The translations under genes and the position numbers were made by a program. A stretch of 64,000 nucleotides of DNA from the UHGV virus genome UHGV-0028991, one strand, 5' to 3'. Below, one piece after another: positions 1 to 64,000 of this stretch. This stretch comes from a virus. The notes under the pieces were generated by a model. That model saw only the letters and a list, made by a program, of their open reading frames with translations, did not search any database and was not told the DNA's origin. Each line of letters opens with the position of its first letter. Positions within the stretch are counted from its first letter, which is position 1.

Positions 1-650
<650 letters not shown>

Positions 651-659
651 TATAACACC

Positions 660-821
660 TCAATCATCCAAATGCGCCTTTAACCACTCAATGATATATG
701 CATCGATTTTTGCCTTCTTGCCTTCGAGCGTATCATCAACATAATATGCTGGGTCGCAGCCCCATTTGATATATAATTCGTCAATTAAGCTCTGAATTGT
801 TGCGCGAACTATATCATTCAT
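660..821 (-). CDS. small hypothetical protein (53 aa), translationally coupled to the helicase gene
   Basis: ATG 819..821 overlaps the helicase stop codon (ATGA). Open frame MNDIVRATIQSLIDELYIKWGCDPAYYVDDTLEGKKAKIDAYIIEWLKAHLDD. The ORF is below the length cutoff of the supplied track. Confidence 0.35.
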   Translation of the reverse strand: MNDIVRATIQSLIDELYIKWGCDPAYYVDDTLEGKKAKIDAYIIEWLKAHLDD

Positions 822-2332
822 ACTTGTTTCCTCCCATCACATTCAATCAATAGCCCATGCAACCCCTCCACCTGATTGCCGTCCTTGTCCGTAGCAAACC
901 AATCATATGTTCTGCCCGTGCCATAATTGACCTGTTGATATATTTTAATATGTCGTGGGAACTTACTGTTTCTCCCCTTGAGAATATGCGTCACTGTGTT
1001 GCATATAGCGTTTTCATCAATTCCAAGGTTAGGATTGTCTTTAGCCATATTGAATAAATCAAGCTCGTCCTGCTTTGGCGGCAATATAACCATTGTTGCA
1101 TCAGTCTTGCGGATTTGCCCTTTAGACCCGGCTAAGCAAGCCTCGGTCGGATATTTCATTGTGTCCTCCATGCCATTTGTTTGCACAGAGGTCAAAACAG
1201 GAATATCGCACATTCGCTGTACTTGCTTCAGCCTATCCGTTAAAGCAAGCAATACCATATCTTCTCTCTGTGGAATTTTGGTCTCGCCCGCAATTTCACT
1301 TGCAACAAAGCCGTTATTCTGTATGTAGTCAAAACAGGCGAGCTTAATGCCGTGGATGTTTTTGTATTCTTTTATGGTTGAAACAATGCTTGTTGTAGTG
1401 AAGCACGGGTCGTCAACAATGTACAGTTTGCTATCAAGCAATATCTGCGCAGCTCGTTCAACCCGTTCTTCTTCGTCCCCGCAGTAATAGCCGTCCTTGA
1501 TTTTTCCCCTTGATACGCCACTTATCCAAGCAATAATAAGCGGGTCAAGCTCTTTCCGCAAGTCCATTTCGGTATTGATGAATAGTGCGGGACCCACAGC
1601 GGACTTATTAGGAACAAATTGCTTTAACTCATCGTCCCAATATTCTTTGCAACAGCATTTGCACACATCGCCCATAGACTGGACGGACTTGCCAAAGCCG
1701 CTTTTGCCCGCTCTTAAAATCAGTCCGCTTTGACCTCTGTATATGCTGTTCAAATACGGCGACTGAAAAGACGGTCCATAATCGGGCGATTCCTTGAATT
1801 TATTTTTTGTTGCAATGAAATCAGCGCCGGCAAGATACTCTTCTCTTTTTGCCCCGCACTTAAACTCCCTTGAAATTTTTTCAGCTTGTGACAGAAAGTG
1901 GCTTGAAATTTCTTCTTCTGTATATTTGCTTATATCCTGCTCAAACTTAGCCGTGTCAAATCCAGCATCTTTGAACGCATTGATTAAACTGCATTTGCGG
2001 ACGGTCGAATAATACAGGGCAAAATTGTTTATATCTGCAACCTTTGATACTGTCTCAATGAATGCCGACAAATTGTTTGAGTCGAACAACTCTTTTACTG
2101 CTTGATTGCCCCTACAGAGATTATAACATTCCATCGCAGATATGCTATTTGCTCCTCTTTGAGCAAGAGCGTGAATTGCTTGATATAGCCGCAGATGGAA
2201 TAATTGTTCAGAAAAATCTTTTTTGTTGAGCGGATATTTGTCATTCACAGAAAGGTTTGGGCGTTGAATTAAGCATCCCAACAACAACCTTGCCGCTGTA
2301 AAATCATACATTAGGCACCTCAGGCTTTTCAA
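818..2332 (-). CDS. DnaB-like replicative DNA helicase
   Basis: 504 aa. C-terminal RecA-like domain with GLILRAGKSGFGKS (Walker A-like) and ACFDYIQ (DnaB DYLQ-like) motifs. N-terminal DnaB-like helical region. Confidence 0.6.
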   Translation of the reverse strand: MKSLRCLMYDFTAARLLLGCLIQRPNLSVNDKYPLNKKDFSEQLFHLRLYQAIHALAQRGANSISAMECYNLCRGNQAVKELFDSNNLSAFIETVSKVADINNFALYYSTVRKCSLINAFKDAGFDTAKFEQDISKYTEEEISSHFLSQAEKISREFKCGAKREEYLAGADFIATKNKFKESPDYGPSFQSPYLNSIYRGQSGLILRAGKSGFGKSVQSMGDVCKCCCKEYWDDELKQFVPNKSAVGPALFINTEMDLRKELDPLIIAWISGVSRGKIKDGYYCGDEEERVERAAQILLDSKLYIVDDPCFTTTSIVSTIKEYKNIHGIKLACFDYIQNNGFVASEIAGETKIPQREDMVLLALTDRLKQVQRMCDIPVLTSVQTNGMEDTMKYPTEACLAGSKGQIRKTDATMVILPPKQDELDLFNMAKDNPNLGIDENAICNTVTHILKGRNSKFPRHIKIYQQVNYGTGRTYDWFATDKDGNQVEGLHGLLIECDGRKQV

Positions 2333-2702
2333 TGTGCGCCCATTTGTCTGTATTGTCTACAATGTAATTGCGGTCTGCGGTCCACCATACGGGGCATTCA
2401 AACTCCTCGAGCGTTTCATCGTCATTTGTATAATATGCAACCACGCAAGAGCCGTATTCGCCCGACTGCTCATCATAAAAGCAAACAAGCACCTCTTCAT
2501 CCGTGGGCGGAACATCGTCCTTTATACTGCGCCATGTCAGCAATTTAGCATTGCATCCAAATGCGTCCTTTTTTGTTTCAACATTGCAATCATCGTCGAA
2601 TTTATGAAACTGCCCCGTTACCCGGCATTTATATTGAGGCGGGTCAGTCGTATAGCACAGTCCGTCAGTATTCTCGCACAATCCGCATACCTTGTATTTC
2701 AT
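2304..2702 (-). CDS. hypothetical Cys-rich protein
   Basis: 132 aa ORF in a tightly packed minus-strand operon; several CxxC-like cysteine pairs. Confidence 0.4.
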   Translation of the reverse strand: MKYKVCGLCENTDGLCYTTDPPQYKCRVTGQFHKFDDDCNVETKKDAFGCNAKLLTWRSIKDDVPPTDEEVLVCFYDEQSGEYGSCVVAYYTNDDETLEEFECPVWWTADRNYIVDNTDKWAHIEKPEVPNV

Positions 2703-3175
2703 CTGAATACCTCCTCATTCGCATTGCTTTGTTGTATTTTTACGGCAGTATTGTCTGTTTGTTGCCAGCTTGATACTTGTTGTTTCATGCGCTGTTGCCA
2801 TTGATAGAAGTTCTTAGCTGCATCATAATACCACTGAACAAGTCCAAGCCCGTCTCCGTCAAGCTGCATTTTTTCATGTTCTCGCATATACCACAATGTA
2901 TAGTGAATGCCAGCAACCGTCATGCCGTCTTTGCACATACGCTGCACATTAGCCCCGAATTTGACCCATGCCGTATTTGGCGCATAGGACTGCACATAAT
3001 CCGTTAATTTCCGCATTGGGGATTTTTCTGCAACGGGCTTGCTTTTTTGTTCATGTGATAATTGCCATTCATTATAGCACTGCTCAGAGCACACATATAT
3101 TCTCGGCTTGATTTCAATTGCAGTAGATTTATCTACTTGTTTGCCACATTGACGGCATTTAACTTTGGATGGCAT
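2699..3175 (-). CDS. hypothetical zinc-ribbon protein
   Basis: 158 aa with N-terminal CRQCGK...CSEQC zinc-ribbon motif. ATGA overlap with the downstream gene. Confidence 0.4.
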   Translation of the reverse strand: MPSKVKCRQCGKQVDKSTAIEIKPRIYVCSEQCYNEWQLSHEQKSKPVAEKSPMRKLTDYVQSYAPNTAWVKFGANVQRMCKDGMTVAGIHYTLWYMREHEKMQLDGDGLGLVQWYYDAAKNFYQWQQRMKQQVSSWQQTDNTAVKIQQSNANEEVFR

Positions 3176-3247
3176 CTAAGTCCTCCCATTTATTTGTTGC
3201 CTGCATTATATCACATATCAAACAATTTGTCAACCCCTATTTTGGAA

Positions 3248-3886
3248 TTATTTTTCTTCCGAAATAATTTCATATTCAAGCAGATAATTATCAACTTGTG
3301 ATTCGGTGAAACATGAGTCAGTTTCCTCAACAGACTTGACCCATATTCCACCGTCATGCACAAGTACAGTATTGTCTTTTACTGTAAATCCGCAATTATA
3401 GCCGACAGATAACCGACATATTTTGTCGCTTATTCCCACGGGCTTTGGCAAATTAAATATTCTCGGTGAATCATAACAGATATTTAACAATCTATTATTG
3501 TCCACCCACTGCCCGTCAATTTGAATGTCTAATATGTCTTGTTGCGAGGTTGATTGCATAAGACGCATGTATTTGGCATTAAAATACACTGTATTGCTCC
3601 ATTCGTTGATATTCCCACCAACTATAACCCTGCTAATTTCATGCGCTCTACGGCAAAAAAAATAGGGTTTATCAACATTGTAAACAATGCCGTCAACTTT
3701 TGGATGCAGTTTAGGCAACATGTCAAGCGCCGCCTTGCATTCATCTGCATTCCATTTACGGCTGCTTGTCTGTGACGTTTGAATTATTTGCCCGTTTATA
3801 TCAAGCGTTGTTTTTATATTGATATGGGTAGAATAAATGCGGCAGACAAATTCTATTAGCTTTCCACAAGCAACAAATTTGTTCAT
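3248..3886 (-). CDS. hypothetical protein
   Basis: 212 aa ORF; no recognisable motif. Confidence 0.4.
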   Translation of the reverse strand: MNKFVACGKLIEFVCRIYSTHINIKTTLDINGQIIQTSQTSSRKWNADECKAALDMLPKLHPKVDGIVYNVDKPYFFCRRAHEISRVIVGGNINEWSNTVYFNAKYMRLMQSTSQQDILDIQIDGQWVDNNRLLNICYDSPRIFNLPKPVGISDKICRLSVGYNCGFTVKDNTVLVHDGGIWVKSVEETDSCFTESQVDNYLLEYEIISEEK

Positions 3887-3905
3887 ACCGCATTTACCCC
3901 TTTAT

Positions 3906-4340
3906 TTAGTTAAACGGTCTAAAGACCACAATCATAGACGGAAACGGCGCAGAATTCTTACTGTCTCCAAATTTAAGGCGACCTTTGATGAATCGAATTT
4001 CAACATTTGGTTTCTTGTAGATATAGTCATGAAACCACTTGGTATCAGTCCGTGCGGGTAAGAGCATTACAACCGTTGCATCAGCGGATGCGTGCCACGC
4101 TCTGTTTACCCAATTGCCTATCTCCCTACCATAAGGCGGATTACACCATATCGCACCATCGGCAATCCATGGCATTAGCAGCCCGTCTTGCTCTTTGGTG
4201 TAATACTTGTCACACTTGTGGTTGCTTTCGTTTGCACACACATCAAGTTCAAAGCGGAACTCTTTGTCTAATTCGTCAAACAAGTTCTGTGGCGTTGCCC
4301 ATTCATCTGTGGCAGAGGAAAACATTACTTCGGTTTTCAT
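3906..4340 (-). CDS. phage-type N6-adenine DNA methyltransferase (small Dam-like family)
   Basis: 144 aa. EWATPQNLFDEL and CNPPYGREIGNWVNRAW (motif IV NPPY) are typical of the compact phage N-6-adenine methyltransferase family. Confidence 0.65.
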   Translation of the reverse strand: MKTEVMFSSATDEWATPQNLFDELDKEFRFELDVCANESNHKCDKYYTKEQDGLLMPWIADGAIWCNPPYGREIGNWVNRAWHASADATVVMLLPARTDTKWFHDYIYKKPNVEIRFIKGRLKFGDSKNSAPFPSMIVVFRPFN

Positions 4341-4345
4341 GTGTT

Positions 4346-4957
4346 TCAGGCAAAAGGATTAGAATCGGAATCGTCAAACGGATTTGCTTCAGGAGCAGGC
4401 GTTGCTGTCTGAGCAGGAGAATCAGAGAACGGGTCTACGAAATTCTCTTCTTTCTTTGCATTTACAACCTTGCTCGGATCAAGTGTTTTAAGAGCAGGGA
4501 TGGTAAAGTCGCCTTTGCGAATAGAATCAACGGAACGAACGGATTCTACATATGTGCGGGTACGAAGCTTTCCCACACTATTGACAAACTCTTCTTCGCC
4601 CAACACTAATCCAACGATTTTCCCCTTTAATGACTTTTCGTCAAAATTCCACACATATCCAGAATTTGACTTTTCGACGGCAACCGTAAAGCCTTTAAGC
4701 ATCGGCAACGCCTTTTCTTTGTACGAGCGAATAAATGTGCCTGCGTTGGGCCATTTTTTGTCTTCTCTTGTATCGTTTTTGTATTCACTTGCAAAAAAAC
4801 CCTTATTGTCCCCTTCGCACACATCAAATGAAATTCTTAAATATTCCTTCTCTGGAACATCTGTAGCATCAAGCAACTTGACAATATAACCACCAGGTGC
4901 AAGCTTCTTAAACATGCCGCTTTCTTGAATTTTGTCGTACCCGCTAATTTTCTTCAT
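4346..4957 (-). CDS. hypothetical protein, DUF669-like; possible ssDNA-binding protein with acidic C-terminal tail
   Basis: 203 aa. Sits beside the AAA_24-like ATPase, as in many phage replication modules. C-terminus ...NPFDDSDSNPFA resembles an SSB acidic tail. Confidence 0.35.
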   Translation of the reverse strand: MKKISGYDKIQESGMFKKLAPGGYIVKLLDATDVPEKEYLRISFDVCEGDNKGFFASEYKNDTREDKKWPNAGTFIRSYKEKALPMLKGFTVAVEKSNSGYVWNFDEKSLKGKIVGLVLGEEEFVNSVGKLRTRTYVESVRSVDSIRKGDFTIPALKTLDPSKVVNAKKEENFVDPFSDSPAQTATPAPEANPFDDSDSNPFA

Positions 4958-5658
4958 AATACTTTACCTTTCTTTCTTTTTGTTTTACATGGCACTGAGA
5001 AAATTTCCTCAGGAGTCCATCCATTTTTAACCCTCGCTCGTATAGTTTCTTCTGCTATTCCTGTTCGTTTTGAGCACTCTGCAACGGACCATTTTCTTCC
5101 CATATATTGAATCCAAACATTAGAACTTCTGTTACAACATTGTTCTTGATGTGTCACCCATCTACAATTATCGTGACAATAATTTCCGTCGTTGTCTATG
5201 CGGTCAAGCTCAAGTCCTTCTTTATATCCATTCGCAATTGCCCAATCGCGAAATGGTTTATAATCCCTCCATTCAGAGGCAACGCCTATTCCTCTCCCGC
5301 CATATCTCCCATAGTCATGGTCGTGTGGGTTATTACACCTTTTTATCATTGCGCACCAGACATTATATAATTTGCTTTTTGATTCACCGTGCGTTTTATG
5401 GCATCTTTCCTTCTTTATGCATCCGCAGGATAATGTATTTCCGAATCGCAAACCAGTTCCATCTACGATAAACACCCGTGGATTGCCACATGCGCACATA
5501 CATTTCCATCGTACTTTTTTACTGTTTGTTTTTGCAGCTTCACAAATCACGATTATCCTACTGTCTGTAACTCCGTGCTCCCACATTTTCCATCCTGTCA
5601 TATCAATAAAGTTCGATGGATGACATCCCTTTTTCATATCTACATTCTCCTTACTCAA
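4954..5658 (-). CDS. HNH homing-type endonuclease
   Basis: 234 aa, Cys-rich. GRYGGRGIGV...LELDRIDNDGNYCHDNCRWVTHQEQ is an HNH_3-type signature. Confidence 0.6.
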   Translation of the reverse strand: MSKENVDMKKGCHPSNFIDMTGWKMWEHGVTDSRIIVICEAAKTNSKKVRWKCMCACGNPRVFIVDGTGLRFGNTLSCGCIKKERCHKTHGESKSKLYNVWCAMIKRCNNPHDHDYGRYGGRGIGVASEWRDYKPFRDWAIANGYKEGLELDRIDNDGNYCHDNCRWVTHQEQCCNRSSNVWIQYMGRKWSVAECSKRTGIAEETIRARVKNGWTPEEIFSVPCKTKRKKGKVL

Positions 5659-5779
5659 GAAAATTGTTTAGAGTGGGCAAGGCGGAGTAAGCACCTTGCC
5701 CCAAATAGAACAAGTTTGCAACCTCATTCTAACCTCTATTTATATTATATCACGAAAGCATCGAATTGTCAAGCGTTTA

Positions 5780-6412
5780 TTAAAAATCCTTCAGAGCATC
5801 AATTACAAGAGTAATGTCATTAGGAATTTCGTCGGTGTCAAATGCGCCCCGAGGCGTTTTTGCCGTACTGTTCTTTGCCCGTGTTTCAAATACATACTCG
5901 CCATTCTCGTTGATTCGGGATAGTAGCACAGTAGTCATCTTGCTTTCCAAGCAAATCTTGTTTAACTTGCGCCCATTAGTTAGCATACAAGTAAAACCGT
6001 CCTCGCTTGTTTGAGTATGCCCTACAAGAATGACCGTTAAATCATCGCGCATTTTGTTCGCATAGTCTACAATGCCATACACGCTCTGTGCAAGGTCCAT
6101 CCACTTGTCGTATGTCTTTTCTTTGGCTCTTCGCATTTCGTCCGCAACCATGCACCCATTGAGTGTGTCAATGACAAGGAATTTAATTTGTTTTTGCTTC
6201 TCATCAATTTGTTGCATCAAAGAAAAAATTTGCTCGGGCGCATCACATCGAAAATAATTCTTATTCTCCTTGTTGTACTGCGTTCGCCACCCTTTCCAAC
6301 TCAACCCCTTACCATCAGCGTCGATATAGAACGTTTGCTTAGGGTCAAGTTTTTCAAGACTGGTTGTTTTTCCAGAACCGCTTGCGCCAAGAATCATAAT
6401 TGCCCTACTCAT
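5780..6412 (-). CDS. AAA-family ATPase (phage AAA_24-like, recombination/replication associated)
   Basis: 210 aa. Walker A ILGASGSGKTT; Walker B-like FLVIDTLN. Confidence 0.6.
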   Translation of the reverse strand: MSRAIMILGASGSGKTTSLEKLDPKQTFYIDADGKGLSWKGWRTQYNKENKNYFRCDAPEQIFSLMQQIDEKQKQIKFLVIDTLNGCMVADEMRRAKEKTYDKWMDLAQSVYGIVDYANKMRDDLTVILVGHTQTSEDGFTCMLTNGRKLNKICLESKMTTVLLSRINENGEYVFETRAKNSTAKTPRGAFDTDEIPNDITLVIDALKDF

Positions 6413-6415
6413 ATC

Positions 6416-6781
6416 TTATTCGTCCTTCCTTTCCTTAATTCCTAAAAACAATGCCAGCTTGTCCATAAATTCGTCTGCCCTATCAGAATCAATAAAATGT
6501 CCGTATACAATACATTGATTGCCCTTTTCAACACATAAGCACGGCTTCTTTCTATCGGGGAATTGAAATGCGCCAACGCAAACATCTGAATTGTTAGTTA
6601 TCACCTTCGACATGATTATCTGCCTCCGAGCTGCATATGATTGTTTGTCCGAATCCGTTAGTGTATACAGTATTATCGCAAGAAATATGGCTTGGTTGTA
6701 AAGAAACAAACGGGCACATAGCATTTGTGAGCCTGCACAAGCCACAAGGCAAACGAGAAGCACAAGGTTTTGAATATGCAC
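6416..6781 (-). CDS. hypothetical protein
   Basis: 121 aa ORF directly downstream of the ATPase. Confidence 0.35.
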   Translation of the reverse strand: MHIQNLVLLVCLVACAGSQMLCARLFLYNQAIFLAIILYTLTDSDKQSYAARRQIIMSKVITNNSDVCVGAFQFPDRKKPCLCVEKGNQCIVYGHFIDSDRADEFMDKLALFLGIKERKDE

Positions 6782-6850
6782 CTGTGTTTGGCGCTGTTGT
6801 TATAGTATTTGGCAAGTATGTTTTTGTGTTGATTTCGTTAATATTCGTTG

Positions 6851-7111
6851 TCAAGGTTCACCAACCTCCTCATCTGTTTGATGCATTTTTGAGCCACAAT
6901 TGCAACAGTAAAGACCTGCATCGACAATTGAAACATTGCGTCCACATCTACTGCATACTTTACAATTAGCAGAGTTTTCATCATCTTTCCACTCAGCAAG
7001 CTCTAACCGTTTGAAATAAGCACTGTCATTGTCACTACAATCATTTAGCCCATCAATTGTTACGCCAATTACTTTGCCATGTTCGTAATTAACGCCGAGG
7101 ATTCTTTTCAT
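6851..7111 (-). CDS. hypothetical zinc-ribbon protein
   Basis: 86 aa with CKVCSRCGRN...CCNCGSK. Confidence 0.35.
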   Translation of the reverse strand: MKRILGVNYEHGKVIGVTIDGLNDCSDNDSAYFKRLELAEWKDDENSANCKVCSRCGRNVSIVDAGLYCCNCGSKMHQTDEEVGEP

Positions 7112-7365
7112 TGTTTATCTCCCTCCAATATTGGACGTCCACGCCAACAATAAGCCTCATCTGATGTGTAGTCTACCAGCCCATTGCCCATTGTTTCATG
7201 CACGGCGTGGCAGAAAATCGTGCCGCGATATCGGCAATCTTTACATCGCACCACAATCTCTGGAAAGGCACTACTGTCTCGCAGTCTCTTTGCCACAAAG
7301 GTCGCGCCACAGTTCTCAGCGAAAGCAGCAGCCGTATCAGCATCAATCAGTCTCATCGTTGTCAT
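7108..7365 (-). CDS. hypothetical Cys-rich protein (RCKDCxYRG family, paralog A)
   Basis: 85 aa. VVRCKDCRYRG...C...VDYTSDEAYCWRG motif shared with the next gene. Confidence 0.4.
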   Translation of the reverse strand: MTTMRLIDADTAAAFAENCGATFVAKRLRDSSAFPEIVVRCKDCRYRGTIFCHAVHETMGNGLVDYTSDEAYCWRGRPILEGDKQ

Positions 7366-7891
7366 CGCCCTTCATGTTTGTAATCGGGCAACCATTGTTA
7401 TCTGTGAGCACCGCCCAACGCTTCACTTCGTCCCAATGAATATAATCCATATCGCTTGCAGTTTCCCAACATTCAAGCATGGAATTATACTTAGCCACAA
7501 TATAATCTCCATCATTGTATGCATATAATTTGTCATTATCACGGCTTTTTACTTGCAAAATATGATATGCATATTTGTACGGCCAATCCGTTTCGTCAGG
7601 AATCCACATTCCATTTGATTCTTGTATGGGATGCCGCCAATTAAACTTCATAGGCTTAGGTTGTTTCTTTGAATATCCGCGATGGCAAAATCCTTCGTCC
7701 CGAGCAAAATCAACATATTCTCCACTTGGAACCAAATGAAACATCGGGCAATTATGGTCACCACGATATTCACAATCCTTACATCTTACAATTGATACAA
7801 TGTCTGGAACATTATTGAGCAAAATTTTTACTTCGGGGGAACAATCAAGAATTATGCCCTCAAGTGTTTTACGGTTAATATATTCAGCCAT
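7343..7891 (-). CDS. hypothetical Cys-rich protein (RCKDCxYRG family, paralog B)
   Basis: 182 aa. IVRCKDCEYRGDHNCPMFHLVPSGEYVDFARDEGFCHRG. Confidence 0.4.
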   Translation of the reverse strand: MAEYINRKTLEGIILDCSPEVKILLNNVPDIVSIVRCKDCEYRGDHNCPMFHLVPSGEYVDFARDEGFCHRGYSKKQPKPMKFNWRHPIQESNGMWIPDETDWPYKYAYHILQVKSRDNDKLYAYNDGDYIVAKYNSMLECWETASDMDYIHWDEVKRWAVLTDNNGCPITNMKGDDNDETD

Positions 7892-8202
7892 CAGTCATCA
7901 CCATCCATTCTTGTTCCGCAACAAGGACACCATTTGAAGTCTTGTGTGTCATTATCGCAATAATTCCACTGCGCCCCACATTTTGAACAGAACATATAAT
8001 CTTTGTTGTCAATCCATCTTCCATGTTTAACAATTGCAACATTAAGTGGCAATGCTTTACTTACTACACCTATGGCACTCTCAAAGCCAAAAGTATAACT
8101 AACATCCCAGCATTCAGTATCTTTGCATTCATATTTATCGTTAAGGTCTTTAAACAACGCATTTTTATCAATATATTCAGCCATTATTAGCCCTCCTCTC
8201 AC
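7891..8202 (-). CDS. hypothetical Cys-rich protein
   Basis: 103 aa with CSKCG...CPCCG. Confidence 0.35.
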   Translation of the reverse strand: MRGGLIMAEYIDKNALFKDLNDKYECKDTECWDVSYTFGFESAIGVVSKALPLNVAIVKHGRWIDNKDYMFCSKCGAQWNYCDNDTQDFKWCPCCGTRMDGDD

Positions 8203-8374
8203 TCACAGTAAACTCTGGCAATATCATCCATATACTAACAAACCGTAGTAGAGTATAGATACCCACGTTCAATGCGTATAGACTTCACGTTATATACCTG
8301 CGGATTCGTGAAAGACCCAAATTGCCTTTTCATATGTTCCTCAAACTCATCTTTGAAGATAATAGTTAGCTTCA

Positions 8375-8776
8375 TCATTCTACCTCCTGCATCCAAAACT
8401 TGCGGCGGCAATCAGCGCAAATGCCGCTTTCGATGCAGTATGCATTACTTTCGATGCAGTATGCATTACAAGCACCTCTATCATCTCTGTATTCTTTCTT
8501 TAACGCTGCGGGGCAAAGAACAAGCACGCCGGTGCTCTTATCTACTTTTGCCTCGGGGTACTGCTCCAAAAATACACTTTGTCTTGTTTTACGAGGATGT
8601 TCGGCAGACCATTTTTCAACAATGGCGACTTGTTCTTTGTTTTTTGCTAAAGACACCCCATTAGCAAGTATGCAATTCACAGCGATGCCGGACTTGTAAA
8701 AACAAGGGCATTTCGAACATGTTTCATAAAATCTGCACATCCTGTCTTTTTCTTCGAGAAATTTAACAGCATCCAT
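8375..8776 (-). CDS. hypothetical protein
   Basis: 133 aa ORF, Cys-rich. Confidence 0.35.
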   Translation of the reverse strand: MDAVKFLEEKDRMCRFYETCSKCPCFYKSGIAVNCILANGVSLAKNKEQVAIVEKWSAEHPRKTRQSVFLEQYPEAKVDKSTGVLVLCPAALKKEYRDDRGACNAYCIESNAYCIESGICADCRRKFWMQEVE

Positions 8777-9057
8777 TATTCAATCCTCTCATTCCACAAT
8801 TCAATTGCTTTTGCCTGCAGCTCTTCGTCAGTGGCAATTTTATTTCGATATGGCGCTGGAACATCATTTTCGCAATTGCCATAATCCCCAACAAGCCCGC
8901 TTGCAAGTCCACCTCTTGCATAGCACACTCCGCATCGCACAGAATATTTAACACGCTCTATATATTTGTCACCATATGAAAATGTATAAAAGCTGGCGTT
9001 CTTTACAAGCTTAACCTTTGGATTTCCACAGAAAGGGCAGGGCTTTATTTCTTGCAT
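8776..9057 (-). CDS. hypothetical zinc-ribbon protein
   Basis: 93 aa with CPFCGNPK...CGVCYARG. Confidence 0.35.
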   Translation of the reverse strand: MQEIKPCPFCGNPKVKLVKNASFYTFSYGDKYIERVKYSVRCGVCYARGGLASGLVGDYGNCENDVPAPYRNKIATDEELQAKAIELWNERIE

Positions 9058-9392
9058 TATTTTGCCTCCGTATTTTTACTCGGTTCTACAAACGGATCAT
9101 ACTCGCTCTCTTCCGCGCTGTTTGCCCATTTTACCCACGCAACTACTTTTTCTCGCAATTCATCATCGAGTAAAAATGGTTCTTGCACTAAAATGATGCG
9201 TGGATTTTTCTTCATAATGTTTGCGTTATCCACAACTTCTGAATATTCAACTGGATGTTGCAACATTTTTGAATACACTCTGTCCCATTGGTTTGAAGCC
9301 CTACGTGTGGCGCCTGCTTCTCTGAGTTCAAACTTTCTCTTTAGGTGAGGATTCAATTTAAGGTTGTAAACTTGAATATACCCAATCCTCAT
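9057..9392 (-). CDS. hypothetical protein
   Basis: 111 aa ORF. Confidence 0.35.
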   Translation of the reverse strand: MRIGYIQVYNLKLNPHLKRKFELREAGATRRASNQWDRVYSKMLQHPVEYSEVVDNANIMKKNPRIILVQEPFLLDDELREKVVAWVKWANSAEESEYDPFVEPSKNTEAK

Positions 9393-9623
9393 TTATTTAT
9401 CCACCTCCTTAATCACAATATTTTTATCTTTGTTCGGACACACACATTGTTCACTGCCTTCAAACACACAGTCCTCACATTTGCCAGTATTGTACCAACA
9501 GTCCTTGCATGATTTTGGAACGTCAAAGCCCATGTCTGTATACCAATCACATGATTGTGCTAATGCTTGTGGGCATTGTCCTGATATACATTCAAACGCA
9601 CAAAAGCCATAACAATGTTTCAT
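9393..9623 (-). CDS. hypothetical Cys-rich small protein
   Basis: 76 aa with many Cys. Confidence 0.3.
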   Translation of the reverse strand: MKHCYGFCAFECISGQCPQALAQSCDWYTDMGFDVPKSCKDCWYNTGKCEDCVFEGSEQCVCPNKDKNIVIKEVDK

Positions 9624-9649
9624 TTTATTCCTCCAACACCTTAAAACAT

Positions 9650-10345
9650 TTAATTTGAATTACGCCATTCACCAAAATATTTTTCTTCGGCTTCTTTACG
9701 AACTTTAACAGCGTCCTCTATATTAACATATGCTCCTAACGATATGCACTTCTTTCTAACTTGAATGTGTGCTTGCCATTTTTGTTTGCCTTTATACTCT
9801 GTACGTCTAACACCTGTATACCCACTTGTATTATTTTTATGAGTCTTTCGATTCATATTGTTTTCCCAGTTGTCGTATGGTCGTAAATTTTCCTTACGAT
9901 TATCATATCCATTGCCATTTTTATGGTCTATATACTTTCTCCCCATAATAAACCAATGCAACATTATCTCTTTGCCGTTTTGTCTGGAAGATATATACCC
10001 AGCGTTTGTCCGCCAACCCATATCTTTAATTTTTTCATAATCTTCTAAATCAAAATAGAATGGAGCGCCATCGTTTGTGGCAAATCCTATCCCATATTCT
10101 TTAGTTAAATCGTATTCGTTGTATTTTCTTTTTGTTTTGCGGTTAAACTCAGCCGTCGCTTCATGTCTTAAACAGCCACACGATTTAACTCTGCCACTCG
10201 TCAAATCGTGACCTTTAACTTCTTTTATGTTACCACAATCGCATATGCAACTCCAACAAGTACGTCCATCTTTATTGCTTTTAATTCTCTTCAGAACAAC
10301 AAGCTTGCCAAATCTTTGCCCAGTTAAATCTTTAACTTGACTCAT
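9650..10345 (-). CDS. HNH endonuclease with C-terminal AP2 DNA-binding domain (homing-type)
   Basis: 231 aa. HKNGNGYDNRKENLRPYDNWENNMNRKTH (HNH). GYTGVRRTEYKGKQKWQAHIQVRKKCISLGAYVNIEDAVKVRKEAEEKYFGE (AP2-like). Confidence 0.6.
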   Translation of the reverse strand: MSQVKDLTGQRFGKLVVLKRIKSNKDGRTCWSCICDCGNIKEVKGHDLTSGRVKSCGCLRHEATAEFNRKTKRKYNEYDLTKEYGIGFATNDGAPFYFDLEDYEKIKDMGWRTNAGYISSRQNGKEIMLHWFIMGRKYIDHKNGNGYDNRKENLRPYDNWENNMNRKTHKNNTSGYTGVRRTEYKGKQKWQAHIQVRKKCISLGAYVNIEDAVKVRKEAEEKYFGEWRNSN

Positions 10346-10462
10346 ATTGTATTCTCCTTACACAAGAAATATTAAAGTGGAGGGCCGGTGTAAGCAACCC
10401 TCCTAAATAGTAGAGATTAGCTACCTTCTATTAACCTTTATCTAATTATACCATATTTATTG

Positions 10463-13400
10463 CTATTTGTCAAGCACTTTCCAACATTTTATTTCGATGT
10501 TTTTTTCACCTGTCTTTATCCACTTGCCATCAGAATTTTTCGTCCATTTAGGCACATTGTCAAGCACGGCTTTGATTATATCTCCTGATTTGCATTGATG
10601 CCCAGCCCACCATTTTTTATTGCACTTGTATTGACGCTCAACCCCGTGTTGTAGGTTGTATAGCCTTAACCATGCAGTACCGTAATTAGTGGTTTTACTG
10701 TCAAGCACAAGCCAGTCATTTATGTCTCGCTTTGAATCACAACCGTCAACATATCCTAAAAATTCTGCCTGCCATCTCAGCATGTCCACAATGGTCGTCT
10801 TAGGCATACTTTCTTGCTTAAGAATCGCAAGAATCAAAGCATAGTTGTCAATGCCACTTGCCGTCTTATCGGTCATTTTTTCGGCATGTTGCCTTAATAC
10901 ATCTACATTATAGCACATCTCAATCCATTTGTCAAGCTTTATTGTCTTAGATTTATAAAAAAGATTGAAAACGCGCGCGCCCTCAAGCAATGCCCTTGCT
11001 TTACCGAACTCTGAGAAATAGCCGATTTTAATCAATATATCGAGTTGTCGACTATCAGGCTTGACTGGCAAGTATTGCATACAAAACAGAAAATCAATGA
11101 AATTTTTGAATTGCTTATCTCGCAGAAGATACAGACTTTCTGCAACATCTGATGACATATATTTGATTGAGCCCAGTCCTTTATATATACAATTGCTATT
11201 AACATCACAGAGATAGTCAGACCGCGAATGCCTAAACTTAGGGGGGTTGATTGTTATGCCTACTTTATGTGCGTATGCCGTTAATGCATCCGTCTTTTCG
11301 CCGTTGCTTTGATTGATGTTTAGGGCAACCGTTAAGAATTGAAGCGGGTAGTGGTATCGCAACCATCCAGACACATAGCCTTCATAGCTGTATGGTTGGC
11401 TATGGTTTAGGCTAAACAGGTAATTACTGGCATCGATAACAACTTGAATAAAATCAGCAATAACCGCATCCGATTCCTCTTGACTCATATTATATCGCTC
11501 AGACATAGTTTTAGCAAACCCAGCTTTGATTTGAGGTATATCCTTATCTGTGCCTATTTTTTTTGCAAAGTGACGACGTACAACATCTGCCTCGCCCATA
11601 GTATATCCGCAATATTCATGCAAGAATTGAATTATTTGACACTGAAATACTAAGTACCCAAATGTCGGTTTCATGAATTCATCAATCGCCGCATTGCCAG
11701 ATTTGCGAATGACGCCATTGGCAAGGTCATCACGATACGATGCTCCTGCAGGCCGAATAGCACCATTGCCAATGGATAACAATGTCATATAATCAATATC
11801 GGGGTTGAGCGCCTTGAATTTTTGTATATTACTATCCGACAGCAACTGCTTGATATACCTGTCGCCAGTCGCGCCCTCCCACTGAAAAATACAAGTAGTA
11901 TCATCTCGGATGCTATTCCACACAGCGCCGTCATTGATATCAATATTATCTGGGGTCAAACGTTCAATACCTGCCAACTTGCATGTCTCGTTGATAAGTT
12001 CTATCGTATCAAGTTTCAGCAGGTCGAGTTTGACGTAGTTCTGAAGGTCGACCTCTTTCATATTGATTTGACTGATAGGCACATCATCCGTTGATGTCGT
12101 AAACAGTCCCATGCGGTCATCGATAGACACTGGCGAACAAACCAATCCGCAAGGATGGTTGCCCACAGACACCACGCAGCCATTTACGATGTCTACATAT
12201 TTGAACAGTTCAGGATATTTAGAGCGGCACCCATCCTCATCTTGCTCTACCACGTTGCAGATAGCATCGACTTCATCAAGCGGCATACCCAATGCACGAC
12301 CAACATCTCGCACAGCGCCCTTAATCGCTATAGTATTAAATGTCACAATATCAGAGCAATATAGTCCATGTTTGTTGAATATGTACTGCTTGACCTCGTT
12401 GATTCGACTCGGCGGGAAATCCGTATCGATATCGCTCAATGACACACGCTCCGTATTCATAAATCGTTCAAAATTCAGCCCATGCTTGATGCTATTCATC
12501 TCTGTGATGCCGAGTAGATAGGCAATGATAGAGCCATTACATGAGCCACGCCCATAGCCGACAAAAATACCTTGCGTCTTGCACCAAGTAATAATATCCT
12601 CCATTAACAGCATGAAGTCAATGGCTCCATTGTGGATGTATGCTTTCATTTCATACTCAATACGGTCAAGATATTCCTGATAGTTTGGCAGCTTATCAAC
12701 ACCACGCCATTTAATACCGCCAGCAATCTTATCTCTAAGCACCCGTTCACTATCGTCTCCCCACAGATGAGGATACTTGTAGCTATAATCAAGCTCAAAA
12801 GGCTCAATCATATCGGCAACTATATTGGTCATTTCAATGGAATTGAGATACACGTCCATTGGTAAAGCGTCCTGTTGCTTACACAAATCGACCAGTTCGT
12901 TATAGCTCAGCATTTCAAGATGGAATTTGTCCTCGCCGTCAAAATGAATATTTTTGGCTTTTTGCAAAATACTACGACCTTCAACATGTTTAGCGTTCAG
13001 AGCGTGTGTGTCAGTGCACATAAGCAATCGCAAACCAGTTTGCTGAGACAACTTATATAGCAGCTGGTTATATCTTACTTGCTCTTGGTCAAGATGGGGC
13101 TGAATCTCAAGAAAGCATCGGTCTTTATGCCGGGTTAGCCATTTGAGAAAGTCAAGCCGAATATCGTCAGGCGCCTTGTTGAGTACGCCTCCGAGGCAGG
13201 CGGTAGACACAATAATGTTATCGCTTGTGTTTTTTACATCGTCAATTGTAATGCGTGGCACATAATAGAATGAATTGTCATCTCGATTAAAGGATTTGCT
13301 CGACAGCTTGTTCAACTCAAGCACGCCTGCATAATTTTTGGCAATAAGCAAGCAGTGGTAATTATCGCGGATTTTTTCATTGAGCGTGCTGGTCAAATAG

Positions 13401-13636
13401 AACTCTTCTGCCGCTATAAATTTTATGCCGGACTCTTCCATGCAAAGCTTTTTTTTGACCCACTGAAAAACGCTTCCGTGTTCGCTAAATGCCAGCGCCT
13501 TCATACCCCATTTTTTTGCTTGTTTGACATATTCATCATACGATGTCACAGAATCGATGTTGGTTACGCCGTTTGAAAGCATTGTGTGGCAATGTAATAT
13601 CGTATAATTAGACATAAGAAAGACCTCTGTCCGCAA
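10463..13636 (-). CDS. dnaE: DNA polymerase III alpha-subunit-like (DnaE family) replicative polymerase with N-terminal PHP domain
   Basis: 1057 aa. N-terminal ILHCHTMLSNG...AFSEHGSVFQW is a PHP-domain signature. Length and architecture fit the PolIIIalpha family. Confidence 0.65.
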   Translation of the reverse strand: MRTEVFLMSNYTILHCHTMLSNGVTNIDSVTSYDEYVKQAKKWGMKALAFSEHGSVFQWVKKKLCMEESGIKFIAAEEFYLTSTLNEKIRDNYHCLLIAKNYAGVLELNKLSSKSFNRDDNSFYYVPRITIDDVKNTSDNIIVSTACLGGVLNKAPDDIRLDFLKWLTRHKDRCFLEIQPHLDQEQVRYNQLLYKLSQQTGLRLLMCTDTHALNAKHVEGRSILQKAKNIHFDGEDKFHLEMLSYNELVDLCKQQDALPMDVYLNSIEMTNIVADMIEPFELDYSYKYPHLWGDDSERVLRDKIAGGIKWRGVDKLPNYQEYLDRIEYEMKAYIHNGAIDFMLLMEDIITWCKTQGIFVGYGRGSCNGSIIAYLLGITEMNSIKHGLNFERFMNTERVSLSDIDTDFPPSRINEVKQYIFNKHGLYCSDIVTFNTIAIKGAVRDVGRALGMPLDEVDAICNVVEQDEDGCRSKYPELFKYVDIVNGCVVSVGNHPCGLVCSPVSIDDRMGLFTTSTDDVPISQINMKEVDLQNYVKLDLLKLDTIELINETCKLAGIERLTPDNIDINDGAVWNSIRDDTTCIFQWEGATGDRYIKQLLSDSNIQKFKALNPDIDYMTLLSIGNGAIRPAGASYRDDLANGVIRKSGNAAIDEFMKPTFGYLVFQCQIIQFLHEYCGYTMGEADVVRRHFAKKIGTDKDIPQIKAGFAKTMSERYNMSQEESDAVIADFIQVVIDASNYLFSLNHSQPYSYEGYVSGWLRYHYPLQFLTVALNINQSNGEKTDALTAYAHKVGITINPPKFRHSRSDYLCDVNSNCIYKGLGSIKYMSSDVAESLYLLRDKQFKNFIDFLFCMQYLPVKPDSRQLDILIKIGYFSEFGKARALLEGARVFNLFYKSKTIKLDKWIEMCYNVDVLRQHAEKMTDKTASGIDNYALILAILKQESMPKTTIVDMLRWQAEFLGYVDGCDSKRDINDWLVLDSKTTNYGTAWLRLYNLQHGVERQYKCNKKWWAGHQCKSGDIIKAVLDNVPKWTKNSDGKWIKTGEKNIEIKCWKVLDK

Positions 13637-14264
13637 AGTCCTCGCGCATCGGTCTATCGCCTCTAAGCCACGACATCATGGCGCAAGCCTTTACCCCGTA
13701 TTCATATGCGCAGTCAGTTATGCAATCAAAAACAACACCATCACACACAACTTTCTTTGAGCGCGATATTCTCCCACCCTTGCCCTTTAATTTTTTTGAT
13801 ATTTTTTTTCTTGTTTCCTCTGAATGCGTTTTGCCATACATCGGGTTATTCTTCCCAGCCACATTACGAGCGGCAGAGTTCCTTTGTCTTGACATTTTGC
13901 TCGAACTATTTTCTGCAACGGTGCCCCATTTCAAATTGTTTGCACAATTATTGCACTCTTTATCATATTTGAGATTCTTTTCATCCTTATGCATTACGAC
14001 GAAATTCCCATCTGCATGGGGCAAGAACGCTCTCGCCACAAGAACATGAACCCTATATGTTTTTTCCGTTCCACCCTTACTCAAAGCGACCTGCCAATAC
14101 CTTCCTGCAGCGTCGGCATGAGGTGTTAGATATTTCCCCTTAAATCGCACTGCGACCCCGTTGCGCCTTAAAACCGTTCTGTCCAAACTTCGGACTCGCC
14201 CCATATTGCTTACTTGATATAACCCATCATAGCCATGGATATCTTTCCACTCTTCGTTGAGCAT
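13608..14264 (-). CDS. HNH homing endonuclease with NUMOD4/NUMOD3 motifs
   Basis: 218 aa. N-terminal EEWKDIHGYDGLYQVSNMGRVRSL (NUMOD4). NPMYGKTHSEETRKKISKKLKGK (NUMOD3). Overlaps the 3' end of dnaE by 29 nt. Confidence 0.6.
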   Translation of the reverse strand: MLNEEWKDIHGYDGLYQVSNMGRVRSLDRTVLRRNGVAVRFKGKYLTPHADAAGRYWQVALSKGGTEKTYRVHVLVARAFLPHADGNFVVMHKDEKNLKYDKECNNCANNLKWGTVAENSSSKMSRQRNSAARNVAGKNNPMYGKTHSEETRKKISKKLKGKGGRISRSKKVVCDGVVFDCITDCAYEYGVKACAMMSWLRGDRPMREDFADRGLSYV

Positions 14265-14291
14265 AGCATCACCTCCTTTTTATTGTGATAA

Positions 14292-15287
14292 TCAGTTGCT
14301 ATTCTGTTTTTCTAATTCCTTCTGTTTATATGCCGCCCTATATTCATCACGCTTAGCCTCATCACCATCATTCCACCATTTCACATTGATGAAATCAAGG
14401 ACTTTGGCCATACCAAGCCCCTTATCAGGAACCCACTTACCAGATTTATCGTATTTGCCACCACGCATACAATAATCATAGAGTTGTGGGTGAGATACGG
14501 CTAATTGCTGAAATCTATTTGGTTCTTTCTCAAGATGGCATCCATAACCACAAAACACGCAGCCAGTACGTTTGCACTTTGTTGTTGTATATTTGCCATA
14601 CTCATCCAATACAATTTCTCCGTAAACCTCTTTACAATATGGCACATTAAATTTAAGCAGATATTCAAGAACATCCGATTTAGTCCAAAACGACAACGGC
14701 TTAGACACCTTTTTCTTGCCATCAAAGCTATTGCATCCATGTTTAAGCCAATCGGACATGCGAAACATCGATTCTTCCGTCATTGTTCCGACATATAAAT
14801 ATCTGCCTGTTTCGCGCGTGTATCTATCCGTTGGCATCTTTTTCATAATGCTACAACAGTGGTCGCCAATGCGGATATCACATGACGGTTCAAGAAATAT
14901 CTTCCATTTTTCTCTTATCTTGAATCTTCCGCCATTTCCTTCAATTCGCACCTTCTTTAGTTTGTCGCTTTTGGAATTATACATGTCCCAAATAAACCGC
15001 GATTGTTCTTTGCTAATTAACGGGTAGCCATATTGCTTAATTATATCTACAAACGACATTCGTTCGTAGCATCGAGTTTTACGGTTATATGTTTGCGGAT
15101 GTAATATTTCGAGGCGCGCTCTTTTCAGAACAAAATCTCTTAATTCTGGATATTCAAGACCTGTATCACAATACACGTCTGGCACATCAGGATATACTCT
15201 ATGCACTAAATCACTCAGCACGGTTGAGTCAACGCCGCCAGAATTGCTTATTGCAACAGCCCCCCCCCCAACCTTCATGCCATTCAA
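14292..15287 (-). CDS. PP-loop ATPase of the PAPS-reductase / DndC / TtuA-like family, with C-terminal Cys cluster
   Basis: 331 aa. GGGAVAISNSGGVDSTVLSDLV is a PP-loop SGGxDS motif. C-terminal CKRTGCVFCGYGC is a likely Fe-S or zinc site. A G10 tract sits in codons 6 to 9. Confidence 0.55.
   Translation of the reverse strand: MNGMKVGGGAVAISNSGGVDSTVLSDLVHRVYPDVPDVYCDTGLEYPELRDFVLKRARLEILHPQTYNRKTRCYERMSFVDIIKQYGYPLISKEQSRFIWDMYNSKSDKLKKVRIEGNGGRFKIREKWKIFLEPSCDIRIGDHCCSIMKKMPTDRYTRETGRYLYVGTMTEESMFRMSDWLKHGCNSFDGKKKVSKPLSFWTKSDVLEYLLKFNVPYCKEVYGEIVLDEYGKYTTTKCKRTGCVFCGYGCHLEKEPNRFQQLAVSHPQLYDYCMRGGKYDKSGKWVPDKGLGMAKVLDFINVKWWNDGDEAKRDEYRAAYKQKELEKQNSN
15260..15269. repeat. homopolymeric C10/G10 tract within the 5' coding region of the PP-loop ATPase gene
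   Basis: Ten consecutive C on the plus strand, read as gtt ggg ggg ggg gct (VGGGA) on the minus strand, six nt after the ATG at 15276..15278. Confidence 0.9.
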
Positions 15288-15382
15288 TTATACGAGCGGT
15301 GCTTATTTGAATCTTTTCTTCAAGCGTCTTGGCTTGTAATACCCGCAAATCCTCTGTTGTATGACTCATTATTCGTCACCTC

Positions 15383-16018
15383 TCATTTCTTCGGTCTCGC
15401 AGGCATCAACACACCATCACCATTTTCAGCCTCAAAATAAATAGCAGAAACACCATTTCTTGCATAAGCGGTTGCATTAGGCAAACAACCCATAATATTT
15501 GCAAGATAAGCAGGGTTTACATATACATCCAATTCTTCGTCAAGACAGTACAGCTCGTCTTTATTGCAAGTCTTGCAGAATACCTTAATATCAGCAAGGT
15601 CAGGCAGAACGATTTGCTGCGCACCATCGGGCTTCTTAACAATGTGTTTGAGATGAAAAGGCTCGCCTGCTCCATCGGAAATGCGCTCAAGCGGCAATTC
15701 CTTTTTGAATCGAACGGCAGTACATCCATCACATACACAATATACGGTCTCGCCGTATTCATTTTCGTCCTCATACATGCCGTGGATATTGGGCTTGTCT
15801 GGATAGCATTTTTTTGCATTCTTGATGATTGCATTGGCGGCATTATACACGCTCTTTACCCCGCCTTGCTTAGCTGCTACATCCCGCATTTCTTTTTCAA
15901 GAGCTTCTTTCAAAAGGGCGAATTCGGTTGCAACACCTGAACTTAACATTCCGCCACAATCCTTTTTCCATTGTTCTTCCCACTTAGAAATAATCGGATA
16001 AAGCTTTTCTGCTTTCAT
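15383..16018 (-). CDS. hypothetical protein lying between the PP-loop ATPase and cysteine desulfurase genes
   Basis: 211 aa ORF; no recognisable motif. Confidence 0.4.
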   Translation of the reverse strand: MKAEKLYPIISKWEEQWKKDCGGMLSSGVATEFALLKEALEKEMRDVAAKQGGVKSVYNAANAIIKNAKKCYPDKPNIHGMYEDENEYGETVYCVCDGCTAVRFKKELPLERISDGAGEPFHLKHIVKKPDGAQQIVLPDLADIKVFCKTCNKDELYCLDEELDVYVNPAYLANIMGCLPNATAYARNGVSAIYFEAENGDGVLMPARPKK

Positions 16019-16215
16019 GCCTTCACCTCATAATTATACATAAATTTCTGCATATTTATACATTCTCGCTGAACTTCCACGGCTTGTGCGGCGTATTTGT
16101 AACTGTACTTGTTTGCCTTTTTCTCGGATTGTTCGACTTGATAACTGATAAGCAGTATAACCACAATCAGAATCATTAGGATTGCCGCCCACAAATGGTC
16201 TTTCCAATCTCGCAT
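16015..16215 (-). CDS. small hypothetical membrane protein
   Basis: 66 aa with one predicted TM segment (AAILMILIVVILLISY). ATGA-type overlap with the downstream gene. Confidence 0.25.
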   Translation of the reverse strand: MRDWKDHLWAAILMILIVVILLISYQVEQSEKKANKYSYKYAAQAVEVQRECINMQKFMYNYEVKA

Positions 16216-16270
16216 TATTCATGCCTCCTTTGATTTGTTGATTGTATTATACTGCAAATAAATTGATTTG

Positions 16271-17341
16271 TCAATAGGTTTTACAAAAATTTTTGTAAAA
16301 ATCTGAAATTCCTGATACCAGTGCGTCAATATCGGACTTTTTTGTATATCGGCTAAATGAAATTCTGATAGTTTCTTCGGCGGTTTCTTTTGAGTAACCA
16401 TAGCCGTCACACAAAACGCGGTAGTCATGTTTGGCAGAGCATGCCGACGCTCCTGAACCGACATAGACATTTTTTGTAGAGAGATATTGCTGCAATGCGT
16501 CCGCGTTAATGCCAGAAAGATAAACAGCATTGATTGCGTCTGTCTTATTTTCTCCATGTCCGCCAAGTACAAACGCACAATCGTCTGTCACTTTAATAAC
16601 CTCTTTGAGGAAATAATCGACAAATCCCTTATAGGTCGCTTCACGATTGCCCGCAATATCCTGCGCCCATTCAAAGGCAGACACCATGGCAGAAATTGAT
16701 GCAACATCAGGAGTGCCGTGAAGAATGCCATAGTTGTTATTCGGGTCGTCTGACAATTCAAACCTCTTGCACAACTCATCACATAACCACAGCACGCCAA
16801 TATGTGGTCCATGGAACTTATGCCCACTGAACCAACAAGCGTCATATTTAAGTTTCTTCTGCGAACAGTCAACTTTACCAATTGCGGCAGTTAAATCACA
16901 ACCGTTAAAATCATATTCGTCCAGACATGAATCATCTGTTCTTTTTGGCAGGAACCAAGGGTTCTCAAACACATCGCCAGTCATTTGATTAACGCGCTGC
17001 CAAAATCTCAATGACACAAGCCTCAACGGCGATTTCTGAGCGACATCCCATACGCTGTCATGCTCTTTTGCATCGGTGCAAATCAAACCATCCCACAGCC
17101 GTCCGAGCATCTCAACGCTCTCTGTTGCGCATCTTGTAAAGATAAATTTGCCCTTGCCACCTGTGTCAAGCAATTCATGTAGCCGTAAACGGCATTTTTT
17201 TAGCGTCTGACGCTCGTTTATAGCATAGGGTGTATTGGCATTGCCCCACAGGTTGTCGCCCCGTACAGCGAAAAATTTTGGCATTGTCGTTGCGGCGTTA
17301 TCGAGATAAACAATGTTATCTTTCATTTTTCTCTCCTTCAA
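16271..17341 (-). CDS. cysteine desulfurase (class V aminotransferase, NifS/IscS-like)
   Basis: 356 aa. N-terminal IVYLDNAATT; FIFTRCATES; SGHKFHGPHIGVLW, where the SGHK lysine is the PLP-binding residue. Confidence 0.6.
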   Translation of the reverse strand: MKERKMKDNIVYLDNAATTMPKFFAVRGDNLWGNANTPYAINERQTLKKCRLRLHELLDTGGKGKFIFTRCATESVEMLGRLWDGLICTDAKEHDSVWDVAQKSPLRLVSLRFWQRVNQMTGDVFENPWFLPKRTDDSCLDEYDFNGCDLTAAIGKVDCSQKKLKYDACWFSGHKFHGPHIGVLWLCDELCKRFELSDDPNNNYGILHGTPDVASISAMVSAFEWAQDIAGNREATYKGFVDYFLKEVIKVTDDCAFVLGGHGENKTDAINAVYLSGINADALQQYLSTKNVYVGSGASACSAKHDYRVLCDGYGYSKETAEETIRISFSRYTKKSDIDALVSGISDFYKNFCKTY

Positions 17342-17423
17342 TTATCGTCCTCGTATAAAATCGACATAAACAAAAGCCCGAGAATAAAACCAATGACAAT
17401 TGCAGATATAGCATAAAGCGGTG

Positions 17424-17795
17424 TCAAGACAGTCCGACCTCCATAGTATCATTCTCATCCATCGATTCAACCATAAGCAAGATTAAATCGACTTGATGAA
17501 TGGCAACCATAACATCCTCAATTTGCTCTTCTACGAGCAGAATGCGGTCTGTGATAGTCCGCCTATCATCAACTGCGGTCAGTCCGCCCAATACAATATA
17601 TTCCTTGGTTTTCTGTTTTTGCAATTCTTCATTCTGTTGCCACATCAATTCTTTCACGCTACAAACATATTCAAGGTCGAGCTCGGTAAAAGAATCGGGC
17701 ATAGCATATGCCATAAGAAACTTTGCAAGTATGGACTCAGAGTATAATGAAAGCACCGTCATGCCGTTCTTCCGAACAATTACTTCGCCATTCAT
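17424..17795 (-). CDS. hypothetical protein
   Basis: 123 aa ORF. Confidence 0.35.
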   Translation of the reverse strand: MNGEVIVRKNGMTVLSLYSESILAKFLMAYAMPDSFTELDLEYVCSVKELMWQQNEELQKQKTKEYIVLGGLTAVDDRRTITDRILLVEEQIEDVMVAIHQVDLILLMVESMDENDTMEVGLS

Positions 17796-17928
17796 TTCTG
17801 CTCACCCGCCTTATCAAGTTCGTCTACCTTGCATACAAAGCACTTGCCAGAACAAGCAACTCCGCCTGCAACACGCAATTCTGCGCCGACCTGTTCAAAT
17901 TGCTTGCCACAATTGACACATGTGGACA
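17794..17928 (-). CDS. small zinc-ribbon protein (44 aa)
   Basis: MSTCVNCGKQFEQVGAELRVAGGVACSGKCFVCK... Stop overlaps the next ATG. Below the length cutoff of the supplied track. Confidence 0.3.
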
Positions 17929-17952
17929 TATCCGCCGCGACTTTCTTCTTTC

Positions 17953-18186
17953 TCACTTCGTGCTCCGGGCAATCTTTGCATCAGGATTTTGCTCATTATA
18001 TGCCCGAATCAAAGCGGCAACAATATGGCTTTGCCGCTCAGTCTCGACCTTCAATCTCTCATACTTGGCAATTTCATTATACACTTTATTCAGCTTTACC
18101 ATTTCCTGCGTTCCTCCATGCAAAATTGTTCTTATAGTTCGTCCGCTTTTCAGTTGAATATTTATCACAGTTGTCCTTGCCCACAC
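17953..18186 (-). CDS. hypothetical protein
   Basis: 77 aa ORF; partly overlaps 18086..18334 in another frame. Confidence 0.25.
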   Translation of the reverse strand: MWARTTVINIQLKSGRTIRTILHGGTQEMVKLNKVYNEIAKYERLKVETERQSHIVAALIRAYNEQNPDAKIARSTK

Positions 18187-18334
18187 CGCTTGACCGCTTC
18201 ATGCCAGTTCGATACATGAATGCGCAGTATTCAAATTCGCCACCCGAATTTAATCGCTCAAGATATTTGCACCCCTTGCAATTTACGGTCAACGGGTTCG
18301 GCTTAAACAACTCAATATGCACTCGTCTGTCCAT
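18086..18334 (-). CDS. hypothetical protein
   Basis: 82 aa ORF. Confidence 0.25.
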   Translation of the reverse strand: MDRRVHIELFKPNPLTVNCKGCKYLERLNSGGEFEYCAFMYRTGMKRSSGVGKDNCDKYSTEKRTNYKNNFAWRNAGNGKAE

Positions 18335-18339
18335 ACGAA

Positions 18340-18585
18340 TTAAAACTCATACAGGAAAGAGTACAGAAGAGAATGAGCGCGCGGGTCGGTCGGATATTTT
18401 TCTCTGAACTCGCTCATGAGCCGCAGATATTTGTCCCGGCATTTCTTGATCTCTTCCCACTTATCGTTGCGCGTCTGCTCTCTTGCCGCTCTATCCGCTT
18501 GCTCTTTGTCATATGCTCGTTCGGCTTCAAACAGCTTTGTTTCATCATCGAATAGCTTGCACAGTTTGTCGCTATAATATCTCAT
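18340..18585 (-). CDS. hypothetical protein
   Basis: 81 aa ORF, charged and helical. Confidence 0.3.
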   Translation of the reverse strand: MRYYSDKLCKLFDDETKLFEAERAYDKEQADRAAREQTRNDKWEEIKKCRDKYLRLMSEFREKYPTDPRAHSLLYSFLYEF

Positions 18586-18851
18586 AACATGTCCTCCTCA
18601 AAATTAAATCTATCACAGCTTGGACAGAACGCCCCAATATGTGATTCAAATGGAGCGCCGTCCAATTCATAGTGATATTCTTTGTGCTCTTGGTATTCAA
18701 GCTCTTGCCCGCACTTTTGACATCGGTCATTATCCGATAGCCACCTGTGGCAATCTGCATCAATTTCGTCCTTTGATTCCGACAAAATCTCGATCAGCAA
18801 TGCCGCAATTTCATCATACGGTAAATCAAGCTCGTTGATTACGTCCCACAT
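18582..18851 (-). CDS. hypothetical zinc-ribbon protein
   Basis: 89 aa with CQKCGQ...CPSCD. Confidence 0.3.
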   Translation of the reverse strand: MWDVINELDLPYDEIAALLIEILSESKDEIDADCHRWLSDNDRCQKCGQELEYQEHKEYHYELDGAPFESHIGAFCPSCDRFNFEEDML

Positions 18852-18867
18852 ATTGCCTCCTATATCA

Positions 18868-19704
18868 TTAGAATGTCATTGCCGAAACGGCTGCGTTGAC
18901 CGCTTTCTCGTTGGTCTTGATATATCTGCTCGTAGTAGAAATAGACGAATGATGCAGTACATCACGAATAACCGCAACAGGTACACCGTTCTCGGACATA
19001 ATGGATGCACACGCCGCTCTCAGCGAATGCGCAGAAATCTCAAATGGCAACCCCGCTTTTCGCCCAACAACCTTCAGCGTCTTGTCGAAATTGGCGTTAT
19101 TGATTTTGCCGCCCCATGTGGAAGTAAACAAATATTCACCGCCGTCTTTTCTCTTCGGCAGATATTGTTCAATTGCCACAATATTTGCATCGCTGAAGAA
19201 CGCAAAGAATTCCTTGCCGCCCTTACCTGTCATAGCAATCTTGTTCGCACCGTCTTTGCGCATTTGTTCGTATTGCTTAAGAGTGATGCTTGTGAGCTCG
19301 TTGAATCGAAGCCCAGTAGTTGCATAGCAGGAAATCAGCGCCTTATCGCGGGCATTTGTCGCGGCTTTAATAAGCGCAGACACCATATCTGCACTCATAA
19401 ATTCCTTCGGCTTAGAATGAATGCTCGGGCGCTTAACATTCGCCATTGGATTCTTTTCAATCGTCCCGCATTCGCACAGAAACTTGAAATAAGAATTGAG
19501 CGCGTTAAGCTTAATATTGATTGTCGCAGAAGAAGCATCGGACATGCTTTCCATCCATGCGAGAATATCATATTTCTCAACGCGCTCTGCGTCCTTATTT
19601 GCAAAAGCAAAGAAATTTGCAATTGCCTCGGCATATCTTGCGATTGTGTTTGCGGCTTTCTTTTCTGCTCTCAGGCTGATAAGATACTCATTAAACTTCG
19701 TCAT
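18868..19704 (-). CDS. int: tyrosine recombinase / phage integrase
   Basis: 278 aa. C-terminal HSLRAACASIMSENGVPVAVIRDVLHHSSISTTSRYIKT carries the R, H-x-x-R and Y catalytic signature. Confidence 0.7.
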   Translation of the reverse strand: MTKFNEYLISLRAEKKAANTIARYAEAIANFFAFANKDAERVEKYDILAWMESMSDASSATINIKLNALNSYFKFLCECGTIEKNPMANVKRPSIHSKPKEFMSADMVSALIKAATNARDKALISCYATTGLRFNELTSITLKQYEQMRKDGANKIAMTGKGGKEFFAFFSDANIVAIEQYLPKRKDGGEYLFTSTWGGKINNANFDKTLKVVGRKAGLPFEISAHSLRAACASIMSENGVPVAVIRDVLHHSSISTTSRYIKTNEKAVNAAVSAMTF

Positions 19705-19778
19705 TTTATTTGTCCTCCGTCATTTGTTAAGTACATTATACAGCACGTCGAGCGGTTTGTCAATAGCTTTTTGAAAAT

Positions 19779-20060
19779 TTATTTCAACTTTTTTGCAGCA
19801 TCTTTGATATTCTTAGAAAGATTGAATACAATCTTCACACGAGCTGGGGCTACAAGCTGTTCGCCAGTCCGAGGATTCCTTGATTTTCGCGGCTCCATGT
19901 TGCGATATTCTGTCTGCCCCAAGCCATAAATATTCACGCCTTCGCCCGTCTCACAGGCCGTAATCATCAGCCCGAGCACCGTATCAACTGCGGTCTGCGC
20001 TTCATTCCATGTGCAGCTTGTTTCTTCTCTATATCTTTTTGTCAGTTCTTTTCTGTCCAT
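19779..20060 (-). CDS. HU/IHF-family DNA-binding protein
   Basis: 93 aa. GEGVNIYGLGQTEYRNMEPRKSRNPRTGEQLVAPARVKIVFNLSK matches the HU beta-arm region. Confidence 0.65.
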   Translation of the reverse strand: MDRKELTKRYREETSCTWNEAQTAVDTVLGLMITACETGEGVNIYGLGQTEYRNMEPRKSRNPRTGEQLVAPARVKIVFNLSKNIKDAAKKLK

Positions 20061-20077
20061 GTTTATTTGTTTACTCC

Positions 20078-20686
20078 TTACTCTGCGGTCTGAACATCTG
20101 CTGTGTTGCTAAACTGAGACCACAGTACAACACCGTTATCCCAAATGCAAATAAAATAAAATTGGTCCTCAGCTGCATTTCTGTATTCAATGATAAAAGA
20201 CTGGTGGTTGTCTGTTGTTCTGTTGCGGTGCGTTGCAGTATAAGCAAACGGGGCAAAGTCCGCGCCATATGTGTCAACCATATATGCATGTGCAACATCG
20301 AGCAGTGCATCTGCATCCATTGCAGCATCGTCGCTCCATGCGCCTGGCTTGCTCATTGTACGAATAAGTCGACCTTCTTCATTCACGGTGAATTCATTGT
20401 CGTCTTTGTCTTTGTATACTTTCACCTTGTCGCCAACGCCGTTCGTGCTTTCTTCCACAAATGTTAGGTCGGCTGTATCAAATGTGGTATCTGTCGGAAT
20501 TTCCACAAGCCCAGAAGATTCTTCCTCGGTCGGCTCTTCGGTCGTTACAATATCGGATACCCGCTCCTTCAGCGCGTCACGCTCGTTGATAAGGTCGCAA
20601 ATCTTAACCCCGACAAAAATCGTCAGAGCACATAACAGTACAGCAATCAAAGTAACGATAACGGCATACCTTCTTTCTTCTTTCAT
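20078..20686 (-). CDS. membrane-anchored hypothetical protein
   Basis: 202 aa with N-terminal TM segment (AVIVTLIAVLLCALTIFVGV), then an acidic Thr/Glu-rich region. Confidence 0.4.
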   Translation of the reverse strand: MKEERRYAVIVTLIAVLLCALTIFVGVKICDLINERDALKERVSDIVTTEEPTEEESSGLVEIPTDTTFDTADLTFVEESTNGVGDKVKVYKDKDDNEFTVNEEGRLIRTMSKPGAWSDDAAMDADALLDVAHAYMVDTYGADFAPFAYTATHRNRTTDNHQSFIIEYRNAAEDQFYFICIWDNGVVLWSQFSNTADVQTAE

Positions 20687-20702
20687 TTTTTTTGTTCCTT
20701 TC

Positions 20703-21068
20703 TTATTTTACTACAATTTCAATAATTTTGTCTCCGCCAAAGTTTTCTGAATCTCTAATGCCAACCCTATGACCGTCACATGTTTGTCTGAAATCTTCCT
20801 CCGTAATGCCAAGCCTTGTCAGCCCGCTCTTCTTGCACAGATAGCCAACAAGCAATTGTAGCCTTTGAATGTCTGCATGGCTTTTGTTAAGCTGCCTCTG
20901 CAAACCGACCAAATTGCCGTTGATTGCTTCTCTGTATTCCATTGATTTTTTCAGACATTGATTTTCTCGCTCGAGGCTTTCATTAAGCTGCGCCTGTGCA
21001 ATGGCAAATGCAATAAGCTCTTGAGCGGGCAGGCTTGCAATTTTTGCTTTATCTTCTGTTTTAATCAT
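20703..21068 (-). CDS. hypothetical coiled-coil protein
   Basis: 121 aa ORF. Confidence 0.35.
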   Translation of the reverse strand: MIKTEDKAKIASLPAQELIAFAIAQAQLNESLERENQCLKKSMEYREAINGNLVGLQRQLNKSHADIQRLQLLVGYLCKKSGLTRLGITEEDFRQTCDGHRVGIRDSENFGGDKIIEIVVK

Positions 21069-21073
21069 CTTCT

Positions 21074-21304
21074 TTAATCCTCCTTTCTAACAAGAATATA
21101 TTTGCCATTGATTACGGCGGGTTTGTCATAACATTTTGTACAATTTTTTATGTAACAATCTATGAAAGATACATTAAAATCTGAAAATGGATAAGCATTT
21201 GGACAGTTAAGCACACCACCAGGCGCTTTCTCTTTAATGCAATATGGATGGTGCTTTGCCACCCATTCCCGCCGCGTCATAAATCGCATTCGTTTAATTT
21301 TCAT
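21074..21304 (-). CDS. hypothetical Cys-rich small protein
   Basis: 76 aa ORF. Confidence 0.3.
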   Translation of the reverse strand: MKIKRMRFMTRREWVAKHHPYCIKEKAPGGVLNCPNAYPFSDFNVSFIDCYIKNCTKCYDKPAVINGKYILVRKED

Positions 21305-21310
21305 TTTATT

Positions 21311-21544
21311 TCACTTCCTTGGAAACACATATGTGATTCGGTTATATGACATTGCATCTTCGCCTCTCTTCGTTTTGTGGAATCTCGCGCACACAGATTT
21401 GCCCCACTCTTTTATACTCTCTACCTCATTGGTCGTTGTTCTGCGCTCCGTGATTTCTACACGGTTCGGGTAGAAGTATTTCGTAATGATTTTCATAAAA
21501 CCCTCCTCTCTTTCATTACATTTTGTTTTTTTGTTGAAAACCAT
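21311..21544 (-). CDS. hypothetical protein
   Basis: 77 aa ORF. Confidence 0.3.
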   Translation of the reverse strand: MVFNKKTKCNEREEGFMKIITKYFYPNRVEITERRTTTNEVESIKEWGKSVCARFHKTKRGEDAMSYNRITYVFPRK

Positions 21545-21604
21545 TGCTTCCTTTACTGTGATTTCATTATATCATATACAATTCCACTTGTCAATACCTT
21601 TTTC

Positions 21605-21660
21605 AAAAAAATATAAAAAAAATAACTGCTCTGAAATTTCGTCAAATAACAGAGCAGTTA
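21605..21660 (-). terminator. rho-independent terminator on the minus strand
   Basis: Perfect 11 bp inverted repeat TAACTGCTCTG...CAGAGCAGTTA with a 16 nt loop. On the minus strand it is followed by T-runs (TTTTTTTTATATTTTTTTG). It lies downstream of the tRNA-like genes. Confidence 0.6.
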
Positions 21661-21730
21661 ATGTGGACTATGCATCTGTTCACAAATCACGCTATCTGCA
21701 AACTTCTTAATATCGCATAGTCTATCCGAG

Positions 21731-21816
21731 TGAACACTGAAAGACTCGAACTTTCATCCTCCCGTCAGCCTCGTCGCTGAATTTCTATCGGCGCTCTCCC
21801 TTTGAGCTAAGCGTTC
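21731..21816 (-). tRNA. tRNA-like element (86 nt) with canonical acceptor, D- and T-arms but an irregular, long central region; possible type-II tRNA or tRNA pseudogene
   Basis: Minus strand: acceptor GAACGCT/AGTGTTC (7 bp including one G-U pair). D-arm GCTC-AAAGGGA-GAGC. T-arm GAAAG-TTCGAGT-CTTTC with a consensus T-loop. 37 nt lie between the D- and T-arms. No clean 5 bp + 7 nt anticodon arm was found; the best candidate is GCCGA/TAGAAAT/TCAGC with one C-A mismatch. No encoded CCA. Confidence 0.35.
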
Positions 21817-22097
21817 ATTTCAAAATGTTTACGCCTGTCCATAAGCGATTGAATTTTATCACAAAGAATTTTGCGTTGTTTGTGAGCACATTTGATATTT
21901 GCAACTCTCTCAAAGTTCATGACGTAAAATCGCGCCGCTTCGGACAACGAGTAAAATGTCTTTGTGTAAAATCCGCATCCATACAAATATGTGCTTCGAT
22001 ACATTGCAAATACTACCATGCCCGCACCTCTTTTTTTAATATTTACATAAGATTCCCTACACAGTAGACAGAGGTCGTTACTTCTACTCCTTAGCAC
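21807..22097 (-). CDS. hypothetical protein (doubtful ORF)
   Basis: 96 aa ORF whose 3' end overlaps the tRNA-like element by 10 nt; no motif. Confidence 0.15.
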   Translation of the reverse strand: MLRSRSNDLCLLCRESYVNIKKRGAGMVVFAMYRSTYLYGCGFYTKTFYSLSEAARFYVMNFERVANIKCAHKQRKILCDKIQSLMDRRKHFEMNA

Positions 22098-22395
22098 ATC
22101 CTATTTGTAGTAAGACTGTGTTGCTCTGCTACATAATAACTTGTACCACATTAGAATAATTACTATAAACGAAGGAAAGTAATTACTCGCTTCGTGGGTG
22201 TCCCATACAAGGCAGGTCCTTTTAATCTTACTACGTGCCCCTCCAACCCTCGGGTTGTCTTATGTGATTGTGCCTGCTTAGAATCAATCAGCATTACTTC
22301 GCCATCACAATCTGCATATCCGACATGCACTACGCATTATCTATACCGGGCACGCAGCTGATTTGCGCTGAAGCAAATGCTTCAAAATGCCCGTC

Positions 22396-22469
22396 TGGTA
22401 CTGTAAGATAGTGTCGAACTATCGTCTATCGGTTATAAGCCGATTGCTCTTCCGTTGAGCTATTACAGC
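22396..22469 (-). tRNA. tRNA with anticodon UAU (reads AUA; tRNA-Ile-like), CCA encoded
   Basis: Minus strand GCTGTAA-TA-GCTC-AACGGAA-GAGC-A-ATCGG-CTTATAA-CCGAT-AGAC-GATAG-TTCGACA-CTATC-TTACAGT-A-CCA. All four stems pair; the first acceptor pair is G-U. Anticodon loop CTTATAA gives anticodon TAT. Confidence 0.6.
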
Positions 22470-22581
22470 ATATCCTGCGGTTTTACCCGCAGAATAATAT
22501 ATCGAAAAAGGAGGAGAAAAATGAATTCTTGTCAAGCCAGCCACTTGACATTATTTATTATAGCATGGCCAATTTCATTTG

Positions 22582-22917
22582 TCAAGGGTTTTTTGAAAAT
22601 TTCTTTATATCTTTTTGAGTACAAAATCCATCTGGCGCATCAATGCCAATACTTGCGCCTGCCATAGAACATCCAAGCAGTGCAGAAATGCATTCATCAA
22701 TTTTATACACATAAACATTACTTGGATTGTCAATCTGTATATTACCATCTGTGACAGAATAAACAGGAATTTGCTTATCTGTGACGCCTTTAATCCTTGC
22801 AAGAATAGTTTTAATATGCATGTAGCTTGGGCATATAATTGCGCCATTATTCTTGACCGCCTCTTGAATAAGGTTGTCTAAAATATCATCGCAGTAATGT
22901 CCTATAAAAAGTCTCAT
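22582..22917 (-). CDS. hypothetical protein
   Basis: 111 aa ORF. Confidence 0.3.
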   Translation of the reverse strand: MRLFIGHYCDDILDNLIQEAVKNNGAIICPSYMHIKTILARIKGVTDKQIPVYSVTDGNIQIDNPSNVYVYKIDECISALLGCSMAGASIGIDAPDGFCTQKDIKKFSKNP

Positions 22918-23282
22918 TTGACATGCTCTCCATTTCTTGTTTCCTCAAAATATTTTTCAAATGAAAACCATTGGTCTTTGAATAAATTACCAATAGCAAT
23001 AACTTTTCCAAACGGACTATCAAATTTAGCCCTGATGCATTTGCCTTTTAGTTCTTCCCATGATTCAACGCCGACCGTTTTCATGAGTTCGATAATTGCA
23101 CCATAGCCATCGCTCGATTCATACCTGCCTGGCTCTGCACACCATCTGTCAAGAACATATCCGCCATAACCACAACCCCACCCATTGCCTTCCATGATAA
23201 CATAGGCGGTTAAGCATCCGTGATCTTCGCCAAGTTTTGTACTGGTGATTTTGGCATTTAATATCTCATTCATTCTTACCAC
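22914..23282 (-). CDS. hypothetical protein
   Basis: 122 aa ORF; ATGA overlap with the downstream gene. Confidence 0.35.
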   Translation of the reverse strand: MVRMNEILNAKITSTKLGEDHGCLTAYVIMEGNGWGCGYGGYVLDRWCAEPGRYESSDGYGAIIELMKTVGVESWEELKGKCIRAKFDSPFGKVIAIGNLFKDQWFSFEKYFEETRNGEHVK

Positions 23283-23619
23283 TCCTCAATTCATTTACGG
23301 CTTCCACAAGCTCATTGATTTTATCTATAATGGTTGCATGCAATCCGTTAGAGCAATGCGGCAACTCTTCAATTTCTTCTAGTTGTTGTTCTTTTGTAAA
23401 ATCATATTTACCAATACGGTTAAATAAAGCTTTTAATGGTTCGATAGTCCCATTAAAGTTCATCTCGGGATTGCGCGTCGTTTTTACTTTTATTTGATAA
23501 AAAATATCGCCATCGTCATTAAGGCTCTGTCTTTTAATGCTTGTTATGTAACCAACTCTTCCAGATGCTGTTTCTACATAATCACCGACTCGAAAATTAT
23601 ATTCTTTGTTTGCTTTCAT
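23266..23619 (-). CDS. hypothetical protein
   Basis: 117 aa ORF. Confidence 0.35.
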   Translation of the reverse strand: MKANKEYNFRVGDYVETASGRVGYITSIKRQSLNDDGDIFYQIKVKTTRNPEMNFNGTIEPLKALFNRIGKYDFTKEQQLEEIEELPHCSNGLHATIIDKINELVEAVNELRSGKNE

Positions 23620-23638
23620 TGTTGCTTAAGCCTCCTTG

Positions 23639-24043
23639 TTAAATACGAAATGAGACTGGTGCGGTGCGCGAAATCACACTATCAATGCTCCATAAATCAC
23701 AACACGCCTTTTCGTATGCTTCATCAAAGATGTCCTCTTCGATAAAAATCATGAAATACTTACGCGAACGCAATGTCTTAAATGTGCTATATTCATATAT
23801 CCATGCCATTTGTCCGCTTGATGATTGCATTCGCCATTCTCCCTTGCCCTGCCACATTGGACAGAAGCTATATCTGAATTCGAGATATTTCACAATGTCA
23901 TGGACCGACTCTGTGTTTTTACAAACAAATGCAACACAGCTTATAAGTGGTCGTTTGTTGTTATTCTTCATGCGCATTCTCCATGTCCGCAAAATATCTA
24001 TTGACCATTTCGCAAAACACCGTGTTGTGTGAATCGTTCGCAA
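23639..24043 (-). CDS. hypothetical protein
   Basis: 134 aa ORF. Confidence 0.3.
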   Translation of the reverse strand: MRTIHTTRCFAKWSIDILRTWRMRMKNNNKRPLISCVAFVCKNTESVHDIVKYLEFRYSFCPMWQGKGEWRMQSSSGQMAWIYEYSTFKTLRSRKYFMIFIEEDIFDEAYEKACCDLWSIDSVISRTAPVSFRI

Positions 24044-24281
24044 GTTCTTTTAGTCTACAATAGGCACTCTGCTCTTCTTCTTCCGTGTATGGCAGGAGAA
24101 TAAAATCCCCGTCGGATGATATTTTTACCTTTGGAACTACCGTTCTAAGACTGCCAATTTCATTACCCTCATTGTCTAAGAGCGGGCGCTTGCCAACAAC
24201 AATAGCAGTTCCGTCGCTGTTATACACATAAAATGCGCCCTGAAAAAGTTCAAGAATAGAATCAAACGCATCTCTTATCAT
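23961..24281 (-). CDS. hypothetical protein
   Basis: 106 aa ORF. Its 3' end overlaps the previous ORF by 83 nt, so one of the two start sites is probably further internal. Confidence 0.3.
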   Translation of the reverse strand: MIRDAFDSILELFQGAFYVYNSDGTAIVVGKRPLLDNEGNEIGSLRTVVPKVKISSDGDFILLPYTEEEEQSAYCRLKELANDSHNTVFCEMVNRYFADMENAHEE

Positions 24282-24287
24282 TGTTCG

Positions 24288-24599
24288 TCATCTCCCCCCA
24301 CTTCTACAAGCATCCATAAATTCGCACCACTTTAGAATATACTTATCAAGCCCGTCTTCCCAATCTTCCATCAATCGCATGCCGACAGACTCAATTTCCC
24401 AACACGGCTCTTTCTCATTATATCGCAATGTAGCCACGGAATAACACGACCGCGTTGTTACGATTTCTTTCTGCTGAGTAATGCTCAATACTTTCATTGG
24501 TTTATGGTCATACCACTTAATCAAATCAAAGCTGTTTGGGTCAGTATGTCCATCTAAGAATTGTGTTGGTTTAATTTCAAATTTATCTCTGAACAGCAT
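24288..24599 (-). CDS. hypothetical protein
   Basis: 103 aa ORF. Confidence 0.35.
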   Translation of the reverse strand: MLFRDKFEIKPTQFLDGHTDPNSFDLIKWYDHKPMKVLSITQQKEIVTTRSCYSVATLRYNEKEPCWEIESVGMRLMEDWEDGLDKYILKWCEFMDACRSGGR

Positions 24600-24896
24600 T
24601 CAAACCTCCTCTGGCAAGCCACCATAGACATCAACCGATTGAATATCTTGAATGCCAAGAATACGAACATAATCCTCGCCGTCAAGAACATCGTTCAGCC
24701 AACCGACACGCACATCGCCATTTGCTTCAATAAGCGGAAACGCAATCGCATTAAAATTCGACCACAGTTTACCATCGTGTGATGTCTCGAGCATAACAAT
24801 TACTTGGCATGACCCGTGTTTATCCCAAAACAAACGAACATACGAATCAATGCTTGCCTGCATAGACATGCCCCTATGCTGTTTCAATTCAATCAT
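24600..24896 (-). CDS. hypothetical protein
   Basis: 98 aa ORF, contiguous with its neighbours. Confidence 0.35.
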   Translation of the reverse strand: MIELKQHRGMSMQASIDSYVRLFWDKHGSCQVIVMLETSHDGKLWSNFNAIAFPLIEANGDVRVGWLNDVLDGEDYVRILGIQDIQSVDVYGGLPEEV

Positions 24897-24908
24897 TTCG
24901 TCGCCTCC

Positions 24909-26549
24909 TCACTTGAAAATATCGTCCCAGTCAACATTGCCGATATCTGCCTTATGTGAAATTTCAAACTTCCTAACAATCGCCTGAATTTTCTTTTTGC
25001 TCATGTATTCGTTAATGCTCAATTCAAATAGGCACTCAACTTGGCATGAGCCATAAGCATGTGTTTCGGCTTGTTCTGCTATATCATTTGATGCCATGAA
25101 GTACAGAAAATCAAAACCTTCTGATTCAAACTTAATTGTGTTTGTTCTCTTGCGGTAGACGGTCACTTTTGGGCTGTCAAGCACAACATGAAACACGGGC
25201 GCAGGCACATCATTACACATACACTTGGTCTGCTCTAACAAATTTTCGACCAATGCAATATCAATATCTTTAAGTGCCAAATCACAATCACAAAGTTCCA
25301 AAGTATCAGCCAAAAGCTCATTTTGATACTTTGCCCATTCAATGAATTTGTCATAGTCCTGCTTCTTAATTGTGATGCCCGCAGCTGCATCATGCCCTTG
25401 CACCCTACACAACTTGGAAGAATTAAGCAAATCCATGATTTCATTGGGCGCACGCATTGAGCCTGAATATGATTTGTCTGACTGCTCTCGCAAGACTAAT
25501 GTGGGCTTGTGGTAATTGCTCAAAATGCTGTTTGCATACAGCCCGGTGTATGGTGCCCATTGTTTGTCAACAAAGCTAACCATAAACGGTCCCGCTTCTT
25601 CAGGTGGCGAATCTTCAGACATTGCTTTTGTTGCATTTGCCTGTACTGTTTTAGCCGTCCGCCCTGCATGGATTGCATCTGAGAAATCAATCTCGCCAAG
25701 GAACGCCCTGACAAACAACTCAATATCTGAATCTTCAACTCTTGTCAACGCATTAGCAATTGGGGCAATGCTCCATCCGATTGACTTTGCGCTTCGGTCT
25801 CCTTTTGCAAGACGGTCGTATAGAAATTGCAAAAATTCATTTTCAACTCTGTTAAGCCCTGTGCGCAAAATTGCAATATTTTCAATCCCACGAATCGAAC
25901 ACATATCCGAAACAATACTTGCTGCGCCCATATCCCAATAATACGGCGGGATAATATTATTTGCATTGCAATATGCTATAATGAATTTTATTGTTACACA
26001 TGTGCCAGACAAATCACGATTGACTAAATCGTCTTTTTGCAAAAACGGATTTACAATTGTCGCATATGGATTTTTCTTTGTCGGCTTGTGATGGTCGAGG
26101 ACTAAAATTGTGCAACCGCTATTGCACAAAATTTCAGCATTCTTGCTCGGGTCTGTTCCTGCGTCGGGCACAATCAGCAATTCGGTTTTGTAATCCCAAA
26201 TTTGCTTTGCGGCTTCTTTTGTAATTCCATGCTTTTTGCCTTTGTGTGTGACAAGATTAAATTTTACATTTTGCCTTTTCAGAAAATCGCACATGACCGC
26301 AGAGGACAGAATGCCGTCAAAGTCTGCATCGGCTAAAACCGAAATTGTTTTTTGATTTTCAATTGCTGATTTCAAGATTGCAATTCCCTGCTTGGTCGGC
26401 TCATCTAAAATCGGATTTTGAATATCAGACTCGCCCGCTGAAATCCATTTCTCAGGCTCGGCAACTCCACAGGCAATCAAATGTTCAAAAACCAAATTTC
26501 CAAAATCAATTTCAGATTCTAACTTCTTAATTCGCTTTTCAATTTTCAC
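24909..26549 (-). CDS. DHH/DHHA1-family phosphoesterase, RecJ-like ssDNA exonuclease
   Basis: 546 aa. ISVLADADFDGILSSAVM (DxD motif), LVLDHHKPTK (DHH motif), RVQGHDAAAGITIKK (DHHA1 GGH-like motif). Confidence 0.6.
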   Translation of the reverse strand: MKIEKRIKKLESEIDFGNLVFEHLIACGVAEPEKWISAGESDIQNPILDEPTKQGIAILKSAIENQKTISVLADADFDGILSSAVMCDFLKRQNVKFNLVTHKGKKHGITKEAAKQIWDYKTELLIVPDAGTDPSKNAEILCNSGCTILVLDHHKPTKKNPYATIVNPFLQKDDLVNRDLSGTCVTIKFIIAYCNANNIIPPYYWDMGAASIVSDMCSIRGIENIAILRTGLNRVENEFLQFLYDRLAKGDRSAKSIGWSIAPIANALTRVEDSDIELFVRAFLGEIDFSDAIHAGRTAKTVQANATKAMSEDSPPEEAGPFMVSFVDKQWAPYTGLYANSILSNYHKPTLVLREQSDKSYSGSMRAPNEIMDLLNSSKLCRVQGHDAAAGITIKKQDYDKFIEWAKYQNELLADTLELCDCDLALKDIDIALVENLLEQTKCMCNDVPAPVFHVVLDSPKVTVYRKRTNTIKFESEGFDFLYFMASNDIAEQAETHAYGSCQVECLFELSINEYMSKKKIQAIVRKFEISHKADIGNVDWDDIFK

Positions 26550-26990
26550 TTTCTAATTTCCATTTCCGAATTTCAATTTTGATTTTTCATTTTGTATTAT
26601 AGCATTTTAATTTTGCTTTGTCAATACTATTTTCAAATTTCCAAAAATAATTTTTGATTTTCTGTTTTCAAAACTCAAATTCTATTTTCTATTTTGTATT
26701 TCGGTATTTATATATTATTATTCTGCTATTTGATATTTGATATTAGATAGTTGATATTATATATATTATATTTTAATTATAATATTATAATTATATAATT
26801 TAATTTATTATAATAATTATTATATACAATAATAAATAATAAAACTAAATTTATAATTTCTTTTCTTTGGTTCTTTCTTTTCTTTTTTTTGTTTTCTCAT
26901 TTGTAAAATCAAAATCAAAAATCAATTTTCTAATTTTGATGTTGGATACATGCAATTAAAATCGTAATAAACCGTATTATTTTTCACTGT
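26550..26990. repeat. AT-rich (above 85%) low-complexity region with short direct repeats; candidate DNA-unwinding element or origin
   Basis: Runs of ttcaatttt, atttgatatttgatattagatag and ataat repeats, with no ORFs. It lies immediately upstream, in the minus sense, of the RecJ-like gene and next to the replication module. Confidence 0.4.
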
Positions 26991-27228
26991 ATGCATGTTT
27001 TATATCAATAGGGTAGTATCTATGTACCTATATTGTTTCATGCGCTTATAGCTTAAAATAATAGTGTTTATGCATATGCCATATTGTATGTGTATACATA
27101 TATATGTATTATATGGGGATATTCGTGCGCACGCAAAAAAAATAGAGTTCCAGAATTGGCACAAACAGGGTCTGGAGAAAAAGAAAACGCCCTGCTCGGT
27201 ATTTGATAACTGGTCGGTCATTCACTGA

Positions 27229-27270
27229 TTGAAGAAAAAAAAGAAAAGCCCCTGCATCACTGCAAGGGCT
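27229..27270 (-). terminator. rho-independent terminator on the minus strand
   Basis: GC-rich hairpin GCCCCTGCA-tcac-TGCAAGGGC (one mismatch), followed on the minus strand by TTTTCTTTTTTTTCTTC. Confidence 0.55.
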
Positions 27271-27284
27271 TAAGCATCCGCGGA

Positions 27285-27515
27285 TTATATGCAATAGCGG
27301 CGCGCGGTTGTGTCGGTGTAAAAAGGCGTGAGCAGCGCTATAATTTGCGCGGGGTCCTGCTCCCGTGTCTCGGCTATAATGTCGCCTGTATCAGTGCGGA
27401 CAGCTACAAGACGGGAGCCTTCCGGCATTTTTGATAGCATCGGAAACGAGCCGGGCCAACGTGCGGACCCGTAGCGCCGGGCATCCTCTCCGGCTTTACG
27501 GTTTAGTATGATCAT
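27285..27515 (-). CDS. hypothetical protein
   Basis: 76 aa ORF. Confidence 0.3.
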   Translation of the reverse strand: MIILNRKAGEDARRYGSARWPGSFPMLSKMPEGSRLVAVRTDTGDIIAETREQDPAQIIALLTPFYTDTTARRYCI

Positions 27516-27518
27516 TTT

Positions 27519-28328
27519 TTAATCCTCCATTCTATATTTTTCTGTTTTTGTCCAGCCGTCAAACCAGTATAAAACAATATCCGCAGTATTTACGCCGAGC
27601 GCCTTCGATATTTCATTCTTTTCCTGCCCGTATTCGTGCACATAAATATATACTTCCTCGCCGCTTTCGTCTTGTATGCTCCACTCCGTGCCCTCGTTAA
27701 AGTATTCAGCTTCAAAATATTTGAGCTCCTTTACTGTCCATTCGTCCGACGGATAATAAATATAATTCCAGTCAGATTGGCCATAACCATGGATAATTTT
27801 GCAATTCCATTTTTGCCCGGTAACGACCGTAAGAATGGCGCATAAAATAGGATATTCCTCGTGGCTTTTGCACCATGCATATTGCAAAACTAACTTTTTT
27901 AATGCTCCTATGTCTTGAGTGCTATACTTTACTTTTCCCGGCATTTCTGGGGGCAAATATTCCACAATTGCTTCTGTGATATTTTTATACCATTGTTTCC
28001 ATTCGTTGCGATTTTCCAACACTTCCGCCAATTCTCCGACGGAAAGAACGTTATAGACTCGTTCGAATACTTCCGGGCAATGCTCTATATAATCACGATT
28101 GCCGCATACGGCTATATTGTCTGGGAAAAATTCATCGCTTGAAAACAACGGGCTTTCTTGATATTCGGGCGCTACCTGATAAGCTTTGTATTTCATTTTT
28201 GCAATCTCCTTTTTGATTTTTGATTTTTCAATTTCAATTTTCAGCGTTGCGGTTGCGGGCTTGTTTGTCGCTCTTGCGTAGTTCGTGCAGGATGCCAAAA
28301 AACAGGCAACCAGGCACAAAGCCGCCAA
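27519..28328 (-). CDS. putative lipoprotein
   Basis: 269 aa. N-terminus MAALCLVACFLASCTNYARA has a lipobox-like LAS-C after a hydrophobic signal. Confidence 0.5.
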   Translation of the reverse strand: MAALCLVACFLASCTNYARATNKPATATLKIEIEKSKIKKEIAKMKYKAYQVAPEYQESPLFSSDEFFPDNIAVCGNRDYIEHCPEVFERVYNVLSVGELAEVLENRNEWKQWYKNITEAIVEYLPPEMPGKVKYSTQDIGALKKLVLQYAWCKSHEEYPILCAILTVVTGQKWNCKIIHGYGQSDWNYIYYPSDEWTVKELKYFEAEYFNEGTEWSIQDESGEEVYIYVHEYGQEKNEISKALGVNTADIVLYWFDGWTKTEKYRMED

Positions 28329-28406
28329 TTAAACAAAGCGCGAAAAATTCCATTTTGAAAACCTCCTTGAATTCTGAAAACTGATTTTTCAATCTGCATT
28401 TTCGAG

Positions 28407-28841
28407 CTAGTCGAACAGTTCGGAAAGCTCGGGCGTGTCGTCGATGGTGTCAATATAATTTCGATTTTCTAGCATGCTTTCGATGATATAATGATCGAGT
28501 AGCCCGGGATAATCTTTGTAGTCAGCGGATACAAGATTACCGTATCCGTTATATCTGAAATATTCGCGGTTTGGATTGAAAGCGCCGTATTCCCTGTTGC
28601 CGCTTGCGTCTGTTGTCCAGGTCTTTTCATCGTAGCCATAAAAAGCGCGGGAAAGAATTTCGCTCGGCTCTGTACCGTTATAAAGCTCGTCGAGCTCGTC
28701 CATATTATAATAACGATCGTCTTCAAGATATCCGTTGTATGCGTCGAGCTCCTCCGCTGCGGCGTTGTAGGTGTCTTCGTGCTCCTTAAAATATGCAATA
28801 ATTTCATCTATGATTTTTTTGGCTGTACGTGTGTTTTTCAT
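28407..28841 (-). CDS. hypothetical acidic protein
   Basis: 144 aa, rich in D/E/Y. This is the first gene of the minus-strand arm. Confidence 0.4.
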   Translation of the reverse strand: MKNTRTAKKIIDEIIAYFKEHEDTYNAAAEELDAYNGYLEDDRYYNMDELDELYNGTEPSEILSRAFYGYDEKTWTTDASGNREYGAFNPNREYFRYNGYGNLVSADYKDYPGLLDHYIIESMLENRNYIDTIDDTPELSELFD

Positions 28842-28931
28842 TTTCTTGTTTCTCCTCTATCTGTTTTTTTGTTTTTTTGGTGCAGGGGCTCGGGGCGGAT
28901 GCTGTGTCCGCCCCTGCTGTCCTGCTTTGGT

Positions 28932-29033
28932 TTACTGCTTTTTGATTGTCTCGGCAATCTCGGACAGTATCGCGGCAATCATTGCTAGCGTTTCGCGGAT
29001 TGCTGCAAGCTCGCGTTCTGTTTTGGTGCTCAT
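28932..29033 (-). CDS. small ORF (33 aa) with strong ribosome-binding site
   Basis: Minus strand AAGGAGGCGAAAAC-ATG. Encodes MSTKTERELAAIRETLAMIAAILSEIAETIKKQ, predicted helical. Lies at the start of the switch region. Confidence 0.3.
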   Translation of the reverse strand: MSTKTERELAAIRETLAMIAAILSEIAETIKKQ

Positions 29034-30120
29034 GTTTTCGCCTCCTTTCGTTTCTTTCTGGCTTTATTGTATCACCCGCGGCGGGCTGATTCAATGTATT
29101 TTTTATAAACCTTTTGTAAACAGATTCTGAACGAAATGCATAAAATTTTGTATAATTGCATAAAACCACAAGCGTTTTGTGTGTTGATGGGAGGCTGTAG
29201 AAACTATACTATAATATAATTGCATGCATACGCGCGCGAGAATTATAATAGTATAGTCATATATATGATATTATTATTATTGTAACTATACTGTTATAGT
29301 TGATATAGTGCAGTTATAACGGTGCTTTGATATAATGATATAATTATTAAAATTTTTATAGTTTATTTTAATAATTATAGGATCGTGAAAAATGGGCTTG
29401 AGGTTTTTATAACCGGAATAGCGCATTTCCGCGTAATGCGTAAACGTTGTTCACTAAAAACCGCCCACTTTTGATAATATCATTCTTTATCATTTTACCA
29501 GTCAACGGAAATAATGAACGCTCGCTCAGTGTTTCAGCAGTACTGCATCGGATGCAAAGTGGCCGATGTTGCCATAATTGCATCATTGCCAAGAATTGAC
29601 AGTAAATTATACTATATAATACTCATTTTATAGTAAATTTTTCAATTGCTATATGTTCATTCATTCATACAGCCGGGGCTATGTTTCAAATGGCAAGAAA
29701 TGGAAATTTGCTGAAATGCCGGGTAGTATAAGAATATCGCAAACTCAAACTTAAAACTTATAAATAATATATTACTATCAATACAAGCAAACAATAATAT
29801 ATAGCATATATAATTATCATAATAAATTTATAGCTATTATGATCATATAGCTGTATATTATATTATAATACAATATAATAAACATATATAATACAATCTA
29901 TCAAGACAGCATAATAATATAATATTATTAAAATAATATAGTTATAATTTAATAATCATAGTCCGTGATGTCAATAATGATAATGTCCGCTATTATAAAC
30001 AATATAGTCCAATGAGTATATAATAATAAACATCAATACAAAATGACCGAGTTGCAAGGGCGAAGCCCGCAGCAACAAAGCCTTATTATTCGGGCGCAAG
30101 CACGAATAATGGGGCTTAGG

Positions 30121-30150
30121 GGTTGGGGTGTGGGGAGGGGCTTGCCCCTA
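30121..30150 (+). other. G-quadruplex-forming motif (five GGGG runs) followed by complementary C4 runs
   Basis: GGGGcttaGGGGttGGGGtgtGGGGaGGGG with loops of 1 to 4 nt, then cttgCCCCtatCCCC. It is isolated within a region that is otherwise above 75% AT. Confidence 0.6.
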
Positions 30151-30314
30151 TCCCCACTATATAATTATTAAATAATTATGAACGGTTAAATTATATATAT
30201 AGTATAATTTAATATAAATATAGAAAAGCTCAAATGTGAACAAATTGTAAAAAACTTGTCCCAAAATTGGTCAAGTATATATATTCTTTCTTTGGTGCTT
30301 TCTTTCTTAAAACA

Positions 30315-30343
30315 CTTGACATTGCAGAATTAACTTGATATAC
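30315..30343 (+). promoter_or_regulatory. sigma70-like promoter for the first plus-strand gene
   Basis: TTGACA, 17 nt spacer, TATACT, with a TGn extended -10. Lies 40 nt upstream of ATG 30384; a GAAAGGACG ribosome-binding site lies in between. Confidence 0.55.
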
Positions 30344-30383
30344 TCATGCTTGTCGGAGCACTTCTGACAGAAAGGACGATTTA

Positions 30384-31409
30384 ATGAAATTTACAAAAGA
30401 CCAAATTGTCAAGCTTAAAGACCTTGAGGGAAATACCGCGTCATATGCCAATCTATGCAAGACATTGGGCATCAAGCAATCTGGTGGAAATCAAAAGAAA
30501 ACATTTTTCAAAGACCTTGAAGCATACTGTGATTTTGAAAAGGTCGAAGGCGCAGACAGATATAACATTGTCAAAGTTTATGACGAAGCCGCATCTGCCT
30601 TGGTCCAATCTAAAATTACAGGCGTGCCAAAACAGCAGCTTTTGTTTGACGCTGTTTTGTATTCTGCTCTTCTGCCCTACCCCAAAGAATCCCTTTATGT
30701 CAGCAACTTGGAACTGCTTCAATTGTTCGGCGAGGTCAATGATAATTTTAAGTATTGTGTCAATATCGACCGCCTAAAAGAAGTGTCTGATGGTGAGGAC
30801 ATTTTATACATGAACGATATGAGCAAGACTGTTTACCACATTTTGTCAAGATGGACTAAGCGTCGAATTCAAAACATGAACGAGCGGCATGTTATTATGC
30901 ACCGTTATGGCTTTAGGCTATACACAATCATTAAATCGAAAGAGGACGGCATTGAATACAAGATTGCCAAGAATGTTCCAATTGGCTCAAATCTTGAAAA
31001 ACGATGCCAGGCTGTTTGGGGCAGAGCATTAAGAAGCGTCGAGGGCGAAGATTTTCTTATGTCTGACGGCTCACTTGGTTGGATGCCAGAAGAAAAGTGG
31101 CATTTGTTTGAAATCAATCTGCGCAACATGGTTAGAGCCGAGTTTGAAGCTGAGGACTATTCCGACATGCGTGTTGTCAATGTTATCTGGGGCGCAGAAG
31201 AATCTTTCTTGCGCGAAGAAATTAAGCGACTTTATCAGCGCATTATTGCATTAGATAATATTCAAGAGCGGGCGCAAGGTAAAGTCCGCGAGACGAAGCA
31301 ACTCGATGCAGAATTTGAAAAACAAGACCGAGAAGAATTTATTGATTATAACATGACCGATGAGCCGCCAAGATGGTTCGATAAGAAGAAGAACAAGAAA
31401 CGGTCATAA
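30384..31409 (+). CDS. hypothetical protein (first gene of the plus-strand arm)
   Basis: 341 aa ORF with its own promoter and ribosome-binding site. Basic C-terminus (KKKNKKRS). Confidence 0.5.
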   Translation: MKFTKDQIVKLKDLEGNTASYANLCKTLGIKQSGGNQKKTFFKDLEAYCDFEKVEGADRYNIVKVYDEAASALVQSKITGVPKQQLLFDAVLYSALLPYPKESLYVSNLELLQLFGEVNDNFKYCVNIDRLKEVSDGEDILYMNDMSKTVYHILSRWTKRRIQNMNERHVIMHRYGFRLYTIIKSKEDGIEYKIAKNVPIGSNLEKRCQAVWGRALRSVEGEDFLMSDGSLGWMPEEKWHLFEINLRNMVRAEFEAEDYSDMRVVNVIWGAEESFLREEIKRLYQRIIALDNIQERAQGKVRETKQLDAEFEKQDREEFIDYNMTDEPPRWFDKKKNKKRS

Positions 31410-31516
31410 ATACCAAAAATTTTAACCGTATGACGATTAAACAGTATAGGGATAGTAAGTATATACCTAACAAACAAATGCGCTTAAATCGAAAAATAAT
31501 AGCATTTATGGCAATA

Positions 31517-31556
31517 TAAAAAAAATAGGCCGTCAGACCAGTTAAGTCCAACGGCT
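31517..31556 (-). terminator. rho-independent terminator on the minus strand (also a hairpin for the convergent plus-strand gene)
   Basis: Hairpin GGCCGT...ACGGC with a 17 nt loop, followed on the minus strand by TTTTTTTT. It lies 13 nt beyond the stop of 31569..31865. Confidence 0.5.
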
Positions 31557-31568
31557 TTAATTTCGATT

Positions 31569-31865
31569 TTATTTATGTCCGGTTCGGTCTGCCACCTCTT
31601 TTCTGAGGTATTTTAGATAGAACAGCGCTTTATCAATGTCTTGTAGCCCGTTTTTCTTTTTAAAGCGCCATGTATATTTTATTACATTGGCAACACAGAC
31701 GGCTTCAATTCCTTGTTTGTCTACGGTTGCAGCTTTTATTGCGTCAAGACATTCAATTCCGCCTTGCGTGTAATGAGATGGATGCTGCACCATATCGTCC
31801 TTGGGTTTGGTTGTTTCAGATTTTTTCATTGCTTTCCTCCAATTCTTCAAGGTCTTTATTTCCAT
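31569..31865 (-). CDS. DUF3310-like phage protein
   Basis: 98 aa. HPSHYTQGGIECLDAIKAA resembles the HYxxGxIExIDxI signature of the DUF3310 family. Confidence 0.4.
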   Translation of the reverse strand: MEIKTLKNWRKAMKKSETTKPKDDMVQHPSHYTQGGIECLDAIKAATVDKQGIEAVCVANVIKYTWRFKKKNGLQDIDKALFYLKYLRKEVADRTGHK

Positions 31866-32976
31866 ATCGGACTTCTTGTCCGTATATGTTCTTTAATGCG
31901 TCAACTGCCTCTTCAACAGTGATATAGAAGAATTCTCTGTTTGGCGATACGCGCTTAGAGTCGAAATGTGCATGCATCTTAGATTCAATGTCAAATGCAT
32001 CATCACAGAAGCAATAAGCATTAAGCGCAAACGGCTCAGGAAGTGAGGACGAGCTGAGCTCTCGCACGCGCGTATAAGGAGACAATCTCCTTGTAACGCC
32101 AATTTTCTGAATTCTGGGCAAGGACGGTGAAGAAATAACATACACAAATCCCGCTTTTTTATTTCTTGCTCTGTACTGCAAGCTTGCAATTCTGCGGTCA
32201 ATGTTGGTTATGTTTTGCTTTAAGACTCTTGCCTCTTCGTCGTTGAGCGTGCGACCATATGCAAGTTCCATTGATAGGCGTTCTTCTTTGAGCTTTCTTG
32301 TTTCGGCTTCAATTTCAAGTAGCAGTTGTTCCTGTTCTTTTAACAGGCGTTTTTCTTCTCTGAGTTTAATCCGTTCTGCTTTTGCCCGTTCTTTGATAAG
32401 GACATTAAGGCGCATAAGTTCAATGCGTAGGCTTGCATATTTTGAGTTTAATGAAACGCCTACCATTTTTGTTTTGCGTTGTAGAGTATTAAAGCGGTCG
32501 GTTGCATGTTTCATCGCAAGCGCAAGAGGACTTACAGAGCAAGTCTTTTCTTTCTGTTCCACGTAAGCGTTGAATGCATACAGGCACCCAGTCGCAACAG
32601 CCTTTTGCAAATCATTTCCTTTTGCTCTTGAGCCTTCGATAGTATATTGCTCGTCAACTCTCCACAGACCATCTGCTGAAAGTAACTTTCTTGTTGAGTA
32701 ATCACTGCCCGCCAGTTCTTGTATTTGCATTAAGACGGTCGCTTTCTTGCTTTCAAGTTCAGAGCAAGATAAATTACTGGGTATGATAGTCCTAATTCCA
32801 AAGTCTGACAGAACTTCTTGTGTTTCTATTGAATCACGCAGAAGTTTCAGGCGCTCATTGAGCTCGTTGGTTTCGGCGTTTAATCTTGCTTTCGTTGATT
32901 CAAGCGAAGCGACTTGGCGCTCAAGCGTTTTCTTTTCTGTTTTTAATTTATCAAACATTTTATTTCTCCTAACCAT
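31816..32976 (-). CDS. DUF4041 coiled-coil / T5orf172 (MUG113, GIY-YIG-like) domain protein
   Basis: 386 aa. N-terminal two-thirds is coiled coil. C-terminal GFVYVISSPSLPRIQKIGVTRRLSPYTRVRELSSSSLPEPFAL...ESKMHAHF...REFFYIT matches the T5orf172 domain pattern. Confidence 0.6.
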   Translation of the reverse strand: MVRRNKMFDKLKTEKKTLERQVASLESTKARLNAETNELNERLKLLRDSIETQEVLSDFGIRTIIPSNLSCSELESKKATVLMQIQELAGSDYSTRKLLSADGLWRVDEQYTIEGSRAKGNDLQKAVATGCLYAFNAYVEQKEKTCSVSPLALAMKHATDRFNTLQRKTKMVGVSLNSKYASLRIELMRLNVLIKERAKAERIKLREEKRLLKEQEQLLLEIEAETRKLKEERLSMELAYGRTLNDEEARVLKQNITNIDRRIASLQYRARNKKAGFVYVISSPSLPRIQKIGVTRRLSPYTRVRELSSSSLPEPFALNAYCFCDDAFDIESKMHAHFDSKRVSPNREFFYITVEEAVDALKNIYGQEVRYGNKDLEELEESNEKI

Positions 32977-33036
32977 TCTTTGAAAATGATTATATCACAA
33001 ATATGCAAACTTGTCAATAGAAAATTTGAAAAATTA

Positions 33037-33065
33037 TTGACTTTTTATAATTACATCTATATACT
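33037..33065 (+). promoter_or_regulatory. sigma70-like promoter
   Basis: TTGACT, 17 nt spacer, TATACT. Same architecture as the promoter at 30315. Confidence 0.5.
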
Positions 33066-33094
33066 TAGAATATAAAGCAAGAGAGGAGGATATT

Positions 33095-33256
33095 ATGCGG
33101 TTTTATTCCGATAAGTCGCTTGAATTTGAAGAAGAATGGCTCAAAGCAAGAAGGTCGCGGCTTGAAACAACACCAGAAGAAATTGATTTTGACCTTGATT
33201 ACTTTGACATTATAGATGATTTGGGCGATGATATGTATGACGCAGAGGAGGGCTGA
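33095..33256 (+). CDS. small acidic ORF (53 aa)
   Basis: AGAGGAGGA ribosome-binding site, then ATG. MRFYSDKSLEFEEEWLKARRSRLETTPEEIDFDLDYFDIIDDLGDDMYDAEEG. Its stop lies 2 nt before the GTG start of the 855 aa gene. Confidence 0.35.
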   Translation: MRFYSDKSLEFEEEWLKARRSRLETTPEEIDFDLDYFDIIDDLGDDMYDAEEG

Positions 33257-33258
33257 TA

Positions 33259-35826
33259 GTGCCTCTTGAAAAATTTCATTACATCTATTCAATCGGCACA
33301 GACGCATTATATACGCCCGAAGAAAAAGAAGTTCATAAAAAGCTCGTTAAGCTATACAAAATAAGAAAAAGGTGGAATTCCGACACGCAGAAATGGCGAA
33401 AAGCGTGTGTAAACCGCGTTATAAAGAAGTACAAGGCAAAATTGACCGAGCTTTTAGACAGGTCTTTGGAGCAGGACATTCACAGGACGGTTGACCCAAA
33501 TTGTCTGAAAGACAAATTTGTTATCAATCTATTCGATTCTGAATTGACTCGTGCATTGAATATGCCTGATTATCAGCTTAGCGATGAGTTGATAATGGTG
33601 AACGTGTATTTCTTCCAAGTGCTGAAGAGCATAATTTTTAATGGCTTTATATTGAATGGTGAGAAATATGTATTTTATACGGCGTCGGCAGGGCAGATTC
33701 GCACAAAGCGGATGATTGCAATAAAAGAATCCTCTTATAAGAGAATTCAGGGGCGATTGTTTTGTGGGCTGACGGTTGACAAGATAAATGTGCTGGGTGG
33801 CATCAATTCAAATAAATTTGCTGCTTATGCAGCTCTCACAAATTCTGCCACGGACCAATGGGACGGCTTTGATATTCGTCGGGCAATAGTTGTCGATGAT
33901 TTTGAAACAAAATTTTCAGCGCTTGTTGATTACATCAATTATGAGACATATGAGGTCAATCGCAAAACAATGGATGTTGACATCCCGTGTACAGATGGTT
34001 GGGGTATTGTTGATGGCGAGATGACGAGAATGTGCCGGGCACCATGGATTAAGGGCTTGCTTACACAGTTTCCTTTGCAACAGTGGCTAAGAGAAGAATG
34101 CCCGCATGATAAACGGACTGTCAAAGATGCTTGGGGCAAAGAGCACAATCTTGTCGAAGAAAACATTAAGGTTATTTTCTGCTTGAGCCAAATGAAGCTG
34201 AAAAAGTTCTATTCAAGTTGGGACGAATATTGCGGCGAATTTGAGAAGAACGGATGCACAGTCAATTACTGCAACATGGAAGAGGAAAACATAAAGTCCT
34301 CTCGAATCAATTATCAGATGCTTCAGCAATTGTCCTCTATTACGCAAACCGAAATCGACAGGCTTGTGAGACGGTCAAACGAGGACATTGAGAAAATCGG
34401 CGTTGATTATCGCACAACAATGAGGCTGCTTGGTGCAGACGATTGGAACAAGGACAAGAGTAGCTTACAGGAAGCGTTGAATATTTATCCAGAATTGTTC
34501 AGAGACGAGTATTCAAAAGAAATTCTTCGGCAAACAAAGAAAAGCTTGGTTAAGCAGGCAAAGGCGGGCAAGGTTAGAGTAAATGGCAAATATTTGTTTG
34601 TTGCGCCGAATCCACTTCCGTTCTTGCGTTGGATGACGACGGGCGAGAAAAGCCCATATGATGAGTTGGCGGATGGGGATGTGTATACAAATCAATTTTC
34701 CACCGATAGCGAATTGATGTTATTGCGGTCGCCGTCTCTTGGAAAAGAATGGGCAATTAAGAAAAACAGGCGAAACGAATATTTAGATAAGTGGTTGGGT
34801 CAATCAAAATGCATTTACACAAGTAGCTATGACACTGTAAGTAAAATGCTGGCGTTCGATTGCGACGGTGACAAATTATTAGTAATTAAAGATTCCAACC
34901 TACTTAAAGTTGCAAAAAGAACAATGGATGGCGTTGTTCCGCTTTACTACGAAATGAAAAAGGCGCAAGGTGGAGAATTAACGCCCGAAACAATATACCG
35001 TGGAATGTCGCTTGCTTACACATCGGGCAATATAGGTCCGATAAGCAATTTAATTACAATTGTCCATAATAACGATGAGGAAAACAGAGAAGAAGCCGAC
35101 CTTGCTATCAAATGGCTAACAATGGAAACAAACTTCCGAATTGATGGCAGCAAGACACTATTCTTTTTAACACGACCGAATTTTGCCGACAAAATAATCA
35201 AGAAACACACAAAATCAAAGTTGCCAAACTTTTTCATTTATGCCAAAGATAAAATGTATGACCCGAAACATCCTGAGAAATCACAGGTCGAGCCGCCCAA
35301 TCAATCTGCAATGAACAGAATTGCGGCGGCTATTGTTCCGAGCAGATTAAAGTATAATAAAAATTTAGGGCAACTTGATTATCGTATGCTTATGAATGTC
35401 GATGCGGGATTTATGATAAGTGATAATTGCCAAGCAATTAAATCCTACGATTATTGGCAGATGCGGGTTGGAACAATTGAAGTGCCCGAGAATGTATCTG
35501 CGGACGAGGATTTGTATATTTACAGAAAAATTCGCACACAGATACTCAATGAGTGTAGGTGGGATTTAGATTTCGTTGTAAATTCGCTTGTTGCATACTT
35601 ATACACTGTTCGTCCGAACAGTCATAAAAAAATGTTGTGGGCATGCTTTGGCGATGTGATTGTAAGAAATTTGAAAAATAATACAAAAGACCTTGGGCAG
35701 ATTTGTCCGATTTGCGGGCGGCGATTCAAAGCAAAAGGCAACAACAAAGACAAGCAAATTGTGTGTTGTGCCGAGTGTAAAAACAAGTGGGATTCGGCAA
35801 GACGACACGACAGGACAGACGAATAA
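33259..35826 (+). CDS. large protein with a DxDGD motif and C-terminal zinc ribbon; candidate non-canonical RNA polymerase (two-barrel type) or primase-polymerase
   Basis: 855 aa, GTG start with a GAGGAGGG ribosome-binding site. LAFDCDGDKLLVI resembles the universal RNAP Mg-binding motif (NADFDGDQMAV) and also AEP primase motif I. AIVVDDFET is a second acidic motif. C-terminal CPICGRR...CCAECKNKW is a zinc ribbon. Confidence 0.3.
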   Translation: MPLEKFHYIYSIGTDALYTPEEKEVHKKLVKLYKIRKRWNSDTQKWRKACVNRVIKKYKAKLTELLDRSLEQDIHRTVDPNCLKDKFVINLFDSELTRALNMPDYQLSDELIMVNVYFFQVLKSIIFNGFILNGEKYVFYTASAGQIRTKRMIAIKESSYKRIQGRLFCGLTVDKINVLGGINSNKFAAYAALTNSATDQWDGFDIRRAIVVDDFETKFSALVDYINYETYEVNRKTMDVDIPCTDGWGIVDGEMTRMCRAPWIKGLLTQFPLQQWLREECPHDKRTVKDAWGKEHNLVEENIKVIFCLSQMKLKKFYSSWDEYCGEFEKNGCTVNYCNMEEENIKSSRINYQMLQQLSSITQTEIDRLVRRSNEDIEKIGVDYRTTMRLLGADDWNKDKSSLQEALNIYPELFRDEYSKEILRQTKKSLVKQAKAGKVRVNGKYLFVAPNPLPFLRWMTTGEKSPYDELADGDVYTNQFSTDSELMLLRSPSLGKEWAIKKNRRNEYLDKWLGQSKCIYTSSYDTVSKMLAFDCDGDKLLVIKDSNLLKVAKRTMDGVVPLYYEMKKAQGGELTPETIYRGMSLAYTSGNIGPISNLITIVHNNDEENREEADLAIKWLTMETNFRIDGSKTLFFLTRPNFADKIIKKHTKSKLPNFFIYAKDKMYDPKHPEKSQVEPPNQSAMNRIAAAIVPSRLKYNKNLGQLDYRMLMNVDAGFMISDNCQAIKSYDYWQMRVGTIEVPENVSADEDLYIYRKIRTQILNECRWDLDFVVNSLVAYLYTVRPNSHKKMLWACFGDVIVRNLKNNTKDLGQICPICGRRFKAKGNNKDKQIVCCAECKNKWDSARRHDRTDE

Positions 35827-35989
35827 AAATTCTATTTTTGTCGCGGCTGAAATTAGCCCGTAAATCAATTATTATATGAATGTTCAAACATCGGGCGTTC
35901 AAAACAAGACTATTCACTATGGGAAGAAGCCCATTTTGGACGATAAAAATTATGCCATTTGTGGCATTTAAGAAAGGGGTTCAATACAA

Positions 35990-36244
35990 ATGAAAATTAA
36001 CTGGAAGGTCAGACTGAAGAACAAGTATTTTTGGTTGACGATTATTCCTGCCCTGTTCCTTTTGGTCGGTCAGGTGCTTAGAGCGCTTGGCATTGATTAT
36101 GATACGGACGCGGCGAGTGCGGCTGTGGTTGATGTTATCAATGCTATCTTTGCTCTTCTGTCCGCATTTGGTGTTGTGGTCGATATGACTACGCAGGGCA
36201 TTAGCGACAGCGACAGAGCGCTGACTTACGACGAGCCTAACTAA
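35990..36244 (+). CDS. small membrane protein (two TM segments; holin-like topology)
   Basis: 84 aa. TM1 WLTIIPALFLLVGQVL; TM2 VVDVINAIFALLSAFGVVV. Confidence 0.4.
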   Translation: MKINWKVRLKNKYFWLTIIPALFLLVGQVLRALGIDYDTDAASAAVVDVINAIFALLSAFGVVVDMTTQGISDSDRALTYDEPN

Positions 36245-36255
36245 CGAGGTGTTGA

Positions 36256-37449
36256 ATGAAACGGAAAAACGGAGAATCGTTAATCCAGTATGCGGGGAGA
36301 GCTACTGATGCTCTCTCCGAAGGATTGATTGATTATAATGAATGGGCAGGGGCAGTCGTTGGAGACGGCGACATGTATGCCCGTGAAAATTTAAGAAGAT
36401 GCAGTGTGTTCTTCAATCAATTTGTTCAAAATGTTAGAAATGATGTAATTGAAGGATCTGATGAAGATGTTGACGAGCTGAGAGATGCCACAGACGCGCT
36501 TATTAAAGAGCGCAAGAAAATCGAGACGGCAAATCTTGAGCACCAAGAATATTTCAGAAAGGTTGCAAGGCAAGAGCTTCTGACGGAACAGATTGAAGAA
36601 GCAATTGGCAAGTTGCCGAAGATTCAGCCCGTTCACATGGATTATACCTATCCTGCTGAAACAACAGGGCTGTTGATTATTTCTGACGAGCATTTTGATT
36701 CGACCTTTGAAATTAAGGGGCTTTACGGCGAGACCGTCAATAAGTATGACAAAGATGTGTTCAAGACACGAATGTGGCATTTGCTTGCAATGATGGAAAA
36801 CGACCGCTTTGATTACGACCAGTTGTTTGTGGTCAGTGCGGGCGATGCCGTTGAGAACATTCTGCGCATGAGTTCGCTTCAGAAGTTGCGGCATGGAGTT
36901 ATTGATTCTACTATTGAGTTTGCTGAATTTATGAGCCAGTGGCTCGTAGAAGCGAATAAGCGGCTTGGCGTTCCGATTCGGTTCGCCATCATTTCCGGCA
37001 ACCACGATGTGTCAAGAGTATTGACACAGACACCTGAATTTCCAGAAGAATCGCTTGCAAAGATTATTCATGCTTTTATGGATTTGAGGCTTGCTGATGT
37101 TTATGGCGTGAATGTCGAGCCTTACGGTGATGTATTCTTTACAAATCTTTACGGGTCTAATTTGTTGTTTGCTCATGGCGAGACGGGCGACCTTGTAAGC
37201 CTGATAAACTACTATGAAAACCTGTATAATATTGAGATTGATTGTCTGTATGCGGGACATTTGCACAGAAGCGAAACAAAGGCGGCTGGTGTCGGAGCGG
37301 TTGGAGACCGCGAAGTTATTCGTGTGCCGTCAATTTGTGGAACGGACACATACGCTAAGAAGATTCTAAAGAATTCTCGTGCGGGCGCTTACTTTGCATT
37401 GTACAGCGAGCTTGGACGAGAATTGAACAAGATATATTATTTGAATTAA
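36256..37449 (+). CDS. calcineurin-like metallophosphoesterase (SbcD/Mre11-like nuclease fold)
   Basis: 397 aa. VVSAGDAVEN (GD motif), IISGNHDV (GNHD motif), YAGHLHRSE (GHxH motif). Confidence 0.55.
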   Translation: MKRKNGESLIQYAGRATDALSEGLIDYNEWAGAVVGDGDMYARENLRRCSVFFNQFVQNVRNDVIEGSDEDVDELRDATDALIKERKKIETANLEHQEYFRKVARQELLTEQIEEAIGKLPKIQPVHMDYTYPAETTGLLIISDEHFDSTFEIKGLYGETVNKYDKDVFKTRMWHLLAMMENDRFDYDQLFVVSAGDAVENILRMSSLQKLRHGVIDSTIEFAEFMSQWLVEANKRLGVPIRFAIISGNHDVSRVLTQTPEFPEESLAKIIHAFMDLRLADVYGVNVEPYGDVFFTNLYGSNLLFAHGETGDLVSLINYYENLYNIEIDCLYAGHLHRSETKAAGVGAVGDREVIRVPSICGTDTYAKKILKNSRAGAYFALYSELGRELNKIYYLN

Positions 37450-37453
37450 GTTT

Positions 37454-37486
37454 GAAGAGCGGGCTTTCTCGCTCTTCTTTCTTTTG
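37454..37486 (+). terminator. rho-independent terminator
   Basis: 8 bp perfect stem GAAGAGCG/CGCTCTTC with an 8 nt loop, followed by TTTCTTTTG. Confidence 0.6.
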
Positions 37487-37511
37487 CAATTGAATAAATG
37501 GAGGTGGGGCG

Positions 37512-38402
37512 GTGCCGACAGCAAAAAAGAAAGCTCCGACCAAAAGCATTAGGACGGATAGCAGGAATGTGCGGCTGTGCATTGCCTGTGGGTCAAGAAA
37601 GCCAATAAGCGATTTTTACTCAACGACATCCGTTCCCAACATGCAATTTTTTGTGTGCCGCAGGTGTGGCAAAAGATTACTTAAAGACCACACAGATAAG
37701 GTAGAAAAGCCGATGGCAGCACTGTGGCTTGTTTTGGCGCAAATGGGCGTACCGTTCATTTTAGAGGCGTGGTACGCCGCTTCGGAAATGTATGAAAACG
37801 ACAAAACGGGTGATTTAATTACATTCTACTTGATTTCGCTTGCTAACTTAAATCGCGTATATGAGGGCTTTTGGCAATCAGATGCCATGTTGTCCGACAT
37901 GATAAAGACGGGCGTTGGTGGCGAAGTTAAGGATATTGACCGCCATCTCGCAGACGCAAACAAGTATAGAGCGCGTTGGGGCGATTATACAGCCGATGAT
38001 TGGGATTGGCTTGAAAGAGAATATTTAGACTATACGCGCGACCTCGAAGCCATATCTGTTTCGGCGGAAAAGGCATATAGGTCTTTATGCAAATGCAATT
38101 TGCGCTTTAAGAAAGAAAGCGAGGCAGGCGAAGAAACAAAATCTACAACTGATGAAATCCTGAAATGGATGAAATTGTTGCGCATAGATGATTTCAGAGA
38201 CAATACAAAATCGGACGAAGATAGATACATAGACCACTTGGCATGGAAATTTGAGAATACTGAGCCTGCTGAATTGACGGATGAGGAGCGGTATAAGGAT
38301 GTTAAGGGCTATGAGAAAATATATAATGATTGGATGCGGTCAATGCAGAATATGATTGCGGGGACGAAGAGCTACCCCAATATTCCTAAGGAGCAGTTGT
38401 AA
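37512..38402 (+). CDS. putative terminase small subunit / DNA-packaging accessory protein
   Basis: 296 aa. Lies directly upstream of the terminase large subunit; N-terminal zinc ribbon CIACGSR...CRRCGK. Confidence 0.35.
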   Translation: MPTAKKKAPTKSIRTDSRNVRLCIACGSRKPISDFYSTTSVPNMQFFVCRRCGKRLLKDHTDKVEKPMAALWLVLAQMGVPFILEAWYAASEMYENDKTGDLITFYLISLANLNRVYEGFWQSDAMLSDMIKTGVGGEVKDIDRHLADANKYRARWGDYTADDWDWLEREYLDYTRDLEAISVSAEKAYRSLCKCNLRFKKESEAGEETKSTTDEILKWMKLLRIDDFRDNTKSDEDRYIDHLAWKFENTEPAELTDEERYKDVKGYEKIYNDWMRSMQNMIAGTKSYPNIPKEQL

Positions 38403-39286
38403 TGCCGACCGCAAGAGAAAACGAACAATTCCGCAAGTCCGAAAATGTCAAAAAGTGGATAACTTATTATCGCAGGAATTGGGACTTATTTGCTGAAGAA
38501 GTTCTTGGCATTAAGCTATATCCTGTGCAGAAGCTGAAATTGCACATGATAGGTGTTGCCGACGAATATTGGGACTTTTCGTCTCGTTCAACGGCGAAGT
38601 CTTTTATTGTTGGTGTTGCCGCATTTTGTGCAATGAGTTTATATCCGCATTCAGAAATTGTTGTTACATCATCTTCTATCCCGCAGTCTGCAAGACTTGT
38701 AAGAGATAAGATGATAAAAGAAATCATTAAGAAATATTCGCCATATTTGAAGTATTTGTATGAGAAGGGCTATTTGACAGTTAAAATGCTTGATGAGGGC
38801 GTTTTCGTCTTAACGAACACATTAAATGAATCAACGACAACGGTCGCTGTGTGTTCTGAAAATGCTCGTGGTATGCGTTCCACATTTACGATATATGAAG
38901 AGACGCGATTGCTGAAGAAGTCAATTCTCGACTCTGTATTTGAGCCGATGGGGCACGAGCGTCCTGCGCCGTTTACACTTGACCCTAAGTATAAAACAGA
39001 CAGGTGGATAAAGGCGGCAAAATCTTGCTATATTTCATCTACTCGGTATGAGTGGGAATGGTTTATCAGAGAATACAGAAAATGCGTTGAGGGCTATTAT
39101 ACATCAAAGCACGAGAAGTACATTCCTATGGCAGAGGACATTTATACTGCAATTCAAGAAGGAAGCCGAACATGGGCGGACTATCGAAAGGCAAAGAAGA
39201 AAATGTCCAAAGCGGATTTGAAAAGGTTCGCATTAAACATATTGAATTGCTGGAATACCCTTAGAGTTTTATCAGCTACAACATAA
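38402..39286 (+). CDS. terL: terminase large subunit, N-terminal ATPase segment
   Basis: 294 aa. LYPVQKLKL, SSRSTAKSFIVGVAAF (deviant Walker A, compare T4 gp17 SRQLGKT) and ARGMRSTFTIYEETRLL (Walker B region, compare T4 gp17 ARGNSFAMIYIDE). Confidence 0.6.
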   Translation: MPTARENEQFRKSENVKKWITYYRRNWDLFAEEVLGIKLYPVQKLKLHMIGVADEYWDFSSRSTAKSFIVGVAAFCAMSLYPHSEIVVTSSSIPQSARLVRDKMIKEIIKKYSPYLKYLYEKGYLTVKMLDEGVFVLTNTLNESTTTVAVCSENARGMRSTFTIYEETRLLKKSILDSVFEPMGHERPAPFTLDPKYKTDRWIKAAKSCYISSTRYEWEWFIREYRKCVEGYYTSKHEKYIPMAEDIYTAIQEGSRTWADYRKAKKKMSKADLKRFALNILNCWNTLRVLSATT

Positions 39287-39613
39287 GCATGAAATAAGGC
39301 TAAGTGTGATATGCGAGAAAATGATAGAAATTGGGCAATCAGCAGCGAAGCCTCGAATAGAGGAACGTTCAACGACTATCCCGCAAGGGAGTACACAACA
39401 AGCGATTGGTTGTGGAAGTGGTATGCCTTTGCACAAAAGCAAAGTGAAGATATAGTCTTATCTGCGCGGAAACGCGCAGTCTTTCAAAAAAATGAGAGAA
39501 ACGAGGAGTAGCGACCTATGCTTAAAAGAGTAAATGGGGGACAGCAAGTTGCAAATTGTTTTTGTTTGTCTGCAAACAAACAAATTACCCCATTTGTTCT
39601 TGAATAATAATCT

Positions 39614-40474
39614 TTGTTGCAGGAAGGATTTTATAGCATGAATATTTTTGAGGTTAATGATAAAAATAAATTCTCTTTTAGTTGTATTTATTTATGGCAA
39701 AATCTAATAAATGGGAAGGTTTATGTTGGGCAGACGGTGGATTTTTATGCCCGCATGAAACAATATTTACGCGAAGACACAAGTAGGCGTATCTGCATGG
39801 CTATTAAAAAGTATGGATTTGATAACTTTAGTGTTGAAGTGTTGGAAAGAGACGTGTCGCACCAAAATTTAACACAACGCGAGCAGTATTGGATAGATTT
39901 TTATGATAGTGCCAACGAAGACGTCGGATACAACATATGTCCGGTAGCGGAAAGCACAAGAGGATATCACCACAGAGAAGAAGACAAGAAGAGAATGAGC
40001 GAAATAGCCAAAAAACGTTTCAAAGAACACCCAGAACAAATAAAACGCGGGAAAGAGAATCACATGTTCGGCAAAAAACATTCCGAAGAGACAAAAAAGA
40101 AAATAAGCCAAAGTATAATGGGCAACCAAAATGTAAAAGGCAAAACATGGAAGCTTTCGGAAGAAATATGTCGTCGTAGGTCGGAGAGGATGAAAGGTAA
40201 GAGGAATGGAGTGGGGCACAAATGTCCAGAAAGCGTAAAAGAGCATCTTAGAAGATATAATAAAAATCGAATCTGGACAGAGGAGATGCGAGAGCAATCG
40301 CGGATTGCACATCTTAACATTGGCGGGAAGAAACTGATGTGTGTCGAAACGGGAGTCACTTATGAATCCGTGGCTGAAGCGGGTCGTGCCTTGAACAAGG
40401 ACCCGTCCTCAATTTCTAAGTGTTGTCGCGGGCAACAACGAATCGCATATGGATTTCACTGGCAATATATATAA
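39614..40474 (+). CDS. GIY-YIG homing endonuclease with NUMOD3 repeats
   Basis: 286 aa. FSCIYLWQNLINGKVYVGQTVDFYARMKQY (GIY-YIG). HMFGKKHSEETKKKISQS (NUMOD3-like). It lies between the two terminase halves. Confidence 0.65.
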   Translation: MLQEGFYSMNIFEVNDKNKFSFSCIYLWQNLINGKVYVGQTVDFYARMKQYLREDTSRRICMAIKKYGFDNFSVEVLERDVSHQNLTQREQYWIDFYDSANEDVGYNICPVAESTRGYHHREEDKKRMSEIAKKRFKEHPEQIKRGKENHMFGKKHSEETKKKISQSIMGNQNVKGKTWKLSEEICRRRSERMKGKRNGVGHKCPESVKEHLRRYNKNRIWTEEMREQSRIAHLNIGGKKLMCVETGVTYESVAEAGRALNKDPSSISKCCRGQQRIAYGFHWQYI

Positions 40475-40502
40475 TTAACCTCAAAAAAAATAGTTTAAAA
40501 AA

Positions 40503-41483
40503 ATGTTTTCAATGGAGATGGAAAATGAAACACAGGGTAGTCCCGAAGGTGCATTCTTTAGCCTAAAGAATTTTAAGGACAATCAAGAAATTCCAGAGGC
40601 ATATGTTCCGCCTACCGATACACAAGTGTTGGCGAACACAAAGCCGCCGTTCAGAGAAAAACAAGCGGACGAAATACGGCTTGTCGGCGTTGACTACGCA
40701 TTTGCGAACACAACATTTAAGACGGGATACGGCAACGATAATACAATTATTGAGTGCTGGTCGGCTGTCTGGAAAAACGGTCGGTTCATTCGTAGTCTTG
40801 AATATATGGAACAATGGCCCGCATCGGACAGTACAGGCGCACAATGGCGCGTTCGTGAGCTGTTTTGGGACTATAATGCGGACTTCATTGTAAACGACCT
40901 TAGAGCAGGCGGAGAAACACTATATAACCTTATGACCGAAAAAAGGACGCATCCAAGGCGCGGCTATATGTGGGATTCACGAGGATTGACAGTCGCTCAG
41001 AATTTTAACTATCACCTCGTAACAGAATCAAAGCTTGCCGACTTGCGTATGCGGACGGTCGATAAGGATGCTGTTCCGTGTATTATTCCTGCTCAGGGCT
41101 CGGCACAAAAGAATGGTGTTTGGTGGCTTGCACTTAGAAAGCATCTTGAATGCAATGACATAAAGATGCTTATATCTATGGCAGACAAGCAGCAAGAGCT
41201 TGAAGATTCGGGCGAGTATTTCAAATTGACCTCAGAAGAATTGGCAGATAAGCTTGCCCCTTATGGCGAGACAGACCTGCTTATTCAGGAGGCAATCAAA
41301 CTTAACACAGAAATAAAGGGCGATAACTTATATCTTAAAGAAGACAACAAGGCGACTAAAGACCGTGTTGTTGTTATGTCTTATGTCAACATTGTAATTG
41401 ATAAAATCGAAATGGAATGGAATAAACGCCTGACCAATGACGATGAAGATTATGATATTGACGATTTACAACTTGTATATTAA
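40503..41483 (+). CDS. terL: terminase large subunit, C-terminal nuclease segment
   Basis: 326 aa. IRLVGVDYAFANTTFKTGYGNDNTIIECW matches the start of the terminase RNaseH-like nuclease domain (GxDxA...D.T). Confidence 0.55.
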   Translation: MFSMEMENETQGSPEGAFFSLKNFKDNQEIPEAYVPPTDTQVLANTKPPFREKQADEIRLVGVDYAFANTTFKTGYGNDNTIIECWSAVWKNGRFIRSLEYMEQWPASDSTGAQWRVRELFWDYNADFIVNDLRAGGETLYNLMTEKRTHPRRGYMWDSRGLTVAQNFNYHLVTESKLADLRMRTVDKDAVPCIIPAQGSAQKNGVWWLALRKHLECNDIKMLISMADKQQELEDSGEYFKLTSEELADKLAPYGETDLLIQEAIKLNTEIKGDNLYLKEDNKATKDRVVVMSYVNIVIDKIEMEWNKRLTNDDEDYDIDDLQLVY

Positions 41484-41504
41484 CGGACAGAAAGGAGGTG
41501 CGGT

Positions 41505-43073
41505 GTGAACGGAAAAGAAAGGCTTGAAAGAGAAGAGCTTGAGGACATTATAAAGTTTTCTGAGGGGCTTGCCTTTATGGATTCTAATTACTATTCGCCA
41601 TTTTTATCAAATGAGCTTTTGCAGAATTTGAACACAATTAAGGGCGTGCCGTCTTATGATGCCATTCAAAAGGCATTGGTTGATTTTAATTCGTGTCCTG
41701 AAAATCTGCAAATGTATAATGAGTTCGCGGCTCAATTCAACATGATATTCAGGCGCACCCTGTATTCTTATGTAAATTCTTTGGCGCTTGATCTGTCTTA
41801 TGTGTGTACAAATGCATATACAAAGGCGGACTATGAAAGCGCTGAATATGTAAAAGATAAAGCGCGGGTCGAGGACTTTCTTCTTAACTTTGATTACAAG
41901 AAAGAATTCCATAATGTCTTGATGAATGTCATGCGGCGCGAAACATATTTTACATGGTTTCGCAAATCAAAGCCTGGTAATGGCAACAAGAAAATGCGGT
42001 ATGCATTGCAGATGATGCCACAAGACAGATGTATGATTACGGGCTATTGGGAAAAGGGTTTGCTTTACTCAATGGACATGACATACTTCATGCAGCCGGG
42101 CGTTGATATTGGTGAATTTGACCCCGCTATACGCAAGATGTATGAGCGGGTTATGGAATCTCCAGGCATTGATTATAAACCGTCTGCGCCATTAAATAAG
42201 CGAACTGGCACATATGCATTGTGGGCAGATGCGTCACCTGTTCTCGGAGCCTATGCTTTCAAAATGGACCCATCAACATTTTCGCCCGTGCCGTTCTTGG
42301 CATCTTTTGTTAAGAATATTATTCGGGACGAAGAAGTTGAGCGCTTGCAATACAATAAAGACCTGATTTCGGCATATGCAATTCTTGTCGGAACAATTCG
42401 GCTTTATGATGGTGCAAAATCCGGTGAACAAAAAGACCAGTTTGCAATTAACCTTAAACTGCTTGGGCAGCTTATGGCAAAGGCAAAGGCGGGATTCGGT
42501 TCTCTTGTTAAATTGGGGGCAATGCCTACCGAAGACAATAAACTGTTCCAGTTTGAGGATAAAAACGGCAACATGTATAAAGACCAAGTTGCGACCACTG
42601 CTGCAAGTGGCACTGGCATTAGCCGCGTCATTTATTCTACTGATAGAGTAAGCGCGGCGGAGCTTGAGGCTCAGCAGAACGAAGTTTATCAAACCATGCG
42701 CCCGATGTATGCGCAGTTTAATAACTTTATGGATTTCTTTGTTAATCAAATGACAAAGAAGTATAAGTTCAAGTTTACATTTGACGGCGCGACATATAGA
42801 TATGATCGCACTCAAAGATTTGACCAAATTAACAAATTGGCAGACAGGGGCATTGTTTTGCCGCCATCTGCTTGGGCATCTGTTTTAGGGCAGAACCCCG
42901 CATTGTTTGAGGCGGCTTTGAGAGAGAGCAAGAACACTGGATGGCTTGAGCAATATAGCCAACTTATGGTAAACATCAATACAACTTCGCAGGAATCAGA
43001 AGGTGGCAGACCGCGCGAAGAAGGAGCGGTAGATGCTGCGACCGAGGCAAGCCGCGAATTGTATGCCGATTAA
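41505..43073 (+). CDS. portal protein (putative)
   Basis: 522 aa. Position immediately after the terminase and size typical of portals; acidic C-terminus. Confidence 0.45.
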   Translation: MNGKERLEREELEDIIKFSEGLAFMDSNYYSPFLSNELLQNLNTIKGVPSYDAIQKALVDFNSCPENLQMYNEFAAQFNMIFRRTLYSYVNSLALDLSYVCTNAYTKADYESAEYVKDKARVEDFLLNFDYKKEFHNVLMNVMRRETYFTWFRKSKPGNGNKKMRYALQMMPQDRCMITGYWEKGLLYSMDMTYFMQPGVDIGEFDPAIRKMYERVMESPGIDYKPSAPLNKRTGTYALWADASPVLGAYAFKMDPSTFSPVPFLASFVKNIIRDEEVERLQYNKDLISAYAILVGTIRLYDGAKSGEQKDQFAINLKLLGQLMAKAKAGFGSLVKLGAMPTEDNKLFQFEDKNGNMYKDQVATTAASGTGISRVIYSTDRVSAAELEAQQNEVYQTMRPMYAQFNNFMDFFVNQMTKKYKFKFTFDGATYRYDRTQRFDQINKLADRGIVLPPSAWASVLGQNPALFEAALRESKNTGWLEQYSQLMVNINTTSQESEGGRPREEGAVDAATEASRELYAD

Positions 43074-43089
43074 GAAGCAGGGGTAAGAT

Positions 43090-43275
43090 ATGATTATTCT
43101 TGGAAGTCCAAAAGACGATGAACTTGACCAGTATATCTGTCTCGACGGACCTATTGCGAATGGTGCACATGCCGCAGGAATCCCGCCTAAGTATAAAGAC
43201 GCTGACGGCTTTCTGTGGTTTAAGCGCACTAAAAAGTTATTGAGGTTTTTAGCGGATATTAGTTATGAGCCTTGA
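43090..43275 (+). CDS. small hypothetical protein (paralog 1 of LWFKRTKK family)
   Basis: 61 aa. ...YICLDGPIANGAHAAGIPPKYKDADGFLWFKRTKKLLRFLAD. Confidence 0.4.
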   Translation: MIILGSPKDDELDQYICLDGPIANGAHAAGIPPKYKDADGFLWFKRTKKLLRFLADISYEP

Positions 43276-43342
43276 TATATTAAGGAAAGCGAAAAACATC
43301 AAAAGGTTTTATTTGGGAATATGCAAGCCGTGAGATGCTTGA

Positions 43343-43870
43343 ATGAGGATGAATAATATGATTGTATCTAAGAATACGCAAGATGCGCTGATGGAGCTTA
43401 TTAAGCAGTGTTTTGTCGAGAACCGCAAATTCGACCGCATGGTGTCTGTGCTCGGCGTCAAGTTTGCCATGAACCAAACTGCCGACCGCATTCATCATGG
43501 TATTGCACATTGGTTTCCTGCACTGAGTGACCTAATTGGCGAGCGCACGTTGGAGCGTTATAATATCGCCGTCATCTATGGCGAGACGCCAAGTGGCGCT
43601 GAGGATTATGACAGAGCCGGCGACATTATTGCTGAGGTTGAACGACGTGTCATTGATTTCCAGATGATGTTTATGGGCGTATGCAAAATTGCGCTTGATA
43701 ACAACGACATCCATGTTTATGCCGATTTGCTGGATATGTTGGAGGATGTAAATGAAATCGTCGAGCAGGTAATTTTGCTCAATGATAAGATGGTCATTTA
43801 TGGCGATGAAAGAATCGGCGCTTATGACCACGATGTTCCTGACTTTTGGATTCTCAAGGAGTCCAACTAA
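43343..43870 (+). CDS. hypothetical protein
   Basis: 175 aa ORF between the two paralogous small genes. Confidence 0.4.
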   Translation: MRMNNMIVSKNTQDALMELIKQCFVENRKFDRMVSVLGVKFAMNQTADRIHHGIAHWFPALSDLIGERTLERYNIAVIYGETPSGAEDYDRAGDIIAEVERRVIDFQMMFMGVCKIALDNNDIHVYADLLDMLEDVNEIVEQVILLNDKMVIYGDERIGAYDHDVPDFWILKESN

Positions 43871-43871
43871 C

Positions 43872-44060
43872 ATGATTCGACTTGGCACACCTGCAGATGT
43901 GAGTAAATATGTATGCCTTGATGGCAATTTGGCGTTTATGGCGCATCATGCAGGTAACATTCCTGGGTGGAAAGATGATGATGATAGCTTGTGGTTCAAG
44001 CGCACTAAAAAGATTAAAAAGATGTTGAAGTTCTGTGCTGATAACGGCATTGAGCTTTAA
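43872..44060 (+). CDS. small hypothetical protein (paralog 2 of LWFKRTKK family)
   Basis: 62 aa from ATG 43872. MIRLGTPADVSKYVCLDGNLAFMAHHAGNIPGWKDDDDSLWFKRTKKIKKMLKFCAD. A 21 nt stretch is near-identical to paralog 1. Confidence 0.4.
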   Translation: MIRLGTPADVSKYVCLDGNLAFMAHHAGNIPGWKDDDDSLWFKRTKKIKKMLKFCADNGIEL

Positions 44061-44065
44061 TATAT

Positions 44066-45757
44066 TTGCTATCCTTGAGGAAAGGAGGTAAGGAATTGCA
44101 GAGAGAATATAACTTTGCAGTAGAGGAAATCAAGCGGATTGAATTTTCCGATTATGACGAGCAGGAGTTCAGCATTGCCAGATTGGGCTTTATTTCTACT
44201 CGCCCTAACAGCCATGGTATTGGCATTGATGAGGATTGCTTGCGGGCATCTGCGCCGTCTGCGCTTGGTATGTGGATTGTGGCTAAGATGTTTATGGGTG
44301 ATGCGACCACGCATGAAGCCGATGAGCATATTGTGGGCATGATTCCCAAAGACCAAGACATTGAGTTCGTTGAAGATAACAACGGTTATCTGCGGGCATA
44401 TTGCGACGCTATCATTAGTAAGCGATATGCGGCTGATTTCTGTGAGATTTTTGAGAAAGACAATGAACGCGCAGTTAGCATCGAGGCGAAATTCACTATG
44501 AAGCCAGATGATGAAAATGAGGCCGAGTCGTTTAGTATCAAGGGTGTGACTGTGTTGGGTAAACGTGTTAAACCCAGCTGTCCTGAGAGCGATATTGCAT
44601 TTGTGCGGTTCAGTGAAAGCGACGCCGAGGATTATTATCGTGCGCGTCATGGCGATGCCGTATCTAATCTAACCAAATTTGTTGAAACGAGGAAACAATC
44701 TATGGCTGAAAAGAAATATGTATCTCATCCCATCAACACTTCTAAAGACGCCGTTTATACTGGTGAGTGGGATGGAAACAAGGCCAAGCAAGATTTGATT
44801 AAAGAGAAGAATTATAAATCTCTCGCACCAAAGGTCTGTCTCAATCTTGAGGAAGGCTGGGAGGACAGAGAGGTGACTAAGCTTGGCTACCCCGTAATGG
44901 GGTTGTTCGACGGCGAATGGCGTTATTCAACTCGTGCTCTTGCTTCTGCTTTGGCTTATGCTAAACAGAATGACGAGCAGGAGGTTTTGAATAAATTAAA
45001 AGAAATCTATGATGAATTAGATTTGAATGAAAAGGGAAAGGAGGACGATGAAAAAATGAGCAAAGAAGTTGCATTTGCGGCTGTTGACCTCAATCTTATG
45101 TGGACGAAAATCAATGATGAGCTTCGTGCAAGAAATTATGATTGGCGTTGGTACATTGACGGCATTTTTGAACAGGACAATAAAAAGTTCGTGATTATCA
45201 GAAATGATGACGGCGACAGATTCCGTATTAATTTTAGCTATACGGAAGATGGGCTGTTCATGGACGATGAAATGGTCAAAGTTGACATTGAGTTTGTCGA
45301 AACCGATGATATTAAGCGGTTCTCTTGCCCTGAAGAGTTCAAACATCTCATGGGTGAAGAGGGCAAGTCTGAAGATGAGCCCGACGAAAAAGACGCAATT
45401 ATTATGCAGAAAGATGCCGAAATCGACGAGTTGAGAAAAGAGCTTGACGAACTGAAAGCATACAAGGCGGCGATTGAAGAAAAAGAGATTGCTAAGCGCG
45501 TTGAAGATATTTTGGATGAAGTCAAGGATTATCTTGATACCGACAAATATCAGGAACTGCGTGCCGAGGGACTTGCTTGTGGCAAGGACGAGATTGATGC
45601 TTTTGGTAATAAGGTTAAGGCACAGTGCTTTAATGCGTTCAAAAAGGCGGCAAAGAAAGACGCAGATAAAATCTTCGCTTTCTCTAAACCGATTGAAATT
45701 CAAAAGAAAGATATGTCTACCATGAATGTATGGGACAGAATCAAAGAAAATTATTAA
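44066..45757 (+). CDS. putative head scaffolding protein, possibly fused to prohead protease
   Basis: 563 aa. Lies between the portal and capsid genes. C-terminal third is a charged coiled coil (DAEIDELRKELDELKAYKAAIEEKE). Weak prohead-protease-like N-terminal features. Confidence 0.3.
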   Translation: MLSLRKGGKELQREYNFAVEEIKRIEFSDYDEQEFSIARLGFISTRPNSHGIGIDEDCLRASAPSALGMWIVAKMFMGDATTHEADEHIVGMIPKDQDIEFVEDNNGYLRAYCDAIISKRYAADFCEIFEKDNERAVSIEAKFTMKPDDENEAESFSIKGVTVLGKRVKPSCPESDIAFVRFSESDAEDYYRARHGDAVSNLTKFVETRKQSMAEKKYVSHPINTSKDAVYTGEWDGNKAKQDLIKEKNYKSLAPKVCLNLEEGWEDREVTKLGYPVMGLFDGEWRYSTRALASALAYAKQNDEQEVLNKLKEIYDELDLNEKGKEDDEKMSKEVAFAAVDLNLMWTKINDELRARNYDWRWYIDGIFEQDNKKFVIIRNDDGDRFRINFSYTEDGLFMDDEMVKVDIEFVETDDIKRFSCPEEFKHLMGEEGKSEDEPDEKDAIIMQKDAEIDELRKELDELKAYKAAIEEKEIAKRVEDILDEVKDYLDTDKYQELRAEGLACGKDEIDAFGNKVKAQCFNAFKKAAKKDADKIFAFSKPIEIQKKDMSTMNVWDRIKENY

Positions 45758-45775
45758 GATAGGAGATTAAATAAT

Positions 45776-46327
45776 ATGGCTAAGAATCATGGCATTCTGA
45801 TTTCCTCGCACTTGATGGCGTGGGACAATGATGCGCTGACTATGTGCGGCGTATATGCAGACGGCGACCTTGATAATGGTCAGCTTGTCACTCTTGATGG
45901 CATTCGCAAGAATGCAACTACTGGCGCAGTGCAGGGTTACGACTATGCGGTTAAGCCCGCAACGGCTGGCGCTGATAATGTTTGGCTCGTTGAGAGCCCC
46001 GAGCTCGGTTATACGCTCGAGACGCAGATTCACGACGACCCGCGCTACTTCTACAATGAAGCTGGCAAGCCGATGAGCCTGCGGGCTGTCATGGGCGGTG
46101 TTGACTGCTTTGAAATCACTAAAGAACTGTTTGCCGCTGGCACTCTGCCCGCAGTTGGCGACATCGGCAAGTATGTTGCTCCTGCTGCTGACGGCAAGTA
46201 TGCAGCGCCCGCAGCTGCTGCTCCTGAGTCTGGCGCTTACTTCCGCATTGAGGGTCTGACGACCATTAAGTGCGGTTTTGAGGAAGTTCCCGCTGTTCTC
46301 CTGCGCTGCATGGCGAACTATCACTAA
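45776..46327 (+). CDS. hypothetical head protein (decoration or minor capsid candidate)
   Basis: 183 aa. GC-rich codon usage like the capsid gene; Ala/Pro-rich linker APAADGKYAAPAAAAP. Confidence 0.35.
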   Translation: MAKNHGILISSHLMAWDNDALTMCGVYADGDLDNGQLVTLDGIRKNATTGAVQGYDYAVKPATAGADNVWLVESPELGYTLETQIHDDPRYFYNEAGKPMSLRAVMGGVDCFEITKELFAAGTLPAVGDIGKYVAPAADGKYAAPAAAAPESGAYFRIEGLTTIKCGFEEVPAVLLRCMANYH

Positions 46328-46337
46328 TTAAGAGACT

Positions 46338-47399
46338 TTGAAAGGAGAATATTATAATATGCTGACGAATCAAGAACTGATTAAGTTTGCTGCTGGAAAC
46401 ACTGATTTCTATGAAGCAGCAATGTCTTATGTTGTAGATAAAGAGCGTTCCTCTGAGAAGAAGGGTCTGCTTCAGACCGCTTTCATGTCCGAGGTTGAGC
46501 GCAAGTCCGGCGTTGCACGCGAAGGTCTTGAGCAGGATGCGTGGATTAACCATCCGTCTGTTCAGTGGGCTGCACTTTCGATTGCAAATGCGACCGTCCG
46601 TGCAATTATTCCGCAGACCATTCTGCCGCAGTTTAACCTGTTCGCTGATATGCGCACTGAGAACGCTGGCGATGTAGTCAAGTTCCGCGTGCCTGCAAGA
46701 GGTTACTATCTTGTGAGCAAGGGCGGTCGTTCTGAAAGAACTTCCTTTAGACAGCACGGTTATTCCACCGATGTGACTGTTGCTCCCGAGGAACGCATTG
46801 TTACCGTTTTTGCTAAGATGTACAATGTTCTCGCAGGCAAGGAAGATATCGGCGAGATGCTGATGTGGGTTGTGGCATCTATCAACGCCGCAATGTATGG
46901 CGACGCGCTGAATATTCTGACCGCTGGTCTGGCTACCATTCCTGCAGGTGCTCTGAGCGTTACTGGCGCATTCGACATCAAGACGCTTGTCAAGATGGGC
47001 GAAACTGTGCAGTATCGTAATGGCGGCGTGCGTCCTGTATTTGCAGGTTCTGCTACTGCTCTTATGAATGTTGTCCCGGACAGCACTTCTGGATATCGTC
47101 TGAATGTTGATGGCGAAGGCGACGGCAAGGTTGAGCTTATGAGAAGCATTATGGGCTTTGATGTGCTGAAGCTTGACAACGCTGTTGGCGCTGATGGTCA
47201 GCTCGTTCTGCCCGACAATAAGATTTATGTTGTTTCTCCGTCTCAGGACAAACTGCTGAAAGGCGTTCTGTCCACGAAACTGACGAACAGCAATGATTTC
47301 TATATGAATGCCGACATCACCAGCAACTTCACGCAGAGAATCAGCTATGCATTTGCATATGCTTCTTCTGCTTACGCTGGCGTTTACACCATTCAGTAA
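46338..47399 (+). CDS. putative major capsid protein
   Basis: 353 aa. Position after the scaffold gene; highest-GC, codon-biased gene in the window; followed by a terminator. Confidence 0.45.
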   Translation: MKGEYYNMLTNQELIKFAAGNTDFYEAAMSYVVDKERSSEKKGLLQTAFMSEVERKSGVAREGLEQDAWINHPSVQWAALSIANATVRAIIPQTILPQFNLFADMRTENAGDVVKFRVPARGYYLVSKGGRSERTSFRQHGYSTDVTVAPEERIVTVFAKMYNVLAGKEDIGEMLMWVVASINAAMYGDALNILTAGLATIPAGALSVTGAFDIKTLVKMGETVQYRNGGVRPVFAGSATALMNVVPDSTSGYRLNVDGEGDGKVELMRSIMGFDVLKLDNAVGADGQLVLPDNKIYVVSPSQDKLLKGVLSTKLTNSNDFYMNADITSNFTQRISYAFAYASSAYAGVYTIQ

Positions 47400-47411
47400 G
47401 TAATGCATTGT

Positions 47412-47448
47412 AGGGGCGGGCTTAATAGTCCGCTCCTATATATTTAAG
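47412..47448 (+). terminator. putative rho-independent terminator after the capsid gene
   Basis: Stem AGGGGCGG/CCGCTCCT (one mismatch) with a 10 nt loop, followed by ATATATTT. The U-tract is weak. Confidence 0.35.
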
Positions 47449-47474
47449 AATAAATGGAATAAAAGGAGATAAAC

Positions 47475-48113
47475 ATGGCAGGAAAAACCAATGGGTCTAA
47501 CAAGCCCAAGACTACGAACAAAACCGCCAATGACACATCTGCCCTGCTTGAAAAACAGGTAAAGGAATTACAGTCTCAAATTGCCGCAATGCAAGAAGCG
47601 CTTAGGGCTCAGTCTGTGCCAGTTGCTTGCGAATCGCAAATAACCAAGGTGGCACATAAGCCGAAAGCTAAGACCATTCGATTTGTTAATCTTGTGCCCG
47701 GAACGCTTGTTCTGCGCGGCACGATGATTTGGAAAATCGAAGGACAGTTCAACTATCGAGACTTTCTTGAGACCGAGGCAGCAATCATTGTAAACAATAT
47801 GAGCGAATGTATTAGAAGCGGTAGTGTTTATATTGCTGACGCAGAATTTGTTGAAGAGCACAATCTGACCGAAGTATATAGATATTTGCTTTCTGACGAG
47901 CAGTTGTCTCATCTGTTTGAATTGGACGCAAAAAGTGTGATTGAAACATACAAGAATTGCTCGGACTCTCAGAAGAACATCATTGAAAATATGATTCTTG
48001 AAAAAGTCTCGAATGGCGAAGAAATTGACGCGAATATTACGCAGCAAATCGGTAGGCTGTGTAAAATTGATTTCTTGGCAGATGTTGGAGCGGACGAGAA
48101 CGAGGTGAAATAA
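47475..48113 (+). CDS. hypothetical structural protein
   Basis: 212 aa ORF with an AAAGGAG ribosome-binding site. Confidence 0.4.
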   Translation: MAGKTNGSNKPKTTNKTANDTSALLEKQVKELQSQIAAMQEALRAQSVPVACESQITKVAHKPKAKTIRFVNLVPGTLVLRGTMIWKIEGQFNYRDFLETEAAIIVNNMSECIRSGSVYIADAEFVEEHNLTEVYRYLLSDEQLSHLFELDAKSVIETYKNCSDSQKNIIENMILEKVSNGEEIDANITQQIGRLCKIDFLADVGADENEVK

Positions 48114-48545
48114 TTGACCTCATTTGACACGATTGAGACCCGCGCGCTTGCAGTCATTGAAGATTATAAGCTAAAAAAGCTATTTGATTCAAGCATTGAC
48201 GGGTTTGAAAAATATTGCGATGGATTGCTTATGGTTGCGGTCCCGCAGTTCTATGAATGCTTAAAGTCTTTGCAATATAACGAGGAAGCTCGGATATTTA
48301 TTGCGGACCTGGATGAGCAGGAAGTTTCTATTCTTGCCAACTTCTTTGTCATTACTTGGTGGCAGAGAGAAAATAATAATGCTGCGCAGATTGCCTTGAA
48401 ATTGAAAACTTCGCAGGCATTCCAATTTAACAGTGAAGCCCAAAACTTCAAAGAGAAGCAGAATGTTATTGATAAGCTGCGTGAAGAAAACGCAAGACAA
48501 ATTAACGCATATCTTGCAGCAAATTTAGACAGCATAGATTTATGA
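48114..48545 (+). CDS. hypothetical protein (head-tail connector region)
   Basis: 143 aa ORF with a TTG start immediately after the previous stop. Confidence 0.3.
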   Translation: MTSFDTIETRALAVIEDYKLKKLFDSSIDGFEKYCDGLLMVAVPQFYECLKSLQYNEEARIFIADLDEQEVSILANFFVITWWQRENNNAAQIALKLKTSQAFQFNSEAQNFKEKQNVIDKLREENARQINAYLAANLDSIDL

Positions 48546-48554
48546 GGAGGCGTT

Positions 48555-48797
48555 ATGAGCAAAGATAAAAGAGCAGACGCTTTCTATAAAATTTTGGGGC
48601 TGTTTGAAGACGCTGACACAGATGAAAAATTTGTGGCATATTTGAAGTATTTGTCGCGCCTGTGTGTAAAGTTGCGCGGGCAAGGTGATTTAGAGTCTTA
48701 TGCGACCGTTCGTGGGTTACATGAAATGGGGCACGATGTTTCGCATGATACTGTGAGGGCAGTAGTCTTTCATTTGATTGGCGATAGGGAGGTGTAA
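48555..48797 (+). CDS. hypothetical protein
   Basis: 80 aa ORF. Confidence 0.3.
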   Translation: MSKDKRADAFYKILGLFEDADTDEKFVAYLKYLSRLCVKLRGQGDLESYATVRGLHEMGHDVSHDTVRAVVFHLIGDREV

Positions 48798-48800
48798 TGC

Positions 48801-50078
48801 ATGGCATTGCAGTATTACACAGCCACGCCGAACAATCAATATAGGGACTTAATGCAGGCTTTTATTGACGACCAGTGGGATAATACATCTGCTTTATCGC
48901 CCGCAAATGGCGGAGCTTTGCTTGAACAGTGGGACATTGGTTCGGAAGATTTCTGTCCTATTGAGGCGTGGATTGACACTACGGTTGACGATGTAACAAG
49001 TGGTGCAAGAGACGCTCGTGATTTCTTGAAGCTCATTTTTAAGGATATTTATCACAGAGTACCACGCGGATTGCAATACAAGTTTGACGGAAATACATGG
49101 CTTGCTACAAGCTCTAATCCATTTGGTGGGTTGCCTAAAGCGGTGAATATTCGCAGATGCAATAACGCGCTTAGAATTATTGACCCGCTGAACGGCGCTG
49201 TGGTTAGCATGCCTTGTATTGTTGAATATGATGCTGGCTCTCCAATGAATCAGGTCGGCAGATATGTTATTACGCCGAACAATCACTTAACTGTTATGGT
49301 GCAGGGCTCTGAAGAAACTTGGCGGCTGTTAAGGCTGAATACAAGATATATTATCGGTGCTCGTGTATTTAAGCTTAATGCGTATCAAAATGCACTGAAT
49401 AATGCAGATGAGGGTATTCCTTCGCTGCTTTATTTAGACCTTTATCTCGATGAGTTGCATGATGGAGATAATATTGACACGCAGATTGCAGACAATGGTA
49501 AGTTTGATTACAGTATTTCTATCAATTCTGATGATATTTCGGTCGTGACTGGTGCAGGCGCAAAATTGACCGCGACAGTCGTGCTGAATGGAGAAGAAGT
49601 TGAGCGCAACATCAAATGGTCGTCCAGCAACACAAGCGTTGTTACAATTGACGAGAACGGGCAATATGCTGCCGTTGGCGCAGTGGGCGACTCTGCCACT
49701 ATTACGGCGCAGCTCAGTGGCAATGAAAATGTGTCGGCATCTATCACTGTGATGATAGCCGATATTGAAAAACAATCGGCAAACATTGTTATAAACCCGC
49801 TGTTTGAAAAGATTCGGCAGAATGATAATATTTCGTTTAACATTGCTGTTGAATATGCTGGCGTGACAAGAACGGACTTAGAAGATGTGGTCGTTGCAAT
49901 TGCTGATGCAGATAGAGAATTTGTTGCTATTGATAAAATCGATGATTTGAAATATCTTATGGTCTGCAAAAAGATTGCAAAGCAACCTATCGAAATGACC
50001 GTATCGGCAAAAATCACGGGAACGGACATTTCCGCCGAGAAAGTTTTTGCCGTTAAGACCGTAGGAATGTTTGGATAA
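48801..50078 (+). CDS. structural protein with bacterial Ig-like (Big_2) domain
   Basis: 425 aa. VTGAGAKLTATVVLNGEEVERNIKWSSSNTSVVTIDENGQYAAVGAVGDSATITAQL is a Big_2 signature. Confidence 0.5.
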   Translation: MALQYYTATPNNQYRDLMQAFIDDQWDNTSALSPANGGALLEQWDIGSEDFCPIEAWIDTTVDDVTSGARDARDFLKLIFKDIYHRVPRGLQYKFDGNTWLATSSNPFGGLPKAVNIRRCNNALRIIDPLNGAVVSMPCIVEYDAGSPMNQVGRYVITPNNHLTVMVQGSEETWRLLRLNTRYIIGARVFKLNAYQNALNNADEGIPSLLYLDLYLDELHDGDNIDTQIADNGKFDYSISINSDDISVVTGAGAKLTATVVLNGEEVERNIKWSSSNTSVVTIDENGQYAAVGAVGDSATITAQLSGNENVSASITVMIADIEKQSANIVINPLFEKIRQNDNISFNIAVEYAGVTRTDLEDVVVAIADADREFVAIDKIDDLKYLMVCKKIAKQPIEMTVSAKITGTDISAEKVFAVKTVGMFG

Positions 50079-50089
50079 GGAGGGGTTAA

Positions 50090-50668
50090 ATGTTTAATAG
50101 TTTAGCTGCATTGCCGCCTTCATTATACAACATTATCAATTATCTTGCAATAGATAAATCGGTCGAAGCCGAAAATTTGTGGAAGATGCTAAAATACAAC
50201 GATTATGATGCGCTGAACAAGCCAAATTTAACAACAAGTGAAAAGCTTGACATGCTTTGGCGAAGTGGTCCGCAAGAAAAGTATAGCATTTTTCTAACAA
50301 ATTTGATTGAGGACGCATTACCTCAATCAAAATGTGTGTTCAAACTGTATGACTATATGGTTCAGCCCGAGGGGGCGTATGTATCCTCTGTTATTTATGC
50401 CTTTGATTTCCTTTATGGCGGGCAAATGTCGTTGGTCGAATATAACGGCATTCCTGTTGCAAGGGGTGATGTTTTTATCAATTCCATCTTGTCCGTACTT
50501 AATGGCGTGACAATTGGCGGGGTTGGCAAACTTATGCTTGACGATGATTTATCTCGCTATTGCGGGGCAAAGTCTGTGGTCGGAAATCAAAAGACATTCA
50601 CTGGCTATGTACTGTATTTGGCAACGAATATGGGCGATACAGGCATAGACGAGGGCTGCGATGATTGA
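50090..50668 (+). CDS. hypothetical structural protein
   Basis: 192 aa ORF. Confidence 0.35.
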   Translation: MFNSLAALPPSLYNIINYLAIDKSVEAENLWKMLKYNDYDALNKPNLTTSEKLDMLWRSGPQEKYSIFLTNLIEDALPQSKCVFKLYDYMVQPEGAYVSSVIYAFDFLYGGQMSLVEYNGIPVARGDVFINSILSVLNGVTIGGVGKLMLDDDLSRYCGAKSVVGNQKTFTGYVLYLATNMGDTGIDEGCDD

Positions 50669-51506
50669 CCGCGAAATATTGCGGGAACAATACTTTCAAT
50701 TTGATGAGCCTGTTCCGTATGATTTGGGCGATGGCAAAGAAGTTCTTATTACGCCAGTCAAGATGAAGCACAGTGAATTATTTACAACTTGCGCGCAGAT
50801 TCTTATGATTGATAAAAACTCAAGCCCGTCTGTTGAAATAATTCAGATGCCTTATTTGAAATTTTTGACAGATATTTTATTCCCACAATCGAATGTCTAT
50901 CCCCTTAATTTGGGGACAATTTGTGCGATTTGTTTAGGGATGAAAAATCCGCAGATTATATTGGATAAAAGGGGCAAGCCCGCAATACGCGATAGTGATC
51001 TTGACATAACTATCAGTTGCCAACAGTTTGACGACATTTCAAAAATAATTTTATATCAAAACTTCGTTGATTATGACGATAGATACATTGACCCAGATTT
51101 TAAGAAGGCTATGCGCGAGACTGACGAATTAAGGAATAAAAATCTTGAAATTCCGAACACTGAGCGCAAGATGGCGATTCTAACATCACACACAGGGATT
51201 AAACGCGCCGACATAAAAGAAATGACTATGCGGGAATTCTCGCTGGTTTTTGCCGAAGTTGTCGGTGAAGTGCAATATATCGCAACGACCTCCATAGCGG
51301 CTTTTGGTGGTGGAGATATTGACCACTGGGTCTATCGGAAGAAGCGCGGGGCATTTGATTCATATATTACCGATGTGGATGCTTACACACGGTCTATGGG
51401 TGGCAGTTCGGCAATACGAACCGTTACCAACGATGCATCTTATGGAAATGAGATGCAAAGCAAATTTGACAATTTCCTAAATAAAAATAATATAGGAGGA
51501 ATATAA
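50661..51506 (+). CDS. hypothetical structural protein
   Basis: 281 aa ORF overlapping its neighbours. Confidence 0.35.
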   Translation: MIDREILREQYFQFDEPVPYDLGDGKEVLITPVKMKHSELFTTCAQILMIDKNSSPSVEIIQMPYLKFLTDILFPQSNVYPLNLGTICAICLGMKNPQIILDKRGKPAIRDSDLDITISCQQFDDISKIILYQNFVDYDDRYIDPDFKKAMRETDELRNKNLEIPNTERKMAILTSHTGIKRADIKEMTMREFSLVFAEVVGEVQYIATTSIAAFGGGDIDHWVYRKKRGAFDSYITDVDAYTRSMGGSSAIRTVTNDASYGNEMQSKFDNFLNKNNIGGI

Positions 51507-52564
51507 TGGCTAAGAAATTTCTTGCTGGGGTTGCAAGAGCATTGCTGTTTGCAAACAATGAGCTGATTGCAGTATGCAAGACGCTTACCGAAAGCACATT
51601 CAATTTCGCCATTGAGAATGAGGAAGTTAGAGCAGGAGCTGCCAATGGGCTTTGGGGCAAATACTTCCATGACAGCGCTCTGAATCTGACGATTACTGAC
51701 GCTATGTTCTCGCTTGAATACATGGCGCTTAACCTCGGTGTTGATATCAACCAAGGCGGCATTACTCTTTATGAGTCTGCTGCTACTGGCGAAACTGTTG
51801 CTGCAGGCGGAACGATTACTCTTGCAAATGCGCCCGTTGCTTTTGACGGCTCTGTTATCGCATGGTATAAAAAGCCTGCTGATGCCAACTGGACCATTGG
51901 TACTGTTACAGGTAGCACTCTGACCATTGGTGGCGCGCAAGCTGGCGACAAGTATTGTGTTAAGTATTTCTATCAGAATGCAAACGCGCGTTCTCTTAAA
52001 ATCAAGACACAGTATGTGCCGAAGGTTGTGCACATTGTGCTTCTGAACGACCTGTTTAGCGGCGAGACTGCTGACGTTGGTTCCGCCACAAAATATGGCA
52101 GACTGATTGTTGACATTCCGAGCTTCCAGTTGGATGGCTCGAACGAGATTTCTCTCACGTCTTCTTCTGTGGGTAACATTTCTCTGTCCGGCTCCGCGCT
52201 TGCAGTTGACGAAGGCGACAGCTGCGAGGAAGACCCGTACTATGGCACTATGACTGAGGAAATCTTCGGCGCAGACTGGAAAGCGAATGTTCGCGCACTT
52301 GCGCCCGTTCCGTCTGATGTTACCATGAAAGTCAGCACGAGCACGACCATTGATGTTTATGGCGTGTTTGGTGGCATGACCGCATCTAAGAAATTGAATA
52401 ACGCAGACCTGACCTTTACGGTCGATTCTGGCTCTGCTGTTACTGTTGGGGCAAACACTGGCGTTATCACCGCTAAAGCAACTGCGGGCGATGCAGTTGT
52501 CAGTGTTAAGCTTACTGGCACGGAAGTTGACCCCGCATTTGTGCATATTACTGTTGAGCAGTAA
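51506..52564 (+). CDS. putative major tail protein with C-terminal Ig-like domain
   Basis: 352 aa. C-terminal TFTVDSGSAVTVGANTGVITAKATAGDAVVSVKLTG is Big_2-like. A strong terminator follows. Confidence 0.45.
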   Translation: MAKKFLAGVARALLFANNELIAVCKTLTESTFNFAIENEEVRAGAANGLWGKYFHDSALNLTITDAMFSLEYMALNLGVDINQGGITLYESAATGETVAAGGTITLANAPVAFDGSVIAWYKKPADANWTIGTVTGSTLTIGGAQAGDKYCVKYFYQNANARSLKIKTQYVPKVVHIVLLNDLFSGETADVGSATKYGRLIVDIPSFQLDGSNEISLTSSSVGNISLSGSALAVDEGDSCEEDPYYGTMTEEIFGADWKANVRALAPVPSDVTMKVSTSTTIDVYGVFGGMTASKKLNNADLTFTVDSGSAVTVGANTGVITAKATAGDAVVSVKLTGTEVDPAFVHITVEQ

Positions 52565-52572
52565 ATAAAATA

Positions 52573-52612
52573 AGGGAGGGGTTATTATAAATAATTCCTC
52601 CCTATTTTTTAA
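52573..52612 (+). terminator. rho-independent terminator
   Basis: 7 bp perfect stem AGGGAGG/CCTCCCT with a 17 nt AT loop, followed by ATTTTTT. Confidence 0.55.
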
Positions 52613-52614
52613 TT

Positions 52615-52914
52615 ATGTGCGAATTTAATAAAAAAGATATGTGTTTAGCCCGAAATGACAAATGCCCATTTGTTTATTTTTGTGATAAAATACAGGATTA
52701 TAAGCCCATGAAATCAATGCCAAAAGATTGCAAGGTCAAGATGAACGCAACTGCGCCAATTGGCTATAACAAGGTGGCATATGAGCGCAAGGGTTATTTG
52801 TATGTTTATCTTGACGCGGACACTGTTATTAAGGTTAAAAACACATTAGATAAAATTCCGCCATATGTAAAGCTCAGAAAAACAAGTGGTGGGGAATACA
52901 AAATAGGAAAGTGA
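52615..52914 (+). CDS. hypothetical protein
   Basis: 99 aa ORF. Confidence 0.3.
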   Translation: MCEFNKKDMCLARNDKCPFVYFCDKIQDYKPMKSMPKDCKVKMNATAPIGYNKVAYERKGYLYVYLDADTVIKVKNTLDKIPPYVKLRKTSGGEYKIGK

Positions 52915-53276
52915 CGGTTGCCAACATGGAAGATTTGGAACGGCGGCTCGGGAAAGTAGAAAATCGGGTCACGGCTCTTGAAACGGCACAACCGTATTTG
53001 GGGCAGTTGCTCGATAAAAATATTCAGGTCTGCGACGACTTGAATAAGGCGGTATCTTCTTTGCAGATTACAATGACAAAAATCAGCGACTCTTTGGCAA
53101 CACAAGGACAACAAATCAGCGACATTAAGGGCGATGTTGATACATTGACAAAAGCTATTAGGCGTGTTGATGATAAAGGCAAGCTCGACGCGGTGTTGTG
53201 GATAAAAGAGCATTGGATTCAGATTGCGTCACTTGTAGCTGCGACAGGAGCGATTATTACCGCCTTAGTTAAATGA
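52911..53276 (+). CDS. hypothetical coiled-coil protein with C-terminal TM anchor
   Basis: 121 aa. C-terminal IQIASLVAATGAIITALVK. Confidence 0.35.
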   Translation: MTVANMEDLERRLGKVENRVTALETAQPYLGQLLDKNIQVCDDLNKAVSSLQITMTKISDSLATQGQQISDIKGDVDTLTKAIRRVDDKGKLDAVLWIKEHWIQIASLVAATGAIITALVK

Positions 53277-53298
53277 ATTAAACGGGAGAATGGAATAA

Positions 53299-53661
53299 AT
53301 GGAATATAATATTACAAAAGAATACTTGACATATGCGGAGATTCAGAACATTGTGGACCAAGTGGTTAAAAGCAATGTGTGGAGCGACAGACAACAGATT
53401 ATTGATATGCTTATGCTTTTCTATTGCACCGATATTGGGCAAGATAAGATTGCTGAGGTCGGGCATGAGCGGCTGTTGATTGATGGCGTGATTGATGATG
53501 TGCGCGGACAGGTAAAGAATTATTACCAGATTCGTCAGGCATTGCAATACACCGAATCGACTGCACGGGCAATTATGCAGTTGTCTACCGAATTTCTGCC
53601 GAAATTGCAGAAGGCTCTGAAAGCTCCCAACGATACCAAAAAGAAGGTTAAAAAGGGTTGA
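53299..53661 (+). CDS. hypothetical protein (possible tail assembly chaperone, upstream frame)
   Basis: 120 aa. Ends ...KKKVKKG within an AAAAAGG run that overlaps the next ORF. Confidence 0.35.
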   Translation: MEYNITKEYLTYAEIQNIVDQVVKSNVWSDRQQIIDMLMLFYCTDIGQDKIAEVGHERLLIDGVIDDVRGQVKNYYQIRQALQYTESTARAIMQLSTEFLPKLQKALKAPNDTKKKVKKG

Positions 53662-54170
53662 GCCAAACCGTAAACACATTTGGTGCATTGCGCGCCGAGA
53701 TGAAAGAGCGCCTAAAGCCCGTGCTTGAATATGTAATAGAAAAAATTGCGGACTATAACAAAAATGCAATAAGCTTCTCTGTATATGCTAAGGGAAATCC
53801 AGATGTATACGAGCGGACATTTGAATTTCTTGATGCATGGTCAACTGAAGAAAAATTTGAGTCCGACGCATTATATAGCACGCATTTTTATGATTCAAGC
53901 AAAATTAGGACAAGAGGCCGTGGGCAACATACATCTGCCATAGACGGTACAGATATTGCCTATGCGCTTGCCGACATTATCTTTGAAGGCAAGGCGGGCA
54001 GAATATTTGGTCGCGGATTTTGGACTAAACGCAGAAATGCATGGGGCATGCTTGACAAATATGTAAGCAAGCGGCGCCTAAAACAATGGGTTGAGGAAGG
54101 AATGAGACAAGCGGGGCTTGCCTATAAATTCACGGGCAAATACCCCGAGCAATCTCACTATGAAGTATGA
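53658..54170 (+). CDS. hypothetical protein (possible tail assembly chaperone, -1 frame)
   Basis: 170 aa with a TTG start. Its frame would be reached by a -1 shift from the previous gene. Confidence 0.35.
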   Translation: MSQTVNTFGALRAEMKERLKPVLEYVIEKIADYNKNAISFSVYAKGNPDVYERTFEFLDAWSTEEKFESDALYSTHFYDSSKIRTRGRGQHTSAIDGTDIAYALADIIFEGKAGRIFGRGFWTKRRNAWGMLDKYVSKRRLKQWVEEGMRQAGLAYKFTGKYPEQSHYEV

Positions 54171-54664
54171 TCACATTATCACTGGATTGCAGCACATCTT
54201 GCACGGGATATGCGGTTTTCAATGAAGATAAGCTCATTCATTATGGCTGTATTAAGCCCGAGGGAGATAGTTGGCGAGAAAGGCTGACACATGAAGGTGC
54301 GCCATTGTCTGAATTGATTAAGACCTATCGACCCGATAGGTTAATCGTAGAGGAAGTGCCGTTGAAGGCGGCAAATGTTAAAGTGTTGATGATTCTTGGG
54401 GCTGTTCAAGGATATGTTCTTGGGATAGCCGCATCTCATCATGTACCGATTCAATTTGTACTTCCTCAGAAATGGCGTAGCGATATAGGAATTTTTGACG
54501 GCACAAGAGATGGCACGAAGCGAGATGTTCTTAAAAGGAAGTCCGTGGAGAAAGCCAACGAATTGTTCGGACTGGACTTGAATTGGGTGTCTCCGTCAAG
54601 CAGTAAGAACGATGATGATATAAGCGATGCCATTCTTTTGGGTTGGAGCCAAATTCATAAATAA
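54167..54664 (+). CDS. ruvC: RuvC-like Holliday junction resolvase
   Basis: 165 aa. ITLSLDCSTSCTGYAVF aligns with RuvC ILGIDPGSRVTGYGV. DRLIVEEVPL aligns with DYFAIEQVF. C-terminal DISDAILLG aligns with DAADALAIA. Confidence 0.6.
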   Translation: MITLSLDCSTSCTGYAVFNEDKLIHYGCIKPEGDSWRERLTHEGAPLSELIKTYRPDRLIVEEVPLKAANVKVLMILGAVQGYVLGIAASHHVPIQFVLPQKWRSDIGIFDGTRDGTKRDVLKRKSVEKANELFGLDLNWVSPSSSKNDDDISDAILLGWSQIHK

Positions 54665-54678
54665 AAGGATGGTGAATT

Positions 54679-55107
54679 ATGGCGAATAAAAACACGAGCT
54701 GGAATATTGGCGTAGGTATTGAGATAAAGACAAGCACAAGCGAAATTCAAAAGAAATTGAATGAAGCGGCGAAAAATGTCAATATCAATATCAAGGCAAA
54801 AGGGGCTAAGGAAGCATCTGACGGAATAAGCAATCTGTCAAAGAACATGAACGAAGCCTCGTCCAGCGCGAAGAATTTTGAATTAACATATCAAGCGGCA
54901 AACATGATTATGGAGAAGAGCATAGAAATTATTAGGTCTATGGTCTCTGAAGTCTATACTATGAATGCCGCGCAGGTCGAATTAGCAAAGGTCACAGATT
55001 TGTCCGGCGAATCAATGGACGAATATGTGAGCAAGTTGACCGACATGGGAGCAGAAGTTGCTAAGACGGGTAAACTATGGACGGGAGCCCGTGTGATGGG
55101 ATGGTAA
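54679..55107 (+). CDS. tail tape measure protein, coding segment 1
   Basis: 142 aa. Typical N-terminal region of a tape measure protein (...ELAKVTDLSGESMDEYVSKLTDMGAEVAKTG); ends at a stop. Confidence 0.45.
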   Translation: MANKNTSWNIGVGIEIKTSTSEIQKKLNEAAKNVNINIKAKGAKEASDGISNLSKNMNEASSSAKNFELTYQAANMIMEKSIEIIRSMVSEVYTMNAAQVELAKVTDLSGESMDEYVSKLTDMGAEVAKTGKLWTGARVMGW

Positions 55108-55398
55108 ACCAGCACAGAGAATTGTTCAAAACCCAGTAAAACCTAAAGCCTGTTTAACTACAACATGGGGATGAAATAAGCCCAAGTGTGAATGTGGGAA
55201 ACTGTTAAAAATAAGCAGGATGGCATATGGTCGAAAGACCTAAGTGCAATTTATCCCGAATATTATACATTATTTGGGACAAACAATGGTAGATTGGGCG
55301 CGAAGTCCCGAACAGGGATGTGTCAAGAGACTCTATAAGTTCGACCCCTCCAAATTAAACAGGGTGAAGAAATAGTCCAGAATATTTTGAAAAAGGTA

Positions 55399-55427
55399 TT
55401 GACAATCTAAAAGTTATGTGTTATAAT
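55399..55427 (+). promoter_or_regulatory. consensus sigma70 promoter inside the first tape-measure intervening sequence
   Basis: TTGACA, 17 nt spacer, TATAAT, with a TG extended -10. Followed by an AAAGGTGG ribosome-binding site and ATG 55445. Confidence 0.6.
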
Positions 55428-55444
55428 GGCATCAACAAAGAAAG

Positions 55445-55690
55445 GTGGGCTTGATTATGTTGTTAATTGCAGTTCCTTTGATGATGCTTTATTGCGTCTG
55501 TTATGGCATTGCTTGTTTCTTCAGGCATGTTGTTTTGGGCATCCCTTTTGATAAGGACGTTGCCAAGAAAAACAATCCCGAGCAATATAAAAAATGGGAA
55601 GAAGAAGATAGGCAGGCTGCAGAGCAGTACAGAAAAGAAGAAAAAGAGCATAACGATTGGGGATTTATTGATTACTCCAAGAAAGATTGA
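55445..55690 (+). CDS. small membrane protein with highly charged C-terminus (holin-like or moron)
   Basis: 81 aa. MGLIMLLIAVPLMMLYCVCYGIACFF spans one or two TM segments; the C-terminal K/E-rich tail follows. It is driven by the promoter above. Confidence 0.45.
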   Translation: MGLIMLLIAVPLMMLYCVCYGIACFFRHVVLGIPFDKDVAKKNNPEQYKKWEEEDRQAAEQYRKEEKEHNDWGFIDYSKKD

Positions 55691-55703
55691 ATAAAAGTCC
55701 CAG

Positions 55704-55910
55704 ATGGTGGAAAGCGCTGCCCAATTTGCGAAAGCTGGATTTAATGAAACCGATGCTGCGCAATTAGCGAAAGTTTCCTCCATGTACCAAAACATTGCCG
55801 ATGAGCAACTTTCGGCGGGCGAAGCATCTGAGTTTATTATTTCTCAGATGAAAGCATTTAATATTACTGCTGAGGAAAGCTTACATATTGCTGATGCGGT
55901 TTACTTTTAA
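55704..55910 (+). CDS. tail tape measure protein, coding segment 2
   Basis: AAQFAKAGFNETDAAQLAKVSSMYQNIADEQLSAGEASEFIISQMKAFNITAEESLHIADAV matches the start of the TP901-type tape-measure core. Confidence 0.45.
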   Translation: MVESAAQFAKAGFNETDAAQLAKVSSMYQNIADEQLSAGEASEFIISQMKAFNITAEESLHIADAVYF

Positions 55911-56277
55911 TTGGCCGCTACGAGGTGAATTGTCGGGGACGAGGGTTCAGCGCCCTATCTGCGCAATTTTATGCGTGGATGCCTAAAGATTTGAACACCA
56001 ACCTATCATGGTGACATAGATGGGGGCTTAGAGTAATTAACTAAGGCATGGTAAAAGGTTCAAATATATATGGTCAATCCGCAACTAAGCGTCTGCATTG
56101 CAGATGAAAGCTCACAGACTATCCCATAGGTCTTAACAGACAATAGGAGTACGGCCCAAGCCAAGGGTGGGTGAGAACCCCTTAAATGGAAGCGCCTCGC
56201 TTTGGTATTTTACCAAGGAAGATATAGTCGGGTCTTATAAGAAATTTATAAGCGTTTGAATATTCAAACGGTCGTAG

Positions 56278-56424
56278 TTGGCGGCTACGGCAAACTTATA
56301 TCGCAATAACGTATCAAATAATATGTCTGTTTCTTCAGCAGATTTAGCTCGAAACCTCGGAAATATGTCCGCCGCAATGTCTGTCGGCGGGAACACGATG
56401 GAAGAGAGCATTGGCTTAGGTTAA
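56278..56424 (+). CDS. tail tape measure protein, coding segment 3
   Basis: Open frame ...NVSNNMSVSSADLARNLGNMSAAMSVGGNTMEESIGLG continues the tape-measure core motif; flanked by stops. Confidence 0.4.
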   Translation: MAATANLYRNNVSNNMSVSSADLARNLGNMSAAMSVGGNTMEESIGLG

Positions 56425-56695
56425 TAGGTCAATTAAAAACCTATAAATTGACGGGAAGTTCCTTAGAGCTCTATATACTAAACCGTATTAGTAATAATGC
56501 GGCGGAGCAAGTAATGACTGCTGTATAGTAACAAATATAGAGATTGGATAATCCGCAGCAAGTTATCAATAGGTCATTGATAACTGTTCAACGACCAGTA
56601 AGCCCTACTAATTCAGTAGGCATACTCGCAAGCGCGGGGAAACATAGGTGAAAAAGATATGGTCTAATCTCTGTCGAAAGGCAGAGGGCTAATAA

Positions 56696-59686
56696 AGCCG
56701 TTTAGAGAGTAGCGTCTCTAAGCAAATAAATTATGTATTAACTGGCATTACCGAGATTACTCGTTCAGCGGCATCCGCATCTCGTGCATTAGTCACAATC
56801 CAAAGCAGATTTAATCAGATTGTAGATGAATCTTCAAGCACTGGTCAGAATCTGTTAAAATGGTACACAAAGCACGGAATTGCAGTTAAGGATGATGCTG
56901 GGCAGTTAAGGTCGCTGTATGATGTTATGTCCGACCTTGCGCCTAAGTGGAACTCACTTACCAAGAATGAGCAATCTTATTTCATGCAACAGGCGGCGGG
57001 TGCCCGGCAATCTCAAAATCTCGCCGCATTGCTTTCTAACTTTAAGGGCGTTCAAGAAGCAACTGCCCTTGCATATGATTCTTCAGGTTCGGCAGCAGCA
57101 GAAAATGCAAAAGTCCTTGAATCTCTTGATGCAAAAACAACCGCATTAAAAGCAACATGGCAAGATTTTGCAAACAAAACCATTGACAGCGAATTAGTTA
57201 AGTCTTTGCTTAACTTGGCTAATGGCGCGTTAAAAGTATTGAACACCGAAGCAGGCAGAACTTTAACACAATTTGTTTTGCTGAGCGGCGTTTTCACTGG
57301 GCTCGGCGGAATTATTGCGCAGGTCATTCCGGTCGCAATAAAATCGATAAAAGCATTTACATCTGTTTTGGCTGGCGCGACAACTGGCGTAAAAGCATTG
57401 CAGGCGTCTGTGCCTGTCATTGGCATTGCAATGGCGGCGCTAACGGTTATGATAGGGCTTGTTAAAGATGCTTATGATGCGCAGTATGGCACAATCAACA
57501 AGATAAACAAGTCCATAGAAACAATTAACGCCACCTATACCGATGCCACAAATGTTGCTAAGGCAAATGCCGAACAGGCAAAATATTTGGTTGGGGTAAT
57601 TTCAGACCTTAACAAGGTTGAGAATATGTCTACGAGTGAGGCGTATAAGTACAAAAGCGCTGTAGACCAACTTAATAAAATTTACCCCGACTTGAATCTC
57701 AGCATTGGCGAACACACTGGCAAAATCCAAGAAGATACTGGTGCAATTTATAAACGCATCGAAGCGATGAAGCAAGAGGCGCTTCAAGCGGCGTTGCAAG
57801 AAAAGCAAGCGGCTTATTATGGGCAAATAATAGAGTCAAAAGCATCTCGCGAATCTGCAGGCGATGAACTACGCGCTGAGATACAAGAGCTCCAAGAAAA
57901 GCTAAAACAACTCAGAGACGCGTTCGGATTCGATATAACGGGACTCGGAGAAAACCTTGATGTCGATGTCTCTTTAATGGATACGGATAGTCTGATTCGC
58001 TTTTACGAGAATTTCCTTCGATATGGAACATTCCCGAGCTATATGTCAAAAGAGATTAGCGCTACCATTGAAGAAATAAGGCAGTATGACGAGGCGATTG
58101 AAAACGCGGAAGGAAAATTAGAAGGAGCTAATGATGCGGCTCAATCGCTCGGGGAAACTGTTGTAAACCTTAACACCCAAGCAGGCAAAAATGCAGGAGC
58201 AACAAAAACTCAGCGAGATAATGTTGACAATCTCGTAAAAGCACAAAATGCATTAAACAAGGCAATTCAGGACTACAATGCTTATGGCGGTTTGCAATCT
58301 GAAACGCAAGAAGCATTAGACGAAGCGTTGCCTGGTCTAAACGAACTGCTTTATGACGAAACAGGCGCGTTGACGTCTGCTGGTAAAGCCGCGTTGCGCG
58401 GAAGCAAGGAATTGGCGCAATTCGTTCTGTTGCAAAAACAAGAGGAATTACAGGCTCAGAAAACGGCATTGTCGCACGCCGAAGCCGCAAAAGCAGAGGC
58501 GCTAAGATTCAGGACAAGGCAGAGTTTAATGGGGCAAACACAGCTTTTGTCAATAGCTGAAGAAGCCGAAGCTGAAGCAGCCCGACAGGATGCATTAGCA
58601 ACCGCTGCAGAACAGAACATAAAAAATATCGAAGATGAGATTGCGTGGCTGGAACAACTGCTCGCAACATACAGCTCTGGTTCGAGTGCCGCATCTTCCG
58701 CCGCCGACGCTTACAAAAAAGCATTTACAGACTGGCTTGCATATAAAGACCATCAACTTGCAATGGACGAAATCACAGAAGAGCAGTATTATGCTGAGCT
58801 TACTGAAATGGTCGATAAATTCTTTAAGGGCAGAGCTGAATATCAAGAAGAATATTGGCAATACTCTGAAAAGATTTATGCGTATGAAAAGAAGCGCATG
58901 CAAGAGCTGGTCGAAGAATCGACTAAGGCGGTCGAGGACGCAGTTGATAAAATCAACGAAAAGTACGATTCTGAGTTGTCGCGGCTTGAAGAAGTCAACG
59001 ATGCCCTGTCCGACCAAATTGAATACGAGAAACTGCTCGATGAAATGGCTAAGGCAAGGGAGCAGAAAAAGCTTGTATACAAAGACGGTCGATTCCAGTA
59101 TGTGCAAGATGTGGATGCAATATCTGCCGCGCAGGCTAAGCTTGATGAATATAATCGCAACAAGGGCTTAGAAGCAAGTAAAGCTGATATTGAAGCCCGC
59201 AGAAAAGCAGAGGTCAGACAGACCATTCTCGACAAGATGCAGGCTAATAGCGCAGCATGGGCAACATCAAGTAGTCCCGCTGAGCGTGAGGCATTGCATA
59301 ATGCAAATGTTGAGCTGGCGAAACTGCTTGAAGATAATTCGACCTATGATGCCGCAACGGGCAAATGGTCAAGCTATGCGGGCGGCACACTTGGTGCGGC
59401 TGGCGGAATGAGCCTTGTCGGAGAGAATGGTCCCGAAATGCGTATTCTTAATCGCGGCGACGGCATACTCACAAGTGGCGTTACTAAGAATTTGTTCGCA
59501 TGGGGCAGCACGTCTCCGAGCGATTTTGTATCTGCACTCAAGGGCTTAATGGGCTTTAAGCTTGGCAATTCCAGCAACACTACTGTGAATGTCAGCAACC
59601 TTGAATTGCCCAATGTAACAAATGCAAGAGAGTTTGTAACCGGGCTGAAAAATCTTGCACTTCAATATGCTTACGAGAGGGGATAA
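56696..59686 (+). CDS. tail tape measure protein, main coding segment 4
   Basis: The frame is open from 56696 (...LTGITEITRSAASASRALVTIQSRFNQIV...DDAGQLRSLYDVMSDLAPKW) with no in-frame start before M at 56927. Long coiled-coil body; C-terminal GGTLGAAGG. Confidence 0.55.
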   Translation, partial: SRLESSVSKQINYVLTGITEITRSAASASRALVTIQSRFNQIVDESSSTGQNLLKWYTKHGIAVKDDAGQLRSLYDVMSDLAPKWNSLTKNEQSYFMQQAAGARQSQNLAALLSNFKGVQEATALAYDSSGSAAAENAKVLESLDAKTTALKATWQDFANKTIDSELVKSLLNLANGALKVLNTEAGRTLTQFVLLSGVFTGLGGIIAQVIPVAIKSIKAFTSVLAGATTGVKALQASVPVIGIAMAALTVMIGLVKDAYDAQYGTINKINKSIETINATYTDATNVAKANAEQAKYLVGVISDLNKVENMSTSEAYKYKSAVDQLNKIYPDLNLSIGEHTGKIQEDTGAIYKRIEAMKQEALQAALQEKQAAYYGQIIESKASRESAGDELRAEIQELQEKLKQLRDAFGFDITGLGENLDVDVSLMDTDSLIRFYENFLRYGTFPSYMSKEISATIEEIRQYDEAIENAEGKLEGANDAAQSLGETVVNLNTQAGKNAGATKTQRDNVDNLVKAQNALNKAIQDYNAYGGLQSETQEALDEALPGLNELLYDETGALTSAGKAALRGSKELAQFVLLQKQEELQAQKTALSHAEAAKAEALRFRTRQSLMGQTQLLSIAEEAEAEAARQDALATAAEQNIKNIEDEIAWLEQLLATYSSGSSAASSAADAYKKAFTDWLAYKDHQLAMDEITEEQYYAELTEMVDKFFKGRAEYQEEYWQYSEKIYAYEKKRMQELVEESTKAVEDAVDKINEKYDSELSRLEEVNDALSDQIEYEKLLDEMAKAREQKKLVYKDGRFQYVQDVDAISAAQAKLDEYNRNKGLEASKADIEARRKAEVRQTILDKMQANSAAWATSSSPAEREALHNANVELAKLLEDNSTYDAATGKWSSYAGGTLGAAGGMSLVGENGPEMRILNRGDGILTSGVTKNLFAWGSTSPSDFVSALKGLMGFKLGNSSNTTVNVSNLELPNVTNAREFVTGLKNLALQYAYERG

Positions 59687-59935
59687 TTGGGTATAATGGA
59701 CGAGCATAAAGAATTATTCGATGCAATTACAATTCTGATTGACAAGAAAATGCAGAAATGCACACAAGTATTCAATGGAATTGTGACCCTCTCTTTAAAT
59801 ACAAATGTCACTGTCAATGGCAAGGCATATAAATTGCCCGTGTATGGCGGGAACGTATCTGCCCTTGTCGATAGCACCGTTGTTAAAGTAATCGTCCCAC
59901 AGGGCGATTTTTCGCAAGCATTCATACTTATTTAA
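59687..59935 (+). CDS. hypothetical protein
   Basis: 82 aa ORF immediately after the tape measure gene. Confidence 0.35.
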   Translation: MGIMDEHKELFDAITILIDKKMQKCTQVFNGIVTLSLNTNVTVNGKAYKLPVYGGNVSALVDSTVVKVIVPQGDFSQAFILI

Positions 59936-59956
59936 GAATAAACGGAGGTAATAGTT

Positions 59957-60838
59957 ATGGCAAACATGAACGCAATTGATGTTTCGTTGTATCAGACTAT
60001 TTATGACGCGAACGCACTGAAGCAGGACGGCATTAAGCTGTGCATGATTAAGGCTTCGCAGGGCAGATATTTGAACGGCTATGGTAGCTTCTTCAAAGAC
60101 AGAAAAATGGACGAGCACGCACAGAAATGCATTAACGCCCATTTGCCAATTGGCTTCTATCATTTTCTTTGCGCATTTAATGTACAGGAAGCCAAGCAGG
60201 AAGCCAAGAAGTTTTTGAAAGCAATTAAGCCGTATGCGCAGTATGTGTCTTATGTGGCTCTCGACTGCGAGAATTATAACAACACGGCGTTGTTGTGTCA
60301 GAATAGAACGCAGTTGACCGAGTCTTGTAACGCATTTATGAAAATTTGCGAAGACGAGGGCTATCTGCCCATGCTGTATACAAACCCCGACCATCTGAGA
60401 AACAAGCTTTATGCCGAGCGCATTAAGTACCCGCTGTGGGTAGCACTGTACGGTGAGGCTAAGCCGCAGTATGACGCAATGATTATGTGGCAGAAGGGTC
60501 CTGTTAGTCCGAACGGTGTGACGGCTAATACTGACGGAAACATCTGCTATATTGCGGATGCCGCACTCGCTGTTGTAGAACTTGCAGAAAAGGGATTTAT
60601 TGCATCTCCGACATATTGGATTAACCAACTTGATAATGTTAAGTGGTTGCCTGAATTGTTTGTTCAGGTAAACGGCGTGTTTAATTATCGCATTGGTCGT
60701 TCTAAGACGGTCGATGAAGCATGCAACTATATGAAAGAGCAGGGCGCAATGAACAGCCCTGAATACTGGATTGCACAGTCCAAAAAGGTCAAGCACCTTG
60801 CCGATTTGCTGAAGAACTTTGGTGGCGGCAGAAAATAA
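59957..60838 (+). CDS. GH25-family muramidase (endolysin) with C-terminal repeated cell-wall-binding motifs
   Basis: 293 aa. IDVSLYQTIYDANALKQDGIKLCMIKASQG...GFYHF is a GH25 signature. The C-terminal repeats are YWINQLDNVKWLPELF and EYWIAQSKKVKHLADLL. Confidence 0.6.
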   Translation: MANMNAIDVSLYQTIYDANALKQDGIKLCMIKASQGRYLNGYGSFFKDRKMDEHAQKCINAHLPIGFYHFLCAFNVQEAKQEAKKFLKAIKPYAQYVSYVALDCENYNNTALLCQNRTQLTESCNAFMKICEDEGYLPMLYTNPDHLRNKLYAERIKYPLWVALYGEAKPQYDAMIMWQKGPVSPNGVTANTDGNICYIADAALAVVELAEKGFIASPTYWINQLDNVKWLPELFVQVNGVFNYRIGRSKTVDEACNYMKEQGAMNSPEYWIAQSKKVKHLADLLKNFGGGRK

Positions 60839-60856
60839 TATATATAATGTCCAACG

Positions 60857-60885
60857 AGGGCGGGCATAGTCTCGCCCTTTGTTCG
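60857..60885 (+). terminator. rho-independent terminator
   Basis: Stem AGGGCG/CGCCCT with a 10 nt loop, followed by TTGTT. Confidence 0.45.
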
Positions 60886-60907
60886 GGCTTATGAAAGGAG
60901 CAATTAA

Positions 60908-61819
60908 ATGATTTCTTTTTTGGGGTATAATTTTTGCTCCGATGGGAATAGCATAGACCCTATTCCGACAGATGTAAATAATGTTATAAAGACGCAAATT
61001 CAAGCAGGCACATTTTCGCATCTGCATGTGTCTAAGAACATAGACAAAGAGCCAATATTTGATATTCCGCTCGAATGGGATGTTGATACAATCATGGACT
61101 GTGATTTCGATAATAATATTTCGGCGGGCAGCGTTACTAGGATTATTTCTGATATTGACAAGATGATTATTCGTCGCGCCCCTGTCGGAACATATGATTG
61201 GATTACAATTAAAGTCATTGATATTAAGAACGACCCGTCCTCACTTGGCGGGGCATTCATTGATGCATTGACCGCAAATGGCATTGAGTATGAGTACCAA
61301 TTCATTCCTGTGTCGGGAAGTACAGAAGGAACGCCAATTACAGAGACAATTCTTTCTAATTTCAAAGGTGTATTTTTGTGTGATTCCAATACTGCCTTTC
61401 GCATGTATTACGGCGTATCTTTTGGTGAAACAACCACAAATCAGCAGATAGGCACATTTACACCTTATGGCAGAAGATACCCTGTGGTTGTGTCTAATGC
61501 ATTGACCAATTATCAGACGGGCTCAGTATCTACAAGAGTTGTGCCCGCCGATTTTGAAGAGACCAGATATATGGACGGTCGTAAGGTGGCACAGGCAGAA
61601 AAAGTGCTACAGGCATTCTTAACCAACAAGAAGCCGAAAGTGCTAAAAGATGATAATGGCAGAGAATGGCTGTGCATTATCACGACCCCGCCGACAATTT
61701 CATACGACAACAACTATGGCAGAGGGGCAATTACGGTTGATGCAGGATGGACTGAAATTGGCGATGCTAATTCAGAGGACGACTTGCAGGGTGCGGGGCT
61801 GATTGCAAAGGAGGGTTGA
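60908..61819 (+). CDS. putative distal tail protein
   Basis: 303 aa. Position after the tape measure and lysin genes. Confidence 0.35.
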   Translation: MISFLGYNFCSDGNSIDPIPTDVNNVIKTQIQAGTFSHLHVSKNIDKEPIFDIPLEWDVDTIMDCDFDNNISAGSVTRIISDIDKMIIRRAPVGTYDWITIKVIDIKNDPSSLGGAFIDALTANGIEYEYQFIPVSGSTEGTPITETILSNFKGVFLCDSNTAFRMYYGVSFGETTTNQQIGTFTPYGRRYPVVVSNALTNYQTGSVSTRVVPADFEETRYMDGRKVAQAEKVLQAFLTNKKPKVLKDDNGREWLCIITTPPTISYDNNYGRGAITVDAGWTEIGDANSEDDLQGAGLIAKEG

Positions 61820-61822
61820 TAT

Positions 61823-63286
61823 ATGGCGATTGATATTAAGAGCGAAGATTATGATATCTTAAAGCAACCATATATCAACAAATACCTGAGAGTTGACCTG
61901 CTTGATTTTGATTACAATGTTATCAGAGATATTACAGGGCATTTGACCAAATGTTCTGTTTCGGTCGATGCTGATAGTGATTTAAGGCGCAACTGTGATG
62001 TGTCTATGGTTATAACCGACGATACGGTAGATATTTCGCCTGAGGGCGGCATTTGGCTTAATAGGTATATACAACCATATGTTGGCTACGAAAACGCATA
62101 CACGGGCAAAATACAGTGGTATAATCAAGGCATATACTTAATCAACGAGCCGACATGGCAGTATGATGCATCGACAAACGAATTATCGTTTAAGGGCGTT
62201 GACCTTATGGCAAAAATGACGGGGATTAGAAACGGCAATCTTGAGGGTGTTCCTACAGTTGTGCCGCAAGGCTTTGATGTTCGTGGGGCAATCATACAAT
62301 TGCTTGAAATGAGCGGCTTTACAAGCTATATTGTAGATGAATGTGTAAATGACCTCGGTGGCGTACAAGAAGTGCCGTATGATATACAGGTCGAACAGGG
62401 CGGAACAGTATACGACATGCTTTCAAAGTTGCGGGATATTGTTCCTAATTATCAAATGTATTTTGATGTAAACGGAACGTTCCATTACAACAGAATTCCA
62501 AGTGGAGCAAATGAAGCAATCTCCGTTACTGATGATTTGTGGGACGATATATTGATTTCCGAATCAAACGATGTTTCGTTTGAAGAGGTCAAGAATACAA
62601 TTGAGGTGTATGGCAAGACGCATTCGACCGATAACTATCCGACTGAAATAACCGCAACAGAATCAGAGGGGACTATCGCTCTAACGATACCATCATTGTC
62701 TGATTCTACATTGCCCGAATATACATTGATTGCATTTAATCTTGAGTCCGCATTTGAGCCGCCCAATGTTTGGGGTGGTATTAGGGTTAGCGTCACTAAC
62801 TCTAAAGACCCAAGAGAGTTCTATATAGTCAATGGCGCGGACGAGAATATTTTGCGACTTGAAGCGGGCTATCATGTGATGCATATTCATAAATTTGCGG
62901 GCAACTGGTATTGGCTGTATTTAGGCGGACTTCAGGCTCATGCCGTAGTGCGGGAAACCAACAGACAAAGTCCGTTTAATATATATGACAATGGTATTAT
63001 TCGAGTTGTGTTGTCGGGTGGCGATTATGACAATATTACTTCGGACGAATTGGCAAAAGAGCGGGCGCAACTTGAACTATACTGGAAATGTAGACTTAAA
63101 GATTCGGTCGCATTATCTGTAATCCCTATTCCTTGGCTTGATGTGAATATTCTTGTTTCTCACGCATTAAGAGATGAAACAGAAGAAAAGCAATGGATGA
63201 TTAAATCGTTTTCGGTCGATTATGGCGAGATTTCAGAGATGAAAATTGAAATGATTGCATATTATCCGTATTATGAGGAGGTGTAA
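61823..63286 (+). CDS. putative tail-associated / baseplate protein
   Basis: 487 aa. Gene order: follows the putative distal tail gene. Confidence 0.35.
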   Translation: MAIDIKSEDYDILKQPYINKYLRVDLLDFDYNVIRDITGHLTKCSVSVDADSDLRRNCDVSMVITDDTVDISPEGGIWLNRYIQPYVGYENAYTGKIQWYNQGIYLINEPTWQYDASTNELSFKGVDLMAKMTGIRNGNLEGVPTVVPQGFDVRGAIIQLLEMSGFTSYIVDECVNDLGGVQEVPYDIQVEQGGTVYDMLSKLRDIVPNYQMYFDVNGTFHYNRIPSGANEAISVTDDLWDDILISESNDVSFEEVKNTIEVYGKTHSTDNYPTEITATESEGTIALTIPSLSDSTLPEYTLIAFNLESAFEPPNVWGGIRVSVTNSKDPREFYIVNGADENILRLEAGYHVMHIHKFAGNWYWLYLGGLQAHAVVRETNRQSPFNIYDNGIIRVVLSGGDYDNITSDELAKERAQLELYWKCRLKDSVALSVIPIPWLDVNILVSHALRDETEEKQWMIKSFSVDYGEISEMKIEMIAYYPYYEEV

Positions 63287-63289
63287 TAT

Positions 63290-63610
63290 ATGGCTACAAA
63301 ATTTCCTAACGACATTGATACATTCCCGACAATGCAAGACATTACGGCGGCGGACGCAAGCAAGCTAAGCCAATTTCAAGCGCTTATGCAGACGGGCAAT
63401 TTTGCAGAAGCAAGAAACATTCTCCTGCAAATTACGGACTATGACAAAAAGATTGTTACGGCAAGTTTGTTGAATGATATGCTTGATGCGCTTACCGCGC
63501 TTGAAAAATATTATGCAGACAGATGGTCGCCCGCAATTATTTGTTCTGAAACAAAGCCTCTTGGGCAAGAAGATGGTGATTATTGGTTCCAGATTGTAGG
63601 TGAGGCTTGA
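63290..63610 (+). CDS. hypothetical tail protein
   Basis: 106 aa ORF. Confidence 0.35.
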   Translation: MATKFPNDIDTFPTMQDITAADASKLSQFQALMQTGNFAEARNILLQITDYDKKIVTASLLNDMLDALTALEKYYADRWSPAIICSETKPLGQEDGDYWFQIVGEA

Positions 63611-64000
63611 TGGTAAAATATCAAGACATAAGTTTCACGAATAAACAGGCGCGAGACAAATTTAAGAACAAGTGGATTGCCGCCGATTATGCTACGGCAA
63701 TTGCTATGCTGTCTGATACTGCATTAGATGACAAGGTTGTTAATGCAAGTGTATTTAATGACCTTGCCACAAAGATAGTTGAAGCCGAAGAGCGAGAGGA
63801 CATTAACTTTCCAGAGTATAGACTTGATGAGCCGTCGTTTCAAGTACCGACATCCGGGAAAAAAGGTAGCTTGCAATTTGTTTATACCAATTGGCAGAGC
63901 GGCGATTTTCAGTCTGTGCAGCTATATGAGTATGATGGCACACAATGGAACCCGTGCTACTTCAAGATTTCGCCCAAAGTTCAAGCAAAGATTGATGCAC
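63610..64000 (+). CDS. hypothetical tail protein (5' partial; continues beyond window)
   Basis: ATG overlaps the previous TGA. Open frame MVKYQDISFTNKQARDKF... runs to the window edge. Confidence 0.4.
   Translation, partial: MVKYQDISFTNKQARDKFKNKWIAADYATAIAMLSDTALDDKVVNASVFNDLATKIVEAEEREDINFPEYRLDEPSFQVPTSGKKGSLQFVYTNWQSGDFQSVQLYEYDGTQWNPCYFKISPKVQAKIDA

Follow-up and report, generated by a model that had tools for sequence, protein, structure and literature searches.

The tape measure protein (TMP) gene of virus genome UHGV-0028991 is predicted to contain three self-splicing group I introns. This arrangement, supported by the analysis, is of a known kind, and its less ordinary, novel part is a first intron in which a small membrane-protein gene and a dedicated promoter take the place of the usual DNA-cutting enzyme. 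We assign a probability of about 0.9 to the whole explanation, namely a single TMP gene with three unrelated group I introns in codons 131-237 and intron 1 doubling as a gene carrier. The window is the whole stretch of 64,000 nucleotides analysed, and all features described lie on its plus strand.

Exon layout and intron occupancy

Four open segments carry, in order, successive parts of a TP901-type TMP core, at the places given by an earlier sequence-only reading. The corresponding ORFs lie at 54679..55107, 55704..55910, 56278..56424 and 56927..59686, the frame of the last being open from about 56696. These limits are ORF edges and not exon edges. Based on tblastn and alignment to uninterrupted homologs, exon 1 spans 54679..55071 (residues 1-131, ending in AEVAKTG). 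Alignment to such homologs places exon 2 at 55698..55900 (SQMVESAAQFAKAGF to HIADA and the GT of a valine codon) and exon 3 at 56304..56416 (the C of this valine codon, NNVSNNMSVSSADLARNLGNMSAAMSVGGNTMEESIG and the T of a leucine codon), while the ORF list and alignment place exon 4 at 56736..59686 (the TA of the leucine codon, LTGITEITRSA and onward up to the stop codon). The tails KLWTGARVMGW, YF and G of segments 1, 2 and 3 represent read-through of intron, not TMP, and the first 9 residues of segment 3 (LAATANLYR) as well as the open frame upstream of 56736 are also intron-encoded. The introns are 626, 403 and 319 nt long, replacing the insert lengths of 596, 367 and 271 given initially. 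Inserts 1, 2 and 3 have an ordinary GC content (0.39, 0.44 and 0.39) and each contains stops in the TMP frame, both as described before, the in-frame stops being located 12, 3 and 2 codons inside the respective introns.

The spliced coding sequence of 3660 nt is open and encodes a TMP of 1219 aa, slightly shorter than the roughly 1250 aa expected. Gap-free alignment to uninterrupted TMP homologs is reached solely at these three junctions. The spliced protein matches TIGR01760 with 98 bits in one stretch covering residues 85-406 (cutoff 28.8) and PF10145 with 77.4 bits; none of the four segments taken singly passes the cutoff of either model.

Intron 2 or intron 3 is missing from phages whose TMPs are 88-98% identical, the empty sites coinciding exactly with the predicted junctions, and these intron-less alleles pin both junctions to the nucleotide. 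The window contains introns 1, 2 and 3, L001 contains 1 and 2 without 3, and L004-L006 contain 1 and 3 without 2. Intron 2 is present and intron 3 absent in L002 and L003, whose contigs begin downstream of the intron 1 site. The empty site of intron 2 in L004-L006 reads GCGGTT-AAT-AAT-GTC-AGC and that of intron 3 in L001-L003 reads ATTGG(A/T)CTCCTCAC(C/T)GG(C/T). Proteins of empty-site alleles are identical across the junctions, with synonymous differences concentrated at the sites. Junction 1 is set by the continuous TMP of L008-L010 (...GKSRSQMVEAATE...), which shares 59% identity and the same synteny and is uninterrupted at sites 1, 2 and 3.

Group I features of the three introns

The assignment of the inserts as group I-type introns, proposed from the sequence-only reading, is supported by Rfam matches, splice-site features, empty sites and covariation in intron 1. 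The check suggested at that time, a search of each insert with Rfam group I models, returned RF00028 for all three. Scores are 51.5 bits for intron 3, 34.6 bits (E 1.3e-6) for intron 2 and 22.5 bits (E 1e-3 to 5e-3) for intron 1, with the gathering score of 50 exceeded by intron 3 and not by introns 1 and 2. In all three introns a U paired to G in P1 precedes the 5' splice site, the last intron nucleotide is a G, and a P10 guide adjoins the internal guide sequence. At sites 1 and 2, P1 and P10 covary with the exon sequence.

Intron 1 (55072..55697, terminal G 55697) consists of a ribozyme core (55072-55400) followed by a promoter and a cargo ORF. P1 (55066..55092) is formed by exon ACGGGU (55066-71) and guide GCCCGU (55087-92) with a U.G pair at the 5' splice site; relatives show the compensatory combination ACCGGU/GCCGGU. 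The P10 guide GGGA (55083-86) pairs with exon 2 UCCC (55698-701), again with a compensatory combination, UCAGA/UCUGA, in relatives. In the family alignment, the P2 hairpin (GUGAUGG...CCAGCAC, 55093..55115) has a conserved loop, GAUGGUAAA, and double-sided changes in 6 of 7 pairs (alignment columns 31-38 and 48-55). Covariation also identifies the P6 hairpin (55305-19, part of the core region 55305..55378), P7 (GAGACU 55327-32, with a bulged A, paired with AGUCC 55374-78) and P8 (55344-65), and J8/7 (55366-77, GAAGAAAUAGUC) matches the consensus. The closing pair of P7, read from the alignment, is G-C, C-G or U-A depending on lineage. Overall, compensatory changes are seen at 28 of the 55 pairs predicted for the intron 1 family and extend over P1, P2, P5, P6, P7 and P8. 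The Rfam match covers the part formed by P8, J8/7, P7' and P9; the P9 hairpin (55381..55400) has a GAAA loop, and relatives carry other stems with a GAAA-type loop. Over 56 nt, the P5 extension shares 80% identity with the 77-bit intron at 39.2 kb. An unambiguous P3 pairing was not found in intron 1.

Intron 2 (55901..56303, terminal G 56303) is IA2-like and contains no ORF. Its P1 pairs GCGGU (55896-900) with GCCGC (55914-18), and its P10 guide AUUG (55910-13) pairs with exon CAAU (56304-07). P1 shows compensatory change with L033 and P10 is better in L032. The predicted fold includes P3 (55921-25/56195-99), P4 (55931-37/56078-83), P7 (56115-21 with 56225-29), P8 (56202-16), P9 (56234-52), P9.1 (56253-70) and P9.2 (56271-91). 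Intron 3 (56417..56735, terminal G 56735) is also ORF-less and pairs AUUGGCU (56410-16) with GGUCAAU (56427-33) in P1 and the P10 guide GUUAAUA (56420-26) with exon UAUUAAC (56736-42). Its predicted fold contains P3 (56439-44/56644-49), P4 (56449-55/56552-57), P6 (56562-84), P7 (56592-97 with 56660-64) and P9 (56669-86); a P8 hairpin was not found. No homing endonuclease is encoded within introns 1, 2 or 3, which counts against the best explanation with respect to how introns 2 and 3 would move.

The intron 1 cassette and alternative explanations

The expression cassette noticed earlier in insert 1 is present as a full 12/12 promoter match followed by a ribosome binding site and an ORF. The putative promoter, of sigma-70/sigma-A type (TTGACA-17-TATAAT with TG at -15/-14, an extended -10; 55399..55427), is the sole 12/12 match in the 6 kb between 54000 and 60000 and is predicted to be active. 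TTGAC(A/T) is found 3' of the P9 region in 12 of 12 divergent site-1 introns and a TGn extended -10 in 11 of 12. The ribosome binding site AAAGGUGGG (55441-49) precedes a cargo ORF (55457..55690) of 77 aa from ATG, or 81 aa from a GTG at 55445, encoding an N-terminal transmembrane helix, a charged helix and a C-terminal NDWGFID motif. An AF2 model contains helices at residues 5-26 and 41-67. The cargo protein is not a nuclease; it is a predicted membrane protein that matches no known family, neither Pfam (above cutoff) nor PHROG giving a match, and none of the 51 clusters of its own family bears a name. All 12 divergent site-1 introns examined encode such a protein, just 11-32% identical to one another, each with one or more transmembrane helices and a C-terminal [YW]G.I[DE] motif. 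Another protein of the family, encoded on a 95-kb contig, is again located between TMP exon 1 and the remainder of the TMP gene. Our best guess for the role of the cargo protein, made with low confidence because it matches nothing known, is a superinfection-exclusion or host-membrane factor.

The 3' splice site may be brought back to the core by a helix of CAAUCU (55403..55408) and AGAUUG (55684-55689), the latter including the cargo stop codon and lying 8 nt ahead of this splice site, with 7 unpaired nt between the reported AAGAUUGA segment (end 55690) and the site. Helices of other sequence occupy the same position in L016 and L021 (16 bp), L028 and L030 (11-12 bp) and L018 (9 bp). In the window the helix has 6 bp and -6.1 kcal/mol, no better than shuffled controls, which counts against it.

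The stops in each insert and the different frames of the segments could also be read as signs of a pseudogene decaying within a defective prophage, with inserts that are junk and a TMP inactivated by the stops and frame shifts. This is extremely unlikely, as purifying selection acts on each TMP exon when it is read in the spliced frame, with pN/pS against relatives of 0.12-0.24 for exon 1, 0.09-0.18 for exon 2, 0.05-0.12 for exon 3 and 0.12-0.19 for exon 4 (first 190 aa only). Precise excision gives back a gap-free TMP, the inserts show ribozyme structure with covariation, and the interrupted architecture is kept with intact exons in relatives, several of them on viral contigs of 38-72 kb. Gene fission at site 1, with insert 1 a non-splicing cassette and only inserts 2 and 3 introns, would leave two proteins, an N-terminal one of 142 aa and another that begins at Met134 (MVESAAQ...). 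The weak Rfam score of insert 1, an ATG 2 codons inside exon 2, gene callers that begin many homologs at Met134 (P0004, P0006-8, P0010, P0012) and the lack of an empty site 1 in any close relative fit this model. However, uninterrupted TMPs also keep Met134 (TEMIQAAT, QAMVEAAT), and no Shine-Dalgarno sequence precedes this codon here, while insert 1 occupies exactly the same codon boundary in TMPs only 28-60% identical. Its U.G-containing P1, P10, terminal G, bulged P7 and J8/7 consensus are kept by compensatory changes across lineages, and its P5 extension resembles bona fide group I introns, making fission very unlikely.

It is similarly improbable that the intron 1 ORF is a chance ORF or decaying remnant with a coincidental promoter match. 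The protein is small, low-complexity and charged and lacks homologs of known function, but pN/pS is 0-0.17 with pS up to 0.35 in five copies, an ORF-less site-1 intron was not seen among those examined, and both promoter elements and the protein features recur despite the low identity noted above.

According to the preferred three-intron explanation, the TMP gene would be transcribed as a precursor with introns in its conserved TP901-type domain. Each intron would fold as a ribozyme whose internal guide pairs with the upstream exon end (P1, with U.G at the cleavage site) and the downstream exon start (P10), and two guanosine-initiated transesterifications would remove it and join the exons, leading to the 1219-aa TMP. 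The gene anatomy, the junctions, the conservation, the covariation and the empty sites are observed, and the splicing of all three introns, the activity of the promoter and the role of the cargo protein are inferred. The early in-frame stops would halt ribosomes entering unspliced RNA, and an early stop codon inside the intron is also found in other phage introns. ORF-less introns 2 and 3 have been gained or lost among near-identical phages, probably by recombination in which adjoining exon sequence was co-converted. In this lineage, intron 1 is fixed; the sigma-A-type promoter and ribosome binding site downstream of P9 would drive the membrane-anchored protein, probably independently of late transcription, and the helix would loop the cassette out and return the 3' splice site to the core.

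Comparison with known systems

The T4 genes td, nrdB and nrdD (sunY) contain group I (IA2) introns in which an ORF is looped out of a peripheral helix and expressed from an internal promoter of its own, with a stop codon soon after the 5' splice site. These ORFs encode the homing endonucleases I-TevI, II and III. The layout of intron 1 is alike, whereas its cargo is a 77-aa membrane protein without a nuclease fold. In IStrons the ribozyme core is 5' and the IS genes are 3', with a transposase and TnpB as cargo giving mobility; the intron 1 cargo is likewise located 3' of the core. IStrons, described as IS200/605 genes preceded by a group I intron core, resemble intron 1 in that the ribozyme spares the host gene any harm from an inserted foreign gene cassette (PMC4227781). 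In contrast to IStrons, no role in mobility is evident for the intron 1 cargo, and the element occupies a single conserved site. A functional parallel may exist with phage morons such as Ltp of phage TP-J34, the target of which is the TMP. Ltp is a superinfection-exclusion lipoprotein exposed on the cell surface (PMC3952083). The intron 1 cargo is similarly small and membrane-associated and has a sigma-A-type promoter of its own within a late operon, although it shares no sequence similarity with Ltp and has a predicted cytoplasmic tail; the comparison is functional speculation and the TMP link thematic.

Three self-splicing group I introns in one tail gene are known from Twort orf142, a different host gene encoding the tail tube (Landthaler and Shub, 1999, cited in PMC11878797). 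Up to three group I introns per gene are found in Bastillevirinae DNA polymerase and terminase genes, that is, in DNA-metabolism and terminase genes and not in tail genes (PMC11878797). Twort and Bastillevirinae introns are ORF-less or encode homing endonucleases, compared to the membrane-protein cargo found here. The closest parallel in the same gene is provided by TMP-IVS1, -IVS2 and -IVS3, group I introns of Bacillus cereus-group prophages (Tourasse and Kolsto, 2008, PMC2504315). Both systems combine a TMP of more than 1200 aa with IA-type introns at several sites, presence/absence polymorphism in related phages, P1 and P10 fitted to each site, and many copies without a homing endonuclease (PMC2504315). 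A promoter-driven membrane-protein cargo is not described for TMP-IVS in the portion of that work available (PMC2504315), which names at most two introns per gene, whereas the gene studied here has three, and relatives hold three or more inserts and appear to hold four or more. The hosts here are uncultured gut Bacillota phages, in which at least seven TMP intron sites are occupied. The intron load was initially considered unusually high, yet introns at three TMP sites were published in 2008 (PMC2504315) and three-intron phage genes are known (PMC11878797); given these reports and the at least seven sites of this gut-phage lineage, the load is typical in its context.

Predicted exon structure of the tape measure gene

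The tape measure protein gene (TMP; TP901-type, + strand, 54679-59686) is laid out in four segments as the sequence-only reading had proposed. The ORF list and three-frame translation place these segments at 54679-55107, 55704-55910, 56278-56424 and 56696-59686, with stops in the TMP frame between them and a long open stretch ahead of the first ATG of the last one, and the three inserts are of ordinary base composition (GC 0.39, 0.44 and 0.39). Junctions were mapped with a draft of the spliced product as query against 5.8 billion proteins; the search returned uninterrupted PF10145 tape measure proteins spanning the junctions. The provisional first junctions implied a 9-aa insertion and a 2-aa deletion relative to these homologs and were replaced. 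Gap-free alignment to uninterrupted homologs requires exon 1 at 54679-55071, intron 1 at 55072-55697 (626 nt), exon 2 at 55698-55900, intron 2 at 55901-56303 (403 nt), exon 3 at 56304-56416, intron 3 at 56417-56735 (319 nt) and exon 4 at 56736-59686, all on the + strand. With a slash marking the splice point, the predicted spliced junctions read GCTAAGACGGGT/TCCCAGATGGTG, GCTGATGCGGT/CAATAACGTATC and AGCATTGGCT/TATTAACTGGC.

The spliced coding sequence is 3660 nt long and encodes 1219 aa with zero internal stops. The spliced protein matches TIGR01760 (tape_meas_TP901) in one continuous stretch over residues 85-406 with 98 bits (cutoff 28.8) and PF10145 with 77.4 bits (cutoff 33.2), while profile scoring of the individual ORF segments found none that reaches either cutoff. 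The insertion pattern is real, its interpretation as multiple introns in one structural gene is well supported and the junctions are now exact. For annotation this means that the TMP comes out of gene calling as four or five ORFs in which the TP901 domain goes unnoticed, and many gut-phage contigs are affected likewise.

Group I features of the three inserts

The Rfam model RF00028 matches all three inserts, in agreement with the group I assignment of the sequence-only reading, and intron 3 is the only one to pass the gathering score of 50 bits (56365-56686, 51.5 bits in a whole-window scan at gathering threshold). A sensitive scan of 54900-56900 gave 34.6 bits (E 1.3e-6) for intron 2 and 22.5 bits (E 1e-3 to 5e-3) for intron 1, both below the gathering score. 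The intron 1 match is a partial alignment covering the P8, J8/7, P7' and P9 portion, which was no better when the isolated intron 1 region was searched. In each case the last exon nucleotide before the 5' splice site is a U, which pairs as a U.G wobble with the internal guide sequence in P1, and all three introns end in a terminal G (omega-G; 55697, 56303 and 56735). [quoted passage not shown] P4, P6, P7, J8/7 and P9 were located in all three introns. Introns 2 and 3 possess the usual IA-type elements; a P8 hairpin was not found in intron 3. Blastn among the three introns gave no matches, indicating that they are not copies of one another.

An exhaustive helix search of intron 1 recovered neither P3 nor P4. 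A P4 of UGUUC/GAACA, suggested by likeness to the Rfam consensus AAUUGCGGG, was rejected because GAACA lies in the loop of the covarying P6 hairpin and is not conserved, relatives having GAUGA or GAAGA instead. As intron 1 fits the Rfam model poorly, its structure was approached through relatives. An IMG/VR profile scan retrieved 42 TMP loci, and 11 divergent ribozyme parts were aligned and analyzed with RNAalifold. 55 pairs were predicted for the intron 1 family, 28 of them with compensatory changes, which span P1, P2, P5 and its extension, a GNRA hairpin, P6, P7 and P8. Read from the alignment, the P7 closing pair beside the bulged nucleotide is G-C, C-G or U-A depending on lineage. P1 and P10 further covary with synonymous exon positions at the insertion points of introns 1 and 2 in relatives.

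A self-contained hairpin at 55254-55279, within a ~29-nt insertion in intron 1 (UCCCGAAUAUUAUACAUUAUUUGGGA), is present in the window and in its close relative L001 and absent from three others (L004-L006), and has the look of a facultative peripheral stem. In the introns that occupy the intron 1 insertion point in L011/L024 and L035, the nucleotide preceding the 5' splice site seems to be C instead of U (ACUGGC and ACCGGC, respectively), which reflects either an unusual non-wobble cleavage-site pair (C-G in L035, C.A in L011/L024) or a one-nucleotide boundary error.

Besides intron 3, the whole-window Rfam scan revealed one more group I intron at 39210-39479 (77 bits), the fourth in the window; over 56 nt it shares 80% identity with the P5 extension of intron 1. 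Downstream of this intron lies a homing-endonuclease ORF with GIY-YIG and NUMOD3 domains (39614-40474, +). Together, intron and endonuclease (39210-40474) split a gene (ORFs 38402-39286 and 40503-41483) directly upstream of the portal gene (41505-43073); judged by position only, the split gene is probably the terminase large subunit.

Intron occupancy among relatives

Megablast of the TMP region against 50,697 GenBank phages returned nothing, and tblastn found only uninterrupted TMPs with at most 38% identity, the nearest being those of cultured Enterocloster phages of ~100 kb. Gut MAGs with the labels Clostridia, Coprobacillaceae or Eubacteriales also contain related loci. TMPs 88-98% identical to that of the window are encoded by relatives that have the same gene order of YomU-like tube, RuvC, TMP and GH25, and several of these loci lie on viral contigs of 38-72 kb.

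Among these relatives, introns 2 and 3 occur as plus and minus alleles. The window contains introns 1, 2 and 3, L001 contains introns 1 and 2 and lacks intron 3, and L004 and L006 contain introns 1 and 3 and lack intron 2; all four lack intron 1b, an extra intron of some relatives. L005 carries introns 1, 1b and 3 and lacks intron 2. L003, whose contig begins downstream of site 1 (the intron 1 insertion point, TMP residues 131/132), has 1b and intron 2 and lacks intron 3. L002, whose contig begins inside intron 2 so that site 1 and 1b are not covered, has intron 2 and lacks intron 3. At empty sites the protein is uninterrupted exactly as predicted, reading ADAVNNVS at site 2 and SIGLLTGI at site 3. 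Synonymous DNA differences cluster at these two insertion points: site 2 is GCGGTTAATAATGTCAGCAATAAC when empty and GCGGT/CAATAACGTATCAAATAAT when occupied, site 3 ATTGGACTCCTCACCGGC when empty and ATTGGCT/TATTAACTGGC when occupied. To judge from these sequences, the clustering fits either co-conversion or exon adaptation to P1 and P10. As for intron 1, all close relatives with a contig that extends over site 1 have it, and it is absent only in more distant ones. One of these (L008-L010), syntenic and with a TMP 59% identical, is continuous across site 1 ('GKSRSQMVEAATE'), which fixes junction 1.

Three other mechanisms, an intein, a group II intron and programmed frameshifting, were weighed and dropped: stops are present in all relevant frames, no group II model matches and the inserts are precisely absent in relatives. 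The segmented gene could also be a decayed pseudogene. This is ruled out by purifying selection, as pN/pS is 0.05-0.24 in every exon in the spliced frame. Group I introns interrupting a functional TMP are the reading that we retain. Synonymous divergence (pS) from L001 rises from 0.05 in exon 1 to 0.30 in exon 2 and 0.47 in exon 3 (window 54679-56416, also compared with L004 and L006), and such exon-to-exon jumps suggest recombination breakpoints at the TMP introns.

The sequence-only reading regarded three introns as an unusually high load for a tape measure gene, which does not hold up, the load being normal for this lineage. At least seven TMP sites are occupied in this family (residues 131/132, 139/140, 199/200, 237, 254/255, 325/326 and 367/368), many of them with group I matches of 28-65 bits, and some related genes appear to have four or more inserts. 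Site 131/132 is occupied in many TMPs only 28-60% identical to that of the window. The group I introns at residues 254/255, 325/326 and 367/368 (window numbering) were observed in L008 (6057-6402), L034, L040-L042, L048 and L052. Intron 1b (63.4 bits) lies 8 codons downstream of intron 1 in L005 (2925-3997) and L003 (1-954) and also occurs in L029, L030, L047 and L051. Its ORF of 264-272 aa contains zinc-finger-like CxxC pairs, a DUF2726 domain and an 'EVDGxxHY' nuclease-like motif, and the product is a probable homing endonuclease by these sequence features. Intron-plus/minus series at seven or more sites within ~240 codons of one structural gene make this lineage well suited to work on how phages gain and lose introns, on co-conversion and on recombination breakpoints.

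Other genes of the window code for a PolIII alpha subunit, DnaB and RecJ, and no integrase was found among the subset of ORFs scanned. A RuvC-like Holliday-junction resolvase gene (54167-54664, +) sits in the tail module directly upstream of the TMP, an arrangement conserved in relatives. Among the tail genes just after the TMP is a GH25 muramidase (59957-60838, +; Pfam match of the 293-aa ortholog in relatives) with no adjacent holin-like ORF, which may be a virion-associated lysin rather than the endolysin. Elsewhere, a PAPS-reductase-like gene (14292-15287, -) lies near a cysteine-desulfurase-like class-V aminotransferase gene (16271-17341, -), and the two products may work together in modifying DNA or nucleotides. 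Two tRNA genes are present on the - strand (21731-21816, 86 nt, 44.8 bits; 22399-22469, 66.7 bits).

The membrane-protein cassette of intron 1

None of the three TMP introns encodes a homing endonuclease. Introns 2 and 3 contain no gene-like ORF, and the ORF of intron 1 encodes a 77-aa transmembrane (TM) protein without a nuclease match. The expression cassette noticed earlier in the first insert is indeed there, with promoter, RBS and ORF. The promoter (TTGACA-17-TATAAT with an extended -10 TG, 55399-55427) directly follows the P9 hairpin and is the sole perfect match in 6 kb, and the cargo ORF runs from its ATG at 55457 to its stop at 55690 on the + strand, after the RBS. The divergent site-1 introns examined keep the -35 box in 12 of 12 cases and the TGn before the -10 box in 11, and each of the 12 has an ORF of 61-148 aa whose product combines one or more TM helices with a charged tail and, at the C terminus, a [YW]G.I[DE] motif, which is WGFID in the window. 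These proteins are only 11-32% identical. In five close copies of the cargo ORF, pN/pS is 0-0.17 with pS up to 0.35. Some site-1 introns, those of L016 (~3085-3500) and L021, have a tandem pair of small TM-protein ORFs where the others have a single one.

The cargo protein has no PHROG match and no Pfam family above cutoff. A profile search of 5.8 billion proteins returned 51 clusters, all unnamed and none with a named relative; one further family member was checked and is likewise flanked by TMP exon 1 and the remainder of the TMP gene. The AlphaFold model (pLDDT 70) consists of helices only, with a TM helix at residues 5-26, a long charged helix at 41-67 and a disordered tail, and as modelled the protein has no nuclease fold. 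The TM helix and charged tail would suit a holin. Holin Pfam and PHROG matches are lacking and the GH25 gene (59957-60838) does not neighbour the ORF, and the protein is not classed here as a holin.

The cargo ORF appears to be looped out by a helix whose 5' strand begins 0-4 nt into the -35 box and whose 3' strand stops 6-9 nt before the 3' splice site. Its length and sequence differ by lineage (16 bp in L016/L021, 11-12 bp in L028/L030, 9 bp in L018). In the window it comprises 6 bp (CAAUCU/AGAUUG), overlaps the cargo ORF stop codon and is no better in energy than shuffled controls; it is retained on positional and comparative grounds only. RNA started at the internal promoter would not contain the 5' strand, so formation of the helix should be confined to the full precursor.

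We consider it possible, at slightly less than even odds (about 0.45), that the site-1 intron is a long-lived, vertically inherited carrier of a promoter-driven small membrane protein in an essential tail gene and not a homing element. The ribozyme would offer the cassette a harmless landing place within that gene, and the cargo would be hard to lose from it because only precise deletion is viable. The protein may act in superinfection exclusion or in membrane or lysis control.

Phage genes with three introns are known from Twort and the Bastillevirinae (PMC11878797). Given these published multi-intron genes and the many occupied sites among relatives, the multi-intron TMP is a phenomenon of known kind. 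Within the limited literature covered, no description turned up of a conserved membrane-protein cargo that is not a nuclease and has a promoter of its own, which does not prove novelty; the cargo family of intron 1 is a new feature worth testing. Its confirmation would provide a testable case of mutual stabilisation between a phage accessory gene and a selfish ribozyme. If the carrier reading is true, a conserved cargo family that is neither nuclease nor transposase would be reported here for the first time in phage group I introns, and confirmed cargo would show that group I introns can transport ordinary accessory genes under their own promoters, beyond homing endonucleases and transposases.

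Follow-up and report, generated by a model that had tools for sequence, protein, structure and literature searches.

The tape-measure gene of the window analysed here (the whole 64,000-nucleotide stretch of viral DNA) is interrupted by a predicted group I intron whose 3′ part carries a small expression cassette, composed of a consensus sigma-70-type promoter, a Shine-Dalgarno sequence and a gene for a 77-amino-acid single-pass membrane protein. This anatomy, together with the independent class of the promoter, is in our judgement very probably correct. Taken as a whole, the locus is best explained as an intron-borne, moron-like gene for an early membrane protein that would act in superinfection exclusion, a combined reading to which we give slightly less than even credence.

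The intron and the gene it interrupts

The tape-measure gene occupies positions 54679-59686 and is split into four exons. Exon 1 (54679-55071, plus strand), which matches TMP_N and PHROG tape-measure families, ends in ...AKTG (ACG GGT) and is followed by an insert of 635 nucleotides (55072-55706, plus strand). Exon 2 (55707-55900, plus strand, its end being approximate) runs from VESAAQFAKAGF to ADAV, matches PhageMin_Tail and PHROG tape-measure families and shares 52% identity with the tape-measure protein of Enterocloster phage PMBT24, which is uninterrupted at this site and lacks the whole insert. Two further group I introns, neither containing an ORF and both with inferred boundaries and junctions taken from the PMBT24 alignment, were placed on the plus strand at 55901-56303 and 56423-56735; their Rfam matches cover 55848-56251 (34.6 bits) and 56365-56686 (51.5 bits, which exceeds the gathering score), respectively. 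The Rfam match for the first insert (RF00028, 22.5 bits, E 0.005, gathering score 50) is weak and partial, extending over P7′ and P9 at 55242-55399, a part which contains the P7′ motif GAAGAAAUAGUC and a P9 hairpin with a GAAA loop. Its identity was decided by comparison, namely by covariation in P1 and P2, the terminal G and the restored reading frame, on the strength of which we conclude that the insert is a group I intron; the expectation of the initial annotation that the cassette lies inside an intron of a late gene was thereby borne out.

The ribozyme core, P1 to P9, was assigned to the first ~330 nucleotides of the intron (55072-55398, plus strand) from the region of the Rfam match, covariation and folding. 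The end of exon 1, ACGGGU (55066-55071), pairs with the internal guide GCCCGU (55088-55093, plus strand), which forms the 3′ strand of P1 and provides the U55071-G55088 pair at the 5′ splice site. Among the relatives P1 occurs in three compensatory states, ACGGGU with GCCCGU, ACUGGU with GCCAGU and ACCGGU with GCCGG, so that changes in the guide track the synonymous codon choice of the exon (ACU GGU or ACC GGU in relatives), and the U-G pair at the splice site is invariant (7/7). An RNAalifold consensus of seven divergent copies contains 69 pairs, 22 of them with compensatory changes, P2 and several other helices being among those that covary. The P7 strands are GACU at 55329-55332 and AGUC at 55374-55377, while the GAAA-looped P9 hairpin lies at approximately 55381-55400, such that the -35 element of the cassette overlaps its final two bases.

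At the other end of the intron the relatives share the 3′ consensus AGUCnGAAAUG/GUnGA (the slash marking the splice site), and position 55706 was assigned as the terminal G because G55706 is invariant, while position 55703 is G here and A in the relatives examined. The predicted splice yields the junction ...ACGGGT/GTGGAAAGC (ACGGGU/GUGGAA in the RNA) and joins ...AEVAKTG in frame to exon 2, which reads VESAAQF, 27 copies having the same junction; in relatives exon 2 always begins with V(E/D/S)(A/S)A, or with MNAA in the L039 type. The cassette extends from the -35 element after P9 to the stop codon of its gene, leaving 16 nucleotides of intron. This 16-nucleotide tail, variable at only two positions (55694/55695 and 55703), together with the last ~55 nucleotides of the ORF constitutes a 3′ zone at 55636-55706 (plus strand) that ends in G 55706, and in alignments of close copies that last stretch of the ORF is invariant at synonymous sites also. 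Within the zone UUGGGGAUUU is predicted to pair with AAAGUCCCA, and the zone probably forms an RNA element by which the remote 3′ splice site is positioned at the core.

The promoter and the membrane-protein gene

The promoter of the cassette (55399-55427, plus strand) consists of the -35 hexamer TTGACA (55399-55404), a 17-nucleotide spacer with the TG of an extended -10 element (55419-55420) and the -10 hexamer TATAAT (55422-55427). In the sequence scan it scored 12/12 plus the TG, a perfect consensus, in agreement with the strong promoter of its own (TTGACA-N17-TGtTATAAT) that had been proposed for the cassette, and transcription is predicted to start near A55434/55435. A Shine-Dalgarno sequence, AAAGGTGG (55441-55448, plus strand), is located 8 nucleotides upstream of the ATG at 55457, with AAAGGAG or GAGGTG as its equivalents in relatives. 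The promoter including its spacer is invariant across eight close copies, in which synonymous sites of the ORF differ (dS up to 0.5), and in divergent relatives the hexamers, the spacer length and the TG are retained despite a completely different spacer sequence. A terminator-like site was not found between the stop codon at 55690 and exon 2; transcripts of the cassette would consequently continue into exon 2, and the cassette is not a textbook moron of promoter, gene and terminator.

The initial annotation ranked this promoter as the best match in the window. It is indeed perfect, yet it shares that rank with eight other sites, as TTGACA-N14-TGnTATAAT occurs nine times without mismatch, against 0.1 occurrences expected even when up to one mismatch is allowed, and all nine sites have the fuller form TTGACAA-N13-RTGnTATAAT. 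The other eight sites (starting at 3205, 5744, 10445, 10907, 21566, 22557, 26596 and 32989) are on the minus strand, most of them just upstream of minus-strand genes that include a RecJ-like gene, a tRNA and a T5orf172 nuclease-like gene, in a replication region to which PolIII-alpha and DnaB also belong. On the plus strand the class has a single perfect member, the intron promoter, which is situated inside the structural module. From these matches we infer that it belongs to the early promoter class of the phage, and that the cassette would be transcribed by host RNA polymerase together with the early and replication genes. Both its function as a promoter and its early timing are thus read from the consensus and from the genes that accompany the other sites of the class. 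Possession of a strong sigma-70-type promoter of its own supports the earlier suggestion that expression of the cassette could be independent of late transcription.

The gene itself (55457-55690, plus strand) is open from the ATG at 55457 through the stop codon at 55688-55690. A product of 81 amino acids starting from GTG 55445 had been listed for it, a start that we have corrected, because in the protein collection all homologues begin at the ATG and are 77 amino acids long. Seven further copies were recovered from metagenomes and IMG/VR, with protein identities of 92-97% and one copy (L096) being identical. In the eight copies the variable sites are distributed over the three codon positions as 6/5/23 and the mean pairwise dN/dS is 0.077, which identifies the ORF as a protein-coding gene under purifying selection. 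Its Lys/Glu-rich codons also give rise, incidentally, to a long ORF on the opposite strand (55463-55795).

The small protein with an N-terminal hydrophobic span and a Lys/Glu tail that the initial annotation described was recovered by two approaches, as Kyte-Doolittle hydropathy and an AlphaFold2 model (helical, mean pLDDT 67, moderate confidence) agree on a single membrane helix at the N-terminus, with a long charged helix behind it. The model places the membrane helix at residues 5-26, followed by a short helix and then by a Lys/Glu-rich helix at residues 41-67. There are no positive charges before the membrane helix, and R23, H24, K33, K37 and K38 come after it, a distribution which, according to the positive-inside rule, predicts that the N-terminus is outside and the C-terminus inside. 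The Lys/Glu-rich helical tail of ~50 residues would then be cytoplasmic. Other small genes encoding a membrane helix and a charged tail are present in the minus-strand replication region, at 16015-16215 and 28234-28392.

Searches of Pfam, PHROGs, NCBIfam and PADLOC returned no meaningful family match for the 77-amino-acid protein, and neither gp15/YebO, Imm, Sp and Ltp nor the defence families showed similarity to it; with Pfam at E up to 1 there were weak matches to FAM176, MpPF26 and ORMDL and none to YebO. No nuclease motif or domain (GIY-YIG, HNH, LAGLIDADG and others) was detected with Pfam, in contrast to an ORF that follows an intron elsewhere in the window (39210-39479) and has GIY-YIG and NUMOD3 domains. 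Nothing below E = 1 was obtained by tblastn against 50,697 phage records, and an exhaustive HMM search of 1.84 billion representatives retrieved the protein's own cluster plus one weak match, to a protein of 1583 amino acids. Neither of the two protein collections searched contained relatives of the window type outside its own clade, and 185,579 species-representative bacterial genomes contained no copy of the gene, whether in a prophage or otherwise; all recovered copies of this type are on viral-like contigs.

The slot and its cargo in related phages

Related introns were collected with a 17-mer from the core, which retrieved ~35 IMG/VR viral contigs with related cores, and with a degenerate core pattern, which retrieved 15 metagenome contigs; 27 loci were at the same ...TG/VE... 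site, a few of these being overlapping fetches of one contig. All 27 carry, directly after P9, a small ORF whose product has a membrane helix at its N-terminus and ends in a charged tail, and in all but one or two a recognisable promoter precedes the RBS and the ORF of 61-80 amino acids. The -35 elements are TTGACA, TTGACT, TTGATA or TTGATT and the -10 elements TATAAT, TATAGT or TATGCT, separated by 17 nucleotides and nearly always with TGn. Absence of the cassette from relatives with an otherwise identical insert had been named as an observation that would count against the proposal; no such case was encountered, as the cassette was present in 27 of 27 copies at this site and in 15 of 15 metagenome matches to the degenerate pattern, and exact core searches in IMG/VR returned the same clade only. 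Related introns at other sites of the tape-measure gene have either a large nuclease-like ORF after P9 (L005, L062) or no ORF (L040, L057).

The cargo of the slot falls into at least seven types, between which protein identity is 19-45%. Variable sites in other cargo types are distributed over the codon positions as 8/7/26, 10/10/29 and 2/0/4 with dN/dS of ~0.1, so that four cargo types in all have dN/dS values of 0.08-0.12 and variation concentrated in third positions. In pairs such as L018/L050 and L061/L090 the ribozyme cores are 93-100% identical, while the cargo proteins are 25-45%, the DNA from promoter to stop codon 27-60% and the flanking exons ~50-85% identical. Identity falls at or just past the -35 element and recovers at the 3′ tail; in the pair L061/L092 the break is within the ORF. 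These comparisons describe a conserved scaffold with a hypervariable expression cassette, the scaffold probably spreading horizontally. Homology of the window type to the other cargo types was not demonstrable by hhalign (probabilities of 0.8-24%), and an HMM from which the window type had been left out failed to recover it (E = 2.5), its sole link to another type being a shared heptapeptide, CVCYGIA; we do not claim a single protein family for all cargo types.

For one sister type, that of L050, homologues were identified on the chromosomes of gut Ruminococcus and Ruminococcaceae MAGs at a conserved locus, with ~75% amino acid and ~80% nucleotide identity confined to the coding sequence, and a more distant copy was seen in another genus. 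The chromosomal gene order is NrdR, a gene for a 193-amino-acid protein, an SH3_3 lipoprotein gene, the small gene, another lipoprotein gene and LysM-GH18; the homologue is thus an operon member between lipoprotein genes, near LysM/GH18 and amidase genes. As homology between cargo types could not be demonstrated, evidence from sister types, the bacterial homologues included, transfers to the window type by position and architecture only.

Candidate functions and known systems

The mechanism that we propose begins with host RNA polymerase, which would fire the intron promoter, with a start at ~55434, at the onset of infection alongside the early genes, and which could also fire it in any carrier state. 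The early product would be a membrane-anchored protein with a cytoplasmic tail, made by transcription that is independent of the late tape-measure transcript; splicing would take the cassette as a whole out of the latter. Removal of the cassette by splicing would leave the late operon undisturbed, and in combination with separate early transcription would make the intron a safe harbour for an early moron-like gene within a densely packed late operon; a useful cargo may in turn help to retain an intron that has no nuclease of its own. Of the features that define a moron, the cassette has its own promoter, as judged from its sequence, and no terminator of its own; it also has the marks of a module that is exchanged horizontally and missing from some relatives, as the unit from promoter to stop codon is 27-60% identical on cores that are 93-100% identical, the whole insert is absent from the PMBT24 gene, and a sister coding sequence occurs in bacterial chromosomes.

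As to what the protein does, we tentatively propose as most likely, by analogy, a membrane-resident superinfection-exclusion factor that would interfere with tape-measure-mediated genome entry by related phages. Exclusion would explain why the gene is so closely linked to that for the tape measure, why the cargo has diverged so extremely while the intron scaffold hardly varies, as expected of an arms race, and why one sister cargo type has homologues on chromosomes. With the predicted topology hardly any of the protein would be exposed on the cell's exterior, so that genome entry would need to be blocked inside the membrane or at its cytoplasmic face. An extension of this proposal, for which our expectation is low though not negligible, is that introns of this lineage are vehicles and scaffolds for recombination, carrying a hypervariable gene for exclusion or immunity that is transcribed independently and is genetically locked to the tape-measure protein, the membrane step of which it targets. 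The near-identical ribozyme core would then offer homology for the swapping of cassettes between co-infecting phages, and a beneficial cargo would account for the persistence of a nuclease-less intron.

The main rival to exclusion is a different early membrane function, in particular host takeover, whereby the protein would block division or envelope synthesis or counter a membrane-bound host defence; we give it about one chance in four. Large Bacillus phages provide a precedent in SPO1 gp56, a small membrane-anchored division inhibitor under strong early sigma-A promoters, and the early-class promoter, the membrane helix, the charged cytoplasmic tail and the similar genes at 16015-16215 and 28234-28392 in the replication region are all in keeping with such a role, as is the position of the sister type's bacterial homologue in a lipoprotein operon near LysM/GH18 and amidase genes, which hints at envelope biology. 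Host takeover, however, leaves unexplained why throughout the lineage the slot remains attached to the tape-measure gene and why its cargo is hypervariable on a near-invariant scaffold, host targets being usually conserved, and no family match points to it. Expression from a lysogen that benefits the host, such as under envelope stress or during colonisation, rather than the infection cycle of the phage itself, would suit a strong host-type promoter within a late operon, the Xer-like tyrosine recombinase encoded at 18868-19704 and a sister type with bacterial homologues. We consider it unlikely, given that the same perfect promoter type drives replication genes, which a prophage would need to silence, that no copy of the gene was present in the 185,579 representative genomes, that all copies are on viral-like contigs and that the closest cultured relatives were isolated from sewage as free phage.

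A role in lysis, as holin, antiholin or lysis-timing protein that permeabilises the membrane to release the GH25 endolysin, has a low probability. The endolysin gene (59957-60838) has no adjacent holin gene, and one membrane helix with a highly charged C-terminal tail fits some holins, the feature not being specific to them; Phage_holin_1 and phi LC3 holins are likewise small and membrane-spanning with a charged C-terminal tail. The initial annotation on this ground put the cassette forward as the missing holin, a proposal that falls away because the window already contains a canonical holin gene at 35990-36244 (plus strand), whose product has two membrane helices by hydropathy and matches Pfam Phage_holin_1 (98.3 bits, E 3.7e-28) and PHROG holin families (E 2e-25), so that the cassette is not needed in that capacity. 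The cassette protein, unlike these holins, gave no holin match when compared with Pfam (E up to 1) and PHROGs (E up to 0.1), and its gene is 4.3 kb upstream of the endolysin gene, in the intron of another gene, with a promoter of the class used by replication genes rather than a late signal, while the sister cargo has chromosomal, non-prophage homologues. Equally improbable is a type I toxin-like or addiction module that would stabilise the nuclease-less intron or the phage genome and be held in check by an RNA or by splicing. Small membrane toxins such as BsrG, YonT and TxpA are known from Bacillus prophages, and a cargo that is small, has a membrane helix at the N-terminus and a charged tail, is under a strong promoter and lies within a selfish element that has no homing nuclease would be compatible with such a module. 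Against it, none of the seven cargo types examined had a conserved antisense promoter scoring at least 10/12 within the cassette or behind it, proteins of 61-80 amino acids exceed most type I toxins in length, the bacterial homologue occupies an unremarkable place in an operon, flanked by lipoprotein genes, and no RBS-sequestering structure was detected, folding of the region 55378-55475 being no better than that of shuffled sequences (z = +1.2). Finally, the ORF could be a non-functional remnant, either a decayed homing-nuclease ORF, as nuclease-like ORFs occupy the same position in related introns, or a chance ORF in an A/T-rich intron loop. This is scarcely credible and is effectively refuted by the selection analysis, that is by dN/dS of 0.08-0.12 with third-position variation in four cargo types, in addition to which the promoter and RBS are conserved and no nuclease motif is present.

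In the T4 nrdD/sunY intron, as in the intron described here, an ORF separates the catalytic core from a 3′ splice site that lies far off. The ORFs of T4 introns have their own promoters, embedded in the transcription units of the genes that they interrupt (PMC2988022). The cassette thus resembles I-TevI, I-TevII as well as I-TevIII of the td, nrdD/sunY and nrdB introns in being an intron ORF with its own, differently timed promoter. The T4 ORFs, however, are homing nucleases, whereas the present gene specifies a membrane protein without nuclease motif; T4 has phage middle or late promoters inside early genes, here a host-consensus promoter is found inside a late gene; and the RNA hairpin that hides the RBS in T4 has no counterpart in the cassette. 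T4 therefore already exemplifies the intron ORF that has a promoter to itself and is timed differently from the interrupted gene, and it is the class of cargo and the direction of the timing that differ.

Our proposal of superinfection exclusion has its closest parallel in gp15 of phage HK97, a small inner-membrane exclusion protein encoded by a tail-operon moron that lies beside the tape-measure gene and has its own promoter (PMC3594210). Gp15 blocks genome entry, the specificity of the block maps to the tail region of the phage, and the protein originates from bacterial yebO, non-prophage YebO homologues having a similar N-terminus and a diverged C-terminus (PMC3594210). The two systems share an architecture, with the difference that the present gene lies within rather than beside the tape-measure gene, and both have bacterial homologues, here for a sister cargo type only. 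The gp15 gene is intergenic and has a terminator, the cassette is in an intron and has none; no sequence similarity between the proteins was found, and the host here is a Gram-positive Clostridia-type bacterium, probably of the Lachnospiraceae or Ruminococcaceae. Exclusion by the cassette is argued by analogy. T4 Imm and Sp, small early membrane proteins of a virulent phage which stop the genomes of later-arriving phages from entering, are looser analogues, as they show no sequence similarity, are not intron-borne and function in a different type of envelope. IStrons of Clostridioides and relatives, in which a group I intron is fused to an IS200/IS605 element, similarly combine a Clostridia-type group I intron with cargo other than a homing nuclease in the 3′ part while splicing is kept; their cargo consists of transposition genes that move the element, whereas the cargo here is a membrane protein without mobility function.

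The phage group I introns known to us carry homing nucleases or nothing, and targeted literature searches for intron-borne morons or membrane proteins in tape-measure introns found nothing relevant. To our knowledge this would be the first phage group I intron with a promoter-driven accessory gene for a membrane protein that is not a nuclease, an ordinary accessory gene with a host-type promoter that is kept in the intron across a lineage of gut Clostridia phages. It suggests that introns can serve as safe insertion sites for early genes in late operons and that a useful cargo can maintain an intron which lacks its own nuclease, and it supplies a testable superinfection-exclusion candidate in gut Firmicutes phages, for which such systems are little known. 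For genome annotation, cassettes of this kind make tape-measure genes appear fragmented, and the small genes inside them can easily be overlooked or mislabelled as holins.

Group I introns in the tape-measure and structural-module genes

The tape-measure gene (54679-59686) contains three group I introns within about 1.7 kb, the first of which (55072-55706) is the only one to carry an ORF, the second (about 55901-56303) and third (about 56423-56735) having none. The set of tape-measure introns varies among relatives, and in the related phage contigs L018, L050 and L084 just the first is present. A peripheral loop of the window's first intron carries a 29-nt insertion (TTTATCCCGAATATTATACATTATTTGGG) at 55255-55283, which is absent from the seven closest copies; an extension of similar size occupies the same position in the intron of the relative L039. 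A fourth group I intron of the window (39210-39479; Rfam, 77 bits), together with a GIY-YIG/NUMOD3 homing-nuclease ORF located 3' of it (39614-40474), splits a structural-module gene into 38402-39286 and 40503-41483, the ORF being placed 3' of the core as in tape-measure intron 1.

Possible spread of the first-intron scaffold and homologues of a sister cargo type

Comparison of the related phage contigs L018 with L050, and of L061 with L090, established that the intron core (positions 1-300) is 93-100% identical, whereas the flanking tape-measure exons share only ~50-85% DNA identity. As the core is near-identical while the exons around it have diverged, these alignments suggest that the scaffold, despite lacking a nuclease of its own, has nonetheless spread horizontally of late. 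In several relatives (L002, at ~2985-4077, L004, L007, L039/L063 and L098) an additional intron is present 15 nt into exon 2, inserted after GTGGAATC(T/G)GCAGCT at the equivalent of window position 55721/55722, thereby leaving a micro-exon of 15 nt flanked by group I introns on both sides. This extra intron, downstream of the micro-exon, bears nuclease-like ORFs, of 265 aa in L002 (with a weak match to DUF2726) and of 145 aa in L039 (with Cys-rich, zinc-finger-like motifs), and in such genomes the nuclease-bearing intron 15 nt downstream could mobilise the first intron in trans.

The L050-type cargo, a sister type found in the same intron slot, has chromosomal homologues in Ruminococcus/Ruminococcaceae MAGs (L077-L083, L100 and L101). 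Their setting is a conserved operon, with a lipoprotein gene on either side and NrdR and LysM-GH18 nearby, and the GC content of the small gene is 44% as compared to 55-60% in its flanks.

A recurrent promoter class

Nine perfect matches to the promoter TTGACAA-N13-RTGnTATAAT are present in the window as compared to an expectation of 0.1, the latter computed for TTGACA-N14-TGnTATAAT with up to one mismatch. Eight are on the minus strand (3205, 5744, 10445, 10907, 21566, 22557, 26596 and 32989) and the ninth, at 55399, is on the plus strand. Immediately downstream of one of these is a tRNA (22399-22469), and the gene that follows another (31816-32976, T5orf172 nuclease-like) is embedded in the plus-strand module.

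Lysis-related and replication-module genes

A canonical holin gene (35990-36244) and a GH25 endolysin-family gene (59957-60838) are 24 kb apart, and the ORF next after the holin (36256-37449) matches an exonuclease PHROG, not a lysin. Owing to its location between the tape-measure gene and distal tail genes, the GH25 gene may specify a tail-associated lysin instead of the lysis enzyme.

On the minus strand, a PAPS-reductase-like gene (14292-15287) lies near a gene for a class-V aminotransferase of cysteine desulfurase-like type (16271-17341) within the replication module, and the pair may belong to a pathway that modifies DNA with sulfur (Dnd-like) or modifies its bases. An Xer-like tyrosine recombinase (18868-19704, minus strand; Phage_integrase and SAM-like N-terminal domain) is likewise located amid replication genes, and with it the phage may be temperate, plasmid-like or virulent. 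Two small minus-strand ORFs of the replication-gene region (16015-16215 and 28234-28392), each encoding one membrane helix followed by a charged tail, may be related in function to the intron cargo.
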